Of a stretch of DNA of 64,000 nucleotides, positions 1 to 64,000 are shown in pieces. Where the stretch lies: assembly GCA_016194325.1 (NCBI GenBank), contig JACQBS010000105.1:9419-73418 (forward strand). The letters run 5' to 3'. Numbering within the stretch: position 1 is the stretch's first letter; each line of letters opens with the position of its first letter. This stretch comes from Nitrospinota bacterium. GTDB lineage: Bacteria > Nitrospinota > Nitrospinia > UBA9942. The translations under genes and the position numbers were made by a program. The notes beneath the pieces are model-generated. The model had not been told where the DNA came from. It searched no databases and worked only from the letters and a program-made list of their open reading frames with translations.

Positions 1-1208
1 TTATTGTCAATTCAAACAGAGATTCCGATGTCTTTGCAATACATCTCCTCGCTAAAAACCGCTCTCTAATGGAACCGGAAGGCAAAACAGGTGTTGTTGA
101 TTTTATCCATAGAATAATGGAAAGGGGTACGAGAGAAAAGGATTATAAAACATTTAAAAAAGAACTCTCTTCAATTGGTGCTATATTAAAAACGCGAGAT
201 TCTGAATTCATCCCCTATGATGATTTTTACACAACAAATGAATATTCTTATATACGGCTTGAGACAATAGACGAATACTTTGATAAGGGGATTGAGATAT
301 TATCAGACATTATCTCAAAACCACGCTTTGAGTCTGAAGATATTGAGTCTGTCAGATTAGAAATGCTCAATCTTATTAAAAAAGAGGATTCAAGACCTGA
401 TACCCTTTCAAAAAAGCTGCTTTTTGCCGAGGTCTTCAAAGGACTCCCGCAATCCAAACCAATTATCGGAAATGCCGAGACTATAAGCTCCATAACAAAG
501 GAGGATTTGGAGAATTTTCATAAGTTCTACTTCTCCCCTAATAACCTGATAATAACGGTCTCCACAGGTGTTGAAGCAGATAAGATAATAAAAGCCTTTA
601 ACAAAACTTTAGGAAATAAAATTAAGAGAAGGATAAATATTCCATCTATAGATTATTCCAAATCTCTATCTAATCCCTCCAAATCCATAAATATAGAATT
701 AAATAAATCTCAATCATACATAAGGCTTGCCAAACTTATAAAGATTGAGCCGAAGGATAAAATAGCCCTGAACCTCATCAGCTATATCCTTTCGGAGCGT
801 ATGGCATTTGAATTAAGAGAGAGACAGGGACTTGCATATTCCCTCGGTGCAGGTTTTTCATCTTATAATAGTCATGCCCTTTTCGGTGCATCTATAGGGA
901 CAACTATAGGGACAGTAGAAAAGGCAAAAGCAGGGATATTTAAAGAGATCGATGGTTTTAAAAAAACAGAAATAAAAGGAGAAGATTTAGAGAGGGCGGT
1001 TAATAAATATACATCATCAGAACTGATGAGGGGGCTCTCAAGGATAAACCAGTGTTATTATACAGGGCTTGCTGAATTTCACAAAAAAGGCATAGATTAC
1101 CAAAAGAGATTATTAGCTGATTTAAAGAAAGTAAAGTTAGATGAAATCAATAGGGCTAAGGAGAGGTATTTAAATATTGAAAATATGATTGAGGTGGTTG
1201 TTAAATAA
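1..1208 (+). CDS. M16-family (pitrilysin/insulinase-like) peptidase, C-terminal non-catalytic domain; 5' end outside the window. The frame is open from base 1.
   Basis: The ORF is open to the window start. Its size and layout fit M16B C-terminal halves; the call rests on pattern recall, not a database search. Confidence 0.45.
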   Translation, partial: IVNSNRDSDVFAIHLLAKNRSLMEPEGKTGVVDFIHRIMERGTREKDYKTFKKELSSIGAILKTRDSEFIPYDDFYTTNEYSYIRLETIDEYFDKGIEILSDIISKPRFESEDIESVRLEMLNLIKKEDSRPDTLSKKLLFAEVFKGLPQSKPIIGNAETISSITKEDLENFHKFYFSPNNLIITVSTGVEADKIIKAFNKTLGNKIKRRINIPSIDYSKSLSNPSKSINIELNKSQSYIRLAKLIKIEPKDKIALNLISYILSERMAFELRERQGLAYSLGAGFSSYNSHALFGASIGTTIGTVEKAKAGIFKEIDGFKKTEIKGEDLERAVNKYTSSELMRGLSRINQCYYTGLAEFHKKGIDYQKRLLADLKKVKLDEINRAKERYLNIENMIEVVVK

Positions 1209-1210
1209 TT

Positions 1211-1957
1211 ATGAAGCTATCTATTGTTATTCCGGCATGTAATGAAGAAGGACAGATTGAAGAAACCGTTAGAAACCTCCACTCTACGCTCACCATCTCA
1301 CAGATTAAGAATGAGATACTAATTATAAATGACAATAGTAAAGATGATACAGAAAATATACTCAAAAAGGTCTGCATAGAACTGCAGCATGTCCGTTACC
1401 TAAACAACAAAGGACCAAATGGCTTTGGTTTTGCAGTGAGATGCGGGCTTGAAAATTTTAATGGCGATGCTGTTGCAATCTTTATGGCTGACGGTTCAGA
1501 TTTGCCTGAGGATGTAGTCAGATTTTTCAAAAAACTTGAAGAGGGTTACGACTGTGTTTTCGGCTCAAGATTTATGAAAGGCGGCAAGATAATTGATTAT
1601 CCTATTATTAAATTGATTTTAAATCGTCTTGCAAATCTATTTATCAGCCTAATTTTTCAAATGCGTTATAACGATACTACAAATGCCTTTAAAATGTATA
1701 GAAGGCATGTTATACAGGGACTCAAGCCTTTTTTAAGCCATCACTTCAATCTTACAGTTGAACTTCCACTAAAGGCGATTGTGAGGGGATATTCGTTTGT
1801 TGTCCTTCCGAATAAATGGACTAATAGAAAAACAGGAGAGTCAAAACTTAAGATTAAAGAGATGGGAAGCAGGTATCTATTTATCGTCCTCTACTGTCTC
1901 CTTGAAAAATGGCTTTCCCGTGGAGATTACTTAGCAAGCAAAAAAATGAATCCTTGA
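1211..1957 (+). CDS. GT2 glycosyltransferase (Dpm1/polyprenyl-phosphate sugar transferase-like)
   Basis: N-terminal LSIVIPACNEE motif, an AD-GSD motif, about 250 aa, typical of GT-A/GT2. Confidence 0.7.
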   Translation: MKLSIVIPACNEEGQIEETVRNLHSTLTISQIKNEILIINDNSKDDTENILKKVCIELQHVRYLNNKGPNGFGFAVRCGLENFNGDAVAIFMADGSDLPEDVVRFFKKLEEGYDCVFGSRFMKGGKIIDYPIIKLILNRLANLFISLIFQMRYNDTTNAFKMYRRHVIQGLKPFLSHHFNLTVELPLKAIVRGYSFVVLPNKWTNRKTGESKLKIKEMGSRYLFIVLYCLLEKWLSRGDYLASKKMNP

Positions 1958-1964
1958 ACAATCC

Positions 1965-3284
1965 ATGAAAAAAAATAACTGGTTCTCTCAAATAGGTTTT
2001 CTTATTTTTATTATAATTGCCATTATTCACTTTTACTATATTGTTACAAATGTTGTTGATGTCCCCCATATGGATGAATGGAATTTTTTCTTTGCCAAAT
2101 ATCTCTCCACGGATTTTTCAATAAGATGGCTGTTCAGTCTTCATAACGAACATCGTATAGTTTTAACCAAGCTGTATACAATCCTTTTGTTTCATTTGAA
2201 CAGATGGGATATTTCTATTCAAATAATACTCAATTTTTTATTTTTTCTATGCCTTATAATTTCTCTTGTTTATGTACTAAGAAAGACAATTCAAATCCCC
2301 TTAAATATATTATGGATTATGTGTATTCCACTTTTAAGTCCTATAGTTTATGAAAATCACCTCTGGGGTTTTCAATCTCAATTTCACTTTTTTCTATTTG
2401 CACTAATTTGGTCTTCTTATCTATTTTTAAAATCATTAGAAGTTCGGCATGTAAATTATTTTTATCTTTCAGGTGCTGTTATCTCTGCTCTGGGCGTCTA
2501 TTCATTCAGCCTCGGTGTTATCTGTGCAATGGTAGTATTTGCAGTGTTCTTATATAAACAATATCTTACCAAAGTGCCGTTTAAAAAATTGTATATCAGG
2601 CTTACAATAGCTATGATTCCAATTGTGGCAATTCTACTCTGGCTTATAGGTTTTCACAAAAACCCGGGGCATCCTGATATTATTTTTCCATGGAATATTA
2701 GATTTTACACTTTCTATATAAATATAATGAGCCCCAGTTTTGGTATAACAGGTGTTTCTTTATTCAAAAGTCTTTTATCATCATTTTTTGTAATTGGAAT
2801 AACAATGCATGGCTTGAGAAAACTGAGAAATAGCTCGGAGCATAGACTATGGGTTCCACTAACAATAAATTTAAGTATATTGCTCTCACTTGCCTTTGTA
2901 ACAATAGGGCGGGCAGGTTTTGACATCGAGCAGGCAAAATCTTCAAGGTATGCAGGGATTTCCCTTTTTCTGTTTCCAACCAGTTTATCAATTCTATGGA
3001 TTTTATTAGAAGACAAATCTTTTTTAAAAATAAAATATCATTTTTTTCTCACAGCGCTCGTTATTTTATGTTTTGCAAATAATTTTAATTTTTCCATATA
3101 TAGAGAGATCAGGAGGATAAGGATTGATAATCTAAGATGTATTGCAGATTTTCTGGATGGAAGGATAGAGAGGGCTAACTGTCCAAATTCTTACATAGCA
3201 GATATAACAGAGCAGGTTAAGGTAGCCCGCGATATGGGAGTATCCTTTACAAAGAACTATAAAAGGATTATTGATTCAAACTAA
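1965..3284 (+). CDS. Polytopic integral membrane protein (possible GT-C-like glycosyltransferase or polymerase)
   Basis: More than 10 predicted hydrophobic helices; lies inside the glycosyltransferase cluster. Confidence 0.3.
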   Translation: MKKNNWFSQIGFLIFIIIAIIHFYYIVTNVVDVPHMDEWNFFFAKYLSTDFSIRWLFSLHNEHRIVLTKLYTILLFHLNRWDISIQIILNFLFFLCLIISLVYVLRKTIQIPLNILWIMCIPLLSPIVYENHLWGFQSQFHFFLFALIWSSYLFLKSLEVRHVNYFYLSGAVISALGVYSFSLGVICAMVVFAVFLYKQYLTKVPFKKLYIRLTIAMIPIVAILLWLIGFHKNPGHPDIIFPWNIRFYTFYINIMSPSFGITGVSLFKSLLSSFFVIGITMHGLRKLRNSSEHRLWVPLTINLSILLSLAFVTIGRAGFDIEQAKSSRYAGISLFLFPTSLSILWILLEDKSFLKIKYHFFLTALVILCFANNFNFSIYREIRRIRIDNLRCIADFLDGRIERANCPNSYIADITEQVKVARDMGVSFTKNYKRIIDSN

Positions 3285-4266
3285 TTATCTCATGTGAGCA
3301 TGAAACATACCAGCTTTCCATATATTTTCGATTGACTCTAATTTTTTTCATTATGAATGCCCTCTTTTTTAAAGTCGGCAGGATATAAGTACAAACTGCC
3401 TTTACACCTATAAGTGCATCCTTTTCTCTGAAAAAATACCGAAGGAATCTAATTGCTTCTATAAATAATATTCTAAGTATATGCTTTAAGAAAGATACAG
3501 TAAATTCATTTTTCAAATATAAAAGATAACGATTTTTAACAGCATGTATCCCTCCAGAATTTCCCTTCTCTGCTTTAAGATAGCTTCTATAGTGATATGC
3601 AACAGCAAAAGGCGTGTAATAACATTTCCATCCTAATAGCTGTGCCCTCCATGCAATGTCTACATCTTCATAATAGGCGAAAAAATCCTCATCAAAGTAT
3701 TCATTCCCTATTTTCACATCCTCAAGCATAGCCCTGCGATAAAAAGGTGCTGCACCGTTTACTCCAAAAATATATTCCTCTTTATCATATTGGCCATTAT
3801 CCCTCTGATTCTGTCCCCGGTCTAAAGGACGCCTTATGTCCTGACAAAGTATCAGTCCTGTTGAATCTATGAAATCATGGCTATCATCAGTTCTAAAACG
3901 CAACAGCTTTCCTGATACAGAACCGATTTTTTCATCTCTTTTAATAGCGGTTAAGCAGTTTTCAATAAATTTTAAATCCAAAATTACGTCAGGATTTAAA
4001 ATCAGAATATATTCCCCTTTTGATTTTAATATACCTGTATTTGCAGCCTTAGAATAGCCTTCATTATTACTATTAGCGATAATAGTTACATCTTCATGAT
4101 TTTCTTTAACAAAAGAGAGGGATTTATCTGTAGATACATTATCAATCAGAATTATTTCTATTTTATTATAAGATTGATTTTTAACCGATTCAATACACCC
4201 GCTTAAAAATCTCTCACCATTGCGATTGATTATAATGATGGAAACAGTTTCATCCTTAGTGGTCAT
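3268..4266 (-). CDS. GT2 glycosyltransferase (rhamnosyltransferase-like)
   Basis: N-terminal VSIIIINRNGERFL motif, DxD and GGAAPFYRRAM motifs typical of GT2. Confidence 0.7.
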   Translation of the reverse strand: MTTKDETVSIIIINRNGERFLSGCIESVKNQSYNKIEIILIDNVSTDKSLSFVKENHEDVTIIANSNNEGYSKAANTGILKSKGEYILILNPDVILDLKFIENCLTAIKRDEKIGSVSGKLLRFRTDDSHDFIDSTGLILCQDIRRPLDRGQNQRDNGQYDKEEYIFGVNGAAPFYRRAMLEDVKIGNEYFDEDFFAYYEDVDIAWRAQLLGWKCYYTPFAVAYHYRSYLKAEKGNSGGIHAVKNRYLLYLKNEFTVSFLKHILRILFIEAIRFLRYFFREKDALIGVKAVCTYILPTLKKRAFIMKKIRVNRKYMESWYVSCSHEIISLNQ

Positions 4267-4416
4267 TTTTAAGAGTGAAGCTAAATCTTCAGACTGAAAT
4301 CAAACCTATCCCGTGAAAGATTAGTATTATAGTAAGGATCATTTTCAATTATGCGTCCCCACCTTTTAAGGAACAGGGCTGGGTAAAAGCTACACCAGCC
4401 CTGCATTACATGGCTC

Positions 4417-5415
4417 TTAAGGCTTAAATCTTCCCCAATGTAGATCCCATATGCTTGGGTCACTCCACCCACAGCCAAATTGCACATACCTCCAGTCTGT
4501 ACCACTCTCAACATAGAGGTTTCCATTCGGAACACGAAGTAGCCCTGGGTTATGATTGTGTGTAGCGCCAGTATTAGTGCCATTGAAGAAACCTATCTCA
4601 GTCCACGAACCAAAGAGATTATCATCATTTGACCTGAGTAAGATTACATTTAGAAGGTCACCAGAACTCATCGCGGCATACCATCTATGCTCTATACCAC
4701 TGTAAGAGATATCTGGGCTCTGCAGTCCTCTACTCCCCTGTTTAAGTTGTGTTGTGCTCCAACCACCAAAATGAATAGCATCAGCAGATTCTCTAAAAAG
4801 AATCTCATTATTCATAGTTGAATCCAAATAAACAATCCATACATTTCTTCCATCAGGAGTCCACGCACTCGGTTGTCCTGCACCATATCCAGTTGAGGGT
4901 GGGTTGGCTACCCCTATAATAGGATTACCAGAATACTTTACCCAATTCTTTCCATCATTGGAGAGTGCAACTCCTATCATTGTATCATCTCCATTTGGTC
5001 CACCACCTAATCGTGCCCCTGTATAGTACATAGCATAGGAGTAGTTTGTACCATTATAAGTAAAACTCCCCTTGATTACACTTGGGTCACAGACATGGAG
5101 TGTTGCCCATGGCTCACCAGGAGTTAAAACAACCTCTGGGGTTGTCCATCCGGTAGGATACCATTCTGAATAATAAATATGGTCCCCTGCTGAACCCGGT
5201 TTTTGACCGCACCACCATGACTTTATATAAGGACCATCTCCATACATGAACGATGAGCCGTAGTCATAGCCTGCCTTTGAAATGGATGGACCAAGATATT
5301 CTGTTGTCCATGCATAAGCCATACTCACCCTACACATTAGGATAACTGCTACTAATAGATAGACACATGCTTTAGTTAATTTACTCATTATTTTTTCACC
5401 TCCTCTCTGTATCAA
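4417..5415 (-). CDS. Secreted protein, possibly a glycoside-hydrolase-like beta-propeller
   Basis: N-terminal signal peptide; Trp/Gly-rich repeats; context in a glycan cluster. Confidence 0.3.
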   Translation of the reverse strand: MIQRGGEKIMSKLTKACVYLLVAVILMCRVSMAYAWTTEYLGPSISKAGYDYGSSFMYGDGPYIKSWWCGQKPGSAGDHIYYSEWYPTGWTTPEVVLTPGEPWATLHVCDPSVIKGSFTYNGTNYSYAMYYTGARLGGGPNGDDTMIGVALSNDGKNWVKYSGNPIIGVANPPSTGYGAGQPSAWTPDGRNVWIVYLDSTMNNEILFRESADAIHFGGWSTTQLKQGSRGLQSPDISYSGIEHRWYAAMSSGDLLNVILLRSNDDNLFGSWTEIGFFNGTNTGATHNHNPGLLRVPNGNLYVESGTDWRYVQFGCGWSDPSIWDLHWGRFKP

Positions 5416-5436
5416 ATTAAGCTGCTGAAGGCAGTT

Positions 5437-8277
5437 TTACACATCTATTCTTATACTAAAGTCCTCTCTATATAATGTTAAGTTAACATTGTAATATGGG
5501 TCAGTATAAAGTATATGTTTCCATCTTTTTATCATATAGTCAGCCTCTGGATCGGGATCTATCCTATAGCCACGACTTGCAGATTCATAGTGATACAATA
5601 CGGCATATGGGGTATAGATAATCAGATAGCCTCTTTCTCTCAGCCTTAAGCATAAATCAATATCATTAAATGCTATCGGCAGATTTAATTCGTCAAAACC
5701 GCCAATCTCTTCAAAAACCTTTTTTCTTACCATCAAACAAGCCCCTGTTACTGCAGAATAATTTCTGATTGCATCGGCATGTCCAAAATAACTCTGATTT
5801 ATATTACTCTGCAAACCTTTAAACGCATGACCAGCAACACTCCCAATCCCAAGAATAACCCCTGCATGTTGAATGGAATCATTAGGAAAAAGGAGCTTAG
5901 ACCCAACAGCACCAACATCTTCTCTTTGAACATGCTCCACCATAGCAGAAAGCCACTCAGAAGATTTTACCTCCATGTCATTATTAAGAAAAAGTACAAT
6001 CTCCGAGTCAACTTTACTAACCGCATAATTATTAATAGCCGAAAAATTAAATTGCCTTGTATAATTCAATACTTTTATATTTTTGTTTTCAATCGCCAAC
6101 TTGTTTAGATATTCCATTGTATTTTTTTGAATGCTATTATTTTCTACAATTGCAATTTCGTAATTTTGATAGTCCGTTTTATTCAGAATGCTCTCAACAC
6201 AGTCCTTAAGCAACTCAACTTGGTCCTTTGTGGGTATTATGATACTAACTCGAGGGTTAGTTAATATTTCTCTTTTGACTCGAAATAGACTATTGTAAGT
6301 TCCTTTTTCTACGCTCCCCTTGATTGAGCGGCGTCTCAACGCATCTGTCAAGGCTTTTAAAGAAGCATTATCTGATGCCTTTGCTGTATATTCTGCAGCA
6401 GTAGAGCCTTTAATTACTCTCCAATGATAAAGTATCTTAGGGATGTGAAAAATATTATTTGTCTTTTCTGTTAATCTAAGAACCAGGTCGTAGTCCTGAC
6501 TACCATCAAACTCCTCTCTAAATCTACCTATTTCATCAATAATTTTTTTCCTATATACTCCGAAATGACATGAATACATCTGAGATAAAAAAAGGTCTGG
6601 GGACCAGTCGGGCTTAAAGAAGGGATTGTACCTTTTCCCTTCTGGAGTAATCTTGTCTTCATCACTGTAAATCATATCGGCATCTGGGTGTCCTTGTAAT
6701 AGATTTACAACCTCGTACAAGGCATTTGGAGCCAGTTCATCATCATTGTCAAGTAGTCCGATAAATTCACCATTGGCAAGAGAAATAGCTTCATTGGATG
6801 TTAATGATATCCCTTGATTCTGTAATAGATATTTTATCTTTATACGTGAGTCTTTATTTTTATAGCTCTCTAAAACCTCTTTCACATGACTTTTTGTCGA
6901 GCAATCATCTGCTATGCACAATTCCCAATTTAGATACATTTGATTCAATACAGAATCAATGGCTTTCTCAAGCCATATCTTTTCCACATTATAGACAGGC
7001 ATAATAATACTGATGGTGGGTTTGTATTTAAAACGTACAACCTTTTTTTGAACTTTCTTAATATCTTTAAGTGTCATAGAGTGCTTTTTAATCCATTGCT
7101 CATATTCATAAGCAACAAATTCTTTTGCGGTTTTATATCCGTGCTTGTATTTCAATTTAGCTTTTTTCAAAACAGCTCCAGGCCCTTCAGCAAGTAAAAG
7201 CTTTAACCCTTTGTTGCTCTTTCTCAAGATATTTAACACTCTCCATATTTTTGAATTTTGGATCTCGTCTAATATCTTGGTAAGGTTCTCAATATGAACC
7301 TCCTTTTCTTTTGCAGATTTTGTTAAATCTTGAATTTGAATCTGACTTCTCCTCTGAAATTCTTTCTCTCTTTCTTTTAATTCACTCAATTTTCTCTTTG
7401 TTTCCAGATTATCCAGATTAAAAAGTAGCTGCAGTTGAGAGAAATCAGCATTTTCCAGTGACAGATATTTATTTTTTTGGCTTCGTTCATGAAATATTGA
7501 ACCTATTCGATCTAAAGTATCATCTGACACATTTTTATCTATAACATAAACATAACGATAGGCTGGCTCTCTCTGGTCGCTTTCATAAAAGTTAAGATTA
7601 AAAAATCTATCAATCATGGCATGGAGGTTCAGGGACTCAGGAAGAGAGGCAATGTAAACCTTAATCAAATTCATAAGAAGCCAATTGTTTATGTAGCCAC
7701 TTGGTATTTTGCAATACTTCATTTGTTTAGTGGTAAGCCACGCTTCAATATCTTCAGACATGGGAAGACCATTATCCAGATGCTCCTTAAGCTGACGGTG
7801 AGCCCCTTTCATGATTTTGTATATATATTCAAAAAGTATTTTTTCAGCCAATACCGTATTCTCTGAATAAAGAGGCCCGCCCAGTACTACAAATCGACTA
7901 CTGATATTCAAAAGATTCTCAAGAAATATCTCTCTCATTTCTGATGGGATATGTTCCAGAACATCCTGGCAACTAATTATCTGAAAGGATCCTCCTTTGA
8001 AGGGGAGACTATCCCCGCTGCCTCTGATGTATTCAGACAGGAGGCATTTTGGAACATCTAACACCCATATTTTATCATCAGATAAAAAACTTTTAACAGG
8101 GAGCCATGGTTTTCCTTCCATAGTCATTGAGTGTCCTCCCACATCAAGAATTTTTAAAGTGTTATTGCCTATCTGGCTCTTTATAATTTCAATTATTTCT
8201 TTTAAAACACGATACCTTTGATATTGGTCAAATGGTATATTTAGCAATTCATCGCTATACATCAGACCCTCCTCCAT
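5437..8277 (-). CDS. Multidomain glycan-assembly protein: N-terminal class I SAM methyltransferase, coiled-coil segment, two tandem GT2 domains
   Basis: ILDVGGHS SAM-binding motif; a KELKEREKEFQRR coiled coil; two IIMPVYN/IIIPTKD GT2 N-terminal motifs each followed by DxD. Confidence 0.6.
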   Translation of the reverse strand: MEEGLMYSDELLNIPFDQYQRYRVLKEIIEIIKSQIGNNTLKILDVGGHSMTMEGKPWLPVKSFLSDDKIWVLDVPKCLLSEYIRGSGDSLPFKGGSFQIISCQDVLEHIPSEMREIFLENLLNISSRFVVLGGPLYSENTVLAEKILFEYIYKIMKGAHRQLKEHLDNGLPMSEDIEAWLTTKQMKYCKIPSGYINNWLLMNLIKVYIASLPESLNLHAMIDRFFNLNFYESDQREPAYRYVYVIDKNVSDDTLDRIGSIFHERSQKNKYLSLENADFSQLQLLFNLDNLETKRKLSELKEREKEFQRRSQIQIQDLTKSAKEKEVHIENLTKILDEIQNSKIWRVLNILRKSNKGLKLLLAEGPGAVLKKAKLKYKHGYKTAKEFVAYEYEQWIKKHSMTLKDIKKVQKKVVRFKYKPTISIIMPVYNVEKIWLEKAIDSVLNQMYLNWELCIADDCSTKSHVKEVLESYKNKDSRIKIKYLLQNQGISLTSNEAISLANGEFIGLLDNDDELAPNALYEVVNLLQGHPDADMIYSDEDKITPEGKRYNPFFKPDWSPDLFLSQMYSCHFGVYRKKIIDEIGRFREEFDGSQDYDLVLRLTEKTNNIFHIPKILYHWRVIKGSTAAEYTAKASDNASLKALTDALRRRSIKGSVEKGTYNSLFRVKREILTNPRVSIIIPTKDQVELLKDCVESILNKTDYQNYEIAIVENNSIQKNTMEYLNKLAIENKNIKVLNYTRQFNFSAINNYAVSKVDSEIVLFLNNDMEVKSSEWLSAMVEHVQREDVGAVGSKLLFPNDSIQHAGVILGIGSVAGHAFKGLQSNINQSYFGHADAIRNYSAVTGACLMVRKKVFEEIGGFDELNLPIAFNDIDLCLRLRERGYLIIYTPYAVLYHYESASRGYRIDPDPEADYMIKRWKHILYTDPYYNVNLTLYREDFSIRIDV

Positions 8278-9464
8278 TCTGACGGCATATAAAAAAGACC
8301 ATATTTTTCATTAATGCTGCCATTTGATACATAAAAGTGACGGCATCTATCCCAGTAATCGTATGGCTGAGTGCAGGTGTAATCAAAAATAGCAGCAGCA
8401 AAATAATAACTACCCTCCATGAGGGAAAGTGATTTAATTATATATTCCAGTGCACCTTCTCCTTCAATAAAATCAATTTCAAATCCGCTCAACTTAGTAT
8501 TAGGTCCATTAATGTGAACTCCATTCTCAGAGTGTATAGCCACACCGAAGACAGGTTTATCTATTCTCTTTGATGCATGATATTCAATTCTTACTTTTAG
8601 GGTATCACCTGTATTAAAGTAATCTGTCACAACTCCAGAAGAGTTATAAAATCTGACCTCTTTTATTCTAACCTCGCCACCACCCAGTCTATTTGGAATA
8701 TTTGAAATTTCTATCTCCCCTCTTGAAATCAGATTGCGATAGAAACTTATCACCTCTTTAGGATGCCCTTCAGAAATCAACTTTCCTTCTTTTATCAGAT
8801 AGGCTTTATTGCACATCCTTTCTATGGAATTCAAATCGTGGGATACAATAATAATTGTTTTCCCCTTTTGTTTAAACTCGTTTAGTTTTTTAAAACACTT
8901 CTTTTGAAATGATTCATCTCCAACTGCGAGTATTTCATCAATAATCAGTATATCAGGGTCAACGGCTGTTGAAAGGGCAAATCCAAGACGCATATACATT
9001 CCAGAAGAATAATTTTTAACCGGAATATCAATAAATTTTTCCAGTTCTGCAAATTCAACAATCTCATCAAATTTTTTATGAATATCAGTTTTTGATAGTC
9101 CCAGTATTGCCCCGTTTAAATATATGTTCTCCTCACCTGTCAATTCCGCACTAAAACCAGCACCAAGTTCTATCATGGCGGACAATTTTCCATTATACTG
9201 GATTTTGCCTTCTGAGGGTTCCAAAATCTTTGCAATTACCTTTAGTAGTGTGCTCTTTCCTGATCCATTTTGACCTATAATTCCTACAGTCTCCCCTTTT
9301 TTAATTGATATATTTATTCCCTTTAGAGCCCAGAGATATTCATATTTGTCTCTCTTTCCTTTAAGAAAATTAATAGCAGTTTCTTTTAAGGTAAGTGACC
9401 TCTCATGAAAGAGTTTATATTTTACAGATACATTATTAATAGAAATGGCTAAATTATCTGTCAT
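8262..9464 (-). CDS. wzt: ABC transporter ATP-binding protein Wzt-type with C-terminal carbohydrate-binding extension
   Basis: Walker A GQNGSGKST, LSGG-like signature, Walker B DEILAVGD; an extra C-terminal domain of about 150 aa; adjacent to the ABC-2 permease. Confidence 0.75.
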   Translation of the reverse strand: MTDNLAISINNVSVKYKLFHERSLTLKETAINFLKGKRDKYEYLWALKGINISIKKGETVGIIGQNGSGKSTLLKVIAKILEPSEGKIQYNGKLSAMIELGAGFSAELTGEENIYLNGAILGLSKTDIHKKFDEIVEFAELEKFIDIPVKNYSSGMYMRLGFALSTAVDPDILIIDEILAVGDESFQKKCFKKLNEFKQKGKTIIIVSHDLNSIERMCNKAYLIKEGKLISEGHPKEVISFYRNLISRGEIEISNIPNRLGGGEVRIKEVRFYNSSGVVTDYFNTGDTLKVRIEYHASKRIDKPVFGVAIHSENGVHINGPNTKLSGFEIDFIEGEGALEYIIKSLSLMEGSYYFAAAIFDYTCTQPYDYWDRCRHFYVSNGSINEKYGLFYMPSEWRRV

Positions 9465-9466
9465 TT

Positions 9467-10243
9467 TTAAATATAATAAATAACCTGTTTTTCATTCCTG
9501 TAAAAATACCAATACCCTATAAAAAACGATACAAAAGCTACAACTATAGAATTTATCATAAAAGAAAAACTTGGAACCCTCCCGTAAAATATGACTTCTC
9601 TAAAGCTACCTATAATATATACAAGTGGGTTGAGTTTAAATAGCATTTCATATTTTGCAGGAATCATATCCATAGGATATATAATCGGAGTCAGGTAAAA
9701 CCACGCCGTGACAATAATTTCTATCATATGTGTAAAATCCCTGAAGAAGACATTAAGGCATGATATAAACAGGGATATACCTGCTGTAAATAGTATAAGA
9801 TTCAAAAGTAGAATCGGGATTAACATAACAGATGATTGAATCTCAATACGCATAAATACCATTAATATAAAAAGTGGAATTAAAGAAAGAATCATATTAA
9901 CCATATTTGAGAAAATAATAGATAATGGGAAAACTGCCTTTGGAATATATACCTTATTTATAAGATTGGCATTAGATATAAGACTCATAGTTGACATGCT
10001 GAGGGAGTGAGAAAAATAATTCCATGGCAATAAACCGCATAATAAAAATATAGCAAAGTTCTTCATATCAAATCTCATCATATGGGAAAAAACAATAGTT
10101 AATATAATCATCATCATGAGGGGATTCAGCATTGTCCATAAAAAACCCAGAACTGATCTTTTATAGCGGAGCTTTAGCTCCTTAATTACAAGGTTTTTTA
10201 ATAACTCTCTAAATTGATACAGTTCCCTGAGATTTCTTATCAT
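9467..10243 (-). CDS. wzm: ABC-2 type polysaccharide exporter permease Wzm
   Basis: About 260 aa, 6 hydrophobic helices, immediately upstream of wzt. Confidence 0.7.
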   Translation of the reverse strand: MIRNLRELYQFRELLKNLVIKELKLRYKRSVLGFLWTMLNPLMMMIILTIVFSHMMRFDMKNFAIFLLCGLLPWNYFSHSLSMSTMSLISNANLINKVYIPKAVFPLSIIFSNMVNMILSLIPLFILMVFMRIEIQSSVMLIPILLLNLILFTAGISLFISCLNVFFRDFTHMIEIIVTAWFYLTPIIYPMDMIPAKYEMLFKLNPLVYIIGSFREVIFYGRVPSFSFMINSIVVAFVSFFIGYWYFYRNEKQVIYYI

Positions 10244-10244
10244 C

Positions 10245-11870
10245 TTATTTTACCTGCAATACCGTAATCCTCTCAATTTCGTTATTAGAAAATGAAATAG
10301 GAAGAAAACCCCATCCTGTTGAATAAAATCCAGCATGAGATGCTTTATCTAAAATTCTTATTGGCAGTCTATTTGTTTGGGGATATTCTCTTAATAATAT
10401 ACTTCTGTTAAGTATATCAGGTCTAATGGGATAAAATGTTGTATTTTTAGAATAAATGATTAAATCATTTTCTTTTATCATGCTGTAGTCAATCGGCAAA
10501 ATGTTTTTTTCAGTTAAATAGTAGTCAAATTCCCATGCACTTAAATGCCATTTTTTTAATTCAGGGATATAATCTGCTATTTTGTTAGAAATATTTTTAT
10601 AAGAGCTTGCAAACTTATAATCTGCGACAGCAATTATAATTGAAATAAGGGTAATTACCGGGATAATTATTTTGAATCGGTGTAAAAATTTTGAGTTTTT
10701 CATCCCTTCTATCTGGCTAAATAACAATAAAATTAATGGAGGGATTAACGGTAAATTGTATCTTGCACAACTAAATGGCAATATAAAAATATTAAACAAC
10801 ACTACAATTGAAAACCAGATAAAAAGAAAGGTCTGCTTTTTGGTTTTTATAATTGCCGATAAAAATAAATAGATTCCAGTGCCAAAAAATATAATAAACA
10901 AAATTTTATACTGTATTGCATATGATGATGTATAAAATACAGAAATAAAAATAGCGAAAAAGAAGGTAGCTATTAACATATAAATGTGTTTTTTGGCAGA
11001 AGAACATAGAAATGGAATGAGAAATAAAAACATTGTTGAGCCGCTTAAATGCGATATCAAACCTATAAAATTATTAATCCATCCATAATAGCTGAAACCT
11101 ATCCATAACGGCAAAACAGAATCATTCTTGATAATCTTAAATATGTGAAGCTCGCCATGTGTCATAAGATTTAAAATAGACCAAAATAAAAGTAATATTA
11201 TGGTGAATGAAAGCATCTTAATTGTTTTCTGAATTGAAATTTTCTCAATTAGAGAATATGAAAATAGCAGTGGAATGATAAGTAGTCCTAAATAGCGAGT
11301 AATAATCAAAAAATTGGAAGATATAATTGATAAAGCAAGTAGATATTTATTTTTGTATTTTATGCCGTAGATATATGTTGCAATTGAAAATAATAACAAT
11401 GCAAGAAAAGGCATGTCTGAAGTGACTTGACTGCTCTCAACAAGAAAAACAGGTGTTATTAATAGCAAAACAGTAGGGATTAAAGGATTTTCTGTTACAG
11501 TTTTTGAAATAAAATACATTGAAATAACAGCAATGAGAGGGAATAGGAAGAAAAATGTATGAATGATTATTTCTGATGTTCCGCCAGAAAAATAGATTAT
11601 CATAGATATAAAATAGGATATAAAGGGAGGGTGAGGCATATTTTTAAAGAAATCCACTTGTTGCCCCTGAAATGATTCAGAAAATCCATATGGGTTAAAA
11701 GGGGTTTTAAATATGGTTTTATATGGTGCTATAAATGCTGGGCCGTCAATATGGAAGGGCTTATTTACAAAAGGAATTATTAATATTAGCGTAAAAATAA
11801 TCAGAAATAGGAGGTCTCTTTTTATTTTATTTGTCTTTGGAGTGTAGCTATTTTCTGAAATCACTTCCAT
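10245..11870 (-). CDS. Polytopic membrane glycosyltransferase-like protein (GT-C / ArnT-PMT-like)
   Basis: About 12 hydrophobic helices followed by a soluble C-terminal domain; glycan-cluster context. Confidence 0.35.
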   Translation of the reverse strand: MEVISENSYTPKTNKIKRDLLFLIIFTLILIIPFVNKPFHIDGPAFIAPYKTIFKTPFNPYGFSESFQGQQVDFFKNMPHPPFISYFISMIIYFSGGTSEIIIHTFFFLFPLIAVISMYFISKTVTENPLIPTVLLLITPVFLVESSQVTSDMPFLALLLFSIATYIYGIKYKNKYLLALSIISSNFLIITRYLGLLIIPLLFSYSLIEKISIQKTIKMLSFTIILLLFWSILNLMTHGELHIFKIIKNDSVLPLWIGFSYYGWINNFIGLISHLSGSTMFLFLIPFLCSSAKKHIYMLIATFFFAIFISVFYTSSYAIQYKILFIIFFGTGIYLFLSAIIKTKKQTFLFIWFSIVVLFNIFILPFSCARYNLPLIPPLILLLFSQIEGMKNSKFLHRFKIIIPVITLISIIIAVADYKFASSYKNISNKIADYIPELKKWHLSAWEFDYYLTEKNILPIDYSMIKENDLIIYSKNTTFYPIRPDILNRSILLREYPQTNRLPIRILDKASHAGFYSTGWGFLPISFSNNEIERITVLQVK

Positions 11871-13685
11871 CTAATTTGTTGCTACCTCTTCCATGATGCC
11901 TCGTATTATAACAGGGAGGGTTCTTATATTGAGATTTGCTTTTTTACATTTATTTAGAATCCTATCCATTGTCTCCCTTGATGCAGAAGGAATGGCAATG
12001 ATTGCATCTTCAATATTATATTTTTGCTTTATTTCTTTTAAATTCTCCGTATCCCCCACTACAGGTATTCCATGAATTCTGTATTTCTGTTTTGCCGGGT
12101 CATCGTCTATAAAACCCACCACATTAAAATTAATATCATTGTTGTTCCTTATCTCTCTTAATATCAACTCCCCGGCATCTCCGGCACCAATAATTATTAT
12201 TCTCCTGCCATCACTTTTTCTATGGTCTATCAGATATTCCTTTAAAGACCTTAAGGCAAGCCTGCTTCCACCTATCATTACTACGGTAAGCAGCCAGTCT
12301 GCAATAAAAACTGCCCTTGAATAGTCCTTAAATCTGGCCGTCATTACGATTCCAACCATGATAATAAGAGTGCTCAATGTTGCACCTTTTACTATTGCCG
12401 TCATATCCCTGATACCCACATATCTCCATATACTTTGATAGACACCAAAGTAATAGAAGACTATAAGTTTTACAATTACAACCCATGGAAGTGTATTTAC
12501 AAAAAATGTCAGGTTAGGATTTATCAATCTTCCTTCAAACCTGAGCAGGTATGCAGAGAAATATGCTACAGAGATTAATATCAAATCCATAATAATCTCG
12601 GCAATCCTCCTCCTGCTTAAGTTTATTCCTGATTTACGATACTGCCTCTTTGCAATTATTACCTCAATTTCTTTGTTAGAGCTTGAGTACATTTTCTCAT
12701 CACCGAGAAAAATCCCGAAGAGATAAAGTCCGATTGCCGATAGAACAGCAACAGTCATTATTACAAATGGATTTATACTGAAATAGAGTGCAAGAAGGGC
12801 AAAGAGTATTGAGAACCCATAAAGGGATAATACTACCTGCCTTTCGCTCAAACCTAAGGCTACAAGCCTGTGGGATATATGGTCTTTCCCGCCCTCAGAT
12901 ATGGCTTTTCCCCGCAGTTTCCTTGTAAGTGTTACAAATGTTGTATCAAATATTGGAATACCGAGGACCAGAAGTGGGACTATCATTGTAGCAATAAGAT
13001 TTGATGCCTCTCTCCATGTGCCGATTATTGCTGTAGATGATAATAGGAACCCAAGGAACATGCTGCCGCAGTCGCCCATGAATATCTTTGCCGGGTTAAA
13101 ATTATAAACAAGAAAACCAAGTGATGCCCCCATCAATATAAAAGCCAGCGGGGCAATACTATAGCTGCCTGATTGGACTAAGAATATTCCCAGTGAAGCG
13201 GATGCAATAGCAGCAATACCTGCCGATAGGCCATCCATATTATCAAGAAGATTAAATGAATTTGTTATCCCAACAAGCCATAGAATTGTAAAGGGGATGC
13301 TTATTACAGGATAGGGTATAATTTCTATAACAATACCTGACAATGTAAGTGATGAGGCAATGATAATCTGCCCTACAAGTTTTACCTGTGGATTAAGTTT
13401 TACAATATCATCAATTAAGCCAAGGATAAAGATTGCAGTGGCACTCAATAGGATGGGCAATTTGTAATTAAATTGAGGGGTAAAAAATGTAGTTACAATC
13501 ACCCACGAAGCCCATATAGCAATACCACCCAAAAGTGCCGTAGGCTTTTTATGCCATCTGTCTTCTCTAACCTCTGCAACCTTTCCAAACTTTGAAGACA
13601 AAACCTTTACAAGGGGTGTCAGGATTAATGAGCCTATAAATGATGCAGCCAAAATTAACAGGTATCTTGATATATCTACATTCAT
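11871..13685 (-). CDS. WecA/MraY-family polyprenyl-phosphate HexNAc-1-phosphate transferase fused to a C-terminal Rossmann (NAD/CoA-binding-like) domain
   Basis: DDIVKL, NSFNLLDNMDGLSAG and FMGDCGS motifs of the MraY/WecA family; C-terminal IIIGAGDAGE Rossmann motif. Confidence 0.6.
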   Translation of the reverse strand: MNVDISRYLLILAASFIGSLILTPLVKVLSSKFGKVAEVREDRWHKKPTALLGGIAIWASWVIVTTFFTPQFNYKLPILLSATAIFILGLIDDIVKLNPQVKLVGQIIIASSLTLSGIVIEIIPYPVISIPFTILWLVGITNSFNLLDNMDGLSAGIAAIASASLGIFLVQSGSYSIAPLAFILMGASLGFLVYNFNPAKIFMGDCGSMFLGFLLSSTAIIGTWREASNLIATMIVPLLVLGIPIFDTTFVTLTRKLRGKAISEGGKDHISHRLVALGLSERQVVLSLYGFSILFALLALYFSINPFVIMTVAVLSAIGLYLFGIFLGDEKMYSSSNKEIEVIIAKRQYRKSGINLSRRRIAEIIMDLILISVAYFSAYLLRFEGRLINPNLTFFVNTLPWVVIVKLIVFYYFGVYQSIWRYVGIRDMTAIVKGATLSTLIIMVGIVMTARFKDYSRAVFIADWLLTVVMIGGSRLALRSLKEYLIDHRKSDGRRIIIIGAGDAGELILREIRNNNDINFNVVGFIDDDPAKQKYRIHGIPVVGDTENLKEIKQKYNIEDAIIAIPSASRETMDRILNKCKKANLNIRTLPVIIRGIMEEVATN

Positions 13686-13725
13686 AAATTTTTCCGAATC
13701 CTGAATTCTACTGAATAATTATAAA

Positions 13726-14919
13726 TCACATTATCCCCCTGTTCAATTGAAATATAGGAATAAGAATAGCAAGCACTATAAAACCGACAATAATTCCCAT
13801 AATAAGAATCAAGACAGGCTCTAAAAGGATTAATCCCCTTTTCACCTCTGCCTCAAGCTCCTGTCCATATGTCTCAGAAACCTTTAAAAGCACATCGCCA
13901 AGATTCCCCCCCTTTTCTCCAACAGTAATTGTATGGGCAACTATTGGAGGTATGCTGTCCGCCTTCTTGATACTCATGGAAAGAGAGTCGCCTCCTACAA
14001 CATCCTGAATAGCACTATCTATCACCTTATTGAAAACTGCATGGCTTAAAACTCCTTTTGTCATCTCTAATGCCTTTAGCATTGGTACGCCTTCTTTCAA
14101 AAGGCTTCCGAGTGTCCTGGTCAGATTAGTGATATAAAAGTGACTGACAAGTCTGCCAATCCATGGTATTTTTAGGAATAGGTTATCTATCACTTCTTTC
14201 CCGGATGGTATTCTGATATAAAATCTTACCGCCAAGCCAACAGCAATCATGCCAATAATTACTACAAACCAGTAGTATCTGATAAAATTTGTAACCCATA
14301 TAAGTATGAGTGTAATCCAGGGGAGGGTGCTTTTTGTGTCTTCAAAAATCCTCGTTATCTTCGGTATGACAAATATAAATAGAAAGGAGAGGACACAAAT
14401 ACCAACTAAGGTCATGAAAAATGGATATATAATGGCGGAACGGATATCCCTTATAATCTTTGCCCTGCCTTCAAGATATTCTGAGAGCCGTAGCAGGACT
14501 TTATCAAGAGAGCCGCTTGCCTCCCCTGCCGCAACCATCCCCCTATAAATTCCTGAGAATATTCTCGGATAATCACTAAGGGCATTTGAAAGGGAGATGC
14601 CCTCGGCGACCTTATTCTTGATGCCGAAAAGGATTGACTTGAACCTTACATTCTTTTCACCATCTGCCAATACAGAGAGGGCATCGGAAAGGGTTGAACC
14701 TGCCGTTAGGAGTGTGGCTAACTGTCTTGTTGTAAAGGCAATTTCTTGAATTGATATACCTTTGCGGATATACCCCTCAATCCCTATTTCAGATACCTCT
14801 CTCGGATAAAGCCCATCCTTCTTTAATCTTTGAATTGCATCCCTGATACTATCGGCACTTAGATTACCATCAACCTCAATACCGCTTCCGTTATATGCTT
14901 TATATCTGAATGTTGCCAT
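13726..14919 (-). CDS. gspF: Type II secretion / type IV pilus platform protein GspF/PilC
   Basis: About 400 aa with duplicated GspF-type domains and 3 transmembrane segments; adjacent to gspE. Confidence 0.75.
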   Translation of the reverse strand: MATFRYKAYNGSGIEVDGNLSADSIRDAIQRLKKDGLYPREVSEIGIEGYIRKGISIQEIAFTTRQLATLLTAGSTLSDALSVLADGEKNVRFKSILFGIKNKVAEGISLSNALSDYPRIFSGIYRGMVAAGEASGSLDKVLLRLSEYLEGRAKIIRDIRSAIIYPFFMTLVGICVLSFLFIFVIPKITRIFEDTKSTLPWITLILIWVTNFIRYYWFVVIIGMIAVGLAVRFYIRIPSGKEVIDNLFLKIPWIGRLVSHFYITNLTRTLGSLLKEGVPMLKALEMTKGVLSHAVFNKVIDSAIQDVVGGDSLSMSIKKADSIPPIVAHTITVGEKGGNLGDVLLKVSETYGQELEAEVKRGLILLEPVLILIMGIIVGFIVLAILIPIFQLNRGIM

Positions 14920-14924
14920 AAAAT

Positions 14925-14998
14925 AGTGTCAGAGAGTCATAGTGTCAAAGAGTCAAAGATTTTAACTCTGACACCCTGACACTTTGACTCTTTGATAC
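14925..14998. repeat. Intergenic inverted repeat (AGTGTCAAAGAGTCAAAG ... CTTTGACTCTTTGATACT) between gspF and gspE
   Basis: Read directly: about 30 nt arms with an internal duplicated unit. Confidence 0.5.
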
Positions 14999-14999
14999 T

Positions 15000-16547
15000 T
15001 TAATTGATTTGTGTTACCCTTATAATCTCTTCAAGACTTGTAACCCCTGCGGCTGCCTTTTCAAGACCGTCATCCTTAAGTGTCTTCATCCCCTTTGAAA
15101 GGGCATATTCCTTAAGGCTTGCTGAGTCAGGATTCTTTAAAATCACAGAATGCATATTCTGGTCCATAATAAGAAACTCAAATATCCCTGTCCTGCCATG
15201 ATAACCGCTCTTAAAGCATCTTTCACATCCGACAGGTTTCCATAATCTTCGCACATTATATTGTTTAAAGGTAGACATCTCATCTGATTGCGGCGTATAC
15301 TCCTCTTTGCAGTATTGGCACAAGACACGGACAAGCCTCTGTGCAATTACTGCAGAGAGGGATGATGCGACAAGGAATCTCTCAATCCCCATATCAACAA
15401 GCCGTGTGATTGCTGTAGGAGCATCATTTGTATGAAGGGTTGAGATTACGAGATGTCCTGTCAATGAGGCATGGATGGCAATCTCGGCAGTCTCCATATC
15501 CCTGATTTCTCCAACCATAATAACATCAGGGTCTTGTCTTAAGATAGAGCGGAGCCCATGGGCAAAAGTCAGTCCAATTTTTGGATTTACATTGAGCTGT
15601 CCTATCCCCTTTAACTGATATTCAACAGGGTCTTCTACAGTTATAATATTTCTTTTGGCAAAGTTTATACGATTTAAAGCTGAGTAAAGGGTTGTGGTCT
15701 TTCCAGAGCCGGTTGGTCCTGTGACAAGGATAATCCCGCTATTCCTTGAAAGGAGTGAATCCATCATTTCAACCTGCCCTATATTAAACCCTAACCCTTC
15801 AAATTCTATAATCCCCCCCTTACGATCAAGGAGTCTCAATACTACCCTCTCTCCAAATGATGTAGGGATAACCGATACCCTCACATCAATATCCTTCCCT
15901 GCTATAAGGAGTCTGATCCTGCCATCCTGCGGGAGCCTCTTCTCTGCTATATCAAGTCCCGCCATGACCTTCACCCTTGAGATGGTCGCCTCCTGAATAG
16001 TCTTTGGCGGGGAGAGGACAGGATATAAGACACCATCAACCCTGAATCTAACCTCAACTACCTTTTCATAAGGCTCAATATGAATATCACTTGCCCTCTC
16101 TTTCACAGCCTGAAAGAGGAGTGAATTTAGAAGCTTTATAATGGGGGCTTCATCTACAAGCTCAAGGAGGTCCTTCGGCTCTTCCCACTCTGTGGCAAGG
16201 GTATCAAGACTCTCACTGCTGAGCCCGTCTATTACCTCCTGTGCAGAGCCTGAGAGCCTGTCATAGAACCTGTGAATGGCATTTAAGATATTCTCCTGCC
16301 GTGTAAAGACAGGGGTTACAGGGTTAAATAGGAATTTCTCTACATCATTTAGGGCAAAAATCCCCTTTGGGTCTGCCAATGCCACCAGCACCTTTCCATT
16401 CTCTTTTCTTAAAGGTATGATGAGATTCCCCTTTGCAAATGAGAGGGGTATTCTTTCAATAAAGGCAGGGTCAATATCTTCACTATTAATTTCATCTATG
16501 TAGGGGAAACCGTGGGCTTTAATTATGCTAAATAATTCATCATTCAT
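15000..16547 (-). CDS. gspE: Type II secretion ATPase GspE (PilB/GspE family)
   Basis: Walker A GPTGSGKTTT, Asp and His boxes, tetracysteine CxxC...CxxC zinc motif. Confidence 0.85.
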   Translation of the reverse strand: MNDELFSIIKAHGFPYIDEINSEDIDPAFIERIPLSFAKGNLIIPLRKENGKVLVALADPKGIFALNDVEKFLFNPVTPVFTRQENILNAIHRFYDRLSGSAQEVIDGLSSESLDTLATEWEEPKDLLELVDEAPIIKLLNSLLFQAVKERASDIHIEPYEKVVEVRFRVDGVLYPVLSPPKTIQEATISRVKVMAGLDIAEKRLPQDGRIRLLIAGKDIDVRVSVIPTSFGERVVLRLLDRKGGIIEFEGLGFNIGQVEMMDSLLSRNSGIILVTGPTGSGKTTTLYSALNRINFAKRNIITVEDPVEYQLKGIGQLNVNPKIGLTFAHGLRSILRQDPDVIMVGEIRDMETAEIAIHASLTGHLVISTLHTNDAPTAITRLVDMGIERFLVASSLSAVIAQRLVRVLCQYCKEEYTPQSDEMSTFKQYNVRRLWKPVGCERCFKSGYHGRTGIFEFLIMDQNMHSVILKNPDSASLKEYALSKGMKTLKDDGLEKAAAGVTSLEEIIRVTQIN

Positions 16548-16565
16548 AAAAAATTATAAAAATTT

Positions 16566-16675
16566 GCCACAGAGGCACGGAGACACGGAGAATTTAAAAT
16601 TCCAAATAACAAATCCCAAATAACAAATAAATTCCAATTTTTCAATTTCTAAATTACAAACTGCGTCTCTGTGGC
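16566..16675. repeat. Intergenic hairpin element (GCCACAGAG ... CTCTGTGGC) with an internal AATTCCAATTTTTCAATTTCTAAATT heptad-like tract
   Basis: Read directly. Confidence 0.45.
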
Positions 16676-18681
16676 TAATCAGGTTTTTGTCCCTCCTTCT
16701 CTGAAACACCACCCTTAAATTTCTCCTCAGTCTTAATTTTAAGGGTGTCAAGGTCACTAAAATCTTTTACTATTGATGGAGTGAGATAAATGAGAAGGTT
16801 TATCTTTTGTCTCTGTGTTGAGGAGTATTTAAAGAGCCATCCTAAGAGCGGGATGTCTCCGAGGAGCGGAACCTTTGTTACATTCTTTATCTCTTTATCC
16901 TGTATCAATCCACCAATGACTATTGTCTGCTCATTCTTTACAACGACTGATGTCTTTGCAGAACGTTTTGTAGTAATAATATCCTTTGCCTGTCCCCCTG
17001 CCTGAGAAGTAGGGGCAACAGCAGAAATCTCCTGATATATATCAAGCTTTACATAATCCCCCTCGCTTATCTGGGGCTTTATCTTTAAAGTGATGCCAAC
17101 ATCCTTTCTCTCAATGGATTGAAGTATCGGCTGGTTAGTAGTGGTTGTCTCTCTCTCAAACTTACTCAAGAAAGGGACATTCTCACCAACAATAATCTCA
17201 GCCTCTTTATTATCGCTGGTAAGAATATGGGGAGTGGAAAGGACATTTATAGCATCCCTAAATTGTTTAAGGCTGAAGAGGGCTGCAAAACCAGGGGCAG
17301 TCAGATTGTATGATGTTCCATCCCCTCTTGTTACAGGGACAGTCACAAAATTGCCCATCCCTCCCACAGTTAACCCTGCCATACCGCCGATTATATTCTG
17401 AACCTGCGTTGAATCAACAGTCCCGACACCTCCAATCGCTACAGGCTCACCTCTATCATTTTTTGCAGAAGCCCTCCATCTTGTCCCCATATCAAGTGCC
17501 TTATCAATAAAGACCTCTGTTATCATTGCCTCCACAAAAACCTGCCTTGGCCTTCTGTCAAGTTTTTTGATTACCTGTAAAAGCGTCTGGTAATCTTCAG
17601 GGGACGACATGACAATCAGGGAATTAGTCGCCTTATCAGGAGTTATAGCAATCCTACCTGTAAATTCAGCCGTCGTTTGTGACGGTGGTACGCCTGGCGG
17701 CGGAGGTGAAGACCGTGTCAATCCCTCAAGAACCTTTGAAATCTCGGCAGCCTCCGCATTCTCAAGATAATAGACATTTATTCTGGCAGAGGTCTCCGGC
17801 GGCGGGACATCCAATATGGCAATGAGCCTTTTATACTCCTCTCTCTCGGTAGAAGAACCAAAAAGGATAATTGCATTTAGTCTCGTATCAGGAATTATCC
17901 TCCCCTCAACAGGTCGGGGGGGCTGTCCCTGCGTTATCCCGCCTTTTCTGTACTGCCCTCTTTCCCTTAATACTTTGCTGATATTCTCCGCCTGGGCATA
18001 TTTAATATAAACAATCTCGGATTCACGTTGTTCGTCCTCTTTGTCTATGCCTTTTAAAATCTCCAGTATCTTTTCTATATTGAGGGCAGTATCTACCACC
18101 AATAGGGCATTCCCTGGGCCAAAGGCTGAGGCATAACCATCTTTTGAAACAAGAGGCTGGATAAATGTAACAGCATCCTGACCTGCTATGAAATTTAATG
18201 GAATGAGCCGGACAATATAGGTATCATTCACCTTTATCTTCTCTGTCTCTCTTACTATTTCAGTTCCGCTCTGTCTCGCCATTGCCGATGGAATTATCTT
18301 ATAGGCATTCCCGGTAGTAATAAGAGTAAATCCCTTTAGCTCCAATAAAGATGTAAACAGATTAAACGCCTCATCAGCAGAAAGTTTTGATGGTGCGATT
18401 ACTGTAATCTTTCCCTTCAGCCTTTCGTCATAGATAAAGTTTTTCCCTGTTAGCTCGCTTATAAATTTGACGAGTGTAGAGATATCCACATCAACAAGAT
18501 TTATTGTAATCTTATTATCCTTCTTAAGAATTTCCTGAGATTTTTCCCTTGATGTAATATTCTTTGGAGTCTCTTCAGCAAATGGAGTCTCTGCCATAGA
18601 GACAAAAAAGAGGATTATGAATATCTTAAAAACCATTTTATTTGTAATCTGTTTCATTGAAAATTCCCTTTTATAAAACAC
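16675..18681 (-). CDS. gspD: Secretin GspD/PilQ family
   Basis: Signal peptide, N0/N1-type repeats, C-terminal secretin motif VPLLGDIPLLGWLFKYSS...LLIYLTPSIV. Confidence 0.8.
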   Translation of the reverse strand: MFYKREFSMKQITNKMVFKIFIILFFVSMAETPFAEETPKNITSREKSQEILKKDNKITINLVDVDISTLVKFISELTGKNFIYDERLKGKITVIAPSKLSADEAFNLFTSLLELKGFTLITTGNAYKIIPSAMARQSGTEIVRETEKIKVNDTYIVRLIPLNFIAGQDAVTFIQPLVSKDGYASAFGPGNALLVVDTALNIEKILEILKGIDKEDEQRESEIVYIKYAQAENISKVLRERGQYRKGGITQGQPPRPVEGRIIPDTRLNAIILFGSSTEREEYKRLIAILDVPPPETSARINVYYLENAEAAEISKVLEGLTRSSPPPPGVPPSQTTAEFTGRIAITPDKATNSLIVMSSPEDYQTLLQVIKKLDRRPRQVFVEAMITEVFIDKALDMGTRWRASAKNDRGEPVAIGGVGTVDSTQVQNIIGGMAGLTVGGMGNFVTVPVTRGDGTSYNLTAPGFAALFSLKQFRDAINVLSTPHILTSDNKEAEIIVGENVPFLSKFERETTTTNQPILQSIERKDVGITLKIKPQISEGDYVKLDIYQEISAVAPTSQAGGQAKDIITTKRSAKTSVVVKNEQTIVIGGLIQDKEIKNVTKVPLLGDIPLLGWLFKYSSTQRQKINLLIYLTPSIVKDFSDLDTLKIKTEEKFKGGVSEKEGQKPD

Positions 18682-18690
18682 AAAGACTTT

Positions 18691-18785
18691 AACACGAATG
18701 ACACGAATAGGCTAATTCCACGAATCATTATTACCAGAAAATTTATATTATTTGTGAGATTTGTATATTCGTGCAATTCGTGTTC
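18691..18785. repeat. MITE/REP-like element with terminal inverted repeats AACACGAATGACACGAATA / TATTCGTGCAATTCGTGTT
   Basis: Read directly; a related copy lies at 21892-22047. Confidence 0.5.
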
Positions 18786-18826
18786 AATAAGGTTTTATGT
18801 TTTCTTGGTGAATTTTAATCTTCCTT

Positions 18827-19717
18827 TTACCTAATCTGATAATTAAAACTTACCCTCTGTCCATCCCTCATAAGGTCAAGATTTACCCTCGTCTCACCTT
18901 TGATCCCTGAGATAACCTGAATAGCCTTCTCAGGAGTATCTATATCGTAATTGTTAACCTTGATAAGGACATCACCATTCTTAAGTCCTATTGCATCAAA
19001 GATGCCTCTATGTTTTATCTCAGTAATCCTGAATCCCTCTACCTTTCCTTCCGCTACATTTGGGGTAAGCCTCGCATCAGTCAATACCTGACTCATATCC
19101 TCCAATGCCTTAAAGATAGCACGTTGGTCAATTACCCATTCTTTCTCTCCTACCTTTTTAGATAGCGGAGATAAATCTGCATATTTTTGAGGAGGCTGCT
19201 TATTTGGAGACGGAAATATATGTATATTCTCTGTATCTATATCAAAGGATAATTCCTTTGAGCCGCGAAGGAGTAAAGCCTTATCCTTAACCACATTCCT
19301 TAAAACACCTGTCTCAAAAACCGACTCACCCACTTTAAATATCCCTTCTTTTCTGTCACCTTTGGTCTCAAATATGGCATAATTCTTCTGCCCGATTATA
19401 GTCCCCCTGAGATACAGGTTATCTGAGATAGGCAGATTAACATCCTTTCCATTATCAACCGCCTCTCCTGAAATATCTTTATTTAAGTCTATTGGAGTAA
19501 GTCTGCTATGTGAAGTAGGAAATACTGCGTTTTCTATAATAGGTGCATACCTCTGAATATCATTTTGAACAGGCTTATAAACCGCAACTGAACTTTTTAT
19601 CACTTCTTTTTCTTGAGGGTTATATTTATAGATAAGATAATTCCTGACTATTAAAGAAGAGACAGGAAAGATGAGGAGCATTAATAAAATATTCAGGAAC
19701 TTAAGTGCCTTTATCAT
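18827..19717 (-). CDS. gspC: GspC-like secretion protein with N-terminal membrane anchor and C-terminal PDZ domain
   Basis: N-terminal transmembrane segment; PDZ-like GLKNGDVLIKVNN motif at the C-terminus; lies upstream of gspD. Confidence 0.5.
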   Translation of the reverse strand: MIKALKFLNILLMLLIFPVSSLIVRNYLIYKYNPQEKEVIKSSVAVYKPVQNDIQRYAPIIENAVFPTSHSRLTPIDLNKDISGEAVDNGKDVNLPISDNLYLRGTIIGQKNYAIFETKGDRKEGIFKVGESVFETGVLRNVVKDKALLLRGSKELSFDIDTENIHIFPSPNKQPPQKYADLSPLSKKVGEKEWVIDQRAIFKALEDMSQVLTDARLTPNVAEGKVEGFRITEIKHRGIFDAIGLKNGDVLIKVNNYDIDTPEKAIQVISGIKGETRVNLDLMRDGQRVSFNYQIR

Positions 19718-19746
19718 TTAATAATCTAAAACCCTCTATTACTTGA

Positions 19747-19786
19747 ACCGTTTAAACTGTTTAAACCGTTTAAACCGCTTTTAAAA
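19747..19786. repeat. Tandem CCGTTTAAA(C/A) repeats (about 4 copies) in a divergent intergenic region
   Basis: Read directly. Confidence 0.5.
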
Positions 19787-19939
19787 TCTCTGTGTCTTCG
19801 TTATTATAATCAAATTCCTGACGATTCTTCAAGGGGATAGTGTTGATTCTTCCTTTAATTGTGGTATAGTAACAGCCATAATGAGGAAGGTAAAGGGGGA
19901 AATGGGACTATAAGACTTTAATAGGAACAAAAACTTAAC

Positions 19940-20012
19940 AGTGTCAGTGTAAGTGTCAGTGTAAGTTAAAGGAATTGATTATTTGCTGACACTAATCACT
20001 GTCACTGACACT
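19940..20012. promoter_or_regulatory. Candidate operator: direct repeat GTGTCAGTGTAAG x2 and inverted copy CACTGTCACTGACAC, 30 bp upstream of the oxidoreductase start
   Basis: Read directly; dyad symmetry adjacent to the start codon at 20041. Confidence 0.4.
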
Positions 20013-20040
20013 TCTTTATAATTTCCTTACATTAAAAAAG

Positions 20041-21885
20041 TTGGGAGGATTTATGGAAAAGAGGATTAGAGTTCTTGCAAGGATTAAGGAGAGTCAGGCA
20101 GAATCTAAGGAGTTAGTGAAAACGAGATGCAAATCAAAAGAGATGTTTTATTCATCTGACCCCGATGCTGAATGGTATAAAAAGAATATACCATGTATGG
20201 ACGCATGCCCAGCAAATACCCGCGTCCCTGAATATCTTGATTCCATATCCCGTGGAGATTTTGATAAGACCTATCTTATAAACAGGATTGACAATGTCTT
20301 CCCGCATACCCTCGGAAGGGTATGTTCCCATCCATGTGAGACAGCATGCAGGCACGGTTTTGAGGGGCTTGGAGACCCTGTATCAATCTGCTGGCTAAAG
20401 AGGGTTGGCGGAGACTATAAGAGTAAAGAGAAGATAAAACTACAGACTGTAAAGAAAAAGACTGGTAAAAAGGTTGCAGTTATTGGTGCAGGTCCGGCAG
20501 GGCTTGCATTGGCAAACGATTTAGCCCTTCTGGGACACAATGTAACTGTATATGAGGCACTTCCAATTGCAGGGGGTATGTTATACAGCGGCATTCCTGC
20601 CTTCAGGCTCCCAAGGACTTTAATACAACAGGAAATAAAAGACATTACAGATTTAGGTGTAGAGCTTAAATTGAATACAAGAATCGGCAAGGAGATAACC
20701 CTTCAACAGTTAAAAGAGGGGAATGATGCAGTTTGTATAACAACAGGATGTATGGTGCCTGTAAAGCTGAATGTGCCGGGGGAGGATTATCATGGTCTAA
20801 TACCAGGGCTTGATTTTATGATACAGGTCAATACAGGAAAACTTAAGGGTTTGAGAGGAACAGTAGTTGTAATCGGCGGAGGGTTTACTGCAATGGACTG
20901 TTCAAGGACTGCCTTGAGACTCGGTGCAGAAAAATCAATCGTAATATACAGAAGGACGAGAAATGAGATGCTTGTTGATGAGAGGGAATTAAAGGAGACA
21001 TCCCTTGAAGGTGTAGAATTTCAGTTTCTTGTTGCACCTGTAAAAATAATTTCAAAAGATGGAGAAAGGGTATCGGAGATAGAGTGTATAAAAAATAAAT
21101 TGGGCGAACCGGGGGCGGATGGAAGAAAGAAACCTGTTCCAATAGAAGACTCAAACTTTAAAATCAAGGCAGACTGGATTATACCTGCAGTCAGCCAGCA
21201 ATCAGACCCATCACTCCTCCCTTCAAAATTAAATATAAAAACTGAAAAGGGGATGGCAGCAGTGGACAGGAAGACATATATGACTTCTGAAAAGGGAATA
21301 TTTGCATGCGGTGATTTTATATCAGGGCCAAGAAACATAATAAGTGTAATAGGCGAGGCGCATAATGTTGCCAAAGCCATAGACCTCTATCTGATGGAAA
21401 GGGAGAGGACAAGAGAAAAGGTTACACGGACAGTCTATAAACAGAGTGGAATGCGAAGTATTACACAATGGAAGGTGAATAATCAGGATATTTATGATGT
21501 AATACCGAGAAAGGAGATACCATCCCTCAAGAAGGAGCAGAGGACAGGCTTGGAAAAAGAGGTGGATTTAGGATACAGGATGGAGACAGGGGAGATGCAG
21601 GCGGACAGGTGTTACCTATGCAATCATAATATCCAGATAAATGGGGATGAATGTATACTCTGTGCAAATTGCGTAGATGTATGTCCGCTTGACTGTATAA
21701 AGATGGCAAGAAAAGATAAGGTCATGGTTAAAAATGGCGGGGATTATAAAAGCGAGAACCTTGATGTCTTCTATATGCTTATTGACGAGGAGAAGTGTAT
21801 CAGATGCGGACTCTGTCTTGATGTATGCCCGACCGCATGCCTCTATATGGAAAAGTTTCAATTTGAAAAAGAATTTGTTGAATAA
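20041..21885 (+). CDS. GltD-family NAD(P)H-dependent FAD oxidoreductase (glutamate synthase small-subunit / sulfide dehydrogenase-like) with C-terminal 2x[4Fe-4S] ferredoxin domain
   Basis: VAVIGAGPAGLA dinucleotide motif, a second GGG Rossmann motif, N-terminal Cys cluster, C-terminal CxxCxxCxxxCP x2. Confidence 0.7.
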   Translation: MGGFMEKRIRVLARIKESQAESKELVKTRCKSKEMFYSSDPDAEWYKKNIPCMDACPANTRVPEYLDSISRGDFDKTYLINRIDNVFPHTLGRVCSHPCETACRHGFEGLGDPVSICWLKRVGGDYKSKEKIKLQTVKKKTGKKVAVIGAGPAGLALANDLALLGHNVTVYEALPIAGGMLYSGIPAFRLPRTLIQQEIKDITDLGVELKLNTRIGKEITLQQLKEGNDAVCITTGCMVPVKLNVPGEDYHGLIPGLDFMIQVNTGKLKGLRGTVVVIGGGFTAMDCSRTALRLGAEKSIVIYRRTRNEMLVDERELKETSLEGVEFQFLVAPVKIISKDGERVSEIECIKNKLGEPGADGRKKPVPIEDSNFKIKADWIIPAVSQQSDPSLLPSKLNIKTEKGMAAVDRKTYMTSEKGIFACGDFISGPRNIISVIGEAHNVAKAIDLYLMERERTREKVTRTVYKQSGMRSITQWKVNNQDIYDVIPRKEIPSLKKEQRTGLEKEVDLGYRMETGEMQADRCYLCNHNIQINGDECILCANCVDVCPLDCIKMARKDKVMVKNGGDYKSENLDVFYMLIDEEKCIRCGLCLDVCPTACLYMEKFQFEKEFVE

Positions 21886-21891
21886 AAATAG

Positions 21892-22047
21892 GAACACGAA
21901 TTACACTAATATACGAATGGCACGAATAAAAAAAGTCAAAGGTCAAAATGCAAAAATCAAATAGAGGTATTTATTGTTAAAATAATTCCATAATTTTAAT
22001 CTTTGATTTCCATTTGTGTAATTTGTCCATTCGTGTTATTCGTGTTC
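21892..22047. repeat. MITE/REP-like element (GAACACGAAT ... ATTCGTGTTC terminal inverted repeats) followed by a T-run; likely doubles as the terminator of the upstream gene
   Basis: Read directly; related to the 18691-18785 element. Confidence 0.5.
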
Positions 22048-22067
22048 AAGTTTTTTGTTTTTTTATT

Positions 22068-22580
22068 ATGTCACTACTTGATATTATTAAGGGCAGGAGA
22101 AGCATAAGGGAGTTTAAGAAGAAAGAAATCCCGGAGGATGTAATTGAGAAATTGATAGATGCAATAATCTGGGCTCCGAGTGCTGGAAATCTGCAATCAA
22201 GATTCTTTTATTTTGTATTTAATCCGGAAATAAAGAAAAAACTCGTAAGGGCTGCATTTGACCAGGAGTTTATAGCATTCGCCCCTCTTTCAATAATCGG
22301 CTGCTGTGATTACCGCATCAGCCAGAGATATGGAAATAGAGGGAAGGAATTATACACAATACAGGATGTTGCAGTAAGCATACAAAACCTCATGCTCACA
22401 GCTTATGAGCAGGGGCTTGGGAGTGTATGGGTCGGTGCATTCAGGGAAGAAGATGTAAGAGAGATTCTCAACATGCCACCGCACTTAAGGCCTGTTGCCA
22501 TTGTCCCAATCGGTTATCCTGACGAAGAACCTCTCCCGCCGGAAAGGGTATCAAGAGACAAGGCAATAAAGATTGTTTAA
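22068..22580 (+). CDS. Nitroreductase family protein
   Basis: RRSIREF and APSAGNLQ motifs; start moved to the Met at 22068 because the upstream part of the tracked ORF overlaps the repeat element. Confidence 0.75.
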   Translation: MSLLDIIKGRRSIREFKKKEIPEDVIEKLIDAIIWAPSAGNLQSRFFYFVFNPEIKKKLVRAAFDQEFIAFAPLSIIGCCDYRISQRYGNRGKELYTIQDVAVSIQNLMLTAYEQGLGSVWVGAFREEDVREILNMPPHLRPVAIVPIGYPDEEPLPPERVSRDKAIKIV

Positions 22581-22942
22581 GATGATGTGAGGTGAACTTT
22601 AACTATGGTTTCCGTTTAAGAAAAGAGGGATAAAAAGCAGCCTGTCTCCTTTTTTTAGATGCTAAAGGGTTATGGAAAAAGACATACAGAGAATATGTCA
22701 GAAATTGAGCAGACTTTTGACCTCTTTAGTTCCTTTGGGATATTGAGTATGAACACTTATCCTCTTTTCTGTCTATCACTCAAAAAGTAATGATAGTTGT
22801 TCATTACAAAAAAAAACCAGACAAATTCCAGAATAGCATTAGACAAATTACAGGATAACCCTTTACAATTTTACAAGCGTGTTTTACTCTGCCTTGGCGT
22901 GTTTTAGCGTGTTTTTTGTCATATTATTGACATCAAAAGGCT

Positions 22943-23710
22943 TCAAAAGTTCATTATGAGTAATTCTGTAACTTTTTGTTTTTTATCTACCCCTCCAATA
23001 TTATACATTGTTTCAACTTTTTTGATATTAAAATCCTTATATAGTTCTCTTATCTCTTTCGTATTATTAATAGACATTATAAATTTACCTGAGATTGACT
23101 TCAAGATGTCTCTTATCTTAACGAAGTCATCCTTATAGAATATGCCTTTTCCATAATATCCTTCACAGTCATAATAGGGAGGATCGAGGTAAAAAAATGT
23201 GTGAGCCTTATCGTATCGTTCTATCAATTTTTCATAATGCATATTCTCAATAAATACCCTTACAAGTCTGAGATGGGCAGCAGAAAGTTCCTCCTCTATT
23301 CTTAATAAATTAAGTCTTGATGGTCTAACTGTTGAGCTTGTAAATGTTGGATTATCTACTCTGCTGGCATATCCTGTCTTCAAGAGATAATAGAACCTTA
23401 CTGCCCTCTGTATGTCTGTCAGTGTGCTGGGATTTTCATCTTTAAATCTTTGAAACTCATCTCTTGCAACCAGTATCCACCTAAAAAATCTTATAAATTC
23501 GTCTAAGTGGTGTTTTACTACCCGATAAAGAGTCACAAGGTTTTTATTGATGTCATTTAGAACTTCAACATCAGACTCGTCTTTTTTAAACAGTAGCCAT
23601 GCTGCACCTGCGAATACTTCACAGTAACAGGTATGTTTTGGAATTAGCGGAATAATCTTATTTGAAATGATAGATTTCCCTCCTAAATACGATAAAAAAC
23701 TTTTTCTCAT
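22943..23710 (-). CDS. Dam-family (D12 class) N6-adenine DNA methyltransferase
   Basis: N-terminal FLSYLGGK, motif I EVFAGAAW, C-terminal DPPY catalytic motif. Start set at MRKSF (23710), which avoids overlap with the RT. Confidence 0.75.
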   Translation of the reverse strand: MRKSFLSYLGGKSIISNKIIPLIPKHTCYCEVFAGAAWLLFKKDESDVEVLNDINKNLVTLYRVVKHHLDEFIRFFRWILVARDEFQRFKDENPSTLTDIQRAVRFYYLLKTGYASRVDNPTFTSSTVRPSRLNLLRIEEELSAAHLRLVRVFIENMHYEKLIERYDKAHTFFYLDPPYYDCEGYYGKGIFYKDDFVKIRDILKSISGKFIMSINNTKEIRELYKDFNIKKVETMYNIGGVDKKQKVTELLIMNF

Positions 23711-23723
23711 TGTATCTCCCTCC

Positions 23724-24746
23724 CTAATTTTTGCTAAATGTAATACCACCAAAAACTCTTTTCACTACATTATAGCTATTAGAATGTTTTACATGCCCAA
23801 GCCATGAGGTTATAGATTGTTTAATCTTTTCGAGTGTTATTTTATTGTGTTTATATAACTCCACAAACTTTTTGAGTTTTCTCCGCATTCTTATGAAGCT
23901 CCTTTTTCTTAAGAGCCTATGAGTTGGCCATGTGCGATATCCTACAAAGTCAACCCCATGAGAAATAGGAAAAACAGAGGTTTTATAATTTAGCTGAAGC
24001 CGTAATGTGTGCATTAAAAAGTCACCTATTTCTACTTTCCATAAGTGCAGTTGCTTTTTATTGCTGTGTAACAACACAAAGTCGTCCATATACCTGATAT
24101 AAAATTTAACCTGCAGTTTCTCCTTTACGAAATGGTCAAGCTCATTCAGATACACATTTGCAAATAACTGACTTGTCAGATTTCCTATTGGGAGTCCCTT
24201 ATCTCCATCCGCACTATCTACAATCTCATCAATAAGCATTAGTGTCCTTTTGCATCTTATTGTCCTTCTAATTATGTTCTTCAATGCCTCATGATCTACG
24301 GAGGGAAAGAATTTCGATATATCGGCTTTCAGACAATAAACGGTATTCCATTTTCGTTGCGCCCTCCTTAGAAACTCTACAAGCCTATTAGATGATGCAT
24401 GTGTACCTTTTTTACTTCTACACGCATAAGAGTCATTAATAAACTTCTTTTCAAGAAGTGGCTCTATAACAGTGCATAAGGCATGGTGGATAACTCTATC
24501 CCTAAATGGTAATGCCGAAATCACTCTTCTCTTTGGTTCATGTATAACGAACTTCCTGTATTGCCCTGTTTTGTAACCACCATTCATCAATTCACTCTGT
24601 AAAACAAACAATTCCTCCTCTATATTGCTACTGAATTCTAACACCTCCTTCTTATATCGCTTACAGCGTCTCGCTTTGAGGTATGCATTATAGAGATTGT
24701 CAAAGGTATATATCTTTTCAAACAAGGCATTATATGTTTTAGGCAT
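23724..24746 (-). CDS. Diversity-generating retroelement (DGR) reverse transcriptase
   Basis: RT motifs 1-7 including YMDD (YIRYMDDFVLL) and the DGR-specific motif 4 LPIGNLTSQLFANVYL. 340 aa, no maturase or endonuclease domain; lies next to the TR. Confidence 0.85.
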   Translation of the reverse strand: MPKTYNALFEKIYTFDNLYNAYLKARRCKRYKKEVLEFSSNIEEELFVLQSELMNGGYKTGQYRKFVIHEPKRRVISALPFRDRVIHHALCTVIEPLLEKKFINDSYACRSKKGTHASSNRLVEFLRRAQRKWNTVYCLKADISKFFPSVDHEALKNIIRRTIRCKRTLMLIDEIVDSADGDKGLPIGNLTSQLFANVYLNELDHFVKEKLQVKFYIRYMDDFVLLHSNKKQLHLWKVEIGDFLMHTLRLQLNYKTSVFPISHGVDFVGYRTWPTHRLLRKRSFIRMRRKLKKFVELYKHNKITLEKIKQSITSWLGHVKHSNSYNVVKRVFGGITFSKN

Positions 24747-24758
24747 ACAATCTCCTTG

Positions 24759-24950
24759 TCATTTAAATTTTCTTTTGATTGATACATCTAAATCAGTAAC
24801 TCCTCCCTGATTCAAATTAATCTCCAAGATCAATTTGCCTGTGAAATTTTTAACATCCTCTTTTATAACTTTATATTTATTCATATCCTCAATACATCTA
24901 ATCAAAGTTTTCTTCCATTCTTTTTCTTTACCCTCCATTGTGTCCTCCAA
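24759..24950 (-). CDS. Small hypothetical protein between the TR spacer and the RT
   Basis: 63-aa ORF only; no recognizable motif. Confidence 0.2.
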   Translation of the reverse strand: MEDTMEGKEKEWKKTLIRCIEDMNKYKVIKEDVKNFTGKLILEINLNQGGVTDLDVSIKRKFK

Positions 24951-24959
24951 AAATAAAAA

Positions 24960-25255
24960 AACCCAAACTAAAGCCGAAAACGGCTTTTGGGGTCTGATAG
25001 CTCTCCGATAGAAGTTATCAGCTAACCAACCGTTAACAGCTTTACTTTGGGTTTAATAGCTCTCCACAATGGAGTTATTAACTAACCAACTAAATTATGC
25101 GGCCAGTGCAATTTTATGGACTTCCCCTACTCATTGCACATAGCCTCTACAATTTTTGCCTCTGGCTTTCGCCTCGGCAGGGATTAAGAGCCTGACTGTA
25201 TTGCTGTCACTGGTGATAACTCCGTAGAGTCATCATCTCTTAAAAGTTTTAACAC
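24960..25255 (-). ncRNA. Putative structured DGR RNA segment downstream of the TR (duplicated about 47-nt hairpin units plus an AAAGCCGAAAACGGCTTT hairpin)
   Basis: Two about 80 percent identical units at 24989-25036 and 25049-25095, each internally palindromic; hairpin at 24971-24988. Confidence 0.35.
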
Positions 25256-25367
25256 AGTCACAGGCGAAGCGAGCGCCAATATTCGTATTCACATTCCACG
25301 GATAGTTGTTCAGATTGACGCACCGAGAACCAGCGATTACGCCATTATTCCAGTTGCCGCCAGCAAT
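25256..25367 (-). repeat. DGR template repeat (TR), 112 bp
   Basis: Matches 25767-25878 at 104 of 112 positions. All 8 mismatches lie at adenines of this copy on the minus/coding strand. It is non-coding and sits directly after the avd stop. Confidence 0.85.
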
Positions 25368-25371
25368 GCTC

Positions 25372-25704
25372 TTAACCCACACTTTTAATCCATCCTCCCA
25401 ATAACCTCCCTATTTCCGCTATAAGCTTACCGCTATGCTCATAACTCTTATGTGATAAATGTTTCCTGTCATGAGCAAACCTTATCAAAAACTTTAATTC
25501 CTCTAATTTTACATCAATGTCATACATCAGGGGCTTTTTATTCCTACTTTTATTAGTTCTGATAATTCCCCTTGCAATATCAAGCACACAGTTTTTAATA
25601 TGTGTGCATAGGACAAACTTTTCATACTTTGGAAATTTATCAACGATAGGGAAAAAATATAATGCAAAGTCATAAACCTTCTGATATATAATCAAATTTT
25701 CCAT
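25372..25704 (-). CDS. avd: Accessory variability determinant (Avd-like) small basic helical protein
   Basis: 110 aa, basic, predicted helical bundle; canonical position between the target gene and the TR. Confidence 0.6.
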   Translation of the reverse strand: MENLIIYQKVYDFALYFFPIVDKFPKYEKFVLCTHIKNCVLDIARGIIRTNKSRNKKPLMYDIDVKLEELKFLIRFAHDRKHLSHKSYEHSGKLIAEIGRLLGGWIKSVG

Positions 25705-25758
25705 GTAATCATTATAGTATATCCCCCCCTATATTCAAAAAATATTTCAGAGAACAGA

Positions 25759-26841
25759 TTACAGAGAGTCACAGGCGAAGCGAGCGCCAATAGTCGTATT
25801 CACATTCCACGGATAGTAGTACAGATTGACGCACCGAGAACCAGCGATAACGCCACTACTCCAGTCGCCGCCAGCAAGCAACATAACCAACTCAATGTTC
25901 GAATACATATATAGCTGACCCGCATTCATGCCCGGCATTACATCATAATAATTCCACCCGACAGTACCATCTGGTCTTATTATGAAGCAGTCAATCCACT
26001 CCCACACATTACCAACGCAGTCTACAACATTGAGAAGACTAATTGCATTAGCTACATAACCTGTGTTTTGTCTACCCGTGTTAGTTGTTGCAGACCACGC
26101 ATTTACATTATCTCCATTATTACCCTGTGGTGAGCCGTGGGCTATCTGCAGCCATTCTGCATGGGTCGGAAGCCTTTTTCCCGACCTGCGGGCCATTTCA
26201 ATAAAATTGTAACCAGACAATCCTTCTGTCCCTGTCAGTGGTATAGCATTATAGATACTTTTAGCTGTGCCGGTAAGTATGGGAGAACCGCTTCCTGCTG
26301 CGAAAGTAATCGCCTCATCAACTGAGGAGAGGTAAATATCCACCCATACACCGTTACCCAAATATACCATACCCTCCGGGCTGCAGCGTGGTTTATGGCA
26401 TAAATCCCAGACAGAATTTGGAACCACTACGCCGCTTGTTACATCTGCGACTGTAATACTATTTCTTTTCCTCCCATAGTGGAATCCGCCGATTCTACGG
26501 GAGTTCGTGGTGGTATATCCACTCGGAGCAGTAGAGTTTGCTGATATGAGCAATAATCCGTTGTCAGTGCCATTATCACAGAGATATATATAGTAGTTTA
26601 TGCCGAGGGTTAATACACCTGTATCAAGTGTCGTTACTTCGGTGTCTGTTGCAAACAGATATGCTTTCCGTGTAGAGCCACTTATTAATGAGAGGATAGT
26701 GTCTGCTTTGACTACGACCCCATTCCCTGTTGCGTTTGCCTCAAGATATTTATTTGAGATTCCCGGTCTTATATCAAGCGGGCGCATTAAAAAGACATCA
26801 TTTATTGGATATGCTGGATCATTTTTCCATATTAGTGACAT
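25759..26841 (-). CDS. DGR target protein: phage receptor-binding / tail-fiber-associated protein with C-terminal C-type-lectin (FGE-like) fold carrying the VR
   Basis: C-terminal HAEW...GNVWEWI...GGDW...RCVNLYYYPWNVNTTIGARFACD matches the FGE/CLec DGR-VR scaffold. The VR occupies the last 40 codons. Confidence 0.8.
   Translation of the reverse strand: MSLIWKNDPAYPINDVFLMRPLDIRPGISNKYLEANATGNGVVVKADTILSLISGSTRKAYLFATDTEVTTLDTGVLTLGINYYIYLCDNGTDNGLLLISANSTAPSGYTTTNSRRIGGFHYGRKRNSITVADVTSGVVVPNSVWDLCHKPRCSPEGMVYLGNGVWVDIYLSSVDEAITFAAGSGSPILTGTAKSIYNAIPLTGTEGLSGYNFIEMARRSGKRLPTHAEWLQIAHGSPQGNNGDNVNAWSATTNTGRQNTGYVANAISLLNVVDCVGNVWEWIDCFIIRPDGTVGWNYYDVMPGMNAGQLYMYSNIELVMLLAGGDWSSGVIAGSRCVNLYYYPWNVNTTIGARFACDSL
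25767..25878 (-). repeat. DGR variable repeat (VR) with GC-rich IMH at its 3' end
   Basis: Partner of the TR. The substitutions convert TR AAC/AAT (Asn) codons to TAC and similar. The GGCGCTCGCTTCGCC segment is conserved in both copies; the flanking 3' sequences differ (IMH vs IMH*). Confidence 0.85.
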
Positions 26842-26853
26842 GGTTTCCTCCTT

Positions 26854-27171
26854 TTATAATTGGTTAATAAGGTTTTCGAGTTCTGCTTTTGTAAATCCCA
26901 TTTGCAGAAATCTTGCATTTGGATTATCCACAAACTCAAAACAGATATATTTTGTCTGCCCTGCAGTATCTATTTCTGTTATAACCTTTTCATTCGAGAG
27001 TGGTATGTATGTAGATGCCACCTCCGATTTAAAACTCCAGATTTTCTCATCCGAAAACAAATCCTGCAGCTTCTTTTTAAGCTCTGCACTGTCAATCTCT
27101 CCAGTAAGTGCAAGGGCATGACAGGTCTCAACATCTACCCTTGTGTTTAAAACGCTTGGTATTCCTCTCAT
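26854..27171 (-). CDS. Hypothetical phage protein between the tail fiber and the DGR target
   Basis: ORF only. Confidence 0.3.
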   Translation of the reverse strand: MRGIPSVLNTRVDVETCHALALTGEIDSAELKKKLQDLFSDEKIWSFKSEVASTYIPLSNEKVITEIDTAGQTKYICFEFVDNPNARFLQMGFTKAELENLINQL

Positions 27172-27184
27172 AGTTTTACCTCCT

Positions 27185-28111
27185 TTAAATTAAAATTACT
27201 GCCTTGCCTGTTTGAGGCGTGGCAAAATATATTTTAAGATTATTGCTGTCAACTTTTCTTGTTTTTGTATATGAAATTTCTGTGTAATCTAACACAGTCC
27301 CCGATATTATTCCGTCTCCGCAGTAACTCCCATCTCCACAGTAACTCCCGTCTCCGCAAAAACCACTTGCGTAATATGTCTCTGCTGCGGATTCTGAGAA
27401 GACTTTTACTACCGGGATATTCGGAGTATTGAGGTTGTGTATTATGCTCCATTTGTCTAATGCTGTATCTTGAATATATTCTATCCGTTTTGAAATTCCT
27501 GAATGAGCATTGGGATCACCGTTGTGGACATTAATAGCTGAGCCTATTTGAGCAGGGATATTATGCTCGGTTGTATTTTGTTTATGAGAGTCAAGGGAGT
27601 TCCTTATGTCCTGGTGAGATGCAGCCGATACATCATGATTCTGAATATCCTTTTTAGTTGCAATCACAACTGTATCTGATATAACGGCAGTTACATTCTG
27701 TGTATTCGCTACAACAGTGAAAATATCGGTAACATTCTCAATAAGGGTTACGCCGGCAACAGGTATGTAATCAGCCTTATTCCCTGCGGAGGTCACGGCA
27801 TAGAGGATTTCTCCTAAATCAGGGTCATTTGCAAATATCCCTATTTCACGAATGAAAAAGCCTGCGGTCAGCCCTGTATTCGTCAGGACAAATCTGAGTT
27901 TTGATGTCCCGTCACCAGCAACTTCCAGAGATTGAATTGCCAGACTCTTTTTCTCGCTTATAAGTGCGGTTAAAATTGTTGGATCCTGTCCAGTGGTCCA
28001 CGCTCCATCTCCTATTCCAATCCGTGTGAATTGCAGTGTAACACCTGTCTGTGCCTTTGCCAACAGGTTTCTCCCTCTATTTGTTAATATGGTGCCGCTG
28101 AAATCACCCAT
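27185..28111 (-). CDS. Phage tail fiber protein (putative) with an internal (GDGSYC)3 repeat
   Basis: Position after the baseplate gpI/gpJ genes; Gly/Thr-rich; tandem repeat. Confidence 0.45.
   Translation of the reverse strand: MGDFSGTILTNRGRNLLAKAQTGVTLQFTRIGIGDGAWTTGQDPTILTALISEKKSLAIQSLEVAGDGTSKLRFVLTNTGLTAGFFIREIGIFANDPDLGEILYAVTSAGNKADYIPVAGVTLIENVTDIFTVVANTQNVTAVISDTVVIATKKDIQNHDVSAASHQDIRNSLDSHKQNTTEHNIPAQIGSAINVHNGDPNAHSGISKRIEYIQDTALDKWSIIHNLNTPNIPVVKVFSESAAETYYASGFCGDGSYCGDGSYCGDGIISGTVLDYTEISYTKTRKVDSNNLKIYFATPQTGKAVILI
27313..27360. repeat. 18-bp tandem repeat (about 2.7 copies) inside the tail fiber gene encoding GDGSYC units
   Basis: Read directly: CGTCTCCGCAGTAACTCC / CATCTCCACAGTAACTCC / CGTCTCCGCAAAAACC. 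Confidence 0.7.
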
Positions 28112-28797
28112 GATTTTGCCTCCCTAACGACCCCTGCCATAGAATAGGCAGATTGACTCACATTTACTATTGGATTATGAACACCGATTGAATTTGTCAT
28201 TGCAATCCTCTGAGCTAATGCTGTATAGATATTTATACCTTCTACATCAGTTCTTAGATGCAGACCTATTGTGCAATACTTTCCGTCCTTAGCAGCAATG
28301 CCGCAGTAAACCGAAGCCGTATACTCTCTATGGATACCAATCGCCTCCAACCATGACCGAACATTTTTATATTCGCCAATGAGGTCTACTAATTTTTTAT
28401 ATGTCTCTTCATCTTGAATAACGGATTTTAGTAATACTTTAAATTTGTATGCGGTTCCTGAATACTGAAACCACTCCTCTATTTCAGCATTGAGATTCAA
28501 TATCTCAAAAACTTTTTTAATTGCCCACGGAGTTCCTTTGTATCGATGCAGCTCGATAGCGCCTTTTATTAAACCCCTCTTTTCAGCTTCTGTCTTTGCA
28601 AGCTTCCATCCCTCAACATGAAATTGCCAGGCAAGGAAGGGGAGAATATTCGCAGGCACATTATCAATGAGATAAACAAGGACTGCATTAAGTTCAGATT
28701 CTACTGAAAAGACCTTATCCGCAGCCTCGCACAGCCCTTCAAGGTTTTTATCTCCCTGTAAGTTTACAGGCAGTAAATCTTTTGTTTTGTTAGCCAT
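28084..28797 (-). CDS. Phage tail protein I (P2 gpI-like baseplate protein)
   Basis: LPFLAWQFHVEGW and HRYKGTPWA resemble Tail_P2_I conserved blocks; synteny with gpJ. Confidence 0.5.
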   Translation of the reverse strand: MANKTKDLLPVNLQGDKNLEGLCEAADKVFSVESELNAVLVYLIDNVPANILPFLAWQFHVEGWKLAKTEAEKRGLIKGAIELHRYKGTPWAIKKVFEILNLNAEIEEWFQYSGTAYKFKVLLKSVIQDEETYKKLVDLIGEYKNVRSWLEAIGIHREYTASVYCGIAAKDGKYCTIGLHLRTDVEGINIYTALAQRIAMTNSIGVHNPIVNVSQSAYSMAGVVREAKSWVISAAPY

Positions 28798-29917
28798 CTA
28801 CACTCCCTGCAACAGTTACATTTATACCGGAGCATATCGCTACTTCATTATGTGCAATCAAAATATATGCAGGCTGATTAACCACTGCCTTATAGACACC
28901 TGCTATCTTCTGGAGTATCCCTACTATTTGCTCTGGAACCACATCAGTCCCAAGTTTTTCCTTTACAGATTTTGTATAGCTCTCAAGGCTTTCATTTGCC
29001 TTTGAGAGAATTACATCTGAAAGCATCGATGACGATTTATAGATATAAAGCTGGACATCTATGGTGTAATTAACAGTCACAGGTGATTCAATAATCACGG
29101 AATCAGTTAAGGGTCTTACCTTCTCGTCACTCAATTTTTCAGAGACAAGATTGAGCATGTTTGTATCTGGCAACTGCCCATTTTTTAGTAGTAGTGCAAC
29201 CTTCACCGTGCCAGGCTGTGGACTCCACACGGAAACATCAACGATATCTTGATGTGCTGTCTTTGCCCAATACTCATAAGCACCAGATGACCCCGCATTA
29301 CTGAACATCTCAGGTGCAATCTGTATACGCATCCGCAAGTGGTCATTACTTTCAATATCAACTCCGCCATAAGTCAGGCTTGCATTTTCAACCTTCTGCA
29401 CATAGGGGAGAGGATTAATAAGCTGATTTATATCTCCAGCAAGATAACCGCTGCCTATTTCACCAGCATCAACGGATGTAGCCGGGACATCAATATAAGT
29501 GCTGCCAACATTCGCAGTGACATCCTCTGATGTTGCAAAAGCAGCCTTATTGTCTTTACTCATAACTTTTGTTCCTGTGGGAATAAGCAGAGGAGATGTT
29601 AAAGCGGCTTCAAAAGTAAAGCGAAGGGTTGTAATTGCTGCTGCTACAGGAAGTCTTGTTACTCCAAGCAAAGCCCCCAGATGATCCAGCATTTCTCCAT
29701 TTGCATAAACAAGGAGATTCTGCTTTGCAACCTCATTGATGTTTATCCTTAAGAGATTCTCTCGATAGGCAAAGGTGGCGAGGAGAAGGGACTCAATCTG
29801 CCCTTTTGAAAGGGGAATTCCAACGATCCCTTCATAGGACTTTACAATCTCCCTGTATTGTTGATTCCAGTTTACAGGTATAAATTCTGGCTCTGGCAAT
29901 GTCTTTAAATCTATCAT
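28790..29917 (-). CDS. Baseplate J-like protein (P2 gpJ / gp47 family)
   Basis: Size and position between the gpW-like and gpI-like genes. Confidence 0.5.
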   Translation of the reverse strand: MIDLKTLPEPEFIPVNWNQQYREIVKSYEGIVGIPLSKGQIESLLLATFAYRENLLRININEVAKQNLLVYANGEMLDHLGALLGVTRLPVAAAITTLRFTFEAALTSPLLIPTGTKVMSKDNKAAFATSEDVTANVGSTYIDVPATSVDAGEIGSGYLAGDINQLINPLPYVQKVENASLTYGGVDIESNDHLRMRIQIAPEMFSNAGSSGAYEYWAKTAHQDIVDVSVWSPQPGTVKVALLLKNGQLPDTNMLNLVSEKLSDEKVRPLTDSVIIESPVTVNYTIDVQLYIYKSSSMLSDVILSKANESLESYTKSVKEKLGTDVVPEQIVGILQKIAGVYKAVVNQPAYILIAHNEVAICSGINVTVAGSVDG

Positions 29918-29944
29918 ATTTTATTTGTAGCAGACTTAAAGATA

Positions 29945-30307
29945 TTATGATGTAAAATCTGCTAAAACACTTAAAACAACTTCCTGATCGGTTTGTGAGT
30001 CTGTAATCATGCCTGTAATCTTAAAGACTATCTTCCCGGATGCTGAGGCACTCATGAGTTTTATTTTAGATGGCTTGAATCTTTCTGAATTTATCTTTAT
30101 TGCCCTGTATGCCTCAGCAATTATCAACGGTCTTGCTACATTCTGTGGTTTATCGAGATACTCTGGAATCCTGCTGCCAAATTCAGGGCGATGGGGAATA
30201 GAGCCAAGAGGAGTCGCCAGAATAAGACCTATCTCCTGATTTATATCCTCTATACCTGTAAGCGTCTTACCTACTGAGCCAAGTTTAATTTGCATATCTT
30301 CTAACAA
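29945..30307 (-). CDS. Baseplate wedge protein GPW/gp25-like
   Basis: 120 aa; the conserved block GLILATPLGSIPHRPEFGSRIPEYL matches the GPW_gp25 pattern. Confidence 0.65.
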   Translation of the reverse strand: MLEDMQIKLGSVGKTLTGIEDINQEIGLILATPLGSIPHRPEFGSRIPEYLDKPQNVARPLIIAEAYRAIKINSERFKPSKIKLMSASASGKIVFKITGMITDSQTDQEVVLSVLADFTS

Positions 30308-30346
30308 CCCCCTTTCTCCCCCTTTAGTAAGGGGGATTAAAGAGGA

Positions 30347-30727
30347 TTATAAAATTGGTGTGGTCAATGTGTCGTATATCTTTTGATACTTATCGGCAAT
30401 ACTCATTGCATCGGGACCTGTAACAACCATAAGCACCCCTGCACTGTAACCATCATTAGGTGGTGCGCCTGATTCACTTTGTGCCCTCGATGCCCAGCCC
30501 CCCTGACCAGGCTGAAGATAAAGGACATAGATACCACTTGCAGACAGCTTATCTGCAAGACTCGTATTGTTCGACATAAGGGAGTTCATTGCATCGAGCC
30601 TGCCCTGAAGGTTGCCCAGCACAAGATTCCCTTTTTTCAGCAGCTTATTCACCTCTGTCTTCTGTGCATCGAGGGAGAGCTTAAGTCCCCCGAAAATACT
30701 GTCTAATGTAAGTGACTGCCAAGGCAT
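30347..30727 (-). CDS. Hypothetical phage baseplate-region protein
   Basis: ORF only. Confidence 0.3.
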   Translation of the reverse strand: MPWQSLTLDSIFGGLKLSLDAQKTEVNKLLKKGNLVLGNLQGRLDAMNSLMSNNTSLADKLSASGIYVLYLQPGQGGWASRAQSESGAPPNDGYSAGVLMVVTGPDAMSIADKYQKIYDTLTTPIL

Positions 30728-30744
30728 AAATTATCTCCTATAAA

Positions 30745-30850
30745 AACAGGTTAAGGTTTAGGTTGAGGTTAAGGAAAGAATTTGTAAAACCAATTCCTTA
30801 ATTGGAAATTGGAAATTAGAAATTCTCCTCGACCTTAACCTTAACCTGTT
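30745..30850. repeat. Intergenic long hairpin (AACAGGTTAAGGTTTAGGTTGAGGTTAAGG / CCTCGACCTTAACCTTAACCTGTT) enclosing an AATTCCTTAATTGGAAATTGGAAATTAGAAATT element
   Basis: Read directly; the element recurs at 44937-44976 and, degenerate, at 16630-16655. Confidence 0.55.
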
Positions 30851-30852
30851 TT

Positions 30853-31047
30853 TTATTGATGTGATGAACTCGGCGGACTTCCCGCTGTGTCCGATAAGTT
30901 TTGCAACTCATCATAAACCCCTTCTGCAATTCCCTCGATAAACTCCTCCATCTCTTGATGAAGATCATCTGCGATATGTGTCCAGTGCGGCTTTGCCTTA
31001 AGCCTGTTTAATATCGCCGTCTTAATTGCTGTTCCGCTTGTTGCCAT
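30853..31047 (-). CDS. Small hypothetical phage protein
   Basis: ORF only. Confidence 0.25.
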   Translation of the reverse strand: MATSGTAIKTAILNRLKAKPHWTHIADDLHQEMEEFIEGIAEGVYDELQNLSDTAGSPPSSSHQ

Positions 31048-31058
31048 TTACCCCCCCA

Positions 31059-31592
31059 TTACGGATGGTCAGGCATCCCTGTAAAAGGACATCTGAGTCC
31101 GAGTATAGTGCATGAATCCGTCTTTATAAATGTGTTATCCCACATTGCATTAAACTCTTCCAGTTCTTCATCGAGAGATTTTCCATTTATCTCTGACGAA
31201 TCAAATCGTATTAATTCTTTTCCTGCAACGATTATTTCACAGTCCCCTTTCAGATCGAGGGAAAGTTTCTTTGCCTTGCGGTCATACTCAATTACTGTTC
31301 CATCTTCAAATTGTTTGTGCCATTTATCATTACTGCTTACCGGTACTTTGTCAGATTCGCTGTATATCGCCCCTAATACAAACCCTTGCTCAAGTCCCTG
31401 TCCAGAAAACAGACACACCACATGCTCATCAATATCAGGCATCCAGTAGTCTTTGTCTTTAAGGGTCTTTCTAAAAACAACAGGCAGTTCATAACTTACG
31501 GTATCATCCACATCTATTAGCTTCACCTTTACTGTGCATCTTTCAGGATACCTCTGAGTAATAACACCGACTTTTACAAGTTCGTTTATCAT
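31059..31592 (-). CDS. Baseplate assembly protein V (gpV spike-like)
   Basis: N-terminal GVITQRYPERCTVKVKLIDVDDTVSYELPVVF and CLFSGQGLEQGFVLGAIYS match the Phage_base_V pattern. Confidence 0.6.
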   Translation of the reverse strand: MINELVKVGVITQRYPERCTVKVKLIDVDDTVSYELPVVFRKTLKDKDYWMPDIDEHVVCLFSGQGLEQGFVLGAIYSESDKVPVSSNDKWHKQFEDGTVIEYDRKAKKLSLDLKGDCEIIVAGKELIRFDSSEINGKSLDEELEEFNAMWDNTFIKTDSCTILGLRCPFTGMPDHP

Positions 31593-32584
31593 GTTCTTCT
31601 CACCTTGCAGATAGTTACATATCCTCCACCTCGATCAAATGAGTGTTGTGCCTCCTCAATAAGATACTGATTATCCAGTGTTCCAAATCCCTCTATGTTA
31701 ACAGTTGCACCTGCCGTAAAGTGTGGTTCGCCCATGTAGGTAAATTCTGATTCGCACTCCCATTTGTTTTTATTTTTAAGCTCTGCTTTTGCCCTCTCAA
31801 TTGCCTGTTGTTTGTTCTCACACCTTTCAGAGATTTTTAATACATTCCCTGATACAATCTTTTCTGCCTTTTCAGTATGTGCTATCTCTTTCTTGGCGGC
31901 GGGATTCCAGTATCTTATCTCACAGGTTTTATATATTTCATGTGTCTTATTAGAAAACCTGTAGGATATGAGATTTTTGATGCCTCTCCGTATCGTCATT
32001 ACAGGTGAAGCCTTCTCAAGTTCCTCTGGTTTTATGCAGATAAGCCTTTCAGCATCAACCTTTACATTGTATCCATATTTCTCACAGGTATTTTTTAAGA
32101 AACTCAAATCACTTTCATCTTTCTGGTCTATTCGTTTGAACTTGATATCAGGCTCTATTTTTATTTGAGGATTTAGATTATTGCGTTTTGCAATTTCCTT
32201 TAATACGGTTGATAAATTTACATTCTCCCATGAGTGAGTCCTTTTTTGTCTGAAGCTCTCCGTAATATATGTTGAGAGCCCTTTTACATTAATTACATCG
32301 GGGGGACCGCTAAACTCTATCTCATCTATCTGAAAAGTCCCTGCCTGAAGCCATCTTTCAGACTTCTCTTTTATACCTATCACTATCTTTACAACATCGC
32401 CCTTTGATGGATACCATGAGGACTTCCATTTATCGTCTCTATCTTCAAAAGTAAGTTGTATCTCGTCGCTTTTACCATGTAGATGGTCTGTATAAGTAAG
32501 ATTCAAAAGATACGGAGATACATCCTTACTCACATCCTTACCTGCCCAAACGATTTTATATAGAGGCTCTCTTATCTTTTCCAT
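31589..32584 (-). CDS. Phage late control gene D protein (gpD-like)
   Basis: About 330 aa, positioned between the gpX-like and gpV-like genes. Confidence 0.5.
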   Translation of the reverse strand: MEKIREPLYKIVWAGKDVSKDVSPYLLNLTYTDHLHGKSDEIQLTFEDRDDKWKSSWYPSKGDVVKIVIGIKEKSERWLQAGTFQIDEIEFSGPPDVINVKGLSTYITESFRQKRTHSWENVNLSTVLKEIAKRNNLNPQIKIEPDIKFKRIDQKDESDLSFLKNTCEKYGYNVKVDAERLICIKPEELEKASPVMTIRRGIKNLISYRFSNKTHEIYKTCEIRYWNPAAKKEIAHTEKAEKIVSGNVLKISERCENKQQAIERAKAELKNKNKWECESEFTYMGEPHFTAGATVNIEGFGTLDNQYLIEEAQHSFDRGGGYVTICKVRRT

Positions 32585-32787
32585 GGCGGCAGCTCCTCTG
32601 GATATATGGAGCTGACCTCTAATTGAGGTATTTCAAGCTCAATCCCTGCCGGCAGCAGAGGACTTCTTTTTATCACATCAGACAAATATGAATTTGCCTT
32701 TATGATTTCTTTATAGTAATCGGGATGTCCATAAAACTTAAAAGAAATTTGATCCCATCTATCGTTTTGAATTGTTCTGTATTTCAT
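32572..32787 (-). CDS. Phage tail protein X (gpX, LysM-like)
   Basis: 71 aa; DRWDQISFKFYG...LPAGIELEIP matches the Phage_tail_X pattern. Confidence 0.65.
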   Translation of the reverse strand: MKYRTIQNDRWDQISFKFYGHPDYYKEIIKANSYLSDVIKRSPLLPAGIELEIPQLEVSSIYPEELPPWKR

Positions 32788-32969
32788 AAAAAGGTTATCT
32801 CTCCAGCTACACGGTGAGCCGCCCTGTTTATGCTGTCAGCGATTCGCTCCAGCCAACAGAATGTCCCTTCGCAAAAATCCCGAAGAAATATTATTCCAAT
32901 TGCGACAATCAAAACCATGATTCCCAACAGTTCAATAGCAGACCCTATGATATAGCGGATTGTTTTCAT
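32784..32969 (-). CDS. Small membrane protein
   Basis: One hydrophobic helix; ORF only. Confidence 0.25.
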   Translation of the reverse strand: MKTIRYIIGSAIELLGIMVLIVAIGIIFLRDFCEGTFCWLERIADSINRAAHRVAGEITFL

Positions 32970-33352
32970 CAGTTATATTCCTTCAGACTCACCTCAAACT
33001 CAATCACTTTGGGATTCCCCAGACCATCCGTTTCTCTCCATGTTTCCGAAACACTCTCAATAACAAACTCTCCAAATATCTCGTCACCAAACACAAATAC
33101 AAGGGATTCTCCCTTTTCTGCCTCTTTCTCGAGTTTGTGTATCTCCTCTAATGGATTACAAAAATAATCACCAAATCTGCCACTGAAAGAGACTGTATCA
33201 AGTTGCCTCCCCATAGACTGAAGTCTTGACTTGCCTTTTAATATTTCATGCTCTGCATATTTCCATGTACGCGAACGCTTTAGTTCGTTAATGTTATTTA
33301 TATGATCTTCCGAAATCTCAAAGGCTATGTCTCCAAGCACACCGATATTCAC
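32969..33352 (-). CDS. Phage tail protein U-like (gpU)
   Basis: 127 aa located between the tape measure and gpX genes. Confidence 0.4.
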   Translation of the reverse strand: MNIGVLGDIAFEISEDHINNINELKRSRTWKYAEHEILKGKSRLQSMGRQLDTVSFSGRFGDYFCNPLEEIHKLEKEAEKGESLVFVFGDEIFGEFVIESVSETWRETDGLGNPKVIEFEVSLKEYN

Positions 33353-35775
33353 CAGCCAATCCTCCCTTCTCTTTTGAAATACTGTTCAATCACCCTTTTA
33401 ATAGCATCTTCAGTGGCTGAGGCAGTTTGTAACGCAACCTCCTTCACAACAGTTCTGTCAACATTACCGCCGAATGTAAGATGCTGGGTAATATTGATTG
33501 GAGGTATAGAGCGTGCAGCAGCCGTTCTTTCTGGCATTGCCCCTTTTCCTGTCATTCCTGCGAAGGCAGGAATCCATGTCGGCTGCGCCATTGCCTTCAC
33601 AGGCTCGAGCATTTGTCTGACAGGCTGTGTAATTGGCTGTAGAACCTGCCTTGTGGCATTTATTACCTTTGACATTGCAGTTATTGCCGGTGCTGGCTTC
33701 ATTGTCTCTGCAATGGTTTCTATAATCCTTATCTTATGCAAATCTTTGAAAGGTCCCTCTCTGGCAGGACTGAAAGGTAGGAAATTGCGTATTTTCTGAG
33801 TTATGTTTTTTACTGCCTCAACTGGCTTATTTACCATAGACATCATCCCTTCATGCAGTGTCTGGATTACTTTCTTACCTGCATCAAAGAGATTCATACC
33901 TGTAATAAACTTTAAAAGCTTATTCAATGCCATTATGGGTGCTGTGATGGGGTTCACCCAGAGAAAGACACTCAAAACCTTCTGCCAGTTCCCCTTCATC
34001 CAGAGCCATGCAACTGAAATCCCCTTGCCTACCTTATCCCAATGTTTCCATAATAGATAGCCACTGGCTATAAGTGCAGTGATGCCGAGTATAATCCATC
34101 CGATTGGTGTTGTAACGAGTGCAATACTCATAGCCCTGATACCTGATATTGCAGTAATACTGAAAACCCTTATACCTATTGCAGCAGCCCTAAGACCAGA
34201 GAGGAGTCCCGAAAACGATGTCCTCGCCATTGTTGCAATCCACGTCCTCATGGCCCCGATGTTTTCAAGCATCCTGTATCTTGTCGTCATAAGCCAATAT
34301 TGCATCGCCTTATAGAATCCACCATGATACTGAATATAATTCATAAGTTTCTGCATCCCTATAAGTCGCCATATCTCGGCTCTCTTCAGTCTTATCCAGG
34401 GGATTGCAATTTTAATATAGTTTGTAAACATCCTCACAGAGCCAATACCATTAGAGAGTAATTTCGTTGCCATCCCTAAAAGCAGCAGTCCACCTCCAAA
34501 GACTGTCAATACACCACCTGTCACGGCAACTGTTACACCAATTGCTCCGGCAAGCCTCTGGTGATTCTTCACCCATATATCTATCCTTCCAAATAGGTTA
34601 TTGAGCCGTTCAAATACACTGCCAAGCCTTAAGCTCTGGCTTGTAACAGCCCCTATACTTGCAACTGCATTTTGCACTGTCCCTGTCAATGTATCCCACC
34701 GCATCTTCGTGGTTCCCATTATTGCGTCAATCTTTTTCTGCATATCTGCCTGCTGCTGCATCCGTTTAAGCATCTCGTTATAACCTGTAAGTCCTTTATC
34801 CACAAGCAATGAAAGTGGTCTCGCAGCCTCAACACTGAAAAGCTTTTCAAGGACAATCAGCTTTTCCTGTGGATTGAGTGCCTTTAATTTTTCCAACTCC
34901 TTTATCATTCCCTCGATCCCAACAAATGCACCTTTATCTGTAAAGAAATTCAGTTTAATCCCTTTAGGATCAAGTATCGGTGCAACCAGTTTATGTATCG
35001 CCTTTCTATCCATTTTACTGGTCAGCAGTGCCATCTTTGAAAGTGCATTGGCAAAGTTAGTCCCTGCTGTGCTTCCCTCAATAGAATTTGATGCCATAAC
35101 GCCAATAACAGCAGATATTTTTTTAGCATCCTCCAGTCCTTGAATATTAAGTGACTTTAAAGAACTCCCCATATATTTGAATGAATAGGCAAGGTCTCCA
35201 ATTTCAACACCTGAGGCGAATTTCAATCTTTGTAAAGTATCCATGAAGGAAACTGCCTCTTTATCTGCAACACCCATTGATTCCTGAAACTTTGCCACAT
35301 GGGTTGCAGCCTCTGCAAAGGGAAGTTTCATAAGCACTGCAAATTTAGCAGCCGCCTCACCAACCCCGCCAAGGATATACTTTGTCTGGACACCCTGTTC
35401 TCTTAAGGCAATGAACATCTCGACCATATCCTTTGTTGAGCCTGGCAAAGCAGTGCCGAGTCTATCTGCAAGACGATACATCTCCTCAAGGTCTTTGCCT
35501 GTCTTGCCTGAAGTATCCATCATGGTGGTTTTCAAACGCGTCTGAGCTTCCTCAAGGTCGGCAAATACAGAAATCGTCTTCTGGACAGGACCCAGCATCA
35601 TCAATCCTGCGGCCGTTGACTGTCTGCCCAACCGAACCATATTTTCCGATACCTGCTGCAATTTCGCCTGCATCCTTCCAAAATCGGTGATGGCATTATT
35701 GGTCATGCGATTGAACACGCCCGAGGCATGATCAACAGCAGAGAGCATCATTCCTATAGTAAAAGCATTAGCCAT
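33349..35775 (-). CDS. Tail tape measure protein
   Basis: 808 aa, largely helical with central hydrophobic segments; lies downstream of the tube and chaperone genes. Confidence 0.7.
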   Translation of the reverse strand: MANAFTIGMMLSAVDHASGVFNRMTNNAITDFGRMQAKLQQVSENMVRLGRQSTAAGLMMLGPVQKTISVFADLEEAQTRLKTTMMDTSGKTGKDLEEMYRLADRLGTALPGSTKDMVEMFIALREQGVQTKYILGGVGEAAAKFAVLMKLPFAEAATHVAKFQESMGVADKEAVSFMDTLQRLKFASGVEIGDLAYSFKYMGSSLKSLNIQGLEDAKKISAVIGVMASNSIEGSTAGTNFANALSKMALLTSKMDRKAIHKLVAPILDPKGIKLNFFTDKGAFVGIEGMIKELEKLKALNPQEKLIVLEKLFSVEAARPLSLLVDKGLTGYNEMLKRMQQQADMQKKIDAIMGTTKMRWDTLTGTVQNAVASIGAVTSQSLRLGSVFERLNNLFGRIDIWVKNHQRLAGAIGVTVAVTGGVLTVFGGGLLLLGMATKLLSNGIGSVRMFTNYIKIAIPWIRLKRAEIWRLIGMQKLMNYIQYHGGFYKAMQYWLMTTRYRMLENIGAMRTWIATMARTSFSGLLSGLRAAAIGIRVFSITAISGIRAMSIALVTTPIGWIILGITALIASGYLLWKHWDKVGKGISVAWLWMKGNWQKVLSVFLWVNPITAPIMALNKLLKFITGMNLFDAGKKVIQTLHEGMMSMVNKPVEAVKNITQKIRNFLPFSPAREGPFKDLHKIRIIETIAETMKPAPAITAMSKVINATRQVLQPITQPVRQMLEPVKAMAQPTWIPAFAGMTGKGAMPERTAAARSIPPINITQHLTFGGNVDRTVVKEVALQTASATEDAIKRVIEQYFKREGRIGW

Positions 35776-36069
35776 TTTTTATTCCCTCTCGATCAGATTC
35801 ATGTTATATTTATAATATGAGTTGGTTGCCTTTTATCTTTTTGCTGCCATGATGGGTATAACCATTGTCTTATCTTTCACAATAGGTCTTGCACTTTTGA
35901 TTATGTATATGGGAATTCTGTCTATTAGGTATATCAGACAGAAAAGAAGTTATATTCACAGGGTAAACAGACAATATTTAAAGAAGAGGCTCTCTCACCT
36001 CTAATGAGCCTTTTACAGCCTCGCTATATTTAACACTCTCCTCAACCCAAAAGTTAATCTCTTCGATGC

Positions 36070-36393
36070 TCATTTCTGAGATTTCTTTGAATGTCCAGCC
36101 AGTAGTCCTTGCGAGGTGGATGATATGCTGGATTGAGGGAAGGACAAATTTTCAAGACCTCCTGCTATCTCGATATTAAGCATGTAAACATCAGGCAGAT
36201 CCATCTCCAGCAGGTCTTCAAACACAACCTTTTTGCCATCAATCTCCACGAGCTCAGACAATAAAGCCCATTGCATCTCTGCTGGGTCCTTTGCCTTCCT
36301 TTGTGCATTAAAAAGGTCTCTCCCTTTGCCCTTTCTTAAAGTCGCCTTTTTGCCAGATGGTAAAACTATTTCCTTACTTTCATTACTCTCCAT
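36070..36393 (-). CDS. Tail assembly chaperone (gpE-like)
   Basis: 107 aa between the tube and tape measure genes; the -1 frame after its stop stays open for about 37 codons. Confidence 0.4.
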   Translation of the reverse strand: MESNESKEIVLPSGKKATLRKGKGRDLFNAQRKAKDPAEMQWALLSELVEIDGKKVVFEDLLEMDLPDVYMLNIEIAGGLENLSFPQSSISSTSQGLLAGHSKKSQK

Positions 36394-36426
36394 ATTAATA
36401 CCTCCCTGTGTTAAAATGTCTTGGCA

Positions 36427-36948
36427 TTACATTCCCAGTGTTTCTCTCACACTTGCAAGAAGGTCTTTGCCATTGACCTTATAGATGTAACTGAATTTGT
36501 CAATCTCCAGTATCTCCTCTCCGTTTATCTCAAGCTTGTAATAGTGTGCCTCGTAATCTGCCTGTGATTCCGCATCTGTGCCTTGTTTAAAATCACCGAG
36601 CTTAACCTTTTTAAAGAATGCCCTCATCGTAACCTTAACAGGGTAGACATCCATATTGCCTGTCTGCACATTATAGCTTTGCACTGCTGCACGGATATCG
36701 AGGATAGGGGCGTGTGATGCGTTATAAAGCACCTTGGCAGCATCAGGAGTCATGGATTTGAATTTGATGTTACCCGAAAGCTTATCAATATGTCCTATAA
36801 GCGGGGTCTCCATACCACCCGCAATTCCAAAGGCATTCACATCCACAACCTTATGCGACACCTCTGGCAGCTCAACAGATGCCTTCCCAAGCCAGTTGGC
36901 TCCATCCACATATACATTTGCATCATTCAAGATATTTGGTATCTCCAT
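36427..36948 (-). CDS. Major tail tube protein
   Basis: 173 aa immediately downstream of the sheath gene. Confidence 0.6.
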   Translation of the reverse strand: MEIPNILNDANVYVDGANWLGKASVELPEVSHKVVDVNAFGIAGGMETPLIGHIDKLSGNIKFKSMTPDAAKVLYNASHAPILDIRAAVQSYNVQTGNMDVYPVKVTMRAFFKKVKLGDFKQGTDAESQADYEAHYYKLEINGEEILEIDKFSYIYKVNGKDLLASVRETLGM

Positions 36949-36950
36949 AT

Positions 36951-38174
36951 TTATTCACCTCCAAAAAGATTTTTAAAGTAGTTGGCATCCACCTCGAGGA
37001 TATGCTCGATGGTCTCTGCAGGCGGCGGTGCAAGATAGGTGATGTAGAATCTGATTATCCCATTCAGCAAGTCTGTGGTGGGATTGTCCTCTTTCCTGAA
37101 ATATACCTTTGCACCGATTAAAAAACTCCTGCCCACAAGCCCATTGAGCCAGATATTCACTGTGCTGACGACTGTCTCTATGAGCCTCTTATTCATAGGG
37201 TCATCAACCTTCTGCCATGAGAGAAGGACAAGGTTATTCTCAATCCAGTTAGCCATCCTTCTGCATGGGATAAATGTATCCTTTATGTCAGTAACCTCGG
37301 GGAATGCAGCAGTCCTGTTACCCCAGAGCTTCCAGCCTGTAGAGAATCTGAATATCGTTGCAATACCCTGCTCATTAAGATAATTTGCCTCCTGAATGGT
37401 GAGAATCTTTACAGGGCCGTCAATCCGTAATTCCTTGTTTGACGGAGACTCATAAGGAACACCTGTGTTCTTCTCGTCCACCTTTGCAGTAAGTCCTGCT
37501 GCATGAGCTGATAGCCAATGCGTATCAGAACCGTATTTCGCCTGTGGCCAGAATATGGCAGCATGTGCAGAGCCAAAGGTTGCCTTGAATGTCAGGGCAT
37601 CCGCAGGCTTCTCCACAGTAGAGGGGACATCAATATAAGCAATCGCCTTGAAGTGGTTACTGATCTTTTCTGCTTTTGCAATCATGGCATTGGCAACGGA
37701 GGTGTTATGAGAGTATCCAGGCGCAAGAACTAATCCAATCACCTTTCCGAAACTTGTGAAGGATTCTTCAATAAGCTCCAGTCCTGTCCTTTTCCCTGTT
37801 GTAGCATCCACACCGCCGATGATGTCCGTTGCCGTCACAAGTGACGGATCTGGATTATCCTGAGTATCCTTATGCACCGCAGGGTCAAAGACATTCACAA
37901 AGATTACAGGACTCATACCGTAGAGCGTGAAATAAACCTTTGCGAATTGTGAGAGTGAGTAATTGCCCTCACTCTGCCCCTGTGGAACCTCTCCGAAGGT
38001 TATGACAAATTCCTTATAATTAAATATAATCTTTGCCTGATTAACAGGCTTATCACCTGTAAGACTCTGCACAGGTGCAGCGCCAACGATAAATGGCAAT
38101 GCACTGTCGCATGTCCTTACACCTAAAACCTTTGTATCCAGCTCCTGAATATATACACCATGTTGAAATGCCAT
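36951..38174 (-). CDS. Contractile tail sheath protein
   Basis: 407 aa; sheath-tube order as in P2/Mu. Confidence 0.7.
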   Translation of the reverse strand: MAFQHGVYIQELDTKVLGVRTCDSALPFIVGAAPVQSLTGDKPVNQAKIIFNYKEFVITFGEVPQGQSEGNYSLSQFAKVYFTLYGMSPVIFVNVFDPAVHKDTQDNPDPSLVTATDIIGGVDATTGKRTGLELIEESFTSFGKVIGLVLAPGYSHNTSVANAMIAKAEKISNHFKAIAYIDVPSTVEKPADALTFKATFGSAHAAIFWPQAKYGSDTHWLSAHAAGLTAKVDEKNTGVPYESPSNKELRIDGPVKILTIQEANYLNEQGIATIFRFSTGWKLWGNRTAAFPEVTDIKDTFIPCRRMANWIENNLVLLSWQKVDDPMNKRLIETVVSTVNIWLNGLVGRSFLIGAKVYFRKEDNPTTDLLNGIIRFYITYLAPPPAETIEHILEVDANYFKNLFGGE

Positions 38175-38175
38175 A

Positions 38176-38442
38176 TTAAACCTCCTTTAGCTCGCCTGCT
38201 GCAATGAGTCTTTTGACCTGCTCACAGTCAGGCAGATTGAGATATACACTATTGGGCATGAGTTGATATGTCTTGCCATCATGCTCAAAATGTTTGATAG
38301 TCTTGCCTACATACCTTAAATTCGGGATTCGGGGTTCGGGATTCGGGGTATCCTGAATTGGCTCCTGACTGACAGGCGGGACGCCTGTCCTACTCTCGAC
38401 TCCCGACTCCTGACTCTCGACTGTCCTATTTTTCTTTGCCAT
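38176..38442 (-). CDS. Small hypothetical phage protein with N-terminal ESQESGVESRTGV and PNPEPRIPN repeat peptides
   Basis: ORF; overlies GACTCC and ATTCGGG DNA heptad repeats. Confidence 0.3.
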   Translation of the reverse strand: MAKKNRTVESQESGVESRTGVPPVSQEPIQDTPNPEPRIPNLRYVGKTIKHFEHDGKTYQLMPNSVYLNLPDCEQVKRLIAAGELKEV

Positions 38443-38470
38443 AAAATACCTCCCTCTTACCCCCTTTATT

Positions 38471-38488
38471 CCCCCTTAATAAAGGGGG
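38471..38488. terminator. GC hairpin CCCCCTT-AATA-AAGGGGG between the head and tail modules (bidirectional intrinsic-terminator candidate)
   Basis: Perfect 7-bp stem read directly, with AT-rich flanks. Confidence 0.35.
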
Positions 38489-38527
38489 GTAGGGGGTTGT
38501 TGAATTTACTTTATAACTTTATGAACT

Positions 38528-39019
38528 TTATGAACTTTCTTCTTCCGCATACGGAAAATAAATGCTCGCCTCAAAGCTCTCCTCATACAGATAAGGCTTT
38601 TCGCCTTCTTTTTCATTTTTAAAAAACTGCCCCCCTGGTTTTCTTTTACCATTAATTGAGATATATCCTGTGCTTAAAAGAATTGAAAAGGGCTTATAAA
38701 AAAACTTATTAACCTTAAAAGAAGCCTCGATACACTTATTCAAAAACAGATCGGGTCCATCACCAGAGGCAGCAAGTGTTACAAGGGCATCCATCCTAAC
38801 CGTATATAGTCTTCCCAGCTCATAATACCTGTCATCCTCAAAGTTAAACTCAAATCCAGTTGGTGCAAGTATCCTCAGGTGCGGCTCTTTAAGCTCTACC
38901 GGCTGCGGCTCAACGAGAGTCTGGATACCTGTTTTCTTTTCCATCTCCTCTGCAAAGAGCCTTAAGATTTCGCTGTAGCTCCACTCTGTTACACTGCCCG
39001 GATGTTTTGGTTCAGCCAT
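38528..39019 (-). CDS. Hypothetical phage head-tail joining region protein
   Basis: ORF only. Confidence 0.3.
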   Translation of the reverse strand: MAEPKHPGSVTEWSYSEILRLFAEEMEKKTGIQTLVEPQPVELKEPHLRILAPTGFEFNFEDDRYYELGRLYTVRMDALVTLAASGDGPDLFLNKCIEASFKVNKFFYKPFSILLSTGYISINGKRKPGGQFFKNEKEGEKPYLYEESFEASIYFPYAEEESS

Positions 39020-39609
39020 GAATCCACCTTTTGTGAGATTACTTTCCTGTCAAGCGAATCAATATTCAAAAACCGCCTTTTCGGTATCTCAACGGAGTTC
39101 TTCAGTATAAATAAGACAAAGGGCTTTCCCTTTTTGCCTTTCTCTGCAGCCATCATTGCCTTACCACTCTTTGACCTCCAGACACCGTATCCCGCCTTCT
39201 TCATTCCTTCTATGCACTTACCCGGTGTCAATCCGAATTTTCGCATCATCTGTCTTGTCTTCCATCCAGCAGGGATGTAGAGCTTATTTGCTTTTTTAGG
39301 CACGATTTTTCCACCAAGCTGCTGTAGCCTTCCGTATAGAACATTCGTGCCGATAGTAACACTTTGTGCATCCGCTTTATGGTCAATAGAAGACATGAGT
39401 CTTCCAGTATCTCTCAATGCAAGCCCGCCTTTTTTCCATGCCCTTGTAAGTGGTGAGTTTTCGGGTTGAATGCCTTCCTTAATCTTCCTCTGTGTAGAGG
39501 AGACCATGTATTCACCAATCTCATCCATCAAAGGCTTCATATTAGAGAGCCTCTTTGGAATCTCTTTGAGTCTTGCAAGGTCTTTTAGGTCAATCTTTAT
39601 TGATACCAT
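38989..39609 (-). CDS. Phage virion morphogenesis protein (Mu gpG-like)
   Basis: The RKIKEGIQPENSPLTRAWKKG ... VTIGTNVLYGRLQQLGG pattern resembles the Mu G / virion morphogenesis family. Confidence 0.5.
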   Translation of the reverse strand: MVSIKIDLKDLARLKEIPKRLSNMKPLMDEIGEYMVSSTQRKIKEGIQPENSPLTRAWKKGGLALRDTGRLMSSIDHKADAQSVTIGTNVLYGRLQQLGGKIVPKKANKLYIPAGWKTRQMMRKFGLTPGKCIEGMKKAGYGVWRSKSGKAMMAAEKGKKGKPFVLFILKNSVEIPKRRFLNIDSLDRKVISQKVDSWLNQNIRAV

Positions 39610-39641
39610 CCTCGTCCCTTCCTGCTGCCTACTGCCTACTT

Positions 39642-40040
39642 TTATTTATATCCCTTCCAGTTATCACTCCCCGGTTCTACATGCACCACAGGATCACCTA
39701 ACTCCCGACCCCCGATAGAAACATTCGGGGGCAGGCTTATGCCTTTCCCGACACAGTTGCCATATTTACCCCTCAGTAAGTCAAAGGCATCCTTTTTCTT
39801 ATCTGCTGCAATCGCTTCATTCTCCGCATAGCTGTATAACTCGTAGAGGGAAAGCTTTATCAGAGCCGCCCTGTCAATATCATCCGTCCAATCCGGCTCC
39901 ACCCCGCAGCTCCTCAAAGCTGCCTTTATCGCTAATGCAGCATTTTGGATACATCTCTCTGCAACCGCATCATCCCCGTTGACAAGGGTTTGATAATTGT
40001 ATTCTTTTATCTCCAGCTTTAAATCCGCAACGGTCACCAT
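39642..40040 (-). CDS. Hypothetical head completion protein (Mu gp36/DUF1320-like?)
   Basis: Size and position after the capsid gene. Confidence 0.3.
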   Translation of the reverse strand: MVTVADLKLEIKEYNYQTLVNGDDAVAERCIQNAALAIKAALRSCGVEPDWTDDIDRAALIKLSLYELYSYAENEAIAADKKKDAFDLLRGKYGNCVGKGISLPPNVSIGGRELGDPVVHVEPGSDNWKGYK

Positions 40041-40162
40041 AAAGCGGTTGGCAATGACATCTTAAAATCGTTTTAAATGCCTTTATAAAGCTTTATAAAC
40101 TATGTAAAAGTTTTAAAAGGCTACTCCCCCCCCCTCAATAAAAGGAGAGGGAGAGATAAAGG

Positions 40163-41149
40163 CTATATTACCTGGCTCCAGCATATTCCCTTTGGAATTG
40201 ACACGGGTAAAGGTTTGCTCTTACCCACAACCTCTATACCTGATGGATTCTTCTTTCTTTCAGGCGATGCATAGAATGGCATGGGGAGCAGCCCTGCATC
40301 TATATCATCCAATGCACAATAGTAGAGTGAGAATGGCGCATCGAGGGCAACCGCACAGAGCTTGTTTGATGGAATCACATTGCTAATTGTCCCATCAGAT
40401 GGGTTCTCATATACCCCTGCAAAAAGCTCGATGGTGAATCCTGCTATAGTTATACCCTTCTCTGTAATCTGTGCATTGATGGTTCCCCTGTCAGAAAGGG
40501 TAATTACCTTATTTGCAACTGCTACAAATACATCTGATCCGACAAGATAGGCTATGTCCGAGCCATATCCGTTCTGGTTTAAGAGCTTGTTTATCTCAAT
40601 AATGTCCTTCAATATCTCTCCGAGTGTCTTATCCGCTGCATTCCAGAGTTTTGTCGGGACAAATTCAAGGGTTGCACCGAAATCAACCGAATATATGTCA
40701 TAGCCGCCCGATGTTTTCATTGGATATGAGATAGAGCCTGCAAGACTCTGACCTGCTATTGCCTCTGTGGTCTTTCTTATAGACTGTCTTAAGTCATCAA
40801 TCTTGCCTGCGACGTACTGCTCGATACCTTTATCATCGAGGAGCTTCAAATTGTTAAGCTCCACCCCGCCAATAAAGGTAGAAACCTCAACAGGCTGAGG
40901 CTCGAGATAGGTTATCTGCCTCTCCCCTGTGTTAATGGAAACTGCAGGACTCCCACGCCGCACAACAGGGACATTCTTGATAACCTTACTGATTACATCT
41001 ATCCCCAGCACAGGCAGCGGATGCTGCCTCCTCTTGCTCTCAGGGTATATCCTATCAAGCACAGGGGATGTAAGCAGTGGAAGCTGCTGTAGGCTCTCTG
41101 CTACTGCCTTTGGTGTGAAATACTTTCTTAAATCAATTTCAAACGGCAT
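40163..41149 (-). CDS. Major capsid protein (Mu gpT-like)
   Basis: 328 aa; follows the protease/scaffold gene as in the Mu head module. Confidence 0.55.
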   Translation of the reverse strand: MPFEIDLRKYFTPKAVAESLQQLPLLTSPVLDRIYPESKRRQHPLPVLGIDVISKVIKNVPVVRRGSPAVSINTGERQITYLEPQPVEVSTFIGGVELNNLKLLDDKGIEQYVAGKIDDLRQSIRKTTEAIAGQSLAGSISYPMKTSGGYDIYSVDFGATLEFVPTKLWNAADKTLGEILKDIIEINKLLNQNGYGSDIAYLVGSDVFVAVANKVITLSDRGTINAQITEKGITIAGFTIELFAGVYENPSDGTISNVIPSNKLCAVALDAPFSLYYCALDDIDAGLLPMPFYASPERKKNPSGIEVVGKSKPLPVSIPKGICWSQVI

Positions 41150-41163
41150 AATTTATCCCTCCT

Positions 41164-41517
41164 TTAAATGGCAAAAATGCCTGCATCTTCAAGTTTTGTC
41201 AGGTCGGATGCAGATGGTGCAGCAGTACCGACCAGCAGGCTGCTCTTTACTGTAGTTCCATGCCTTAACACATTGCCTACCGTCTCCTTTGTGGAATCCA
41301 CCTTCATAGTCAATACACCAACAGGTGTATTAAGTGGAGATGCGCCTGCAGAGTCATAGGAAACAATATCCCCATTACCATCCTTTGCCACAATCAAACC
41401 TACTGCAAGCTCACCCTGGTTTGCCTTCACCTTCATGGTGAGAATTACTGCTGGATGTGTGGCATCCACAACCTGTTTTTCTGTAAAACTCTGTGCCCCT
41501 AATTTTGCATCAAACAT
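41164..41517 (-). CDS. Head decoration / scaffold-associated protein (putative)
   Basis: 117 aa between the protease and capsid genes. Confidence 0.3.
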   Translation of the reverse strand: MFDAKLGAQSFTEKQVVDATHPAVILTMKVKANQGELAVGLIVAKDGNGDIVSYDSAGASPLNTPVGVLTMKVDSTKETVGNVLRHGTTVKSSLLVGTAAPSASDLTKLEDAGIFAI

Positions 41518-41559
41518 CTTAAACCTCCTTTACCCCTCGCATATAATTTATGTGAGGAG

Positions 41560-42369
41560 TTATACATTTTTCACAAGGCTTGCGTAGTTAATCTCTTTCC
41601 CCTTATCAGCATCACCCATCTCCATTTCACCGGGTTTTACCGGCAGCGGGATTGACTTGAATATTTCTGTGAGCAAATCAATTGCAGAAACCTTTTTCTT
41701 GCTGCCGGTGTCATCGCTGAGCTCAATGGAATCCTCAACTGGAAGATTATCTGCAAGCTCCATCACAAGACTGCGTTTTGCCTCCGGGACTTTTCCTGTA
41801 ATTGCAGACTTCAGGGCTTCTTTTTTAATCTCTCTCATCCTCTCCGCCATTGCAGTTAGCTTATCTTCATAAGGCTTTATTGCATCAGCAAGCTCCTGTG
41901 AATCCTTTTTTTCAGGCATATTCTTCACCTCCTTTTTATCTTTATCTGTATCCTGCTCTCCAAATGTCCATATCTCCTTAACATCTGACATATTAATGAT
42001 TTTACTATCCATGATTTTCAGGTCTTTAATCTTAGGCGGGGTAGCTCCAAGGAATGCTAAATGATGAAGGTATCTTTTATTATCCGATGCCCTTCTTTCA
42101 ATGCCTACAGACCATTTCTTGTAGAATCCCTGCTCATAGGCATCTTTGAGTAAATCTGAAAGCTCCACATTGCCGTAGAGGATTTTTTCAGGCACAGAAT
42201 ATTCGACCGATTTCACCCACCCAAAGGCAGGCATAAAATCGGCGAGATTGTGTCCAAGTGTTACCGGGACATCTCCTTCGAAGGTCTCTACTGCATCCGT
42301 GAGATCCTTTTCTGTTACAATTGTCCCGTCTATTCCAAACTTACCCGTCTTTGCGAGTTGAAGCTTCAT
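41560..42369 (-). CDS. Mu gpI-like head maturation protease/scaffold
   Basis: N-terminal VPVTLGHNLADFMPAFGWVKSVEY block typical of Mu I-type proteases; acidic C-terminal tail. Confidence 0.5.
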   Translation of the reverse strand: MKLQLAKTGKFGIDGTIVTEKDLTDAVETFEGDVPVTLGHNLADFMPAFGWVKSVEYSVPEKILYGNVELSDLLKDAYEQGFYKKWSVGIERRASDNKRYLHHLAFLGATPPKIKDLKIMDSKIINMSDVKEIWTFGEQDTDKDKKEVKNMPEKKDSQELADAIKPYEDKLTAMAERMREIKKEALKSAITGKVPEAKRSLVMELADNLPVEDSIELSDDTGSKKKVSAIDLLTEIFKSIPLPVKPGEMEMGDADKGKEINYASLVKNV

Positions 42370-42372
42370 AAA

Positions 42373-42612
42373 TCACCTCATATTAAATTCAAAGGTTTTT
42401 ATCTCTGCATCGAGGTTATCGTGTCTCTCTTTAATCCCGACGAGAGATTCGATCTCTTTTTGGAGCTGAAGGATTCTCATTTTGTCTTCACTCCAACCCT
42501 GTGTAGAAACCATTGCGGTTATTATCTCCTCTACCTTTCTAAGAGAATCCGAGAGAGAGAAAAGGAGTTCTTTCTTTTTCTCGATAAATCCTTTCTGTTC
42601 AAGTTTATTCAT
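42373..42612 (-). CDS. Small coiled-coil phage protein
   Basis: ORF only. Confidence 0.3.
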   Translation of the reverse strand: MNKLEQKGFIEKKKELLFSLSDSLRKVEEIITAMVSTQGWSEDKMRILQLQKEIESLVGIKERHDNLDAEIKTFEFNMR

Positions 42613-42673
42613 GTGAAGAATTTATCAGAAATTTTAAAAGGGTGTTGTAAATACAGCTAAAATGTAAAATTTA

Positions 42674-43522
42674 TTAATTCAATGAGAAATCTTTTAATTT
42701 TAATTTTTTTGCCAGTCTTTCTATCTCGTCAATCACTCCAAATTCTCTTGCCCTCTTTTTCATCTCAGGCGTCAGTTTGTAAAAAGAGCCTGTATCAATG
42801 GGATTCCCGCCAAAGCCCTTTTGAGCCTTGTATTTTCTGGTATCTTTTAAATCTTCTGTCACCTTCAGTCCTGATATTTCAAACTCCTCCTTATGAACTC
42901 CCCTTATTGTTGAGCGACATGCAAAATGTAACGGAGGCCAGTTTGAAGACCAGAATGGATCATCCGACGGCTTTATTATCCCTGACCTTGCCTGACAGAT
43001 TTGAGTCTGACGACTATCGGTAATGCCTATAAACTCATAGTATGGCGGGGGATTCTCCTTAAACTGCATTGCCCTGCCGGCGTTGTATGATGTCTGAATA
43101 TTTGTTCTGAAGACCGTTTCCCAGTACCACGGATTCGATTTATGGAATCCTGACTTTTGCAGCAGCTCATCTTTTCCGCCCTCATCCCAGAATTGACTAA
43201 GTGTCTTACCTTCTTTAAGCACATCCGCAAGCCTTTCACGGATATTGTCTATTGCATCGAGTTGTGTAAGTCTTGCGACTGTGAATGCCCTGAAACGCAG
43301 CTTACTCTCAAGGTCATAGAATATTATTGCCGATAATGTAATATGACCCTTCATAAAGTTAATTGCCTCTTCAAAGGCAAGAGGCTCAGGTAAAATCTCT
43401 GCAAGCTGAATCTTCGATTCCGCATGATCCATCCCAAGAAGAAATGAAAATAAAATGGCATCTCTTGTCTTTTTTACAAGGGCCTCTGATGCTGGAATTT
43501 GTAAAGCCTTATCCTGTAACAA
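42674..43522 (-). CDS. Mu F-like head morphogenesis protein (minor head protein)
   Basis: 282 aa directly downstream of the portal gene, as in the Mu gp29-gp30 pair. Confidence 0.6.
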   Translation of the reverse strand: MLQDKALQIPASEALVKKTRDAILFSFLLGMDHAESKIQLAEILPEPLAFEEAINFMKGHITLSAIIFYDLESKLRFRAFTVARLTQLDAIDNIRERLADVLKEGKTLSQFWDEGGKDELLQKSGFHKSNPWYWETVFRTNIQTSYNAGRAMQFKENPPPYYEFIGITDSRQTQICQARSGIIKPSDDPFWSSNWPPLHFACRSTIRGVHKEEFEISGLKVTEDLKDTRKYKAQKGFGGNPIDTGSFYKLTPEMKKRAREFGVIDEIERLAKKLKLKDFSLN

Positions 43523-43617
43523 CCTCCTTATTGTATCGAGATTAAAAATCTCATCTTCTATTTTTAAAAGTATCTCTTTATAAAACTCATCTACTGCACT
43601 ATCAAGCTCCTCTGCCT

Positions 43618-44934
43618 TTATGATTTCTTGTTTGAGATGCGGAGGGGTCTGCGAATCGGCAAAAAAAAACCGTCAGACATATTAAGGTTGGCGGCTGGTG
43701 GCTGGCGGCTTCCGCCCTTAATAAAATCAGAAGATAAGACAAACACATCCTTATCATCCGCCGGCTTCGGAATATTGTATTTTGTATAGAGGGCGCTCTT
43801 TGAAACCTCTACACCTCTATCTATTGCATCTTTCACTATCTCCCATGAGGCATATTCATCGAGGTCATACTCTAAGATAGGCTTTGGCACATCGCTGCCA
43901 AAGTTAAGCTCGGTTATCCATGCAATCAGGGTTTTATTGAGGGTATAGTTAATCTGCCGTGCATCTCCGACAGTAATACTTCTAAGTATATTCTCATGAA
44001 CCTGCCCCTGTGCCCTTGTGCCATATTTAGATTCTGCTGTGGCAAGGCTCTGCCCTGTGATTCCGTAGGATATTTGTGTATCACATGCCTCTATTAAAAC
44101 TTTGAACGCCGATAGGTCTCCTTTTATCTCGAGGGTTGTAACCTCTTTTACATTTGCCAGTGCCACTGCTGCATCGCTCTGAATACCTGAGAGCGACTCT
44201 GCTAAGTTCTTAGCCCTCTCCTTTGCCTTTTGTTCGTCATCTGTTTCAAAGATAACAAGGACAGTGGGGACTCCGAATTTCTCGGCAGCAGTAAGCCAGA
44301 ACCTCCATCCTGCCTTTTTAAACATCCAGGGCCAATAGCATTGCTTTAAGACTGAATTGCCATAGGGGTTTTCAGCCTGCGGGTTATGGCGGTGAACAAT
44401 AAATTTGTATGGCTCTTTGAGCTCCTGCCTTCCGGATGGAGTTATCAGTATCGGTGTCCCATCTGTCTTAAAATTAAACCGCTCATTTTTTCTACTCTTG
44501 AGCGATAAAGGGATCCATTTGCCATTACGAAGCTCCCAGACAACCTCCGATAGACTAAAACCAAACTCAAGTGCTGATAGTAATTCCTTCAGTTCCTGAT
44601 AGAGATTGAGACTTTTTATTGTCTTACTTACAAAATTGGCAATCTCTTTATCTCTCGGAGTCTCTCCGCCAGGCAGGACGTAAAATGGGAAATTAAGCAC
44701 CTCTGATTTTCTTATTTCGAGAAGTGAAAATATGCGGGCATCGAGGAGCATCTTCTGATAAATCTCAAGGCTCTCCCCTGTATCCTTCAGCAATTCATCA
44801 GGGTTAGGCATGAAGTCAAGAAACCTGTCCAGCTTAGCAAGAAATGGACTTATCACCTCCGCTGTCAGTATTGCTCTGTCCTTACTTACACTATTATTCC
44901 CGTCTGCCATTGTCATAGAATTTTCGATTTTCAA
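43618..44934 (-). CDS. Portal protein (Mu gp29/DUF935-like)
   Basis: 438 aa between terminase large subunit and the Mu F-like gene. Confidence 0.65.
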   Translation of the reverse strand: MKIENSMTMADGNNSVSKDRAILTAEVISPFLAKLDRFLDFMPNPDELLKDTGESLEIYQKMLLDARIFSLLEIRKSEVLNFPFYVLPGGETPRDKEIANFVSKTIKSLNLYQELKELLSALEFGFSLSEVVWELRNGKWIPLSLKSRKNERFNFKTDGTPILITPSGRQELKEPYKFIVHRHNPQAENPYGNSVLKQCYWPWMFKKAGWRFWLTAAEKFGVPTVLVIFETDDEQKAKERAKNLAESLSGIQSDAAVALANVKEVTTLEIKGDLSAFKVLIEACDTQISYGITGQSLATAESKYGTRAQGQVHENILRSITVGDARQINYTLNKTLIAWITELNFGSDVPKPILEYDLDEYASWEIVKDAIDRGVEVSKSALYTKYNIPKPADDKDVFVLSSDFIKGGSRQPPAANLNMSDGFFLPIRRPLRISNKKS

Positions 44935-44936
44935 TA

Positions 44937-44976
44937 AAATTCCTTAATTGAAAATTAGAAATTGGAAATTGGAAAT
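44937..44976. repeat. AATTCCTTAATTGAAAATTAGAAATTGGAAATTGGAAATT element in the terL-portal junction
   Basis: Shares an exact 13-mer and the GAAATT heptad run with 30793-30825. Confidence 0.55.
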
Positions 44977-46502
44977 TCCCTTCCATATCCCTTAAATATT
45001 GTCTTTGTATCCCTGTGAACACCGAGTGGTAAAACAATCGGCTCTGGTTTCTTATCGACAATTAATTCTGACACACACATCTCGATTGCATCCGGTATGT
45101 CATCATGTCCCTTCGGAAAGCTCTCGAATTGTTCAAGGCATAGCGTAAGCCCTTCCCTGAATAGCAGTATTCCAGCCTCCACAAGGGGAGAGAGCTTGCT
45201 TATTCTGAACTGCTTATTTAAGGTCTGTTTAACACAGACTATAGGCAATATAATTCCTTCTCTGAGCGCCTCCCTTAAAACCTGATTTTTGTATATCTCC
45301 TGAAATACCTGAATCTCAAAGACAATCTTTTCAGGTTTCCAGATTCTAAATTTTTCGATGATGAGCCTTATTAACTGCATATCCGAAATTTTCTCGCCGA
45401 CTGCATCGAGGACAGAAAGCATATTGCTTTCGCTTCGCCCTACCACTGCAATGGCTGAATAATCACCGGCAGCCTTGCCTGTTGCAGGCTCCACAGACAT
45501 AATCCTTTTAAATTTGCTCCAGTCAATATCAGTAAGCTTGAAAGTTTTGAACCATTCCTTTCTAAACTTCTTTTCCTCATCAGGCATTGGCTTATTTCGC
45601 CACTCTGTGGCAAAGTTCGCAGAGCCAATATCAATCTCCTTTTCCTTGAGTTCTTCAAGTGTCCATTTCTCGGACCACAACGGATTTCCATCAGGTAGAT
45701 ATACATCAAACTTGAGGGCTGCCCATTTCTGTAATTTCTCTCCAGTTGCAATTTCTTTAAGCAAGCTGCTGGGCAAATCATCTGGATGCATTATCGTATT
45801 GACTATAATAATGAGGGCATTTTTTCCCAAGTTCATTATGACCCTCTTAAACCAGCGATACAGTTTTTCTCGTGATATCTTGCTTTCAACCTCATCCTCT
45901 TTGAGAAGATCATCACACACGATATGCGTGGGTCTACGATACTTATCTTTAATCCCCCTGATTCCCTCTCTTGCACCTAATGCAGCAATAGCATTACCAT
46001 TTTTAAGGACGACCTTATTTGCTCCCCATTTTTTACCCCTTTCCTTTTGAAAACCAAAGTCAGAAAGTATTCGTTCGTTGTTTTCAAGCTCAAGTTTTAT
46101 AGATGCAAGGAATTCGGTAGCCCTTGTCCTGTTTACCCCGACAATTACAGGGAATACATCTTCTTTTGTCAGGGCAAGCCACAGCGGAAAGGCTTGCGAC
46201 ATCCTTGTTGATTTACCGTGCTCACGAGGCTCAATATCGAGGAGACCTTCAAGTGTTTCGACTTCCTTGATATACACATGGTCTTCAGGGTAAATAAACC
46301 TTTGTAGTTTTTTGATGATGACTGAGGTGATGCTTCGAGAGTTTATGACATCTACAATTGCCCTCTGATATTCCCCAAATTCAGTAGTAAACGCCTCTGA
46401 CAAATAATAGGAACAGAAAAAGGCAAAATCTTTCTCCGCCCTCTTTTTCCTTTTCTCCTTTTCTATATCAACATCTCCAATAAGCTCTTTCAGTATGTTC
46501 AT
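44955..46502 (-). CDS. Terminase large subunit
   Basis: 515 aa with an N-terminal ATPase and a C-terminal nuclease-type domain; upstream of the portal gene. Confidence 0.7.
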   Translation of the reverse strand: MNILKELIGDVDIEKEKRKKRAEKDFAFFCSYYLSEAFTTEFGEYQRAIVDVINSRSITSVIIKKLQRFIYPEDHVYIKEVETLEGLLDIEPREHGKSTRMSQAFPLWLALTKEDVFPVIVGVNRTRATEFLASIKLELENNERILSDFGFQKERGKKWGANKVVLKNGNAIAALGAREGIRGIKDKYRRPTHIVCDDLLKEDEVESKISREKLYRWFKRVIMNLGKNALIIIVNTIMHPDDLPSSLLKEIATGEKLQKWAALKFDVYLPDGNPLWSEKWTLEELKEKEIDIGSANFATEWRNKPMPDEEKKFRKEWFKTFKLTDIDWSKFKRIMSVEPATGKAAGDYSAIAVVGRSESNMLSVLDAVGEKISDMQLIRLIIEKFRIWKPEKIVFEIQVFQEIYKNQVLREALREGIILPIVCVKQTLNKQFRISKLSPLVEAGILLFREGLTLCLEQFESFPKGHDDIPDAIEMCVSELIVDKKPEPIVLPLGVHRDTKTIFKGYGREFPISNF

Positions 46503-47017
46503 TGTTCAACCTTTAACCTTTCGATAATATCCACAAGTCTCTGCTTTAAATCAGGCTGTTTTGAAAGCTCTAAAGAGAGCGACTGCATAATCTCCTTCTT
46601 TGCAGCCTCAAATCCTTTCTGAAAATCGAGCCTCAGTTTTGCCACCTTCACCTGTGCATCTGATAACTGCCTTACTGCCAAAACAAACTCATTCGGATTC
46701 TCAAAATTAAGCTCCTCAACAGACTTTGCAAACTCAAAGAGTTTATGTGCAAGGAGTGAGTTTGTAACTTCTATCACATCAGTATTGGGATTATCCCTCA
46801 CTGCCTCAAGCAAGACCTTCGCCTCATCGAGGCTCTTACGATATAGCTCTGCTACTTCCCTGCTGCTCTTTAATTTCCTGCGAATAGACTCTCTACTTAT
46901 GTCATACCCTTCACCCTTGAGTATAGCTTCTATCTCAATGATTGTTTTACCCTCATTGTAAAGACCGAGAATCCTCTCCACCAGTCCGTGAATATCAACC
47001 TTGCTCCGCCTTGCCAT
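46499..47017 (-). CDS. Terminase small subunit-like DNA-binding protein (Mu gp27-like)
   Basis: 172 aa with an N-terminal HTH-like segment, immediately upstream of terL; 4-nt overlap with terL. Confidence 0.45.
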   Translation of the reverse strand: MARRSKVDIHGLVERILGLYNEGKTIIEIEAILKGEGYDISRESIRRKLKSSREVAELYRKSLDEAKVLLEAVRDNPNTDVIEVTNSLLAHKLFEFAKSVEELNFENPNEFVLAVRQLSDAQVKVAKLRLDFQKGFEAAKKEIMQSLSLELSKQPDLKQRLVDIIERLKVEQ

Positions 47018-47331
47018 TATTCCTTATCCTCCAGCAATATTCCGTTGTCATTTTCAGTCCCATCAAGTAAGTCAATCCCCTTTGGTGTGATTTTATAAAA
47101 GACCTGTTCTTCATACCTGCGAACAGGGTGAGACCTCTTTATAGCCTCTACATAGCCTTTATCAGTAAGATATGAGAGTGCCTTGAGAATATATTTATCC
47201 CTATAGTCTCGATAGAATACTCCTATAATGTCAAATTCAACTACCATATTTGGATATATCTTATTTAAAAATTCAAGTATCATACCCCTCAGTGATTTAA
47301 GATGCATTTTTTTCCTCCCGGAGTTCATCAT
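47017..47331 (-). CDS. Hypothetical phage protein
   Basis: ORF only. Confidence 0.3.
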   Translation of the reverse strand: MMNSGRKKMHLKSLRGMILEFLNKIYPNMVVEFDIIGVFYRDYRDKYILKALSYLTDKGYVEAIKRSHPVRRYEEQVFYKITPKGIDLLDGTENDNGILLEDKE

Positions 47332-47596
47332 ATCTACCTTTTAGATAGAAAAACTCTTCTCTCAACTTATCTACCTTTTCAGTTAAAATCCTCAAATCTC
47401 CCCGCCACCCTGAAATATCGCTATAAAGCTCACCTTTTTGCGTATACTTCTCTGCCAGTTCGCTTTGAGTTGCGTCTATCCGTTCATGGAGCTTTGCTAT
47501 CGACTTTTCAAGCCTGATAAACAATATTGAGAGCAAAGCCACAAGGGCTATCGCTCCACCATGTTCGATAAATTTAAGGGCATGCATGATTTCCAT
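47297..47596 (-). CDS. Membrane-anchored coiled-coil protein (lysis accessory?)
   Basis: N-terminal transmembrane segment plus coiled coil. Confidence 0.3.
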   Translation of the reverse strand: MEIMHALKFIEHGGAIALVALLSILFIRLEKSIAKLHERIDATQSELAEKYTQKGELYSDISGWRGDLRILTEKVDKLREEFFYLKGRYDELREEKNAS

Positions 47597-47598
47597 TG

Positions 47599-47865
47599 TT
47601 ACCTCAATCCCTCCATGATTAGCATCATCTCCTCCTGATAACCTTTCATTAATTCAATATTCTTCAGGAGATTTTTTGCATTATCCGCATCTATGCAATA
47701 TAATCCGTCCTTTCCTATCCATCTAACTTCGTAATACTCCGGCTCTGCCGGCAGCTCAGGTATCTGAGGGTATATGTATTCAGTCCTGATCACCTGCGGT
47801 GTCGAACATCCGATTGAGCTCAAACAGAATAGGATCGTCAGCAATATCGCTATCTTTTTCACCAT
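47599..47865 (-). CDS. Outer-membrane spanin subunit candidate (lipoprotein, Rz1-like)
   Basis: Lipobox LSSIGC after a signal peptide; Pro-rich; overlaps the 3' end of the upstream i-spanin-like gene. Confidence 0.5.
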   Translation of the reverse strand: MVKKIAILLTILFCLSSIGCSTPQVIRTEYIYPQIPELPAEPEYYEVRWIGKDGLYCIDADNAKNLLKNIELMKGYQEEMMLIMEGLR

Positions 47866-48313
47866 CTATCTCCTGATTCACTTCCTCAAATTCTTTTGAT
47901 ATAACCTCCCCTCCCTTGATGGGAGGGGATTGAGGGGAGGGTGATGATTTCCCCTTTTTTACATTTTCAGTTGATTTCTGACTCTCAACGCTTTCCCTTA
48001 AACTGTCTATTTTCCTGAGTCTCTTAATAACCTTCTCTTTTTCTTTCAGCCTTGAGCTGCAAAGGCTTTGAGCATTTTTAATCTCATTCTGTAAATTTTT
48101 AATTGTCGTCAGGTTTGTGGTATTGGCTTCTCCGCATCCCTTCAAATCAGCTTCCAATTTTTCAATTTTAACTTCAAGTCTTGAGCTATGAGCTTTACCA
48201 TATTCAATCCTTATGCCCTGTATATGCCATGCAATGACAAAGCCGACAAATAGGGCAGCCACAGATGAAACAATGTATCTCCAGTATTTGAAAACAAAAT
48301 ATAGCCCTGTCAT
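47780..48313 (-). CDS. Inner-membrane spanin subunit candidate (Rz-like)
   Basis: N-terminal transmembrane segment, long coiled coil, Pro-rich C-terminus; overlaps the o-spanin gene. Confidence 0.5.
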   Translation of the reverse strand: MTGLYFVFKYWRYIVSSVAALFVGFVIAWHIQGIRIEYGKAHSSRLEVKIEKLEADLKGCGEANTTNLTTIKNLQNEIKNAQSLCSSRLKEKEKVIKRLRKIDSLRESVESQKSTENVKKGKSSPSPQSPPIKGGEVISKEFEEVNQEIDGEKDSDIADDPILFELNRMFDTAGDQD

Positions 48314-48318
48314 TTTTC

Positions 48319-48696
48319 TTAAAATTCCCCTCTTTTAATCTCGTTCCCATGCTCTGCGTGGGAACGCATCTCCTGATTTGACTCCCGACTCCCGACTCCT
48401 GACTGCTCTTTTATATAAGCTTCATAACACCTAATACACTCATCTCTATCCCTCTCTGGCTTCCCTATTTCACAATTTGGACAACTGTGTCTTTTACTGC
48501 ATTCAGCAAATTCAGACCAGGTGAGAACAGGACTGTTCGGGGAACACTTCTTACCAGTATTCATAACTTCCGACTCCTGACTCCCGACTCCTGTATTGTC
48601 TTCCAATTTCAAAAATTTCTTTTGAATACTCGTAATTAATCTCGCAGGCAGGACGACTCTTTCTTGTTCCCACGCTCTGCGTTGGAACAAAGACAA
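48319..48696 (-). CDS. Small Zn-ribbon protein (CPNC...CIRC) flanked by repeat elements; the coding status is uncertain
   Basis: ORF overlaps the endolysin 3' end by 146 nt. Both of its ends lie in 23-bp palindromes and GACTCC heptads. Confidence 0.3.
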   Translation of the reverse strand: MSLFQRRAWEQERVVLPARLITSIQKKFLKLEDNTGVGSQESEVMNTGKKCSPNSPVLTWSEFAECSKRHSCPNCEIGKPERDRDECIRCYEAYIKEQSGVGSRESNQEMRSHAEHGNEIKRGEF

Positions 48697-49246
48697 TATC
48701 CCTTCTTTTACAGGCTTTGTATGCCTTTGCCCAATCGCAAGAGCCAGCCCTCTTAATCTCTATATTCACAAGTGTCCCGCCGTTGTATATCTGATACATC
48801 ACCCATAGCTTTTTGCAGATTGCCTGCTCATAGCATTGTTTATTGATATAAGCCTGTGCCCTCAGGTGATTTGAAATTGTCTTAATTTCAGGGATGCCCT
48901 CCCTTTCTAACTCCCTTTTCCAGATTCTGAAGGTAATCTGTGCAACCCCTTCAGAGCCAATGCCATCTGAGCTTAAAATATTTTCCCTGCAAAGGCTTTC
49001 TTTATGCAGTTGTGCAACTGAATATTCATAAGGGAAGTCTATTCCAAAATAGAAATTGTGAAATCGTTTCACATCATGGGCATATTGTTTACACAGCTGA
49101 AACGCCAGAGCATCAGAGCAGTAGAACTGCAGAGCAACAGCCAGCAATGTCATTCCTGCGAAACTTGTCCCTGCATGCTTTAAGCGGGGAGCAGGAATCC
49201 AGCTTCTTCTGTCTTCTTGCCTCTTGCCTCTTGCATCTTCTGCCAT
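48551..49246 (-). CDS. Endolysin, lytic transglycosylase (SLT domain)
   Basis: The AQLHKESLCRENILSSDGIGSEGVAQI block resembles the SLT catalytic E-S...G-Q motif region. The true start is probably an internal Met. Confidence 0.55.
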   Translation of the reverse strand: MAEDARGKRQEDRRSWIPAPRLKHAGTSFAGMTLLAVALQFYCSDALAFQLCKQYAHDVKRFHNFYFGIDFPYEYSVAQLHKESLCRENILSSDGIGSEGVAQITFRIWKRELEREGIPEIKTISNHLRAQAYINKQCYEQAICKKLWVMYQIYNGGTLVNIEIKRAGSCDWAKAYKACKRRDIVFVPTQSVGTRKSRPACEINYEYSKEIFEIGRQYRSRESGVGSYEYW

Positions 49247-49537
49247 TTATCCTCCGATACTATACGCATATATAAAAATCACATATAGGGCAATTACCAA
49301 TAGCTTCTTCATCCTGTCATCATCGGGGTCTTCCCAGTCTACGCTGGGGAATGCAAGCTTTCTCGTTATATGTGCATGTATAAAACCTGTGCTGACGAGA
49401 AGCATCTTTGAAATTAACACTTGAGCCGGTGCAGATAGGATTTTGTAAAAATCTGTGAACAGCAGAAACACAAGTATGATAAGAAGTATGCTGTCAGGCA
49501 ATACCCTTTTGATTGCAGATATATAACTATTTTTCAT
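49247..49537 (-). CDS. Holin candidate
   Basis: 96 aa with 2-3 transmembrane segments immediately upstream of the endolysin. Confidence 0.4.
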   Translation of the reverse strand: MKNSYISAIKRVLPDSILLIILVFLLFTDFYKILSAPAQVLISKMLLVSTGFIHAHITRKLAFPSVDWEDPDDDRMKKLLVIALYVIFIYAYSIGG

Positions 49538-49681
49538 AAATCCTCCTTGTATGTGAATGTAGGGCAGCAGGGCTTTAAGTCCTGCTTATGTAGAGGCAAG
49601 AATATCAGAAGTGGTTTTGAGGGATTGTAAATCCTGCTAAAAAGTATTATAATTTTAAAAACTCATTAGGGGAGGTGCAAC

Positions 49682-50563
49682 ATGGTTAAAAGAATCTTAT
49701 TTTTATTATTATTCTTTTTGAGTGTTTCTTCGTTCCCTACATTAGCGATGCCCGAAGAACAACTGCTTTATAACACATTAGAGGCATGGGATAAGAATAG
49801 TAAAAATGACCAGAAGAATCTGATCGAAGTTTTAAAATTGTATGATATTGACACAGGTTTCATGACATCTCGCAAACCAAAGGATGATGTCATAAAAGAG
49901 GAACTTCTACAAATTATGCGGTCGTATAAATATGGCAATTATCGTGATACCGGGAGATTAAAGAAATTTACTGATAACGATGAAATATATGCAAAATTTG
50001 CCAACCTTTTTAATGATGTAAAAAGTATATTAGAGAAACATCCAACTCTTTCTGTGGCAGAGCGTGGAAATTTGAAAAAAAAACAGGCTGTAGAAGCTTT
50101 TAAAGAAAAGAAACGGCAGGAAGAATTAGCCCGCCAAAAAGAAGAGGAGGACTTAAATAAAGTTGCGGAGGAGGAAGCTAAAGAAACACAGGAGATATAT
50201 GAAAAGATGAGCAAAAAAGCAAAGCAGCTTGGATATTCACTCGGAGTTTGTAAGGGTATTTACGATACCATAGTTAATATCTCTGACGGAACTCAATCAT
50301 TTGAATCTGCCAAAAAATGTTTAATCAGCCCTGGTGGATATGATATTTTTAGAGTTCAAAGTTTGGCAGGAAATTTTATAATTTATATGCATGAAAGACG
50401 GGGACAGCAATTTGCATTAATCAAAGAGCAAGGTAAATTTTATGGTGATAGCTCGCTTTTAGAAAATGGGTTTTTCAAAATTATAGACACCCAACGATTT
50501 ACAACCATATTAGGCTCGGAGAAAGAATTGCTTGTTTTTAAAAGGGTGAATTTTGAATACTGA
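49682..50563 (+). CDS. Secreted protein encoded opposite to the phage genes (moron candidate)
   Basis: Signal peptide MVKRILFLLLFFLSVSSFPTLA; charged coiled-coil centre. Confidence 0.4.
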   Translation: MVKRILFLLLFFLSVSSFPTLAMPEEQLLYNTLEAWDKNSKNDQKNLIEVLKLYDIDTGFMTSRKPKDDVIKEELLQIMRSYKYGNYRDTGRLKKFTDNDEIYAKFANLFNDVKSILEKHPTLSVAERGNLKKKQAVEAFKEKKRQEELARQKEEEDLNKVAEEEAKETQEIYEKMSKKAKQLGYSLGVCKGIYDTIVNISDGTQSFESAKKCLISPGGYDIFRVQSLAGNFIIYMHERRGQQFALIKEQGKFYGDSSLLENGFFKIIDTQRFTTILGSEKELLVFKRVNFEY

Positions 50564-50577
50564 AGGTAAGAGTTGTT

Positions 50578-51297
50578 CTACAGATATATTGACAGGTCTT
50601 TTTTGATATAAAATTTCTTTCTATAACTTTTAAGCGCTCTTACAACTTCCTTTGTAAATCGCCTCCAATCAATTCTATCCGCCTCTGTACTGTGATTCCA
50701 TTTGCCAACTCGGTACTCATTTACAAAACTGTGCGTCATGCGGATCAATTCAATCGTTTGTGCTGGATCAATTACCGGCTCCAGAGATACCCATGTATCA
50801 ATCCCCAGTGCATAAGCTGATTTGAGTGCATATATGCGGTCATTTGTCAATGCAGCCATGGGTTCATATTTTTTACTATCCTCTATCTCTACAAAGGTAA
50901 GAGTGCATCCATATTTACTGAGATTCCTTTTATAGATGAGTATACAGAAGTCGCACATACTGTTGTGACCGCCCTTCGTCAGAATATTTACTTTGACTCC
51001 TGCGCTGTGCAACACCTCAATAGCCTGCTTTGTAAGTTGTTCAGTCAACTCTATTAACTGATAAGGGTCTGTTGTAAAGCACAGCAGCACCTCCCTGCCA
51101 GTATAGAGATTCGCTTCTTTCTTTATGGCTTCTATAATTCCTATGCGGGGAGAGGGGCTTAAAAAGTTTTCCCTTGTTTTATGTAATATTGTTGGAGCAT
51201 AACAGTAAATACATCCGTGTGAGCAGCCATTATAGAGATTCACTGCCAGCGCACAGTATTCCTTAGCCCGACCATTTGTCTCGTAAATCGCTTTCAT
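50578..51297 (-). CDS. Radical SAM protein (SplB/DNA photolyase-like family)
   Basis: CSHGCIYC (Cx3Cx2C) motif near the N-terminus; 239 aa. Confidence 0.6.
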   Translation of the reverse strand: MKAIYETNGRAKEYCALAVNLYNGCSHGCIYCYAPTILHKTRENFLSPSPRIGIIEAIKKEANLYTGREVLLCFTTDPYQLIELTEQLTKQAIEVLHSAGVKVNILTKGGHNSMCDFCILIYKRNLSKYGCTLTFVEIEDSKKYEPMAALTNDRIYALKSAYALGIDTWVSLEPVIDPAQTIELIRMTHSFVNEYRVGKWNHSTEADRIDWRRFTKEVVRALKSYRKKFYIKKDLSIYL

Positions 51298-51536
51298 CTA
51301 TCCTCCATATTAAACGGATGCCTCCGCTCGAGATAATCAATTAAAGCATTTGCAGGTATCCGCCATGTGCCGCCAATCTTTGAGCCGTCTATCTCTCCGA
51401 AAGTTATCAATCTCCATAAAGTTATATAATTCACTTTCAAAATATCGGCAGCATCCTTTACCGTGTAAAAACAAGGTCCTTTACTCATTTCCTTCTTTAT
51501 CGTTTCTATCTCAAATAACTCAGACTGCCTTGCCAT
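51294..51536 (-). CDS. Excisionase/MerR-type HTH DNA-binding protein
   Basis: 80 aa with an HTH_17-like VKDAADILKVNYITLWRLI segment. Confidence 0.5.
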   Translation of the reverse strand: MARQSELFEIETIKKEMSKGPCFYTVKDAADILKVNYITLWRLITFGEIDGSKIGGTWRIPANALIDYLERRHPFNMEDR

Positions 51537-51558
51537 GTTTAATACCCCTCAAAAAGCT

Positions 51559-51834
51559 TCAGTTGTTCTGGCCATCTATAAGCCCCCCCCCCAGATGGAT
51601 AGCAAAGCATTGAGGGGTTTGGATTATTGCTTTTACAGCATCAGGCGTTTCAATAGTCTCAATCTTTATAACTCTAAAAGCATTGCATTTTCTGCCACAT
51701 AAAAACATAATAATGCTATGAAATTTTCCATTTACCCTTTTCTGCCAAAAAGCACTATTAGCACGATACTCTATCGTCTTTGTTCCAGCCTTAATTTGCT
51801 CAAGATATTCTCTTTTAATGGTGGTTGCTATCAT
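51559..51834 (-). CDS. ASCH-like domain protein (putative)
   Basis: 91 aa; a KAGTKTIEYR block resembling ASCH. Confidence 0.3.
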   Translation of the reverse strand: MIATTIKREYLEQIKAGTKTIEYRANSAFWQKRVNGKFHSIIMFLCGRKCNAFRVIKIETIETPDAVKAIIQTPQCFAIHLGGGLIDGQNN

Positions 51835-51849
51835 TCCATTTAATCGGCA

Positions 51850-52053
51850 TTATATTGAAATCCTGTTCAAAGTTATTAATTTGTGCTTTTTCAGATTTAG
51901 CATAATAATGCCATTGGCTTCATCAAAAGTAATGCCAACTTCATCAGCTGCTTGACCAATAGTTTTGCCTTGCCATATCAGATCAAGGAATTTATGTCTC
52001 CTGTCTATCTCAAGCCGTTGGGCCTTATACTTACATTCCTGCCGCCAATTCAT
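51850..52053 (-). CDS. Small hypothetical protein
   Basis: ORF only. Confidence 0.25.
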   Translation of the reverse strand: MNWRQECKYKAQRLEIDRRHKFLDLIWQGKTIGQAADEVGITFDEANGIIMLNLKKHKLITLNRISI

Positions 52054-52065
52054 TGCCGTATGTCC

Positions 52066-52443
52066 TCATTTTTGATCAAGTGCATTTTGAAACTCCAGCC
52101 TTGATTGATAAAATATATCTTCAAGGCTTATTTTTTGCAGCTTTGCAGCCCTTTCAAGAATTGATATTCCCCTATGCCTCAATGACCTTGTAGCCTCTCT
52201 GACTTCGCCCTCTGTCTCTGCAATATAAAAGCCTGGAGGATTCCCCACTGAGCTTGCTATTAAGGCTTCATGCTCCATGATGAGATGCCGTATCATCTGC
52301 CTGACTTCAACCTCTTTGAAACTGGTCATACCTGCCAGATACCGCACAGACAGGGCATTTGCCCGCCCCTTCCGTATAAGACATAAAATCTGCCTCTCCT
52401 CGTGGGTTAAGCTACTCTCAAAATCTAAACTTAATTGGCTCAT
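52066..52443 (-). CDS. Hypothetical phage early-region protein
   Basis: ORF only. Confidence 0.3.
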   Translation of the reverse strand: MSQLSLDFESSLTHEERQILCLIRKGRANALSVRYLAGMTSFKEVEVRQMIRHLIMEHEALIASSVGNPPGFYIAETEGEVREATRSLRHRGISILERAAKLQKISLEDIFYQSRLEFQNALDQK

Positions 52444-52655
52444 ACCTCTGGTGGTATTCCTAACATTTCATACCAATGATTTGCAGCTTCTTCCAGGTTG
52501 GACACCGGATAGCCACATGCTACACAAGAACCATGACGCAGAGTCTTTAGTATCATCACTACACCCATTCCGTGACATTTTAAATAATGTCCTTCTTTTC
52601 CCTCAAGATATACTTTAATAGGTTCAGTAAACGCTATCTCAAGCTGCTCCACCAT
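52440..52655 (-). CDS. Small hypothetical protein
   Basis: ORF only. Confidence 0.25.
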   Translation of the reverse strand: MVEQLEIAFTEPIKVYLEGKEGHYLKCHGMGVVMILKTLRHGSCVACGYPVSNLEEAANHWYEMLGIPPEV

Positions 52656-52763
52656 CTCTTAACCCTCTCCCACCACGATACTTTTTTGTTATCTATCTTT
52701 CTTAAATGCCTCTCTCTTATCAGGGCATCAATGGCTTTTCCATTCGGCAGAATAAGTTTGATT

Positions 52764-53033
52764 TTAATCATGTTCCCTCTCAACCTTCTGTGTCGTCAAA
52801 ACCCTTGCGGGATTAAGCTCCGCAAGCGTTGCGATAACAGCCGCACTGCTCTCGTTATCGCTAATAACACAATGCAGCTCACCATCCAGATATATATAGA
52901 TTTCCTTAATCACGCCGCCTCCTTCATTAATCCACTCGACAGGACAACCACACCTTTCGTGTGTTTCTTCGTAGGTCACCTGCCTTTCATTTATTTCACT
53001 TTCACAATTATTGCAATACCAGTATCCTGACAT
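52764..53033 (-). CDS. Small Zn-ribbon protein
   Basis: CNNC...CGC cysteine pairs. Confidence 0.3.
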   Translation of the reverse strand: MSGYWYCNNCESEINERQVTYEETHERCGCPVEWINEGGGVIKEIYIYLDGELHCVISDNESSAAVIATLAELNPARVLTTQKVEREHD

Positions 53034-53044
53034 AATTTTTAAAA

Positions 53045-53092
53045 TCCCCTCACCTTTCTCCTCTCCCCAGAGGGGGGAGGCAGGGTGAGGGG
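53045..53092. terminator. GC-rich imperfect palindrome CCCCTCACC...GGTGAGGGG (hairpin, terminator candidate)
   Basis: Read directly; intergenic. Confidence 0.3.
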
Positions 53093-53611
53093 CTATGCTG
53101 CCTCCTTTTTAATCTCCTCAAATTCAAATCTTACACTTGGAGATTTTTCTTTTACTATTAGATGCTTTGCAATCTCCTTGCCTCTATCCCCATCAGCAGC
53201 AAGCTCTATGAGCTTCATTGTTCCCTCATACTTAATCTTTGTCCGAACCAAATCGGGAAACCTATCTCCGAGCAGCCTTTTAACCTCATCAATATGCTCC
53301 TCGTCAATTACACACTCATTACCAAAAGTTACGCTGCATATTATTCCGTCAACGGCGAATCTCAGTGTCCCGTTTTCTTCAAGATAGTTTCTTGCAGCAT
53401 CTTCTATGTAATCCTTGAGTTCGTCATACTGATGTTTCATCTCCTTCAAATCTGTGTTCAGATTCCACGCCTCATTGATAACCTCCGCCAGCTTTACATC
53501 CTCTATTTTCCACTGCTCTCTGCCTTTCTTGATGATTACTTCTTTCCACTTTTCACCGACTCCCGACTCTTGACTCCCGACTCCCGATAACATCTCTTTA
53601 ATTAACCCCAT
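53093..53611 (-). CDS. Gam-like host-nuclease inhibitor (putative)
   Basis: 172 aa (Mu Gam is 174); N-terminal coiled coil; a C-terminal LVRTKIKYEGTMKLI block loosely resembles Mu Gam FIRTKQEINKEAI. The match is weak. Confidence 0.3.
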   Translation of the reverse strand: MGLIKEMLSGVGSQESGVGEKWKEVIIKKGREQWKIEDVKLAEVINEAWNLNTDLKEMKHQYDELKDYIEDAARNYLEENGTLRFAVDGIICSVTFGNECVIDEEHIDEVKRLLGDRFPDLVRTKIKYEGTMKLIELAADGDRGKEIAKHLIVKEKSPSVRFEFEEIKKEAA

Positions 53612-53617
53612 ATTTAT

Positions 53618-53866
53618 TCACCCCCTTTTTTTATTTTCCCTCTCAACTGCCTTAATACACATATCAAGCATCTTATGAAGCTCGGTCTTTGAGTAATCTT
53701 TACAAACCCTCGCCTCAAAAACAAACCAATAAAGGCTCAACATTATGCTGCGAAGCACTGTATTTGTCTTATTAAATTCGAGGACTTGTTTAAACTCTTT
53801 TCTCTCTTTGTTAAGCCTTCTTACCACTTCCGCCTTACCCTTTAACTTCGCTGACATCGTCGCCAT
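53618..53866 (-). CDS. Small hypothetical protein
   Basis: ORF only. Confidence 0.25.
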   Translation of the reverse strand: MATMSAKLKGKAEVVRRLNKERKEFKQVLEFNKTNTVLRSIMLSLYWFVFEARVCKDYSKTELHKMLDMCIKAVERENKKRG

Positions 53867-53869
53867 TTC

Positions 53870-54259
53870 TCATCCCTCCTTTTTTTCAAAATACAGTTCT
53901 ACCGTCTGGTGATGTAATTTGTAGAGCACTTTAGGATTAAGCCAGTCAGAGTCTCTTACATCATCAGGCACAAGTCCTACTGCATCACCAACAAAAAATA
54001 CTTTCCCCTCACCGAGCGTAAATTTCTGCCCCACTTTCGGTGTTGACGGGAAAAAACCCCTTACCAAATCGCCTATATGCATTGACTTTCTTGTTTTTAT
54101 AACTTTTGCCGTAAGCTTGCCATGCTGATTATTAATTGATTTATCTAAAAAACGACAATATTTGTCGCACCACTCATCAAAAAAGAGAAAAACGGTTCCG
54201 TATCTATCACTTATCCTTTCTTTTCTGTCCCAATTTAAAACACCTTTACCAATGTACAT
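53870..54259 (-). CDS. Hypothetical protein
   Basis: ORF only. Confidence 0.3.
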   Translation of the reverse strand: MYIGKGVLNWDRKERISDRYGTVFLFFDEWCDKYCRFLDKSINNQHGKLTAKVIKTRKSMHIGDLVRGFFPSTPKVGQKFTLGEGKVFFVGDAVGLVPDDVRDSDWLNPKVLYKLHHQTVELYFEKKEG

Positions 54260-54262
54260 CCT

Positions 54263-54790
54263 TCATCCCTCCTTTCTCTGTGGGGCTGCAAATGTTACTA
54301 TCACAACCCTTTTTCCAAATCCCTTTGCCTTTTTGTAATTCCCCATGAAGATGTCTATCCTGTTGCCCTTGATTTTTCCTCCTGTGTCCTCTGCCTTGAA
54401 CCACCCCATCCCCTCAATATAAACTTCGCTGCCAAGCGGAATCACAGCAGGGTCAACCGCTACTACTCCGATTCTTGCAACCGTCCCTGTCGCAGTTCTT
54501 CCATCCTGCCACTTTGAAACATTGATGCAAATGTGCGAGTTGCAATAGGCAGTCGCAATAAAGGTTTTAGTCATAAATTTCTTATTGAGCCTTTCGTTTT
54601 CCTCTCTTAATTCTTTTAGCGAGTCAGCCGCCTCTTGCATCTCTGCCTTAATCTGCATCCTTAAATTTTCCGTCTGCTTAAAGTGCCAGAAATATCCTGC
54701 AGCTATCCCTGTAACCAGCAGTATCATCGCTACTGCTATTTTGTTTATTTCTATTCTTTCAAACCGCAAATCCGTCATATCCCCCATCAC
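54263..54790 (-). CDS. Membrane-anchored 3D-domain protein (MltA/YuiC-like cell-wall-binding or lytic domain)
   Basis: N-terminal transmembrane segment; the C-terminal YCNSHIC...GTATGT...IAVDPAVIPLGS...DTGG pattern is typical of the 3D domain. Confidence 0.5.
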   Translation of the reverse strand: MMGDMTDLRFERIEINKIAVAMILLVTGIAAGYFWHFKQTENLRMQIKAEMQEAADSLKELREENERLNKKFMTKTFIATAYCNSHICINVSKWQDGRTATGTVARIGVVAVDPAVIPLGSEVYIEGMGWFKAEDTGGKIKGNRIDIFMGNYKKAKGFGKRVVIVTFAAPQRKEG

Positions 54791-54965
54791 CTCCCTTTTT
54801 GTAATCGCTCTCTTCAGCCATGAGCATTATCCCCACAGCCCCAATCACTACCCCGATAATTATCCCCACTGCCAGCCATGTTAAAAACATCTCCTCACCC
54901 CCCATATCTCCTGCATCCGTAGCACTCATGCGGATGCCTGATTTGATAGATAATACAAACTGCAA
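54759..54965 (-). CDS. Small membrane protein
   Basis: ORF with one transmembrane helix. Confidence 0.25.
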   Translation of the reverse strand: MQFVLSIKSGIRMSATDAGDMGGEEMFLTWLAVGIIIGVVIGAVGIMLMAEESDYKKGGDGGYDGFAV

Positions 54966-55040
54966 AGTCTGTGTATCCCTGACAATTCTGGCTGTTTCCA
55001 GAACAGCCCCTCCGCCCTTTTTTCCTTAATCTCCTCTGCT

Positions 55041-55664
55041 TCATATCCCCTCCCTTTCCCCGCTTAATGACTGCGGGGACATGCCTTTTTCAACCTTCCT
55101 TAAAAATCCAAAACATACCTTCAGCTCCTTTATACTGCAAAGCCCTACATCCCATTTATCGAACGCCTTTCGGCAAAACCCTTTTAGCCTGTTCTCCCAG
55201 TATTCCCCTAAAATCTTTTCCGCCTCCCTCTTTAATGCCTCTGCCATCCTTCTCCTCACATTATTCACAGCGCCCTTTAATGAAACCCTTTTTGAGGCTT
55301 GGAATCCTACGGTTTTAAAAGCTTCCAGCACCCTGCGAAGCTCCTTCCCTGTCATATCCTTACAGGATATTTTTTTTGTGAGCCTGAACAATGCGCGCCT
55401 GTAATCAAGGTCTTCCACCTGCCTTAAGTCTTCGCCATGACATTTCTGGCACATGACATAAAAGGTGTAGGTATTGCAGCTCTTACAAATCTTCATATCT
55501 TTTTTTGCAATATGTATCTTTGCAATCATCTCCCTGCGATATTTAAAATCTTTAACTACGCTTTTCTTCCTCTGGTGACTGCCGGCTACTGACTGCTGAC
55601 TACTGACTACTGACTGCCGACTGCTGATTGCTATCACCTTACCCATATTCATCACCTCACTCAT
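55041..55664 (-). CDS. GemA-like regulatory protein (Mu gp16 / DUF1018 family)
   Basis: Duplicated YRREMIAKIHIAKKDM ... YRRALFRLTKKISCKDMTGKELRRVLEAFKTVGF blocks match the GemA pattern. Confidence 0.55.
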   Translation of the reverse strand: MSEVMNMGKVIAISSRQSVVSSQQSVAGSHQRKKSVVKDFKYRREMIAKIHIAKKDMKICKSCNTYTFYVMCQKCHGEDLRQVEDLDYRRALFRLTKKISCKDMTGKELRRVLEAFKTVGFQASKRVSLKGAVNNVRRRMAEALKREAEKILGEYWENRLKGFCRKAFDKWDVGLCSIKELKVCFGFLRKVEKGMSPQSLSGEREGI

Positions 55665-55665
55665 T

Positions 55666-55747
55666 ATTAGCGTATAGCGATTAGCGGTTAGCGGTTAGCG
55701 GTTAGTTACTATACGCTATACGCTATACGCTATACGCTATACGCTAT
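55666..55747. repeat. Heptamer tandem arrays (TAGCGGT)x3 and (ATACGCT)x5 in inverted orientation
   Basis: Read directly; intergenic. Confidence 0.6.
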
Positions 55748-55980
55748 TTAAGTATTCTCGGCCGCTCCCTTAGCTCCCTATCTATAAGGCAGTAAAGTGG
55801 GCTCCTTCCTCTTTTCCCAATCTGTTTAATGAACCCTTCCTTCTTATAAATACACATAATCAGCTTTACATAGAGCCTCTTAATCCCTGTAACCTGTGCA
55901 ATTTCATTGACTGTCCAGATTGGGGAATACCTCCACGCCCTCCATATCCTGTCTGCTTTTTCACCATATTTCTCCCTCAT
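55744..55980 (-). CDS. Small winged-HTH-like protein
   Basis: 78 aa, basic. Confidence 0.3.
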   Translation of the reverse strand: MREKYGEKADRIWRAWRYSPIWTVNEIAQVTGIKRLYVKLIMCIYKKEGFIKQIGKRGRSPLYCLIDRELRERPRILK

Positions 55981-56852
55981 AACACCCTCACTATGTCCAT
56001 CGTTACTACATGCTGATTAGAGGTATTCATTATTCTTACAATTGAATGTGCGTCCCTTACCACATATCTAAAATCCCCTCCCGACCTCTTCCATATTGCC
56101 TTTGCACATTCGGCATCGAGGTCAATCCCTGCTGCAAGCCTGAAATACGCCGAGACATCCGATAGTGTTATCTCCTCAAAGGCGACTGTCTGACGAACAC
56201 GACTCTTTAATCTTCTTTCTCTATCCATATACCTCACAACAGCCTCCTCACCTATGAGGACAATCGGGCATAAACACCGTTCATTAAGCCCCCGCAGCAT
56301 CTCTACAGATTGCAGGTGCATCTTATCTGCCTCATCTATAAGTATTATCTTCCTCTTACTCCTTGTCGCCTTTTCAATCTCCATCAGACAATCACGGAAT
56401 CTAAAAGGGCGGATTCCGTTCAGCTCATAGGCTATCTCTCTGGACACATCTGTGAGGGAAAATCCTGTGATGAATTGGACATACACTGCATCGGGGTTAT
56501 TCACCGCATAATGCACCGCAGCCTTTGTCTTCCCCCTGCCTGCTGTCCCTACAACAACACCAAAAGATGAGGTCAAATCCCCCTCCGATAGCTCATCACA
56601 GAGGGAATTGAATTTTCTGACATTGCTTGTCTGAATAAAGACATCTGCCCTCACCCTGAAATTTTTTTCTTGCAATCTGTATCCATGTTCTGATAGTTTA
56701 TTGACAATATCTGCCTCAATCTCAGAGGTATTACCACTGTATTTGCCCCTGATAATGAGGCTTATGGTGGACTCATCATAGCCTGTGAGCTTGGCGACTC
56801 TGGCATTGATGAGTTCACCTTTATACTGCTCCATTAACTTCTTTAATTGCAT
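55977..56852 (-). CDS. MuB-like AAA+ transposition target-DNA activator
   Basis: Walker A GTAGRGKTKAA and Walker B ILIDEAD; N-terminal HTH; follows the transposase gene. Confidence 0.7.
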   Translation of the reverse strand: MQLKKLMEQYKGELINARVAKLTGYDESTISLIIRGKYSGNTSEIEADIVNKLSEHGYRLQEKNFRVRADVFIQTSNVRKFNSLCDELSEGDLTSSFGVVVGTAGRGKTKAAVHYAVNNPDAVYVQFITGFSLTDVSREIAYELNGIRPFRFRDCLMEIEKATRSKRKIILIDEADKMHLQSVEMLRGLNERCLCPIVLIGEEAVVRYMDRERRLKSRVRQTVAFEEITLSDVSAYFRLAAGIDLDAECAKAIWKRSGGDFRYVVRDAHSIVRIMNTSNQHVVTMDIVRVL

Positions 56853-56910
56853 ATCTCACTCTCCTTTTTTTTAAGTTTTTACTCGTCCCTCATCCCTCGT
56901 CCCTCGTCTT

Positions 56911-57180
56911 TCACCCCCTTTCATTCATGGATTTGTAAAGCCTCTCAAACTCCTCAAATCTTACCTTCTCTGTCTCGTCCATCCCTGCCTCATACCGCCT
57001 CATAAACTCCTCATCTGCCTCAGTGAGATGGAATCCACCAAGATGATCCTCAAGCAGCGACTGATAGCGGTCAACCTCATATTTATATGTCCCCCTCTTT
57101 GCCCTGAGTTTTATGGGTCTTTGTTCTGTTGACTCTGCCACAATTCTTTCAGTTTCTTTTTTTAACTCCTCATCCGTCAT
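56911..57180 (-). CDS. Small acidic hypothetical protein
   Basis: ORF only. Confidence 0.25.
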   Translation of the reverse strand: MTDEELKKETERIVAESTEQRPIKLRAKRGTYKYEVDRYQSLLEDHLGGFHLTEADEEFMRRYEAGMDETEKVRFEEFERLYKSMNERG

Positions 57181-59234
57181 CTGTCTTCTGTCTTCTGGCT
57201 TCTGACTATCTTCTGGCTGCTATATTCAATGACTCCAGGTACCGGTGCGGTAAGTTTTTTGTAATGCTCTCTGACCTTTTCCATCATCTCCTTTTTCCAC
57301 TTCATAAGCTCCGTTACAAGCTCATTGTCCTTCATTGAGCTTTCAGGAACCTTGCGGAGTGTAATTGCCTCTCCGCCGGGCTTTACTGCAAAGGCTTTTT
57401 CAAAATCGTAAGGGTCATACCTTACCTCAACCCTCGTGCCATCCGCTAAATCCCATAGACCACATTCAAGGTTCAAACCCTCATAAAGTTTCTTCTCTAT
57501 CCATATCCGCCCACGATTAACAGTCCTCTCCTCCCTTTTTAAGAGGACAAAATCAAGCTCATGCTCCGGCATATACACCGGCTTAAACCCTTCATTCTTA
57601 ACCGCATACAAAAGCTCCTCCATCGGAGTTCTCCCTAATGCTGAGTGTCGGCGATTTGAATAAACCCCCACTCCCTCTATCGCCTTTAAAATAAACTCCT
57701 CCGGGGTGAGGAGCTTGTTTTCTTTAATGAGGTTTTTAAGCCTTCTATCTGATAATGCCTTCTCCTCAGATGTCCCTTTAAGCTCTCTGATATGTCCTGG
57801 AACGCCGAGGTCTAAAAGTATTCGCTCAAAACTCCCAAAAAACCTTTCAATTAGTTTTGCCTTAGCATTATAAGGTCTTGCATATCGATGCCATACCTCT
57901 GGAGTATCTACCGTCTCTATAATCTTTCCTTCGTCTTCCCCCTCGATGGCATATTTGTTATCCTTTGTCCTGTATAACTCCACAATATCTTTACTCTGTA
58001 TCCCATAAGCCTGCAGGTCATTCCCCACAAGATTGAAAAACCTTGAAGTCTCAGGCTTTCCATTATCCGTATATGCCTTTTGAAATTTTCCAAAATGTCC
58101 TATCCCCATTCTCATGGAAAGCCCTATCATGTATGAGTTGTAACGGTCAGCAAGACTGCATCCGTAGATATTTCTTGTGCGGAGGTCAAGCCAGAAATAT
58201 CCCTCCATCCTGAATATTTTGTCTATCTCCCTGTCATGCACCCAGAAATCAAACCTGTGCTGGTCTCCAACGATACATTCAAAGGGTGCAAGGTCTTTGT
58301 ATTGCCTGATAATATAGAAGATATTGTCAAGGGCACGGCTGCCGCCACGGGCATACTTTTCAAGGAGAGGATTGAGTCGGGTGAAATGCTCATAAGCGGA
58401 AGATTCAGAGCCGATTTTCCAGCTCTCCTTTTCTGCCTTTGATGCCACAGCCTGATAGACAAACCGTTTTGAAGCATCACCGGCTTCACGGATAGCCTTG
58501 AGATATACACCCTGCATATATAAGAGCGCCTCTGGATCCCATGCTGTCGTCCCTTTCTGCTTTCTCTCCTTATTAAAATATTGCGAGCCTTGCTCCTTAT
58601 ACCCTTTAATATCACCGCAAAGTGTCTGGTATGTTATGCCTGCCTCTACCGCACATTTCCTTTTCCACTTACCTTTTTTATACCCCTGCGGCACGGAGAG
58701 CGCCTTTTGCACCAGCTCCATCCTCTCATAATCAATCTTGCATACCGTTATCTGCCCCTCACAATTTCCCCCTTTATCTACCTTCATCTTTTCAATCTCC
58801 CACTGTGCCTGTGATGAGAGCCTTTCTTTAATATGTTCTGAGAGTAGCTTTGCAGTTTCTTGATTTTTCTGAATCCACTTCAACTGGGCATCGGGAGGGA
58901 GAGAGGATAGGGCAATTCGGTATTGCTTACCACCGTTGCCATTAACTTTGATTGCCTTATATTTACCTTCTTTACAGCCCTTCAGTACTGCTTGAAGTGT
59001 AATACCTAAAAATTCTTCTACTTCTTTCCGTGTCAAATATATGTCATCATTTTGAGCATGATTTTGGTTGTAACCTTTGGTCAAAATTGCCTGATTTTCG
59101 GTTGTAACCTTACCATTTTGGTTGTAACCTTGGTTGTAACCTTCAGCTAAAAGGTTACAACCTTCTTTTTCCCCTATCCCGTCATTAATTTGACTTTTCA
59201 TAACCCCCCTCTTTACTGTCAGGGATAATGCCAT
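57177..59234 (-). CDS. Mu-type DDE transposase (MuA-like)
   Basis: rve-type core with CIVGDQHRFD, YTDNGKPE and IERFFGS blocks (DDE); N-terminal DNA-binding region; 685 aa. The 5' end overlaps a decamer repeat array, so the true start may lie downstream. Confidence 0.75.
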   Translation of the reverse strand: MALSLTVKRGVMKSQINDGIGEKEGCNLLAEGYNQGYNQNGKVTTENQAILTKGYNQNHAQNDDIYLTRKEVEEFLGITLQAVLKGCKEGKYKAIKVNGNGGKQYRIALSSLPPDAQLKWIQKNQETAKLLSEHIKERLSSQAQWEIEKMKVDKGGNCEGQITVCKIDYERMELVQKALSVPQGYKKGKWKRKCAVEAGITYQTLCGDIKGYKEQGSQYFNKERKQKGTTAWDPEALLYMQGVYLKAIREAGDASKRFVYQAVASKAEKESWKIGSESSAYEHFTRLNPLLEKYARGGSRALDNIFYIIRQYKDLAPFECIVGDQHRFDFWVHDREIDKIFRMEGYFWLDLRTRNIYGCSLADRYNSYMIGLSMRMGIGHFGKFQKAYTDNGKPETSRFFNLVGNDLQAYGIQSKDIVELYRTKDNKYAIEGEDEGKIIETVDTPEVWHRYARPYNAKAKLIERFFGSFERILLDLGVPGHIRELKGTSEEKALSDRRLKNLIKENKLLTPEEFILKAIEGVGVYSNRRHSALGRTPMEELLYAVKNEGFKPVYMPEHELDFVLLKREERTVNRGRIWIEKKLYEGLNLECGLWDLADGTRVEVRYDPYDFEKAFAVKPGGEAITLRKVPESSMKDNELVTELMKWKKEMMEKVREHYKKLTAPVPGVIEYSSQKIVRSQKTEDR
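59066..59162. repeat. Five copies of the decamer GGTTGTAACC/GGTTACAACC (dyad-symmetric) within 100 bp
   Basis: Read directly at 59066, 59100, 59120, 59132 and 59153. Confidence 0.7.
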
Positions 59235-59344
59235 TGGCTATTGCGATATTTTTAGCCTCTCTCAACGATAAATATCTGCCCGTCCTCTTGGTTATAATTT
59301 TTCTTACTTTCTTTATAATTTTAAGGTTTTTGTCTTTCACCTTT

Positions 59345-59776
59345 TTAACCCTCCTTCCTTATCTTTTCTATTTCCTTATCTATCTCTGCTTTTTGGGCTT
59401 CCAGCTTGGCTATCTTCATATACTTGCTCTCTTCAGAAGTCGCCACATCACATCCGATAGAGTTAAGAAGAATCCTGAACGGCTCAACTATCCCAAGCAC
59501 AAAACAAAGAGCATGTAGCACCACCGCTGGAATCCTATACTCAGCCTTTGTAGATGTATACTGGTCAAGCATCTCCTTACTCACGGTTCTCCCTAATAAC
59601 TCCGAAACCCTTGCAGCTATTTGGTATCGGGACATCTTACAGCTACGCATCGCATCTGACAGGCATTCCCGGAGCCGCCTGTCAACATCCAGACTCCCCT
59701 CTATATCAGTGGAGAACAGATTCATTGATACCACCCCTATCGAATCTTTTTTACTATTTGACATTGACGCCCCCAT
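59345..59776 (-). CDS. Hypothetical early protein (possible DNA-binding)
   Basis: ORF between ner and the transposase. Confidence 0.3.
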   Translation of the reverse strand: MGASMSNSKKDSIGVVSMNLFSTDIEGSLDVDRRLRECLSDAMRSCKMSRYQIAARVSELLGRTVSKEMLDQYTSTKAEYRIPAVVLHALCFVLGIVEPFRILLNSIGCDVATSEESKYMKIAKLEAQKAEIDKEIEKIRKEG

Positions 59777-59822
59777 TATTAATGTTTAAAATAGATGTCA
59801 TGATTTGGATTGGAAATATTAT

Positions 59823-59999
59823 CTACGCCACCTTCCCCTCCTCGGGCCACAACTCCGCAATCGGCAGTCCAATCTCATCCGCTATAGCTTTGCGGAGCTT
59901 GTGGGATTTAATCCTCCCAGTGATGGTTTTATTAATAGCAGACCGACAAACCCCGATTCTACGGGCAATTGCCGCACCCTTTATTCCCTTTTTAACCAT
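59823..59999 (-). CDS. ner: Ner-like HTH transcriptional regulator
   Basis: 58 aa; KGAAIARRIGVCRSAINK...IAELWPEEG resembles Mu Ner/Nlp; divergent from the repressor gene. Confidence 0.55.
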   Translation of the reverse strand: MVKKGIKGAAIARRIGVCRSAINKTITGRIKSHKLRKAIADEIGLPIAELWPEEGKVA

Positions 60000-60083
60000 C
60001 TCAATCCGTATTTTTTTGTCTATTGTTATCAACATGGAGATAAATATAATCGTATTACAAGTATTTGTCAAGTAAAAAATGCT

Positions 60084-60710
60084 ATGCAAGTAAAAAAAAA
60101 TATAGGTGATAGGATTAAACAAGTGCGAAAGGCTCAACACCTTACACAGCAGGCATTCGCAAGGATTCTGGGAATAACACAGGGTTTTTATACCGGCATA
60201 GAGACAGGTAAATATAGTACAAGCAATGAAATTTTAACTTGCATAACAAGTAATTTTAATATCAATCTTAATTGGCTTCTCACTGGCGAGGGTGAGATGT
60301 ATAAAAGACTCCCGATACCTAAAGCAAAGCCAACAGTGCTTGTCCCTGTTCTTGGTAGAGTCCCGGCAGGCTTTCCAAATGAGATTCCTGAGAATGAAAT
60401 AACTGAATATGTTCATTTACCAGATGCACCACCAGGTTCCTTTGTCCTTATAGTAAAAGGCGACAGTATGAGTCCCAAAATAAAAGACGGAGATTATGTC
60501 ATCTTTAAACCAAATGGAGAGATTAAAAGCGGAGATGTGATAGTAGTAAATAATGAATATGGTGAAACTATGCTAAAAAAATACTATGTGGATAAAAATG
60601 GAGATGTGTTGTTGGTCAGCGAAAATCCTGAATATCCCGCTTTTAAACCAAACGAACACTATAGTATAATAGGTAAGGTTATAGATGGGTGGAGAAAAGT
60701 AAAATTTTAG
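60084..60710 (+). CDS. Phage repressor, HTH-XRE plus S24 (LexA-like) peptidase
   Basis: N-terminal IKQVRKAQHLTQQAFARILGITQ HTH; C-terminal GDSMSP ... KK S24 signature. Start set at the Met at 60084. Confidence 0.7.
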   Translation: MQVKKNIGDRIKQVRKAQHLTQQAFARILGITQGFYTGIETGKYSTSNEILTCITSNFNINLNWLLTGEGEMYKRLPIPKAKPTVLVPVLGRVPAGFPNEIPENEITEYVHLPDAPPGSFVLIVKGDSMSPKIKDGDYVIFKPNGEIKSGDVIVVNNEYGETMLKKYYVDKNGDVLLVSENPEYPAFKPNEHYSIIGKVIDGWRKVKF

Positions 60711-60724
60711 GAGGAGGTAGCTGT

Positions 60725-61363
60725 ATGAAAAGATGTTTGCTTATATCTTTATGTATATTGGCTTTCGTTATAGGTATCTCACACGCTGAGCAAATAGTTG
60801 CAAAAAAGGCAGGAGTTGGGGACACATTTACCACTATAGAATCGGTGTGGAATAGGGGATATAAAAAAGAAGTACCTATGGGAGACGGTTCAAAAACAGT
60901 AACGATTGGTTTTGATAAAGGAAGTGCTTTCTCTTATACAACTGGATTACTGGGTTATGCTTTTGGTAACTCTGAAAGAGCAGGTCGATTGGAAGGAAAT
61001 GCTAAAGGACTTTTCGGAGCAGTAATTGGAGTTAATCCAACCAAGCAACAATTCTTTCAAGGTATTAAAGATTTGATGCCTACGGATTTTGCTTTAATAG
61101 GAGCTTATGTTAATAAAAATGACCCTTTACGGCATTGGAAGAAAGAAATCTATACCTTTAAATCTAAAAAGTTATCTCAGTTACAAGGAATATCAGAAGC
61201 TTTCCCTTATAAGCAATATAAATACACTTTGGGGAATTTTACTCTAATTATCAACTATGATATTGATAATGAAGATAAGGTTGCTAACTTCCTTCTTTTT
61301 TTAGGTCTTAGTGATTCTAATATTGAGGATATGAAAAAGATAGACGCAAATCCTTTTAAATAG
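60725..61363 (+). CDS. Secreted or lipoprotein-like protein of unknown function
   Basis: Signal peptide MKRCLLISLCILAFVIGISHA. Confidence 0.4.
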   Translation: MKRCLLISLCILAFVIGISHAEQIVAKKAGVGDTFTTIESVWNRGYKKEVPMGDGSKTVTIGFDKGSAFSYTTGLLGYAFGNSERAGRLEGNAKGLFGAVIGVNPTKQQFFQGIKDLMPTDFALIGAYVNKNDPLRHWKKEIYTFKSKKLSQLQGISEAFPYKQYKYTLGNFTLIINYDIDNEDKVANFLLFLGLSDSNIEDMKKIDANPFK

Positions 61364-61365
61364 TT

Positions 61366-61587
61366 ATGAAGCACCTTATTATAATCTCGGTAATTTTCTT
61401 TTGCTTTTCTATAGCTTCTGCCCACTCTGGAAGATTGGACTCCAGTGGTGGACATTATAATAGAAAGACTGGAGAGTATCATTATCATAAGATAAAACCA
61501 CTATCAGAAAATTTTAAAAAAGAGCCCAAACAGTCCTCAAAGCCCTCCAAATCAAAGACTAAAAGCTCTAAATCCAAAAGAAAATAA
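61366..61587 (+). CDS. Small secreted YHYH-motif protein with Lys/Ser-rich tail
   Basis: Signal peptide; GGHYNRKTGEYHYH motif. Confidence 0.35.
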   Translation: MKHLIIISVIFFCFSIASAHSGRLDSSGGHYNRKTGEYHYHKIKPLSENFKKEPKQSSKPSKSKTKSSKSKRK

Positions 61588-62058
61588 AAAAGATAATGTC
61601 ATAAGTTTGTCACTTTAAGCTTTATAAACCTTTATAAAGAAATTTGCGATTTGTAAAATTATAAAGCATTATTCTGTAATTTTCACCCAAAACCTCACTT
61701 TCTACCAAAAATTACAAAACCAACCTTACAAAAAACTCTTTGTTTTCATTAAGGTTATGCTATATCCTATAATTAAGTTTATCTAATGTTATATTGTAAT
61801 TAACAATAGTCGGAAATAATATATATAGTTTTATGGTTTTTATTAATAATTTTATTGTTTGTTTTAAAAGACAGAAACCGTATAATAACTTGTTATGTGT
61901 AAAAAGCATGCTTATAATATATAGTATCCGCCTTTATGTTTAAGCCTCTAAGTCCTTTATAAATTTTTCATCAGGTATCACAGCCTTTAATCTTGAACTT
62001 ACTGCTTCTATTCCAATTCCACTAAAATTTTCCATTAGATTTTAGAACTGAGAAATAG

Positions 62059-62087
62059 TTGACAATAGGTATAACAAAAGCATAAAT
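62059..62087 (+). promoter_or_regulatory. Sigma70-like promoter TTGACA-17-ATAAAT upstream of the brnT remnant and brnA
   Basis: Read directly. Confidence 0.45.
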
Positions 62088-62095
62088 TGCATATT

Positions 62096-62137
62096 ATGGA
62101 GTTTGAGTTCGGATTATTTCTGTACGACGATTCATAA
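62096..62137 (+). pseudogene. Truncated brnT-like toxin remnant (MEFEFGLFLYDDS-stop)
   Basis: 13-codon ORF with a BrnT-like MEFE start directly upstream of the brnA-like gene. Confidence 0.3.
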
Positions 62138-62155
62138 AAGAGGAGGTTGATATAT

Positions 62156-62383
62156 ATGAAGGCTCGTGATTTTGATAAGAAATTTGATGAGGGCAAGGAT
62201 ATTTCCAAATACCTTGATGTGTCAAAAGCAAGAAGACCAGAGCAGGAGCAAAAAAGAGTAAATGTTGATTTTCCTGTGTGGATGATCCAGTTGTTGGACA
62301 AAGAGGCAAAACGTCTGGGGGTGCCTCGGCAATCTATTATCAAGGTTTGGGTAGCAGAGCGGCTTGAAAAGATATTAAGTTAG
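62156..62383 (+). CDS. brnA: BrnA-like (CopG/RHH) antitoxin
   Basis: DFDKKFDEG ... VNVDFPVWMIQLLDKEAKRLGV ... IKVWVAERL matches BrnA family conservation. Confidence 0.55.
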   Translation: MKARDFDKKFDEGKDISKYLDVSKARRPEQEQKRVNVDFPVWMIQLLDKEAKRLGVPRQSIIKVWVAERLEKILS

Positions 62384-62385
62384 AA

Positions 62386-62934
62386 TTAAATCCTTGCGAG
62401 CACTCCTTTATTCACTTCTGTAACCTTTTCTTTTCCCAATAAAAGTTCTACAAGTTTGAAGGCAAATTCAATGGCAGTGCCGGGACCCTGGCTTGTGACA
62501 ATATTGCCATCAACAACAACCCTTTCATCTGAGACTTTTTCTTTGGTGAGCTTATCCCTTACACTCGGGTGGCTTGTAATATTTTTTCCTGTGGTGATGC
62601 CTATAGATGAAAGGACTGTAGGTGCGGCACAGATGGCTGTTGTAAATTTCCCTTTTTTGTATAGCCTTTCAACTATCTCTTTTATGCGTGGGTCTTTTTT
62701 GAGATTTTCAGTTCCGACTGCACCACCGGGGAGGACTATCATATCAAAGTCCTGATTCTTCACAGAATCCAAAGATGTGTCTGTTAGGACTTTAATCTTA
62801 TTTCTCCCCTCTATTGGTCCATCCACTGTCCCTGCCATTATCACTTCTATTCCTGCCCTTCTTAGAATATCAACAACTGATAGAGCCTCTACCTCTTCAA
62901 AACCCGGTGCTATTGGTATCAAAACCCTTTTCAT
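62386..62934 (-). CDS. DJ-1/PfpI family protein
   Basis: 182 aa, a nucleophile-elbow AICAAP Cys motif, an N-terminal VLIPIAPGFEEVE block. Confidence 0.75.
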   Translation of the reverse strand: MKRVLIPIAPGFEEVEALSVVDILRRAGIEVIMAGTVDGPIEGRNKIKVLTDTSLDSVKNQDFDMIVLPGGAVGTENLKKDPRIKEIVERLYKKGKFTTAICAAPTVLSSIGITTGKNITSHPSVRDKLTKEKVSDERVVVDGNIVTSQGPGTAIEFAFKLVELLLGKEKVTEVNKGVLARI

Positions 62935-62944
62935 AAATCACCAT

Positions 62945-64000
62945 TTAAACAAGGAGAGGTGCCAGAATGAGAGATACAATTGCCATCAATTTAATTAATA
63001 TATTCATAGCAGGACCCGAGGTATCTTTAAACGGGTCGCCGACAGTATCACCTACTACTGCAGCCTTGTGTGCATCCGAGCCCTTACCTCCAAGATTTCC
63101 CTTTTCTATATATTTTTTTGCATTGTCCCATGCACCGCCTGCATTTGCCATCATGATTGCAAGGAGGACGCCGGCAACTGTTGCACCTGCAAGCATTCCG
63201 CCAAGTGCTTCAGGACCGAGTATAAAGCCGACAAGGACAGGGGCTGCAACAGCCGTAATACCAGGGAGTATCATCTCTGTCAGGGCTGCCTTAGTGCTTA
63301 TATCAATACACTTTTTAACATCTGGTTTTACGCCTGGTTTGCCTTCAAGGAGTCCTGGAATCTCTCTGAACTGTCTCCTTATCTCATTGACCATCTTGAA
63401 GGCTGCCTTGCCGACTGATGTCATTGTCAATGCACCAATAAAGAATGGAATAATGCCCCCTATCAATAATCCGATAACGACATAGGGGTCTGTTATAAGT
63501 ATGTCAAAACTTTTGCCTAATTTTACACTTATTGCCTGAGTATATGCAGAGAAGAGTGCGAGTGCAGTCAGGGCAGCAGAGCCTATGGCGAAGCCTTTGC
63601 CAATGGCTGCTGTTGTATTGCCGAGGGCATCAAGGCTGTCTGTTATTGCCCGGACATCCTTACCCATGTGGCTCATCTCAGAGATACCGCCTGCATTATC
63701 CGCAATTGGTCCGTATGCATCAACACTCATGACTATACCTACTGTTGCAAGCATGCCTACCGCTGATATGCCTATACCATATAAACCACTCGTATAGTTT
63801 GCTACAAATATTGCTGCACATATTGCAAGGACGGGGAGGGCACAGCTCTCAAGTCCAACAGCAATACCTGCTATAATATTTGTTGCTGCACCTGTCTGGC
63901 TTGCCTCTGCAATCCTTTCAACCGGTTTGGCAGATGTGTAATGTTCTGTAATGAGTCCTATCGCAATCCCGCCTACACAGCCTGAGAATACTGCCCAATA
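62945..64000 (-). CDS. hppA: H+-translocating pyrophosphatase (V-PPase), C-terminal part; the N-terminus lies beyond the window
   Basis: [34 protein letters not shown] and [12 protein letters not shown] conserved blocks; the frame is open to the window end. Confidence 0.85.

Follow-up and report, generated by a model that had tools for sequence, protein, structure and literature searches.

A homolog of Mtd beside an apparently complete DGR in a Mu-like prophage from a lineage labeled Nitrospinae

Is the 360-aa protein encoded at the tail-gene end of this prophage the enzyme that its public name implies, or is it the diversified tip of a phage tail fiber? The identical protein in NCBI, which comes from a MAG labeled Nitrospinae bacterium, carries the name “SUMF1/EgtB/PvdO family nonheme iron enzyme,” and UniRef lists its relatives as “phage major tropism determinant.” An initial annotation, made from the sequence, had read it as a DGR target on an Mtd-like scaffold, with a CLec/FGE-like fold in its last 110 aa and a position immediately after tail fiber and baseplate genes. 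We analyzed the protein together with its surroundings in the window, i.e., the whole 64-kb stretch of DNA considered here. The gene block around the target lies entirely on the minus strand, and its features relevant to the question are as follows.

23724–24746, minus strand: DGR reverse transcriptase (RT), 340 aa (Pfam RVT_1, 8e-20)
24759–24950, minus strand: small conserved ORF between TR and RT, 63 aa as listed, or 59 aa from the ATG at 24938
24950–25255, minus strand: structured TR–RT spacer RNA region (RNA fold z = -7.0)
25256–25366, minus strand: template repeat (TR); contains 24 adenines, and nine of its codons are AAY; begins 6 nt past the avd stop codon
25372–25704, minus strand: avd (accessory variability determinant), 110 aa (Pfam bAvd PF22296, 1.4e-32)
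25767–25877, minus strand: variable repeat (VR), a 111-nt repeat relative to TR, coding aa 322–358 of the target (the region of the last 37 codons)
25759–26841, minus strand: Mtd-family DGR variable (target) protein, 360 aa (ORF list, Pfam, PDB search, AlphaFold2 with Foldseek, PHROG)
26854–27171, minus strand: conserved 105-aa ORF directly upstream of the target gene
27185–28111, minus strand: tail fiber with an N-terminal tail-collar domain, 308 aa (Pfam PF12571, 9e-12; PHROG 7037 tail fiber, 7.5e-50)
28084–28797, minus strand: P2 gpI-like baseplate/tail protein (Pfam PF09684, Tail_P2_I, 2.6e-32)
28790–29917, minus strand: Baseplate J-like protein (Pfam PF04865, 9.4e-58)

The domain layout of the target gives the first part of the answer. 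A short N-terminal region is followed by an Mtd beta-sandwich domain (aa 40–146) and a CLec/FGE-like domain (approximately aa 150–360). The former matches the Pfam family PF21916, “Mtd second domain,” with an E-value of 3e-24 and 85.9 bits against a cut-off of 24.6. When PDB sequences were searched with phmmer, six BPP-1 Mtd sequences were recovered (1yu0–1yu4 and 2iou; E 2e-25 to 3.6e-27), with aa 37–360 of the target aligned to Mtd 69–378; EgtB came next after Mtd, at an E-value of about 0.01. The target is 30% identical to Mtd from the BPP-1 genome (BLASTP, E 2e-31), and PHROG 11262, “tail protein,” matches it at 1.4e-63. Because homology to Mtd runs over aa 37–360, the target resembles an Mtd ortholog and shares more with Mtd than the CLec scaffold.

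The predicted structure leads to the same family. An AlphaFold2 model of the target built with 58 homologs has a mean pLDDT of 87.5 and a pTM of 0.87, with pLDDT falling to about 72–73 over aa 321–350, which is the hypervariable stretch. In a Foldseek search of the PDB with this model, the top five matches are all Mtd crystal structures (E 7e-23 to 1e-20), with TM scores for the predicted model of 0.71–0.73 when normalized by the query and 0.68–0.70 when normalized by the target structure; the best is 1yu0 (E 6.7e-23). Far below them come CalU17, FGE, EgtB, and TaqVP, with E-values of 6e-5 and weaker and TM scores of 0.25–0.35. By both sequence and predicted fold, the protein is clearly a homolog of Mtd across the beta-sandwich and CLec domains. 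At the N-terminus it lacks about 32 aa relative to Mtd, and the two sequences do not align there, so attachment to the fiber may differ.

These results bear out most of what the initial annotation had proposed for the protein. The ORF coordinates, strand, and length are exact, and the quoted peptides all fall inside it (HAEWLQIAHGS at aa 227–237, GNVWEWIDC at aa 277–285, and GGDWSS...ARFACD at aa 324–358). The Mtd-like scaffold proves to be direct homology, visible in sequence (E 3.6e-27), in PF21916, and in the predicted fold (TM 0.73/0.70 to 1yu0). The structure prediction that had been suggested as a check returned a CLec/FGE-like model with Mtd at the top of the Foldseek results, not an unrelated fold. 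The C-terminal assignment stands as to type, given the PF03781 FGE-sulfatase match (aa 214–356, E 4e-7) and the FGE, EgtB, and TaqVP structures that follow Mtd in the fold search; its extent does not, since alignment to Mtd gives a domain of about 210 aa instead of 110.

That the protein is a DGR target, as had also been claimed, follows from the repeat that ends its gene. A direct repeat of 139 nt pairs 25753–25891 with 25242–25380, and its 111-nt core constitutes VR and TR. The two cores differ at seven positions (three A>G, three A>T, and one A>C), and all seven fall on TR adenines, an outcome with a chance probability of about 1e-5 given 24 adenines in 111 nt (hypergeometric). No third copy of the repeat and no second VR is present in the 64-kb window. 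Following VR is a VR-specific flank, CTCTGTAATCTG, that holds the stop codon and forms an IMH-like boundary; it is conserved in the VR flanks of three related loci (L002, L003, and L004). The 3' end of the repeat is GC-rich (GGCGCTCGCTTCGCCTGTGACT), and beyond it the flanks of VR and TR diverge.

Nine AAY codons lie in frame in TR, corresponding to aa 326, 328, 329, 339, 341, 342, 346, 348, and 350 of the target. Adenines also occur in the codons ATC 332, TAT 343, ACG 349, ATT 351, and GAC 358, and in GTA 331, where substitution is silent. Up to 14 codons are thus open to adenine mutagenesis, with 15 residues attainable at each of the nine AAY codons and 4 at each of the five others, which gives a theoretical diversity of about 3.9e13 proteins and 2.8e14 DNA variants with no stop codons arising.

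The positions of these codons match those of Mtd closely. The last 40 residues of the two proteins align without gaps, with each query position equal to the Mtd position minus 18, and 11 of the 12 variable codons of Mtd sit on adenine-containing codons of the TR described here (Mtd residues 344, 346, 347, 350, 357, 359, 360, 364, 366, 368, and 369). All nine AAY codons coincide with AAC codons of BPP-1, whose TR and VR were taken from the annotated genome. Between the variable positions, the target and Mtd have in common the scaffold residues GG, W, GSR, P, G-A-R, C-D, and L. Variation among homologs is concentrated at the same sites: in the alignment of 58 homologs, entropy is 3.2 bits at AAY columns compared to 1.0 at the remaining VR columns, and eight of the nine AAY columns, along with position 332, are within the 11 most variable columns of the whole protein. 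The residues seen at AAY columns (N, D, S, G, Y, H, A, T, and others) are those that mutagenesis of AAY codons typically produces. In Mtd, the variable residues lie at the base of the trimer, where they make up a receptor-binding site exposed to solvent (PMC2408619, PMC5758913), and because of their positional homology the VR residues of the target are probably exposed as well.

Judged by its sequence components, the DGR next to the target appears complete, with genes and elements in the order mtd, avd, TR, structured spacer, small ORF, RT. The Avd protein scores 121.4 bits with the NCBIfam equivalog NF033474 (DivGenRetAVD; cut-off 80) and is 29% identical to Bbp7/Avd of BPP-1 (E 5e-12). The RT is 40% identical to Brt of BPP-1 over its full length (E 6e-83) and keeps the IGxLTSQLFANVY and YMDD motifs. 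Within the spacer are an RT-14-like motif (25101–25257), a tandem duplication of about 60 nt (24987–25090), and a terminator-like hairpin (24970–24987). Rfam RF02921 scores 38.5 bits on the spacer, under its gathering score of 48.1, and the RT-14-like motif at the equivalent site of the Thermodesulfovibrio thiophilus locus (L004) reaches 57.4 bits. A promoter-like TTGAAT-16-TATAAT at 25738–25711, a consensus match only, would together with the terminator-like hairpin (24987–24970, likewise a consensus match) bracket an RNA spanning avd, TR, and spacer.

Two small conserved ORFs accompany these parts. The one between TR and RT has a 61-aa counterpart, with 59% identity, at the equivalent position of locus L003; ORFs of about 60 aa are present at this site in the closest clade of loci (also in L008, L009, and L010), and searches of Pfam, PHROG, and NCBIfam returned no match for it. 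The 105-aa ORF upstream of the target occupies the equivalent position in L002–L005, L008–L012, and Chromohalobacter phage YPCBV-1, and is conserved in 15 of 87 loci, from Nitrospirota prophages to that Chromohalobacter phage. It has no match in Pfam, PHROG, NCBIfam, or the PDB and no similarity to Bbp9 of BPP-1; possibly it is an adaptor or assembly factor. We think it doubtful, if worth stating, that both ORFs are uncharacterized functional partners of the system, the longer as an adaptor or chaperone for the Mtd trimer on the myovirus fiber and the shorter as an additional DGR factor working with the RT-14-type spacer RNA.

Relatives of the target are numerous (more than 1,391 proteins at E ≤ 1e-5), and 129 loci were confirmed in species-representative genomes of Nitrospirota, Desulfurellaceae, Lachnospiraceae, spirochaetes, and others. 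The closest loci keep the synteny of fiber, ORF of about 105 aa, Mtd, Avd, TR, and RT, and their TR/VR mismatches fall on adenines in 9 of 9, 12 of 12, and 11 of 15 cases. More widely, homologs of Avd and RT accompany the gene in 79 and 76 of 87 loci, respectively; at least 53 of the 79 loci analyzed have a downstream TR with ≥80% adenine-specific mismatches, and reverse polarity was found in none of the 79. A 2017 survey placed targets with an Mtd domain in a phage-associated category “a” (PMC5758913).

The wider gene block is that of a phage. Upstream of the target gene are the genes for Baseplate J-like protein, the P2 gpI-like protein, and the tail-collar fiber, as the initial annotation had it, except that the 105-aa ORF intervenes, so that the target does not follow them directly. 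Further along the block, PHROG matches identify a tail sheath, tape measure, major head protein, large terminase, MuA-like transposase, and MuB-like protein. Since head, terminase, sheath, and MuA-like and MuB-like genes stand in one block, we take the element to be the prophage of a Mu-like transposable myovirus. The DGR lies at its tail-gene end, beyond which there is only a D12 adenine methyltransferase gene (22943–23752) before host-like genes begin. The corresponding genome end of phage Mu is where its invertible host-range segment and mom lie, a parallel that we draw by analogy only.

Scans of the window for repeats and tRNAs identified no prophage ends: a triple GCGTGTTTTA repeat at 22877–22916 has no inverted counterpart near 59–61 kb, and the 64-kb window holds no tRNA.

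The DGR, or the prophage as a whole, could nevertheless be inactive, with a genuine Mtd homolog whose VR is now fixed. A search with the TR scaffold (A->N) of viral, genome, and metagenome contig collections found no VR variants of this element, and the 90% identity cluster of the target has a single member, so public contigs offer no population-level evidence of ongoing diversification. The window has no GC-rich hairpin after VR, and a hairpin of the BPP-1 type is absent from the 54-nt gap between VR and avd (fold z = -1.6); a GC-rich hairpin does occur in L003, some 70 nt downstream, where it may be no more than a terminator. Decay does occur in the lineage of the target, as shown by its closest relative, L002 (79% identical), in which the RT and the 3' part of TR are gone. 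That no prophage ends were identified also counts on this side. Against a fossil cassette, every DGR component is an intact ORF that keeps its conserved motifs, the spacer RNA shows strong structure, and the Mu-like genes for particle structure and transposition are present as a full set. Moreover, there are no non-adenine mismatches in the 111-nt TR/VR core, which implies little drift since the last homing event. We therefore regard inactivity as unlikely, while giving it some weight.

Considerably less probable is that the genes belong to a domesticated phage-tail-like particle, such as a tailocin or contractile injection system, with a diversified protein aimed at competitors or other cells. 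Such phage-tail-derived particles use exchangeable fibers, and contractile-tail genes (sheath, baseplate J, and gpI) are indeed present. However, the same co-oriented block includes the terminase large subunit, the major head protein, the MuA-like transposase, and the MuB-like protein, and genes for a head, a terminase, and transposition together point to a complete transposable phage and not a headless particle.

The SUMF1/EgtB/PvdO (formylglycine-generating-enzyme-like) identity carried by the NCBI name of the identical protein, to which the above-cut-off PF03781 score (30.3 vs. 23.3 bits) and the EgtB and FGE structures in the fold search would lend support, was rejected as scarcely credible, since the FGE match is partial (profile positions 102–254 of 255, the C-terminal 60%), the NCBIfam EgtB score of 24.6 bits is far under its cut-off of 360, FGE and EgtB structures agree poorly with the model (TM 0.25–0.31 vs. 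0.73 for Mtd), the part of the target that corresponds by homology to the C-terminus of FGE is the hypermutated VR, and the gene belongs to a phage tail module and has Avd, TR, and RT after it.

We conclude that the target is very probably a receptor-binding protein of the Mtd family from a temperate Mu-like phage with a contractile tail, its tip diversified by the complete DGR adjacent to it, and put the probability of this reading at about 0.88. In such a phage, an RNA covering avd, TR, and spacer would be transcribed, and a complex of RT and Avd would reverse-transcribe it with misincorporation opposite template adenines, as suggested by homology with BPP-1. The resulting cDNA would replace VR, rewriting up to 14 codons while the Gly, Trp, Arg, Pro, and Cys residues of the scaffold are kept. 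The varied residues are expected to form a ligand-binding face at the distal end of a protein borne on the tail fiber, and progeny phage could in this way sample new host receptors, resulting in tropism switching. The homology to Mtd makes it likely that the target serves in receptor binding and tropism switching.

With this locus, a lineage labeled Nitrospinae gains a well-supported DGR target of the Mtd type, carried by a Mu-like prophage and with close relatives in Nitrospirota; both are environmental lineages in which phage–host interactions have been little studied. The locus also identifies the public name “SUMF1/EgtB/PvdO family nonheme iron enzyme” as a misnomer for the protein family to which the target belongs. 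Because its architecture, fold, and variable-codon positions match the BPP-1 paradigm and its relatives number many hundreds, the locus is on good grounds an ordinary further example of a known host-range-switching system, and leaves the understanding of DGRs unchanged. Only the conserved small ORFs and the RT-14-type spacer RNA are leads of mild novelty.

Among known DGR variable proteins, TvpA of Treponema denticola and TaqVP of Thermus share with the target a CLec/FGE-type scaffold with a C-terminal VR. They differ from it in being cellular and not phage-tail proteins and in having no Mtd beta-sandwich domain; TaqVP (5vf4) matches the target model weakly (Foldseek E 8e-4, TM ~0.33), and TvpA is not among its top 50 fold matches. 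Transposable phages with DGRs have already been described, e.g., Hankyphage of Bacteroides (PMC6199706, PMC12135933). According to those papers, Hankyphage is likewise temperate and transposable and uses its DGR to vary a protein associated with the tail; its host belongs to a different phylum. The closest relative from a cultured phage in the phage collection belongs to Chromohalobacter phage YPCBV-1 (OP380511; 42% identity over 78% of the query). That phage has Mu-type baseplate genes and a homolog of the 105-aa ORF directly upstream of its target gene, which is followed by Avd and RT at the genome end, and its target, too, is annotated “SUMF1/EgtB/PvdO.” Mtd, Avd, TR, and RT succeed one another in that phage just as they do in our locus. 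It differs in the phylum of its host and in having no separate upstream tail-collar fiber gene annotated, and no ORF of about 60 aa is annotated between its Avd and RT.

The system most fully comparable with ours is that of BPP-1. As a virion, BPP-1 is different: it is short-tailed and belongs to the genus Rauchvirus, whereas the element described here is a Mu-like myovirus whose baseplate is of the P2 type. Its VR is 134 nt long compared to 111 nt here, it has no counterpart of the 105-aa ORF before the target gene, and our locus has an extra ORF of about 60 aa between TR and RT and no GC-rich hairpin after VR. Its TR has a reported 23 adenines compared to 24 here (PMC5758913), and its theoretical diversity, at 1e13 proteins and 1e14 DNA variants (PMC5758913), compares with about 4e13 and 2.8e14 in our locus. 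What the two have in common is an identical order of mtd, avd, TR, and RT (brt), homology across the beta-sandwich and CLec domains, a VR at the extreme C-terminus, and 11 of 12 variable codon positions.

The block at about 22900-59800, on the minus strand of the window, is a Mu-like transposable myovirus prophage. Its genes include the following, all on the minus strand:

57177-59234, minus strand, MuA-like transposase
55977-56852, minus strand, MuB-like protein
44955-46502, minus strand, large terminase
40163-41149, minus strand, major head protein
36951-38174, minus strand, sheath
33349-35775, minus strand, tape measure
22943-23752, minus strand, D12-class N6-adenine DNA methyltransferase, sharing 29 nt with the 3' end of the RT gene

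The methyltransferase gene, in a position comparable to that of mom in phage Mu, is the final gene on the phage strand and is followed by host-like genes. Just outside it, close to where the prophage presumably ends, a 40-nt stretch (22877-22916, plus strand) contains three copies of GCGTGTTTT(A/T); an inverted counterpart was sought at the other prophage end and not found.

The protein encoded at 25759-26841, which we identify as an Mtd homologue, carries the NCBI (PGAP) name “SUMF1/EgtB/PvdO family nonheme iron enzyme,” as does its homologue in the cultured Chromohalobacter phage YPCBV-1. Mtd-type DGR targets are systematically misannotated in this way.

The closest relative, L002, encodes an Mtd protein 79% identical to that of the window, and there too a D12 methyltransferase gene follows the cassette. 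Its TR (6519-6611 in that locus) ends after 93 nt, with the methyltransferase gene (6590-7297) directly after the cut, and the RT is absent. All nine mismatches between the VR and the TR remnant fall at adenine positions. L002 is an RT-less derivative of the same cassette, presumably frozen. A 7013-nt Logan contig from SRR12113409 is an independent assembly encoding a protein identical to the window's Mtd homologue. It stops 25 nt past the stop codon, immediately after the VR. This fits an assembly that broke off at the VR/TR repeat and is alone no sign of heterogeneity.

The interval between the TR and the RT contains several features:

24987-25090, minus strand, tandem duplication of roughly 60 nt inside the spacer
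24970-24987, minus strand, terminator-like hairpin in the spacer, just ahead of the small ORF and the RT
24759-24950, minus strand, small ORF, listed as 63 aa

The spacer (24950-25260, minus strand) has strong RNA structure (z = -7.0) and resembles the Rfam RT-14 motif (RF02921), but its 38.5 bits stay below the 48.1-bit gathering score. In the Thermodesulfovibrio thiophilus DGR, the corresponding region (6543-6684 of that locus) reaches 57.4 bits with the same model. On these scores, RT-14 appears to be the spacer RNA of the window's DGR clade.

Counted from its ATG, the small ORF is 59 aa long and is preceded by a GGAGGA ribosome-binding site. Searches of Pfam, PHROG, and NCBIfam returned no matches; counterparts with 49–59% identity occupy the equivalent position in Nitrospirota loci (L003/L009, L008, and L010). 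The ORF may encode a DGR accessory protein specific to the clade, or may simply be a phage gene.

Two features lie upstream of the Mtd homologue:

27315-27355, minus strand, 18-nt tandem repeat (2.3 copies) within the tail-collar fibre gene at 27185-28111
26854-27171, minus strand, 105-aa ORF immediately preceding the gene for the Mtd homologue

Towards the C-terminal end of the fibre protein, the repeat codes for (CGDGSY)x3, possibly a length-variable segment. No family or PDB match was found for the 105-aa ORF, whose product may serve Mtd in myoviruses as an adaptor or as an assembly factor. Bordetella phage BPP-1 is without a counterpart. The ORF is conserved at this position in 15 of the 87 loci examined, among them YPCBV-1, whose counterpart shares 27% identity.
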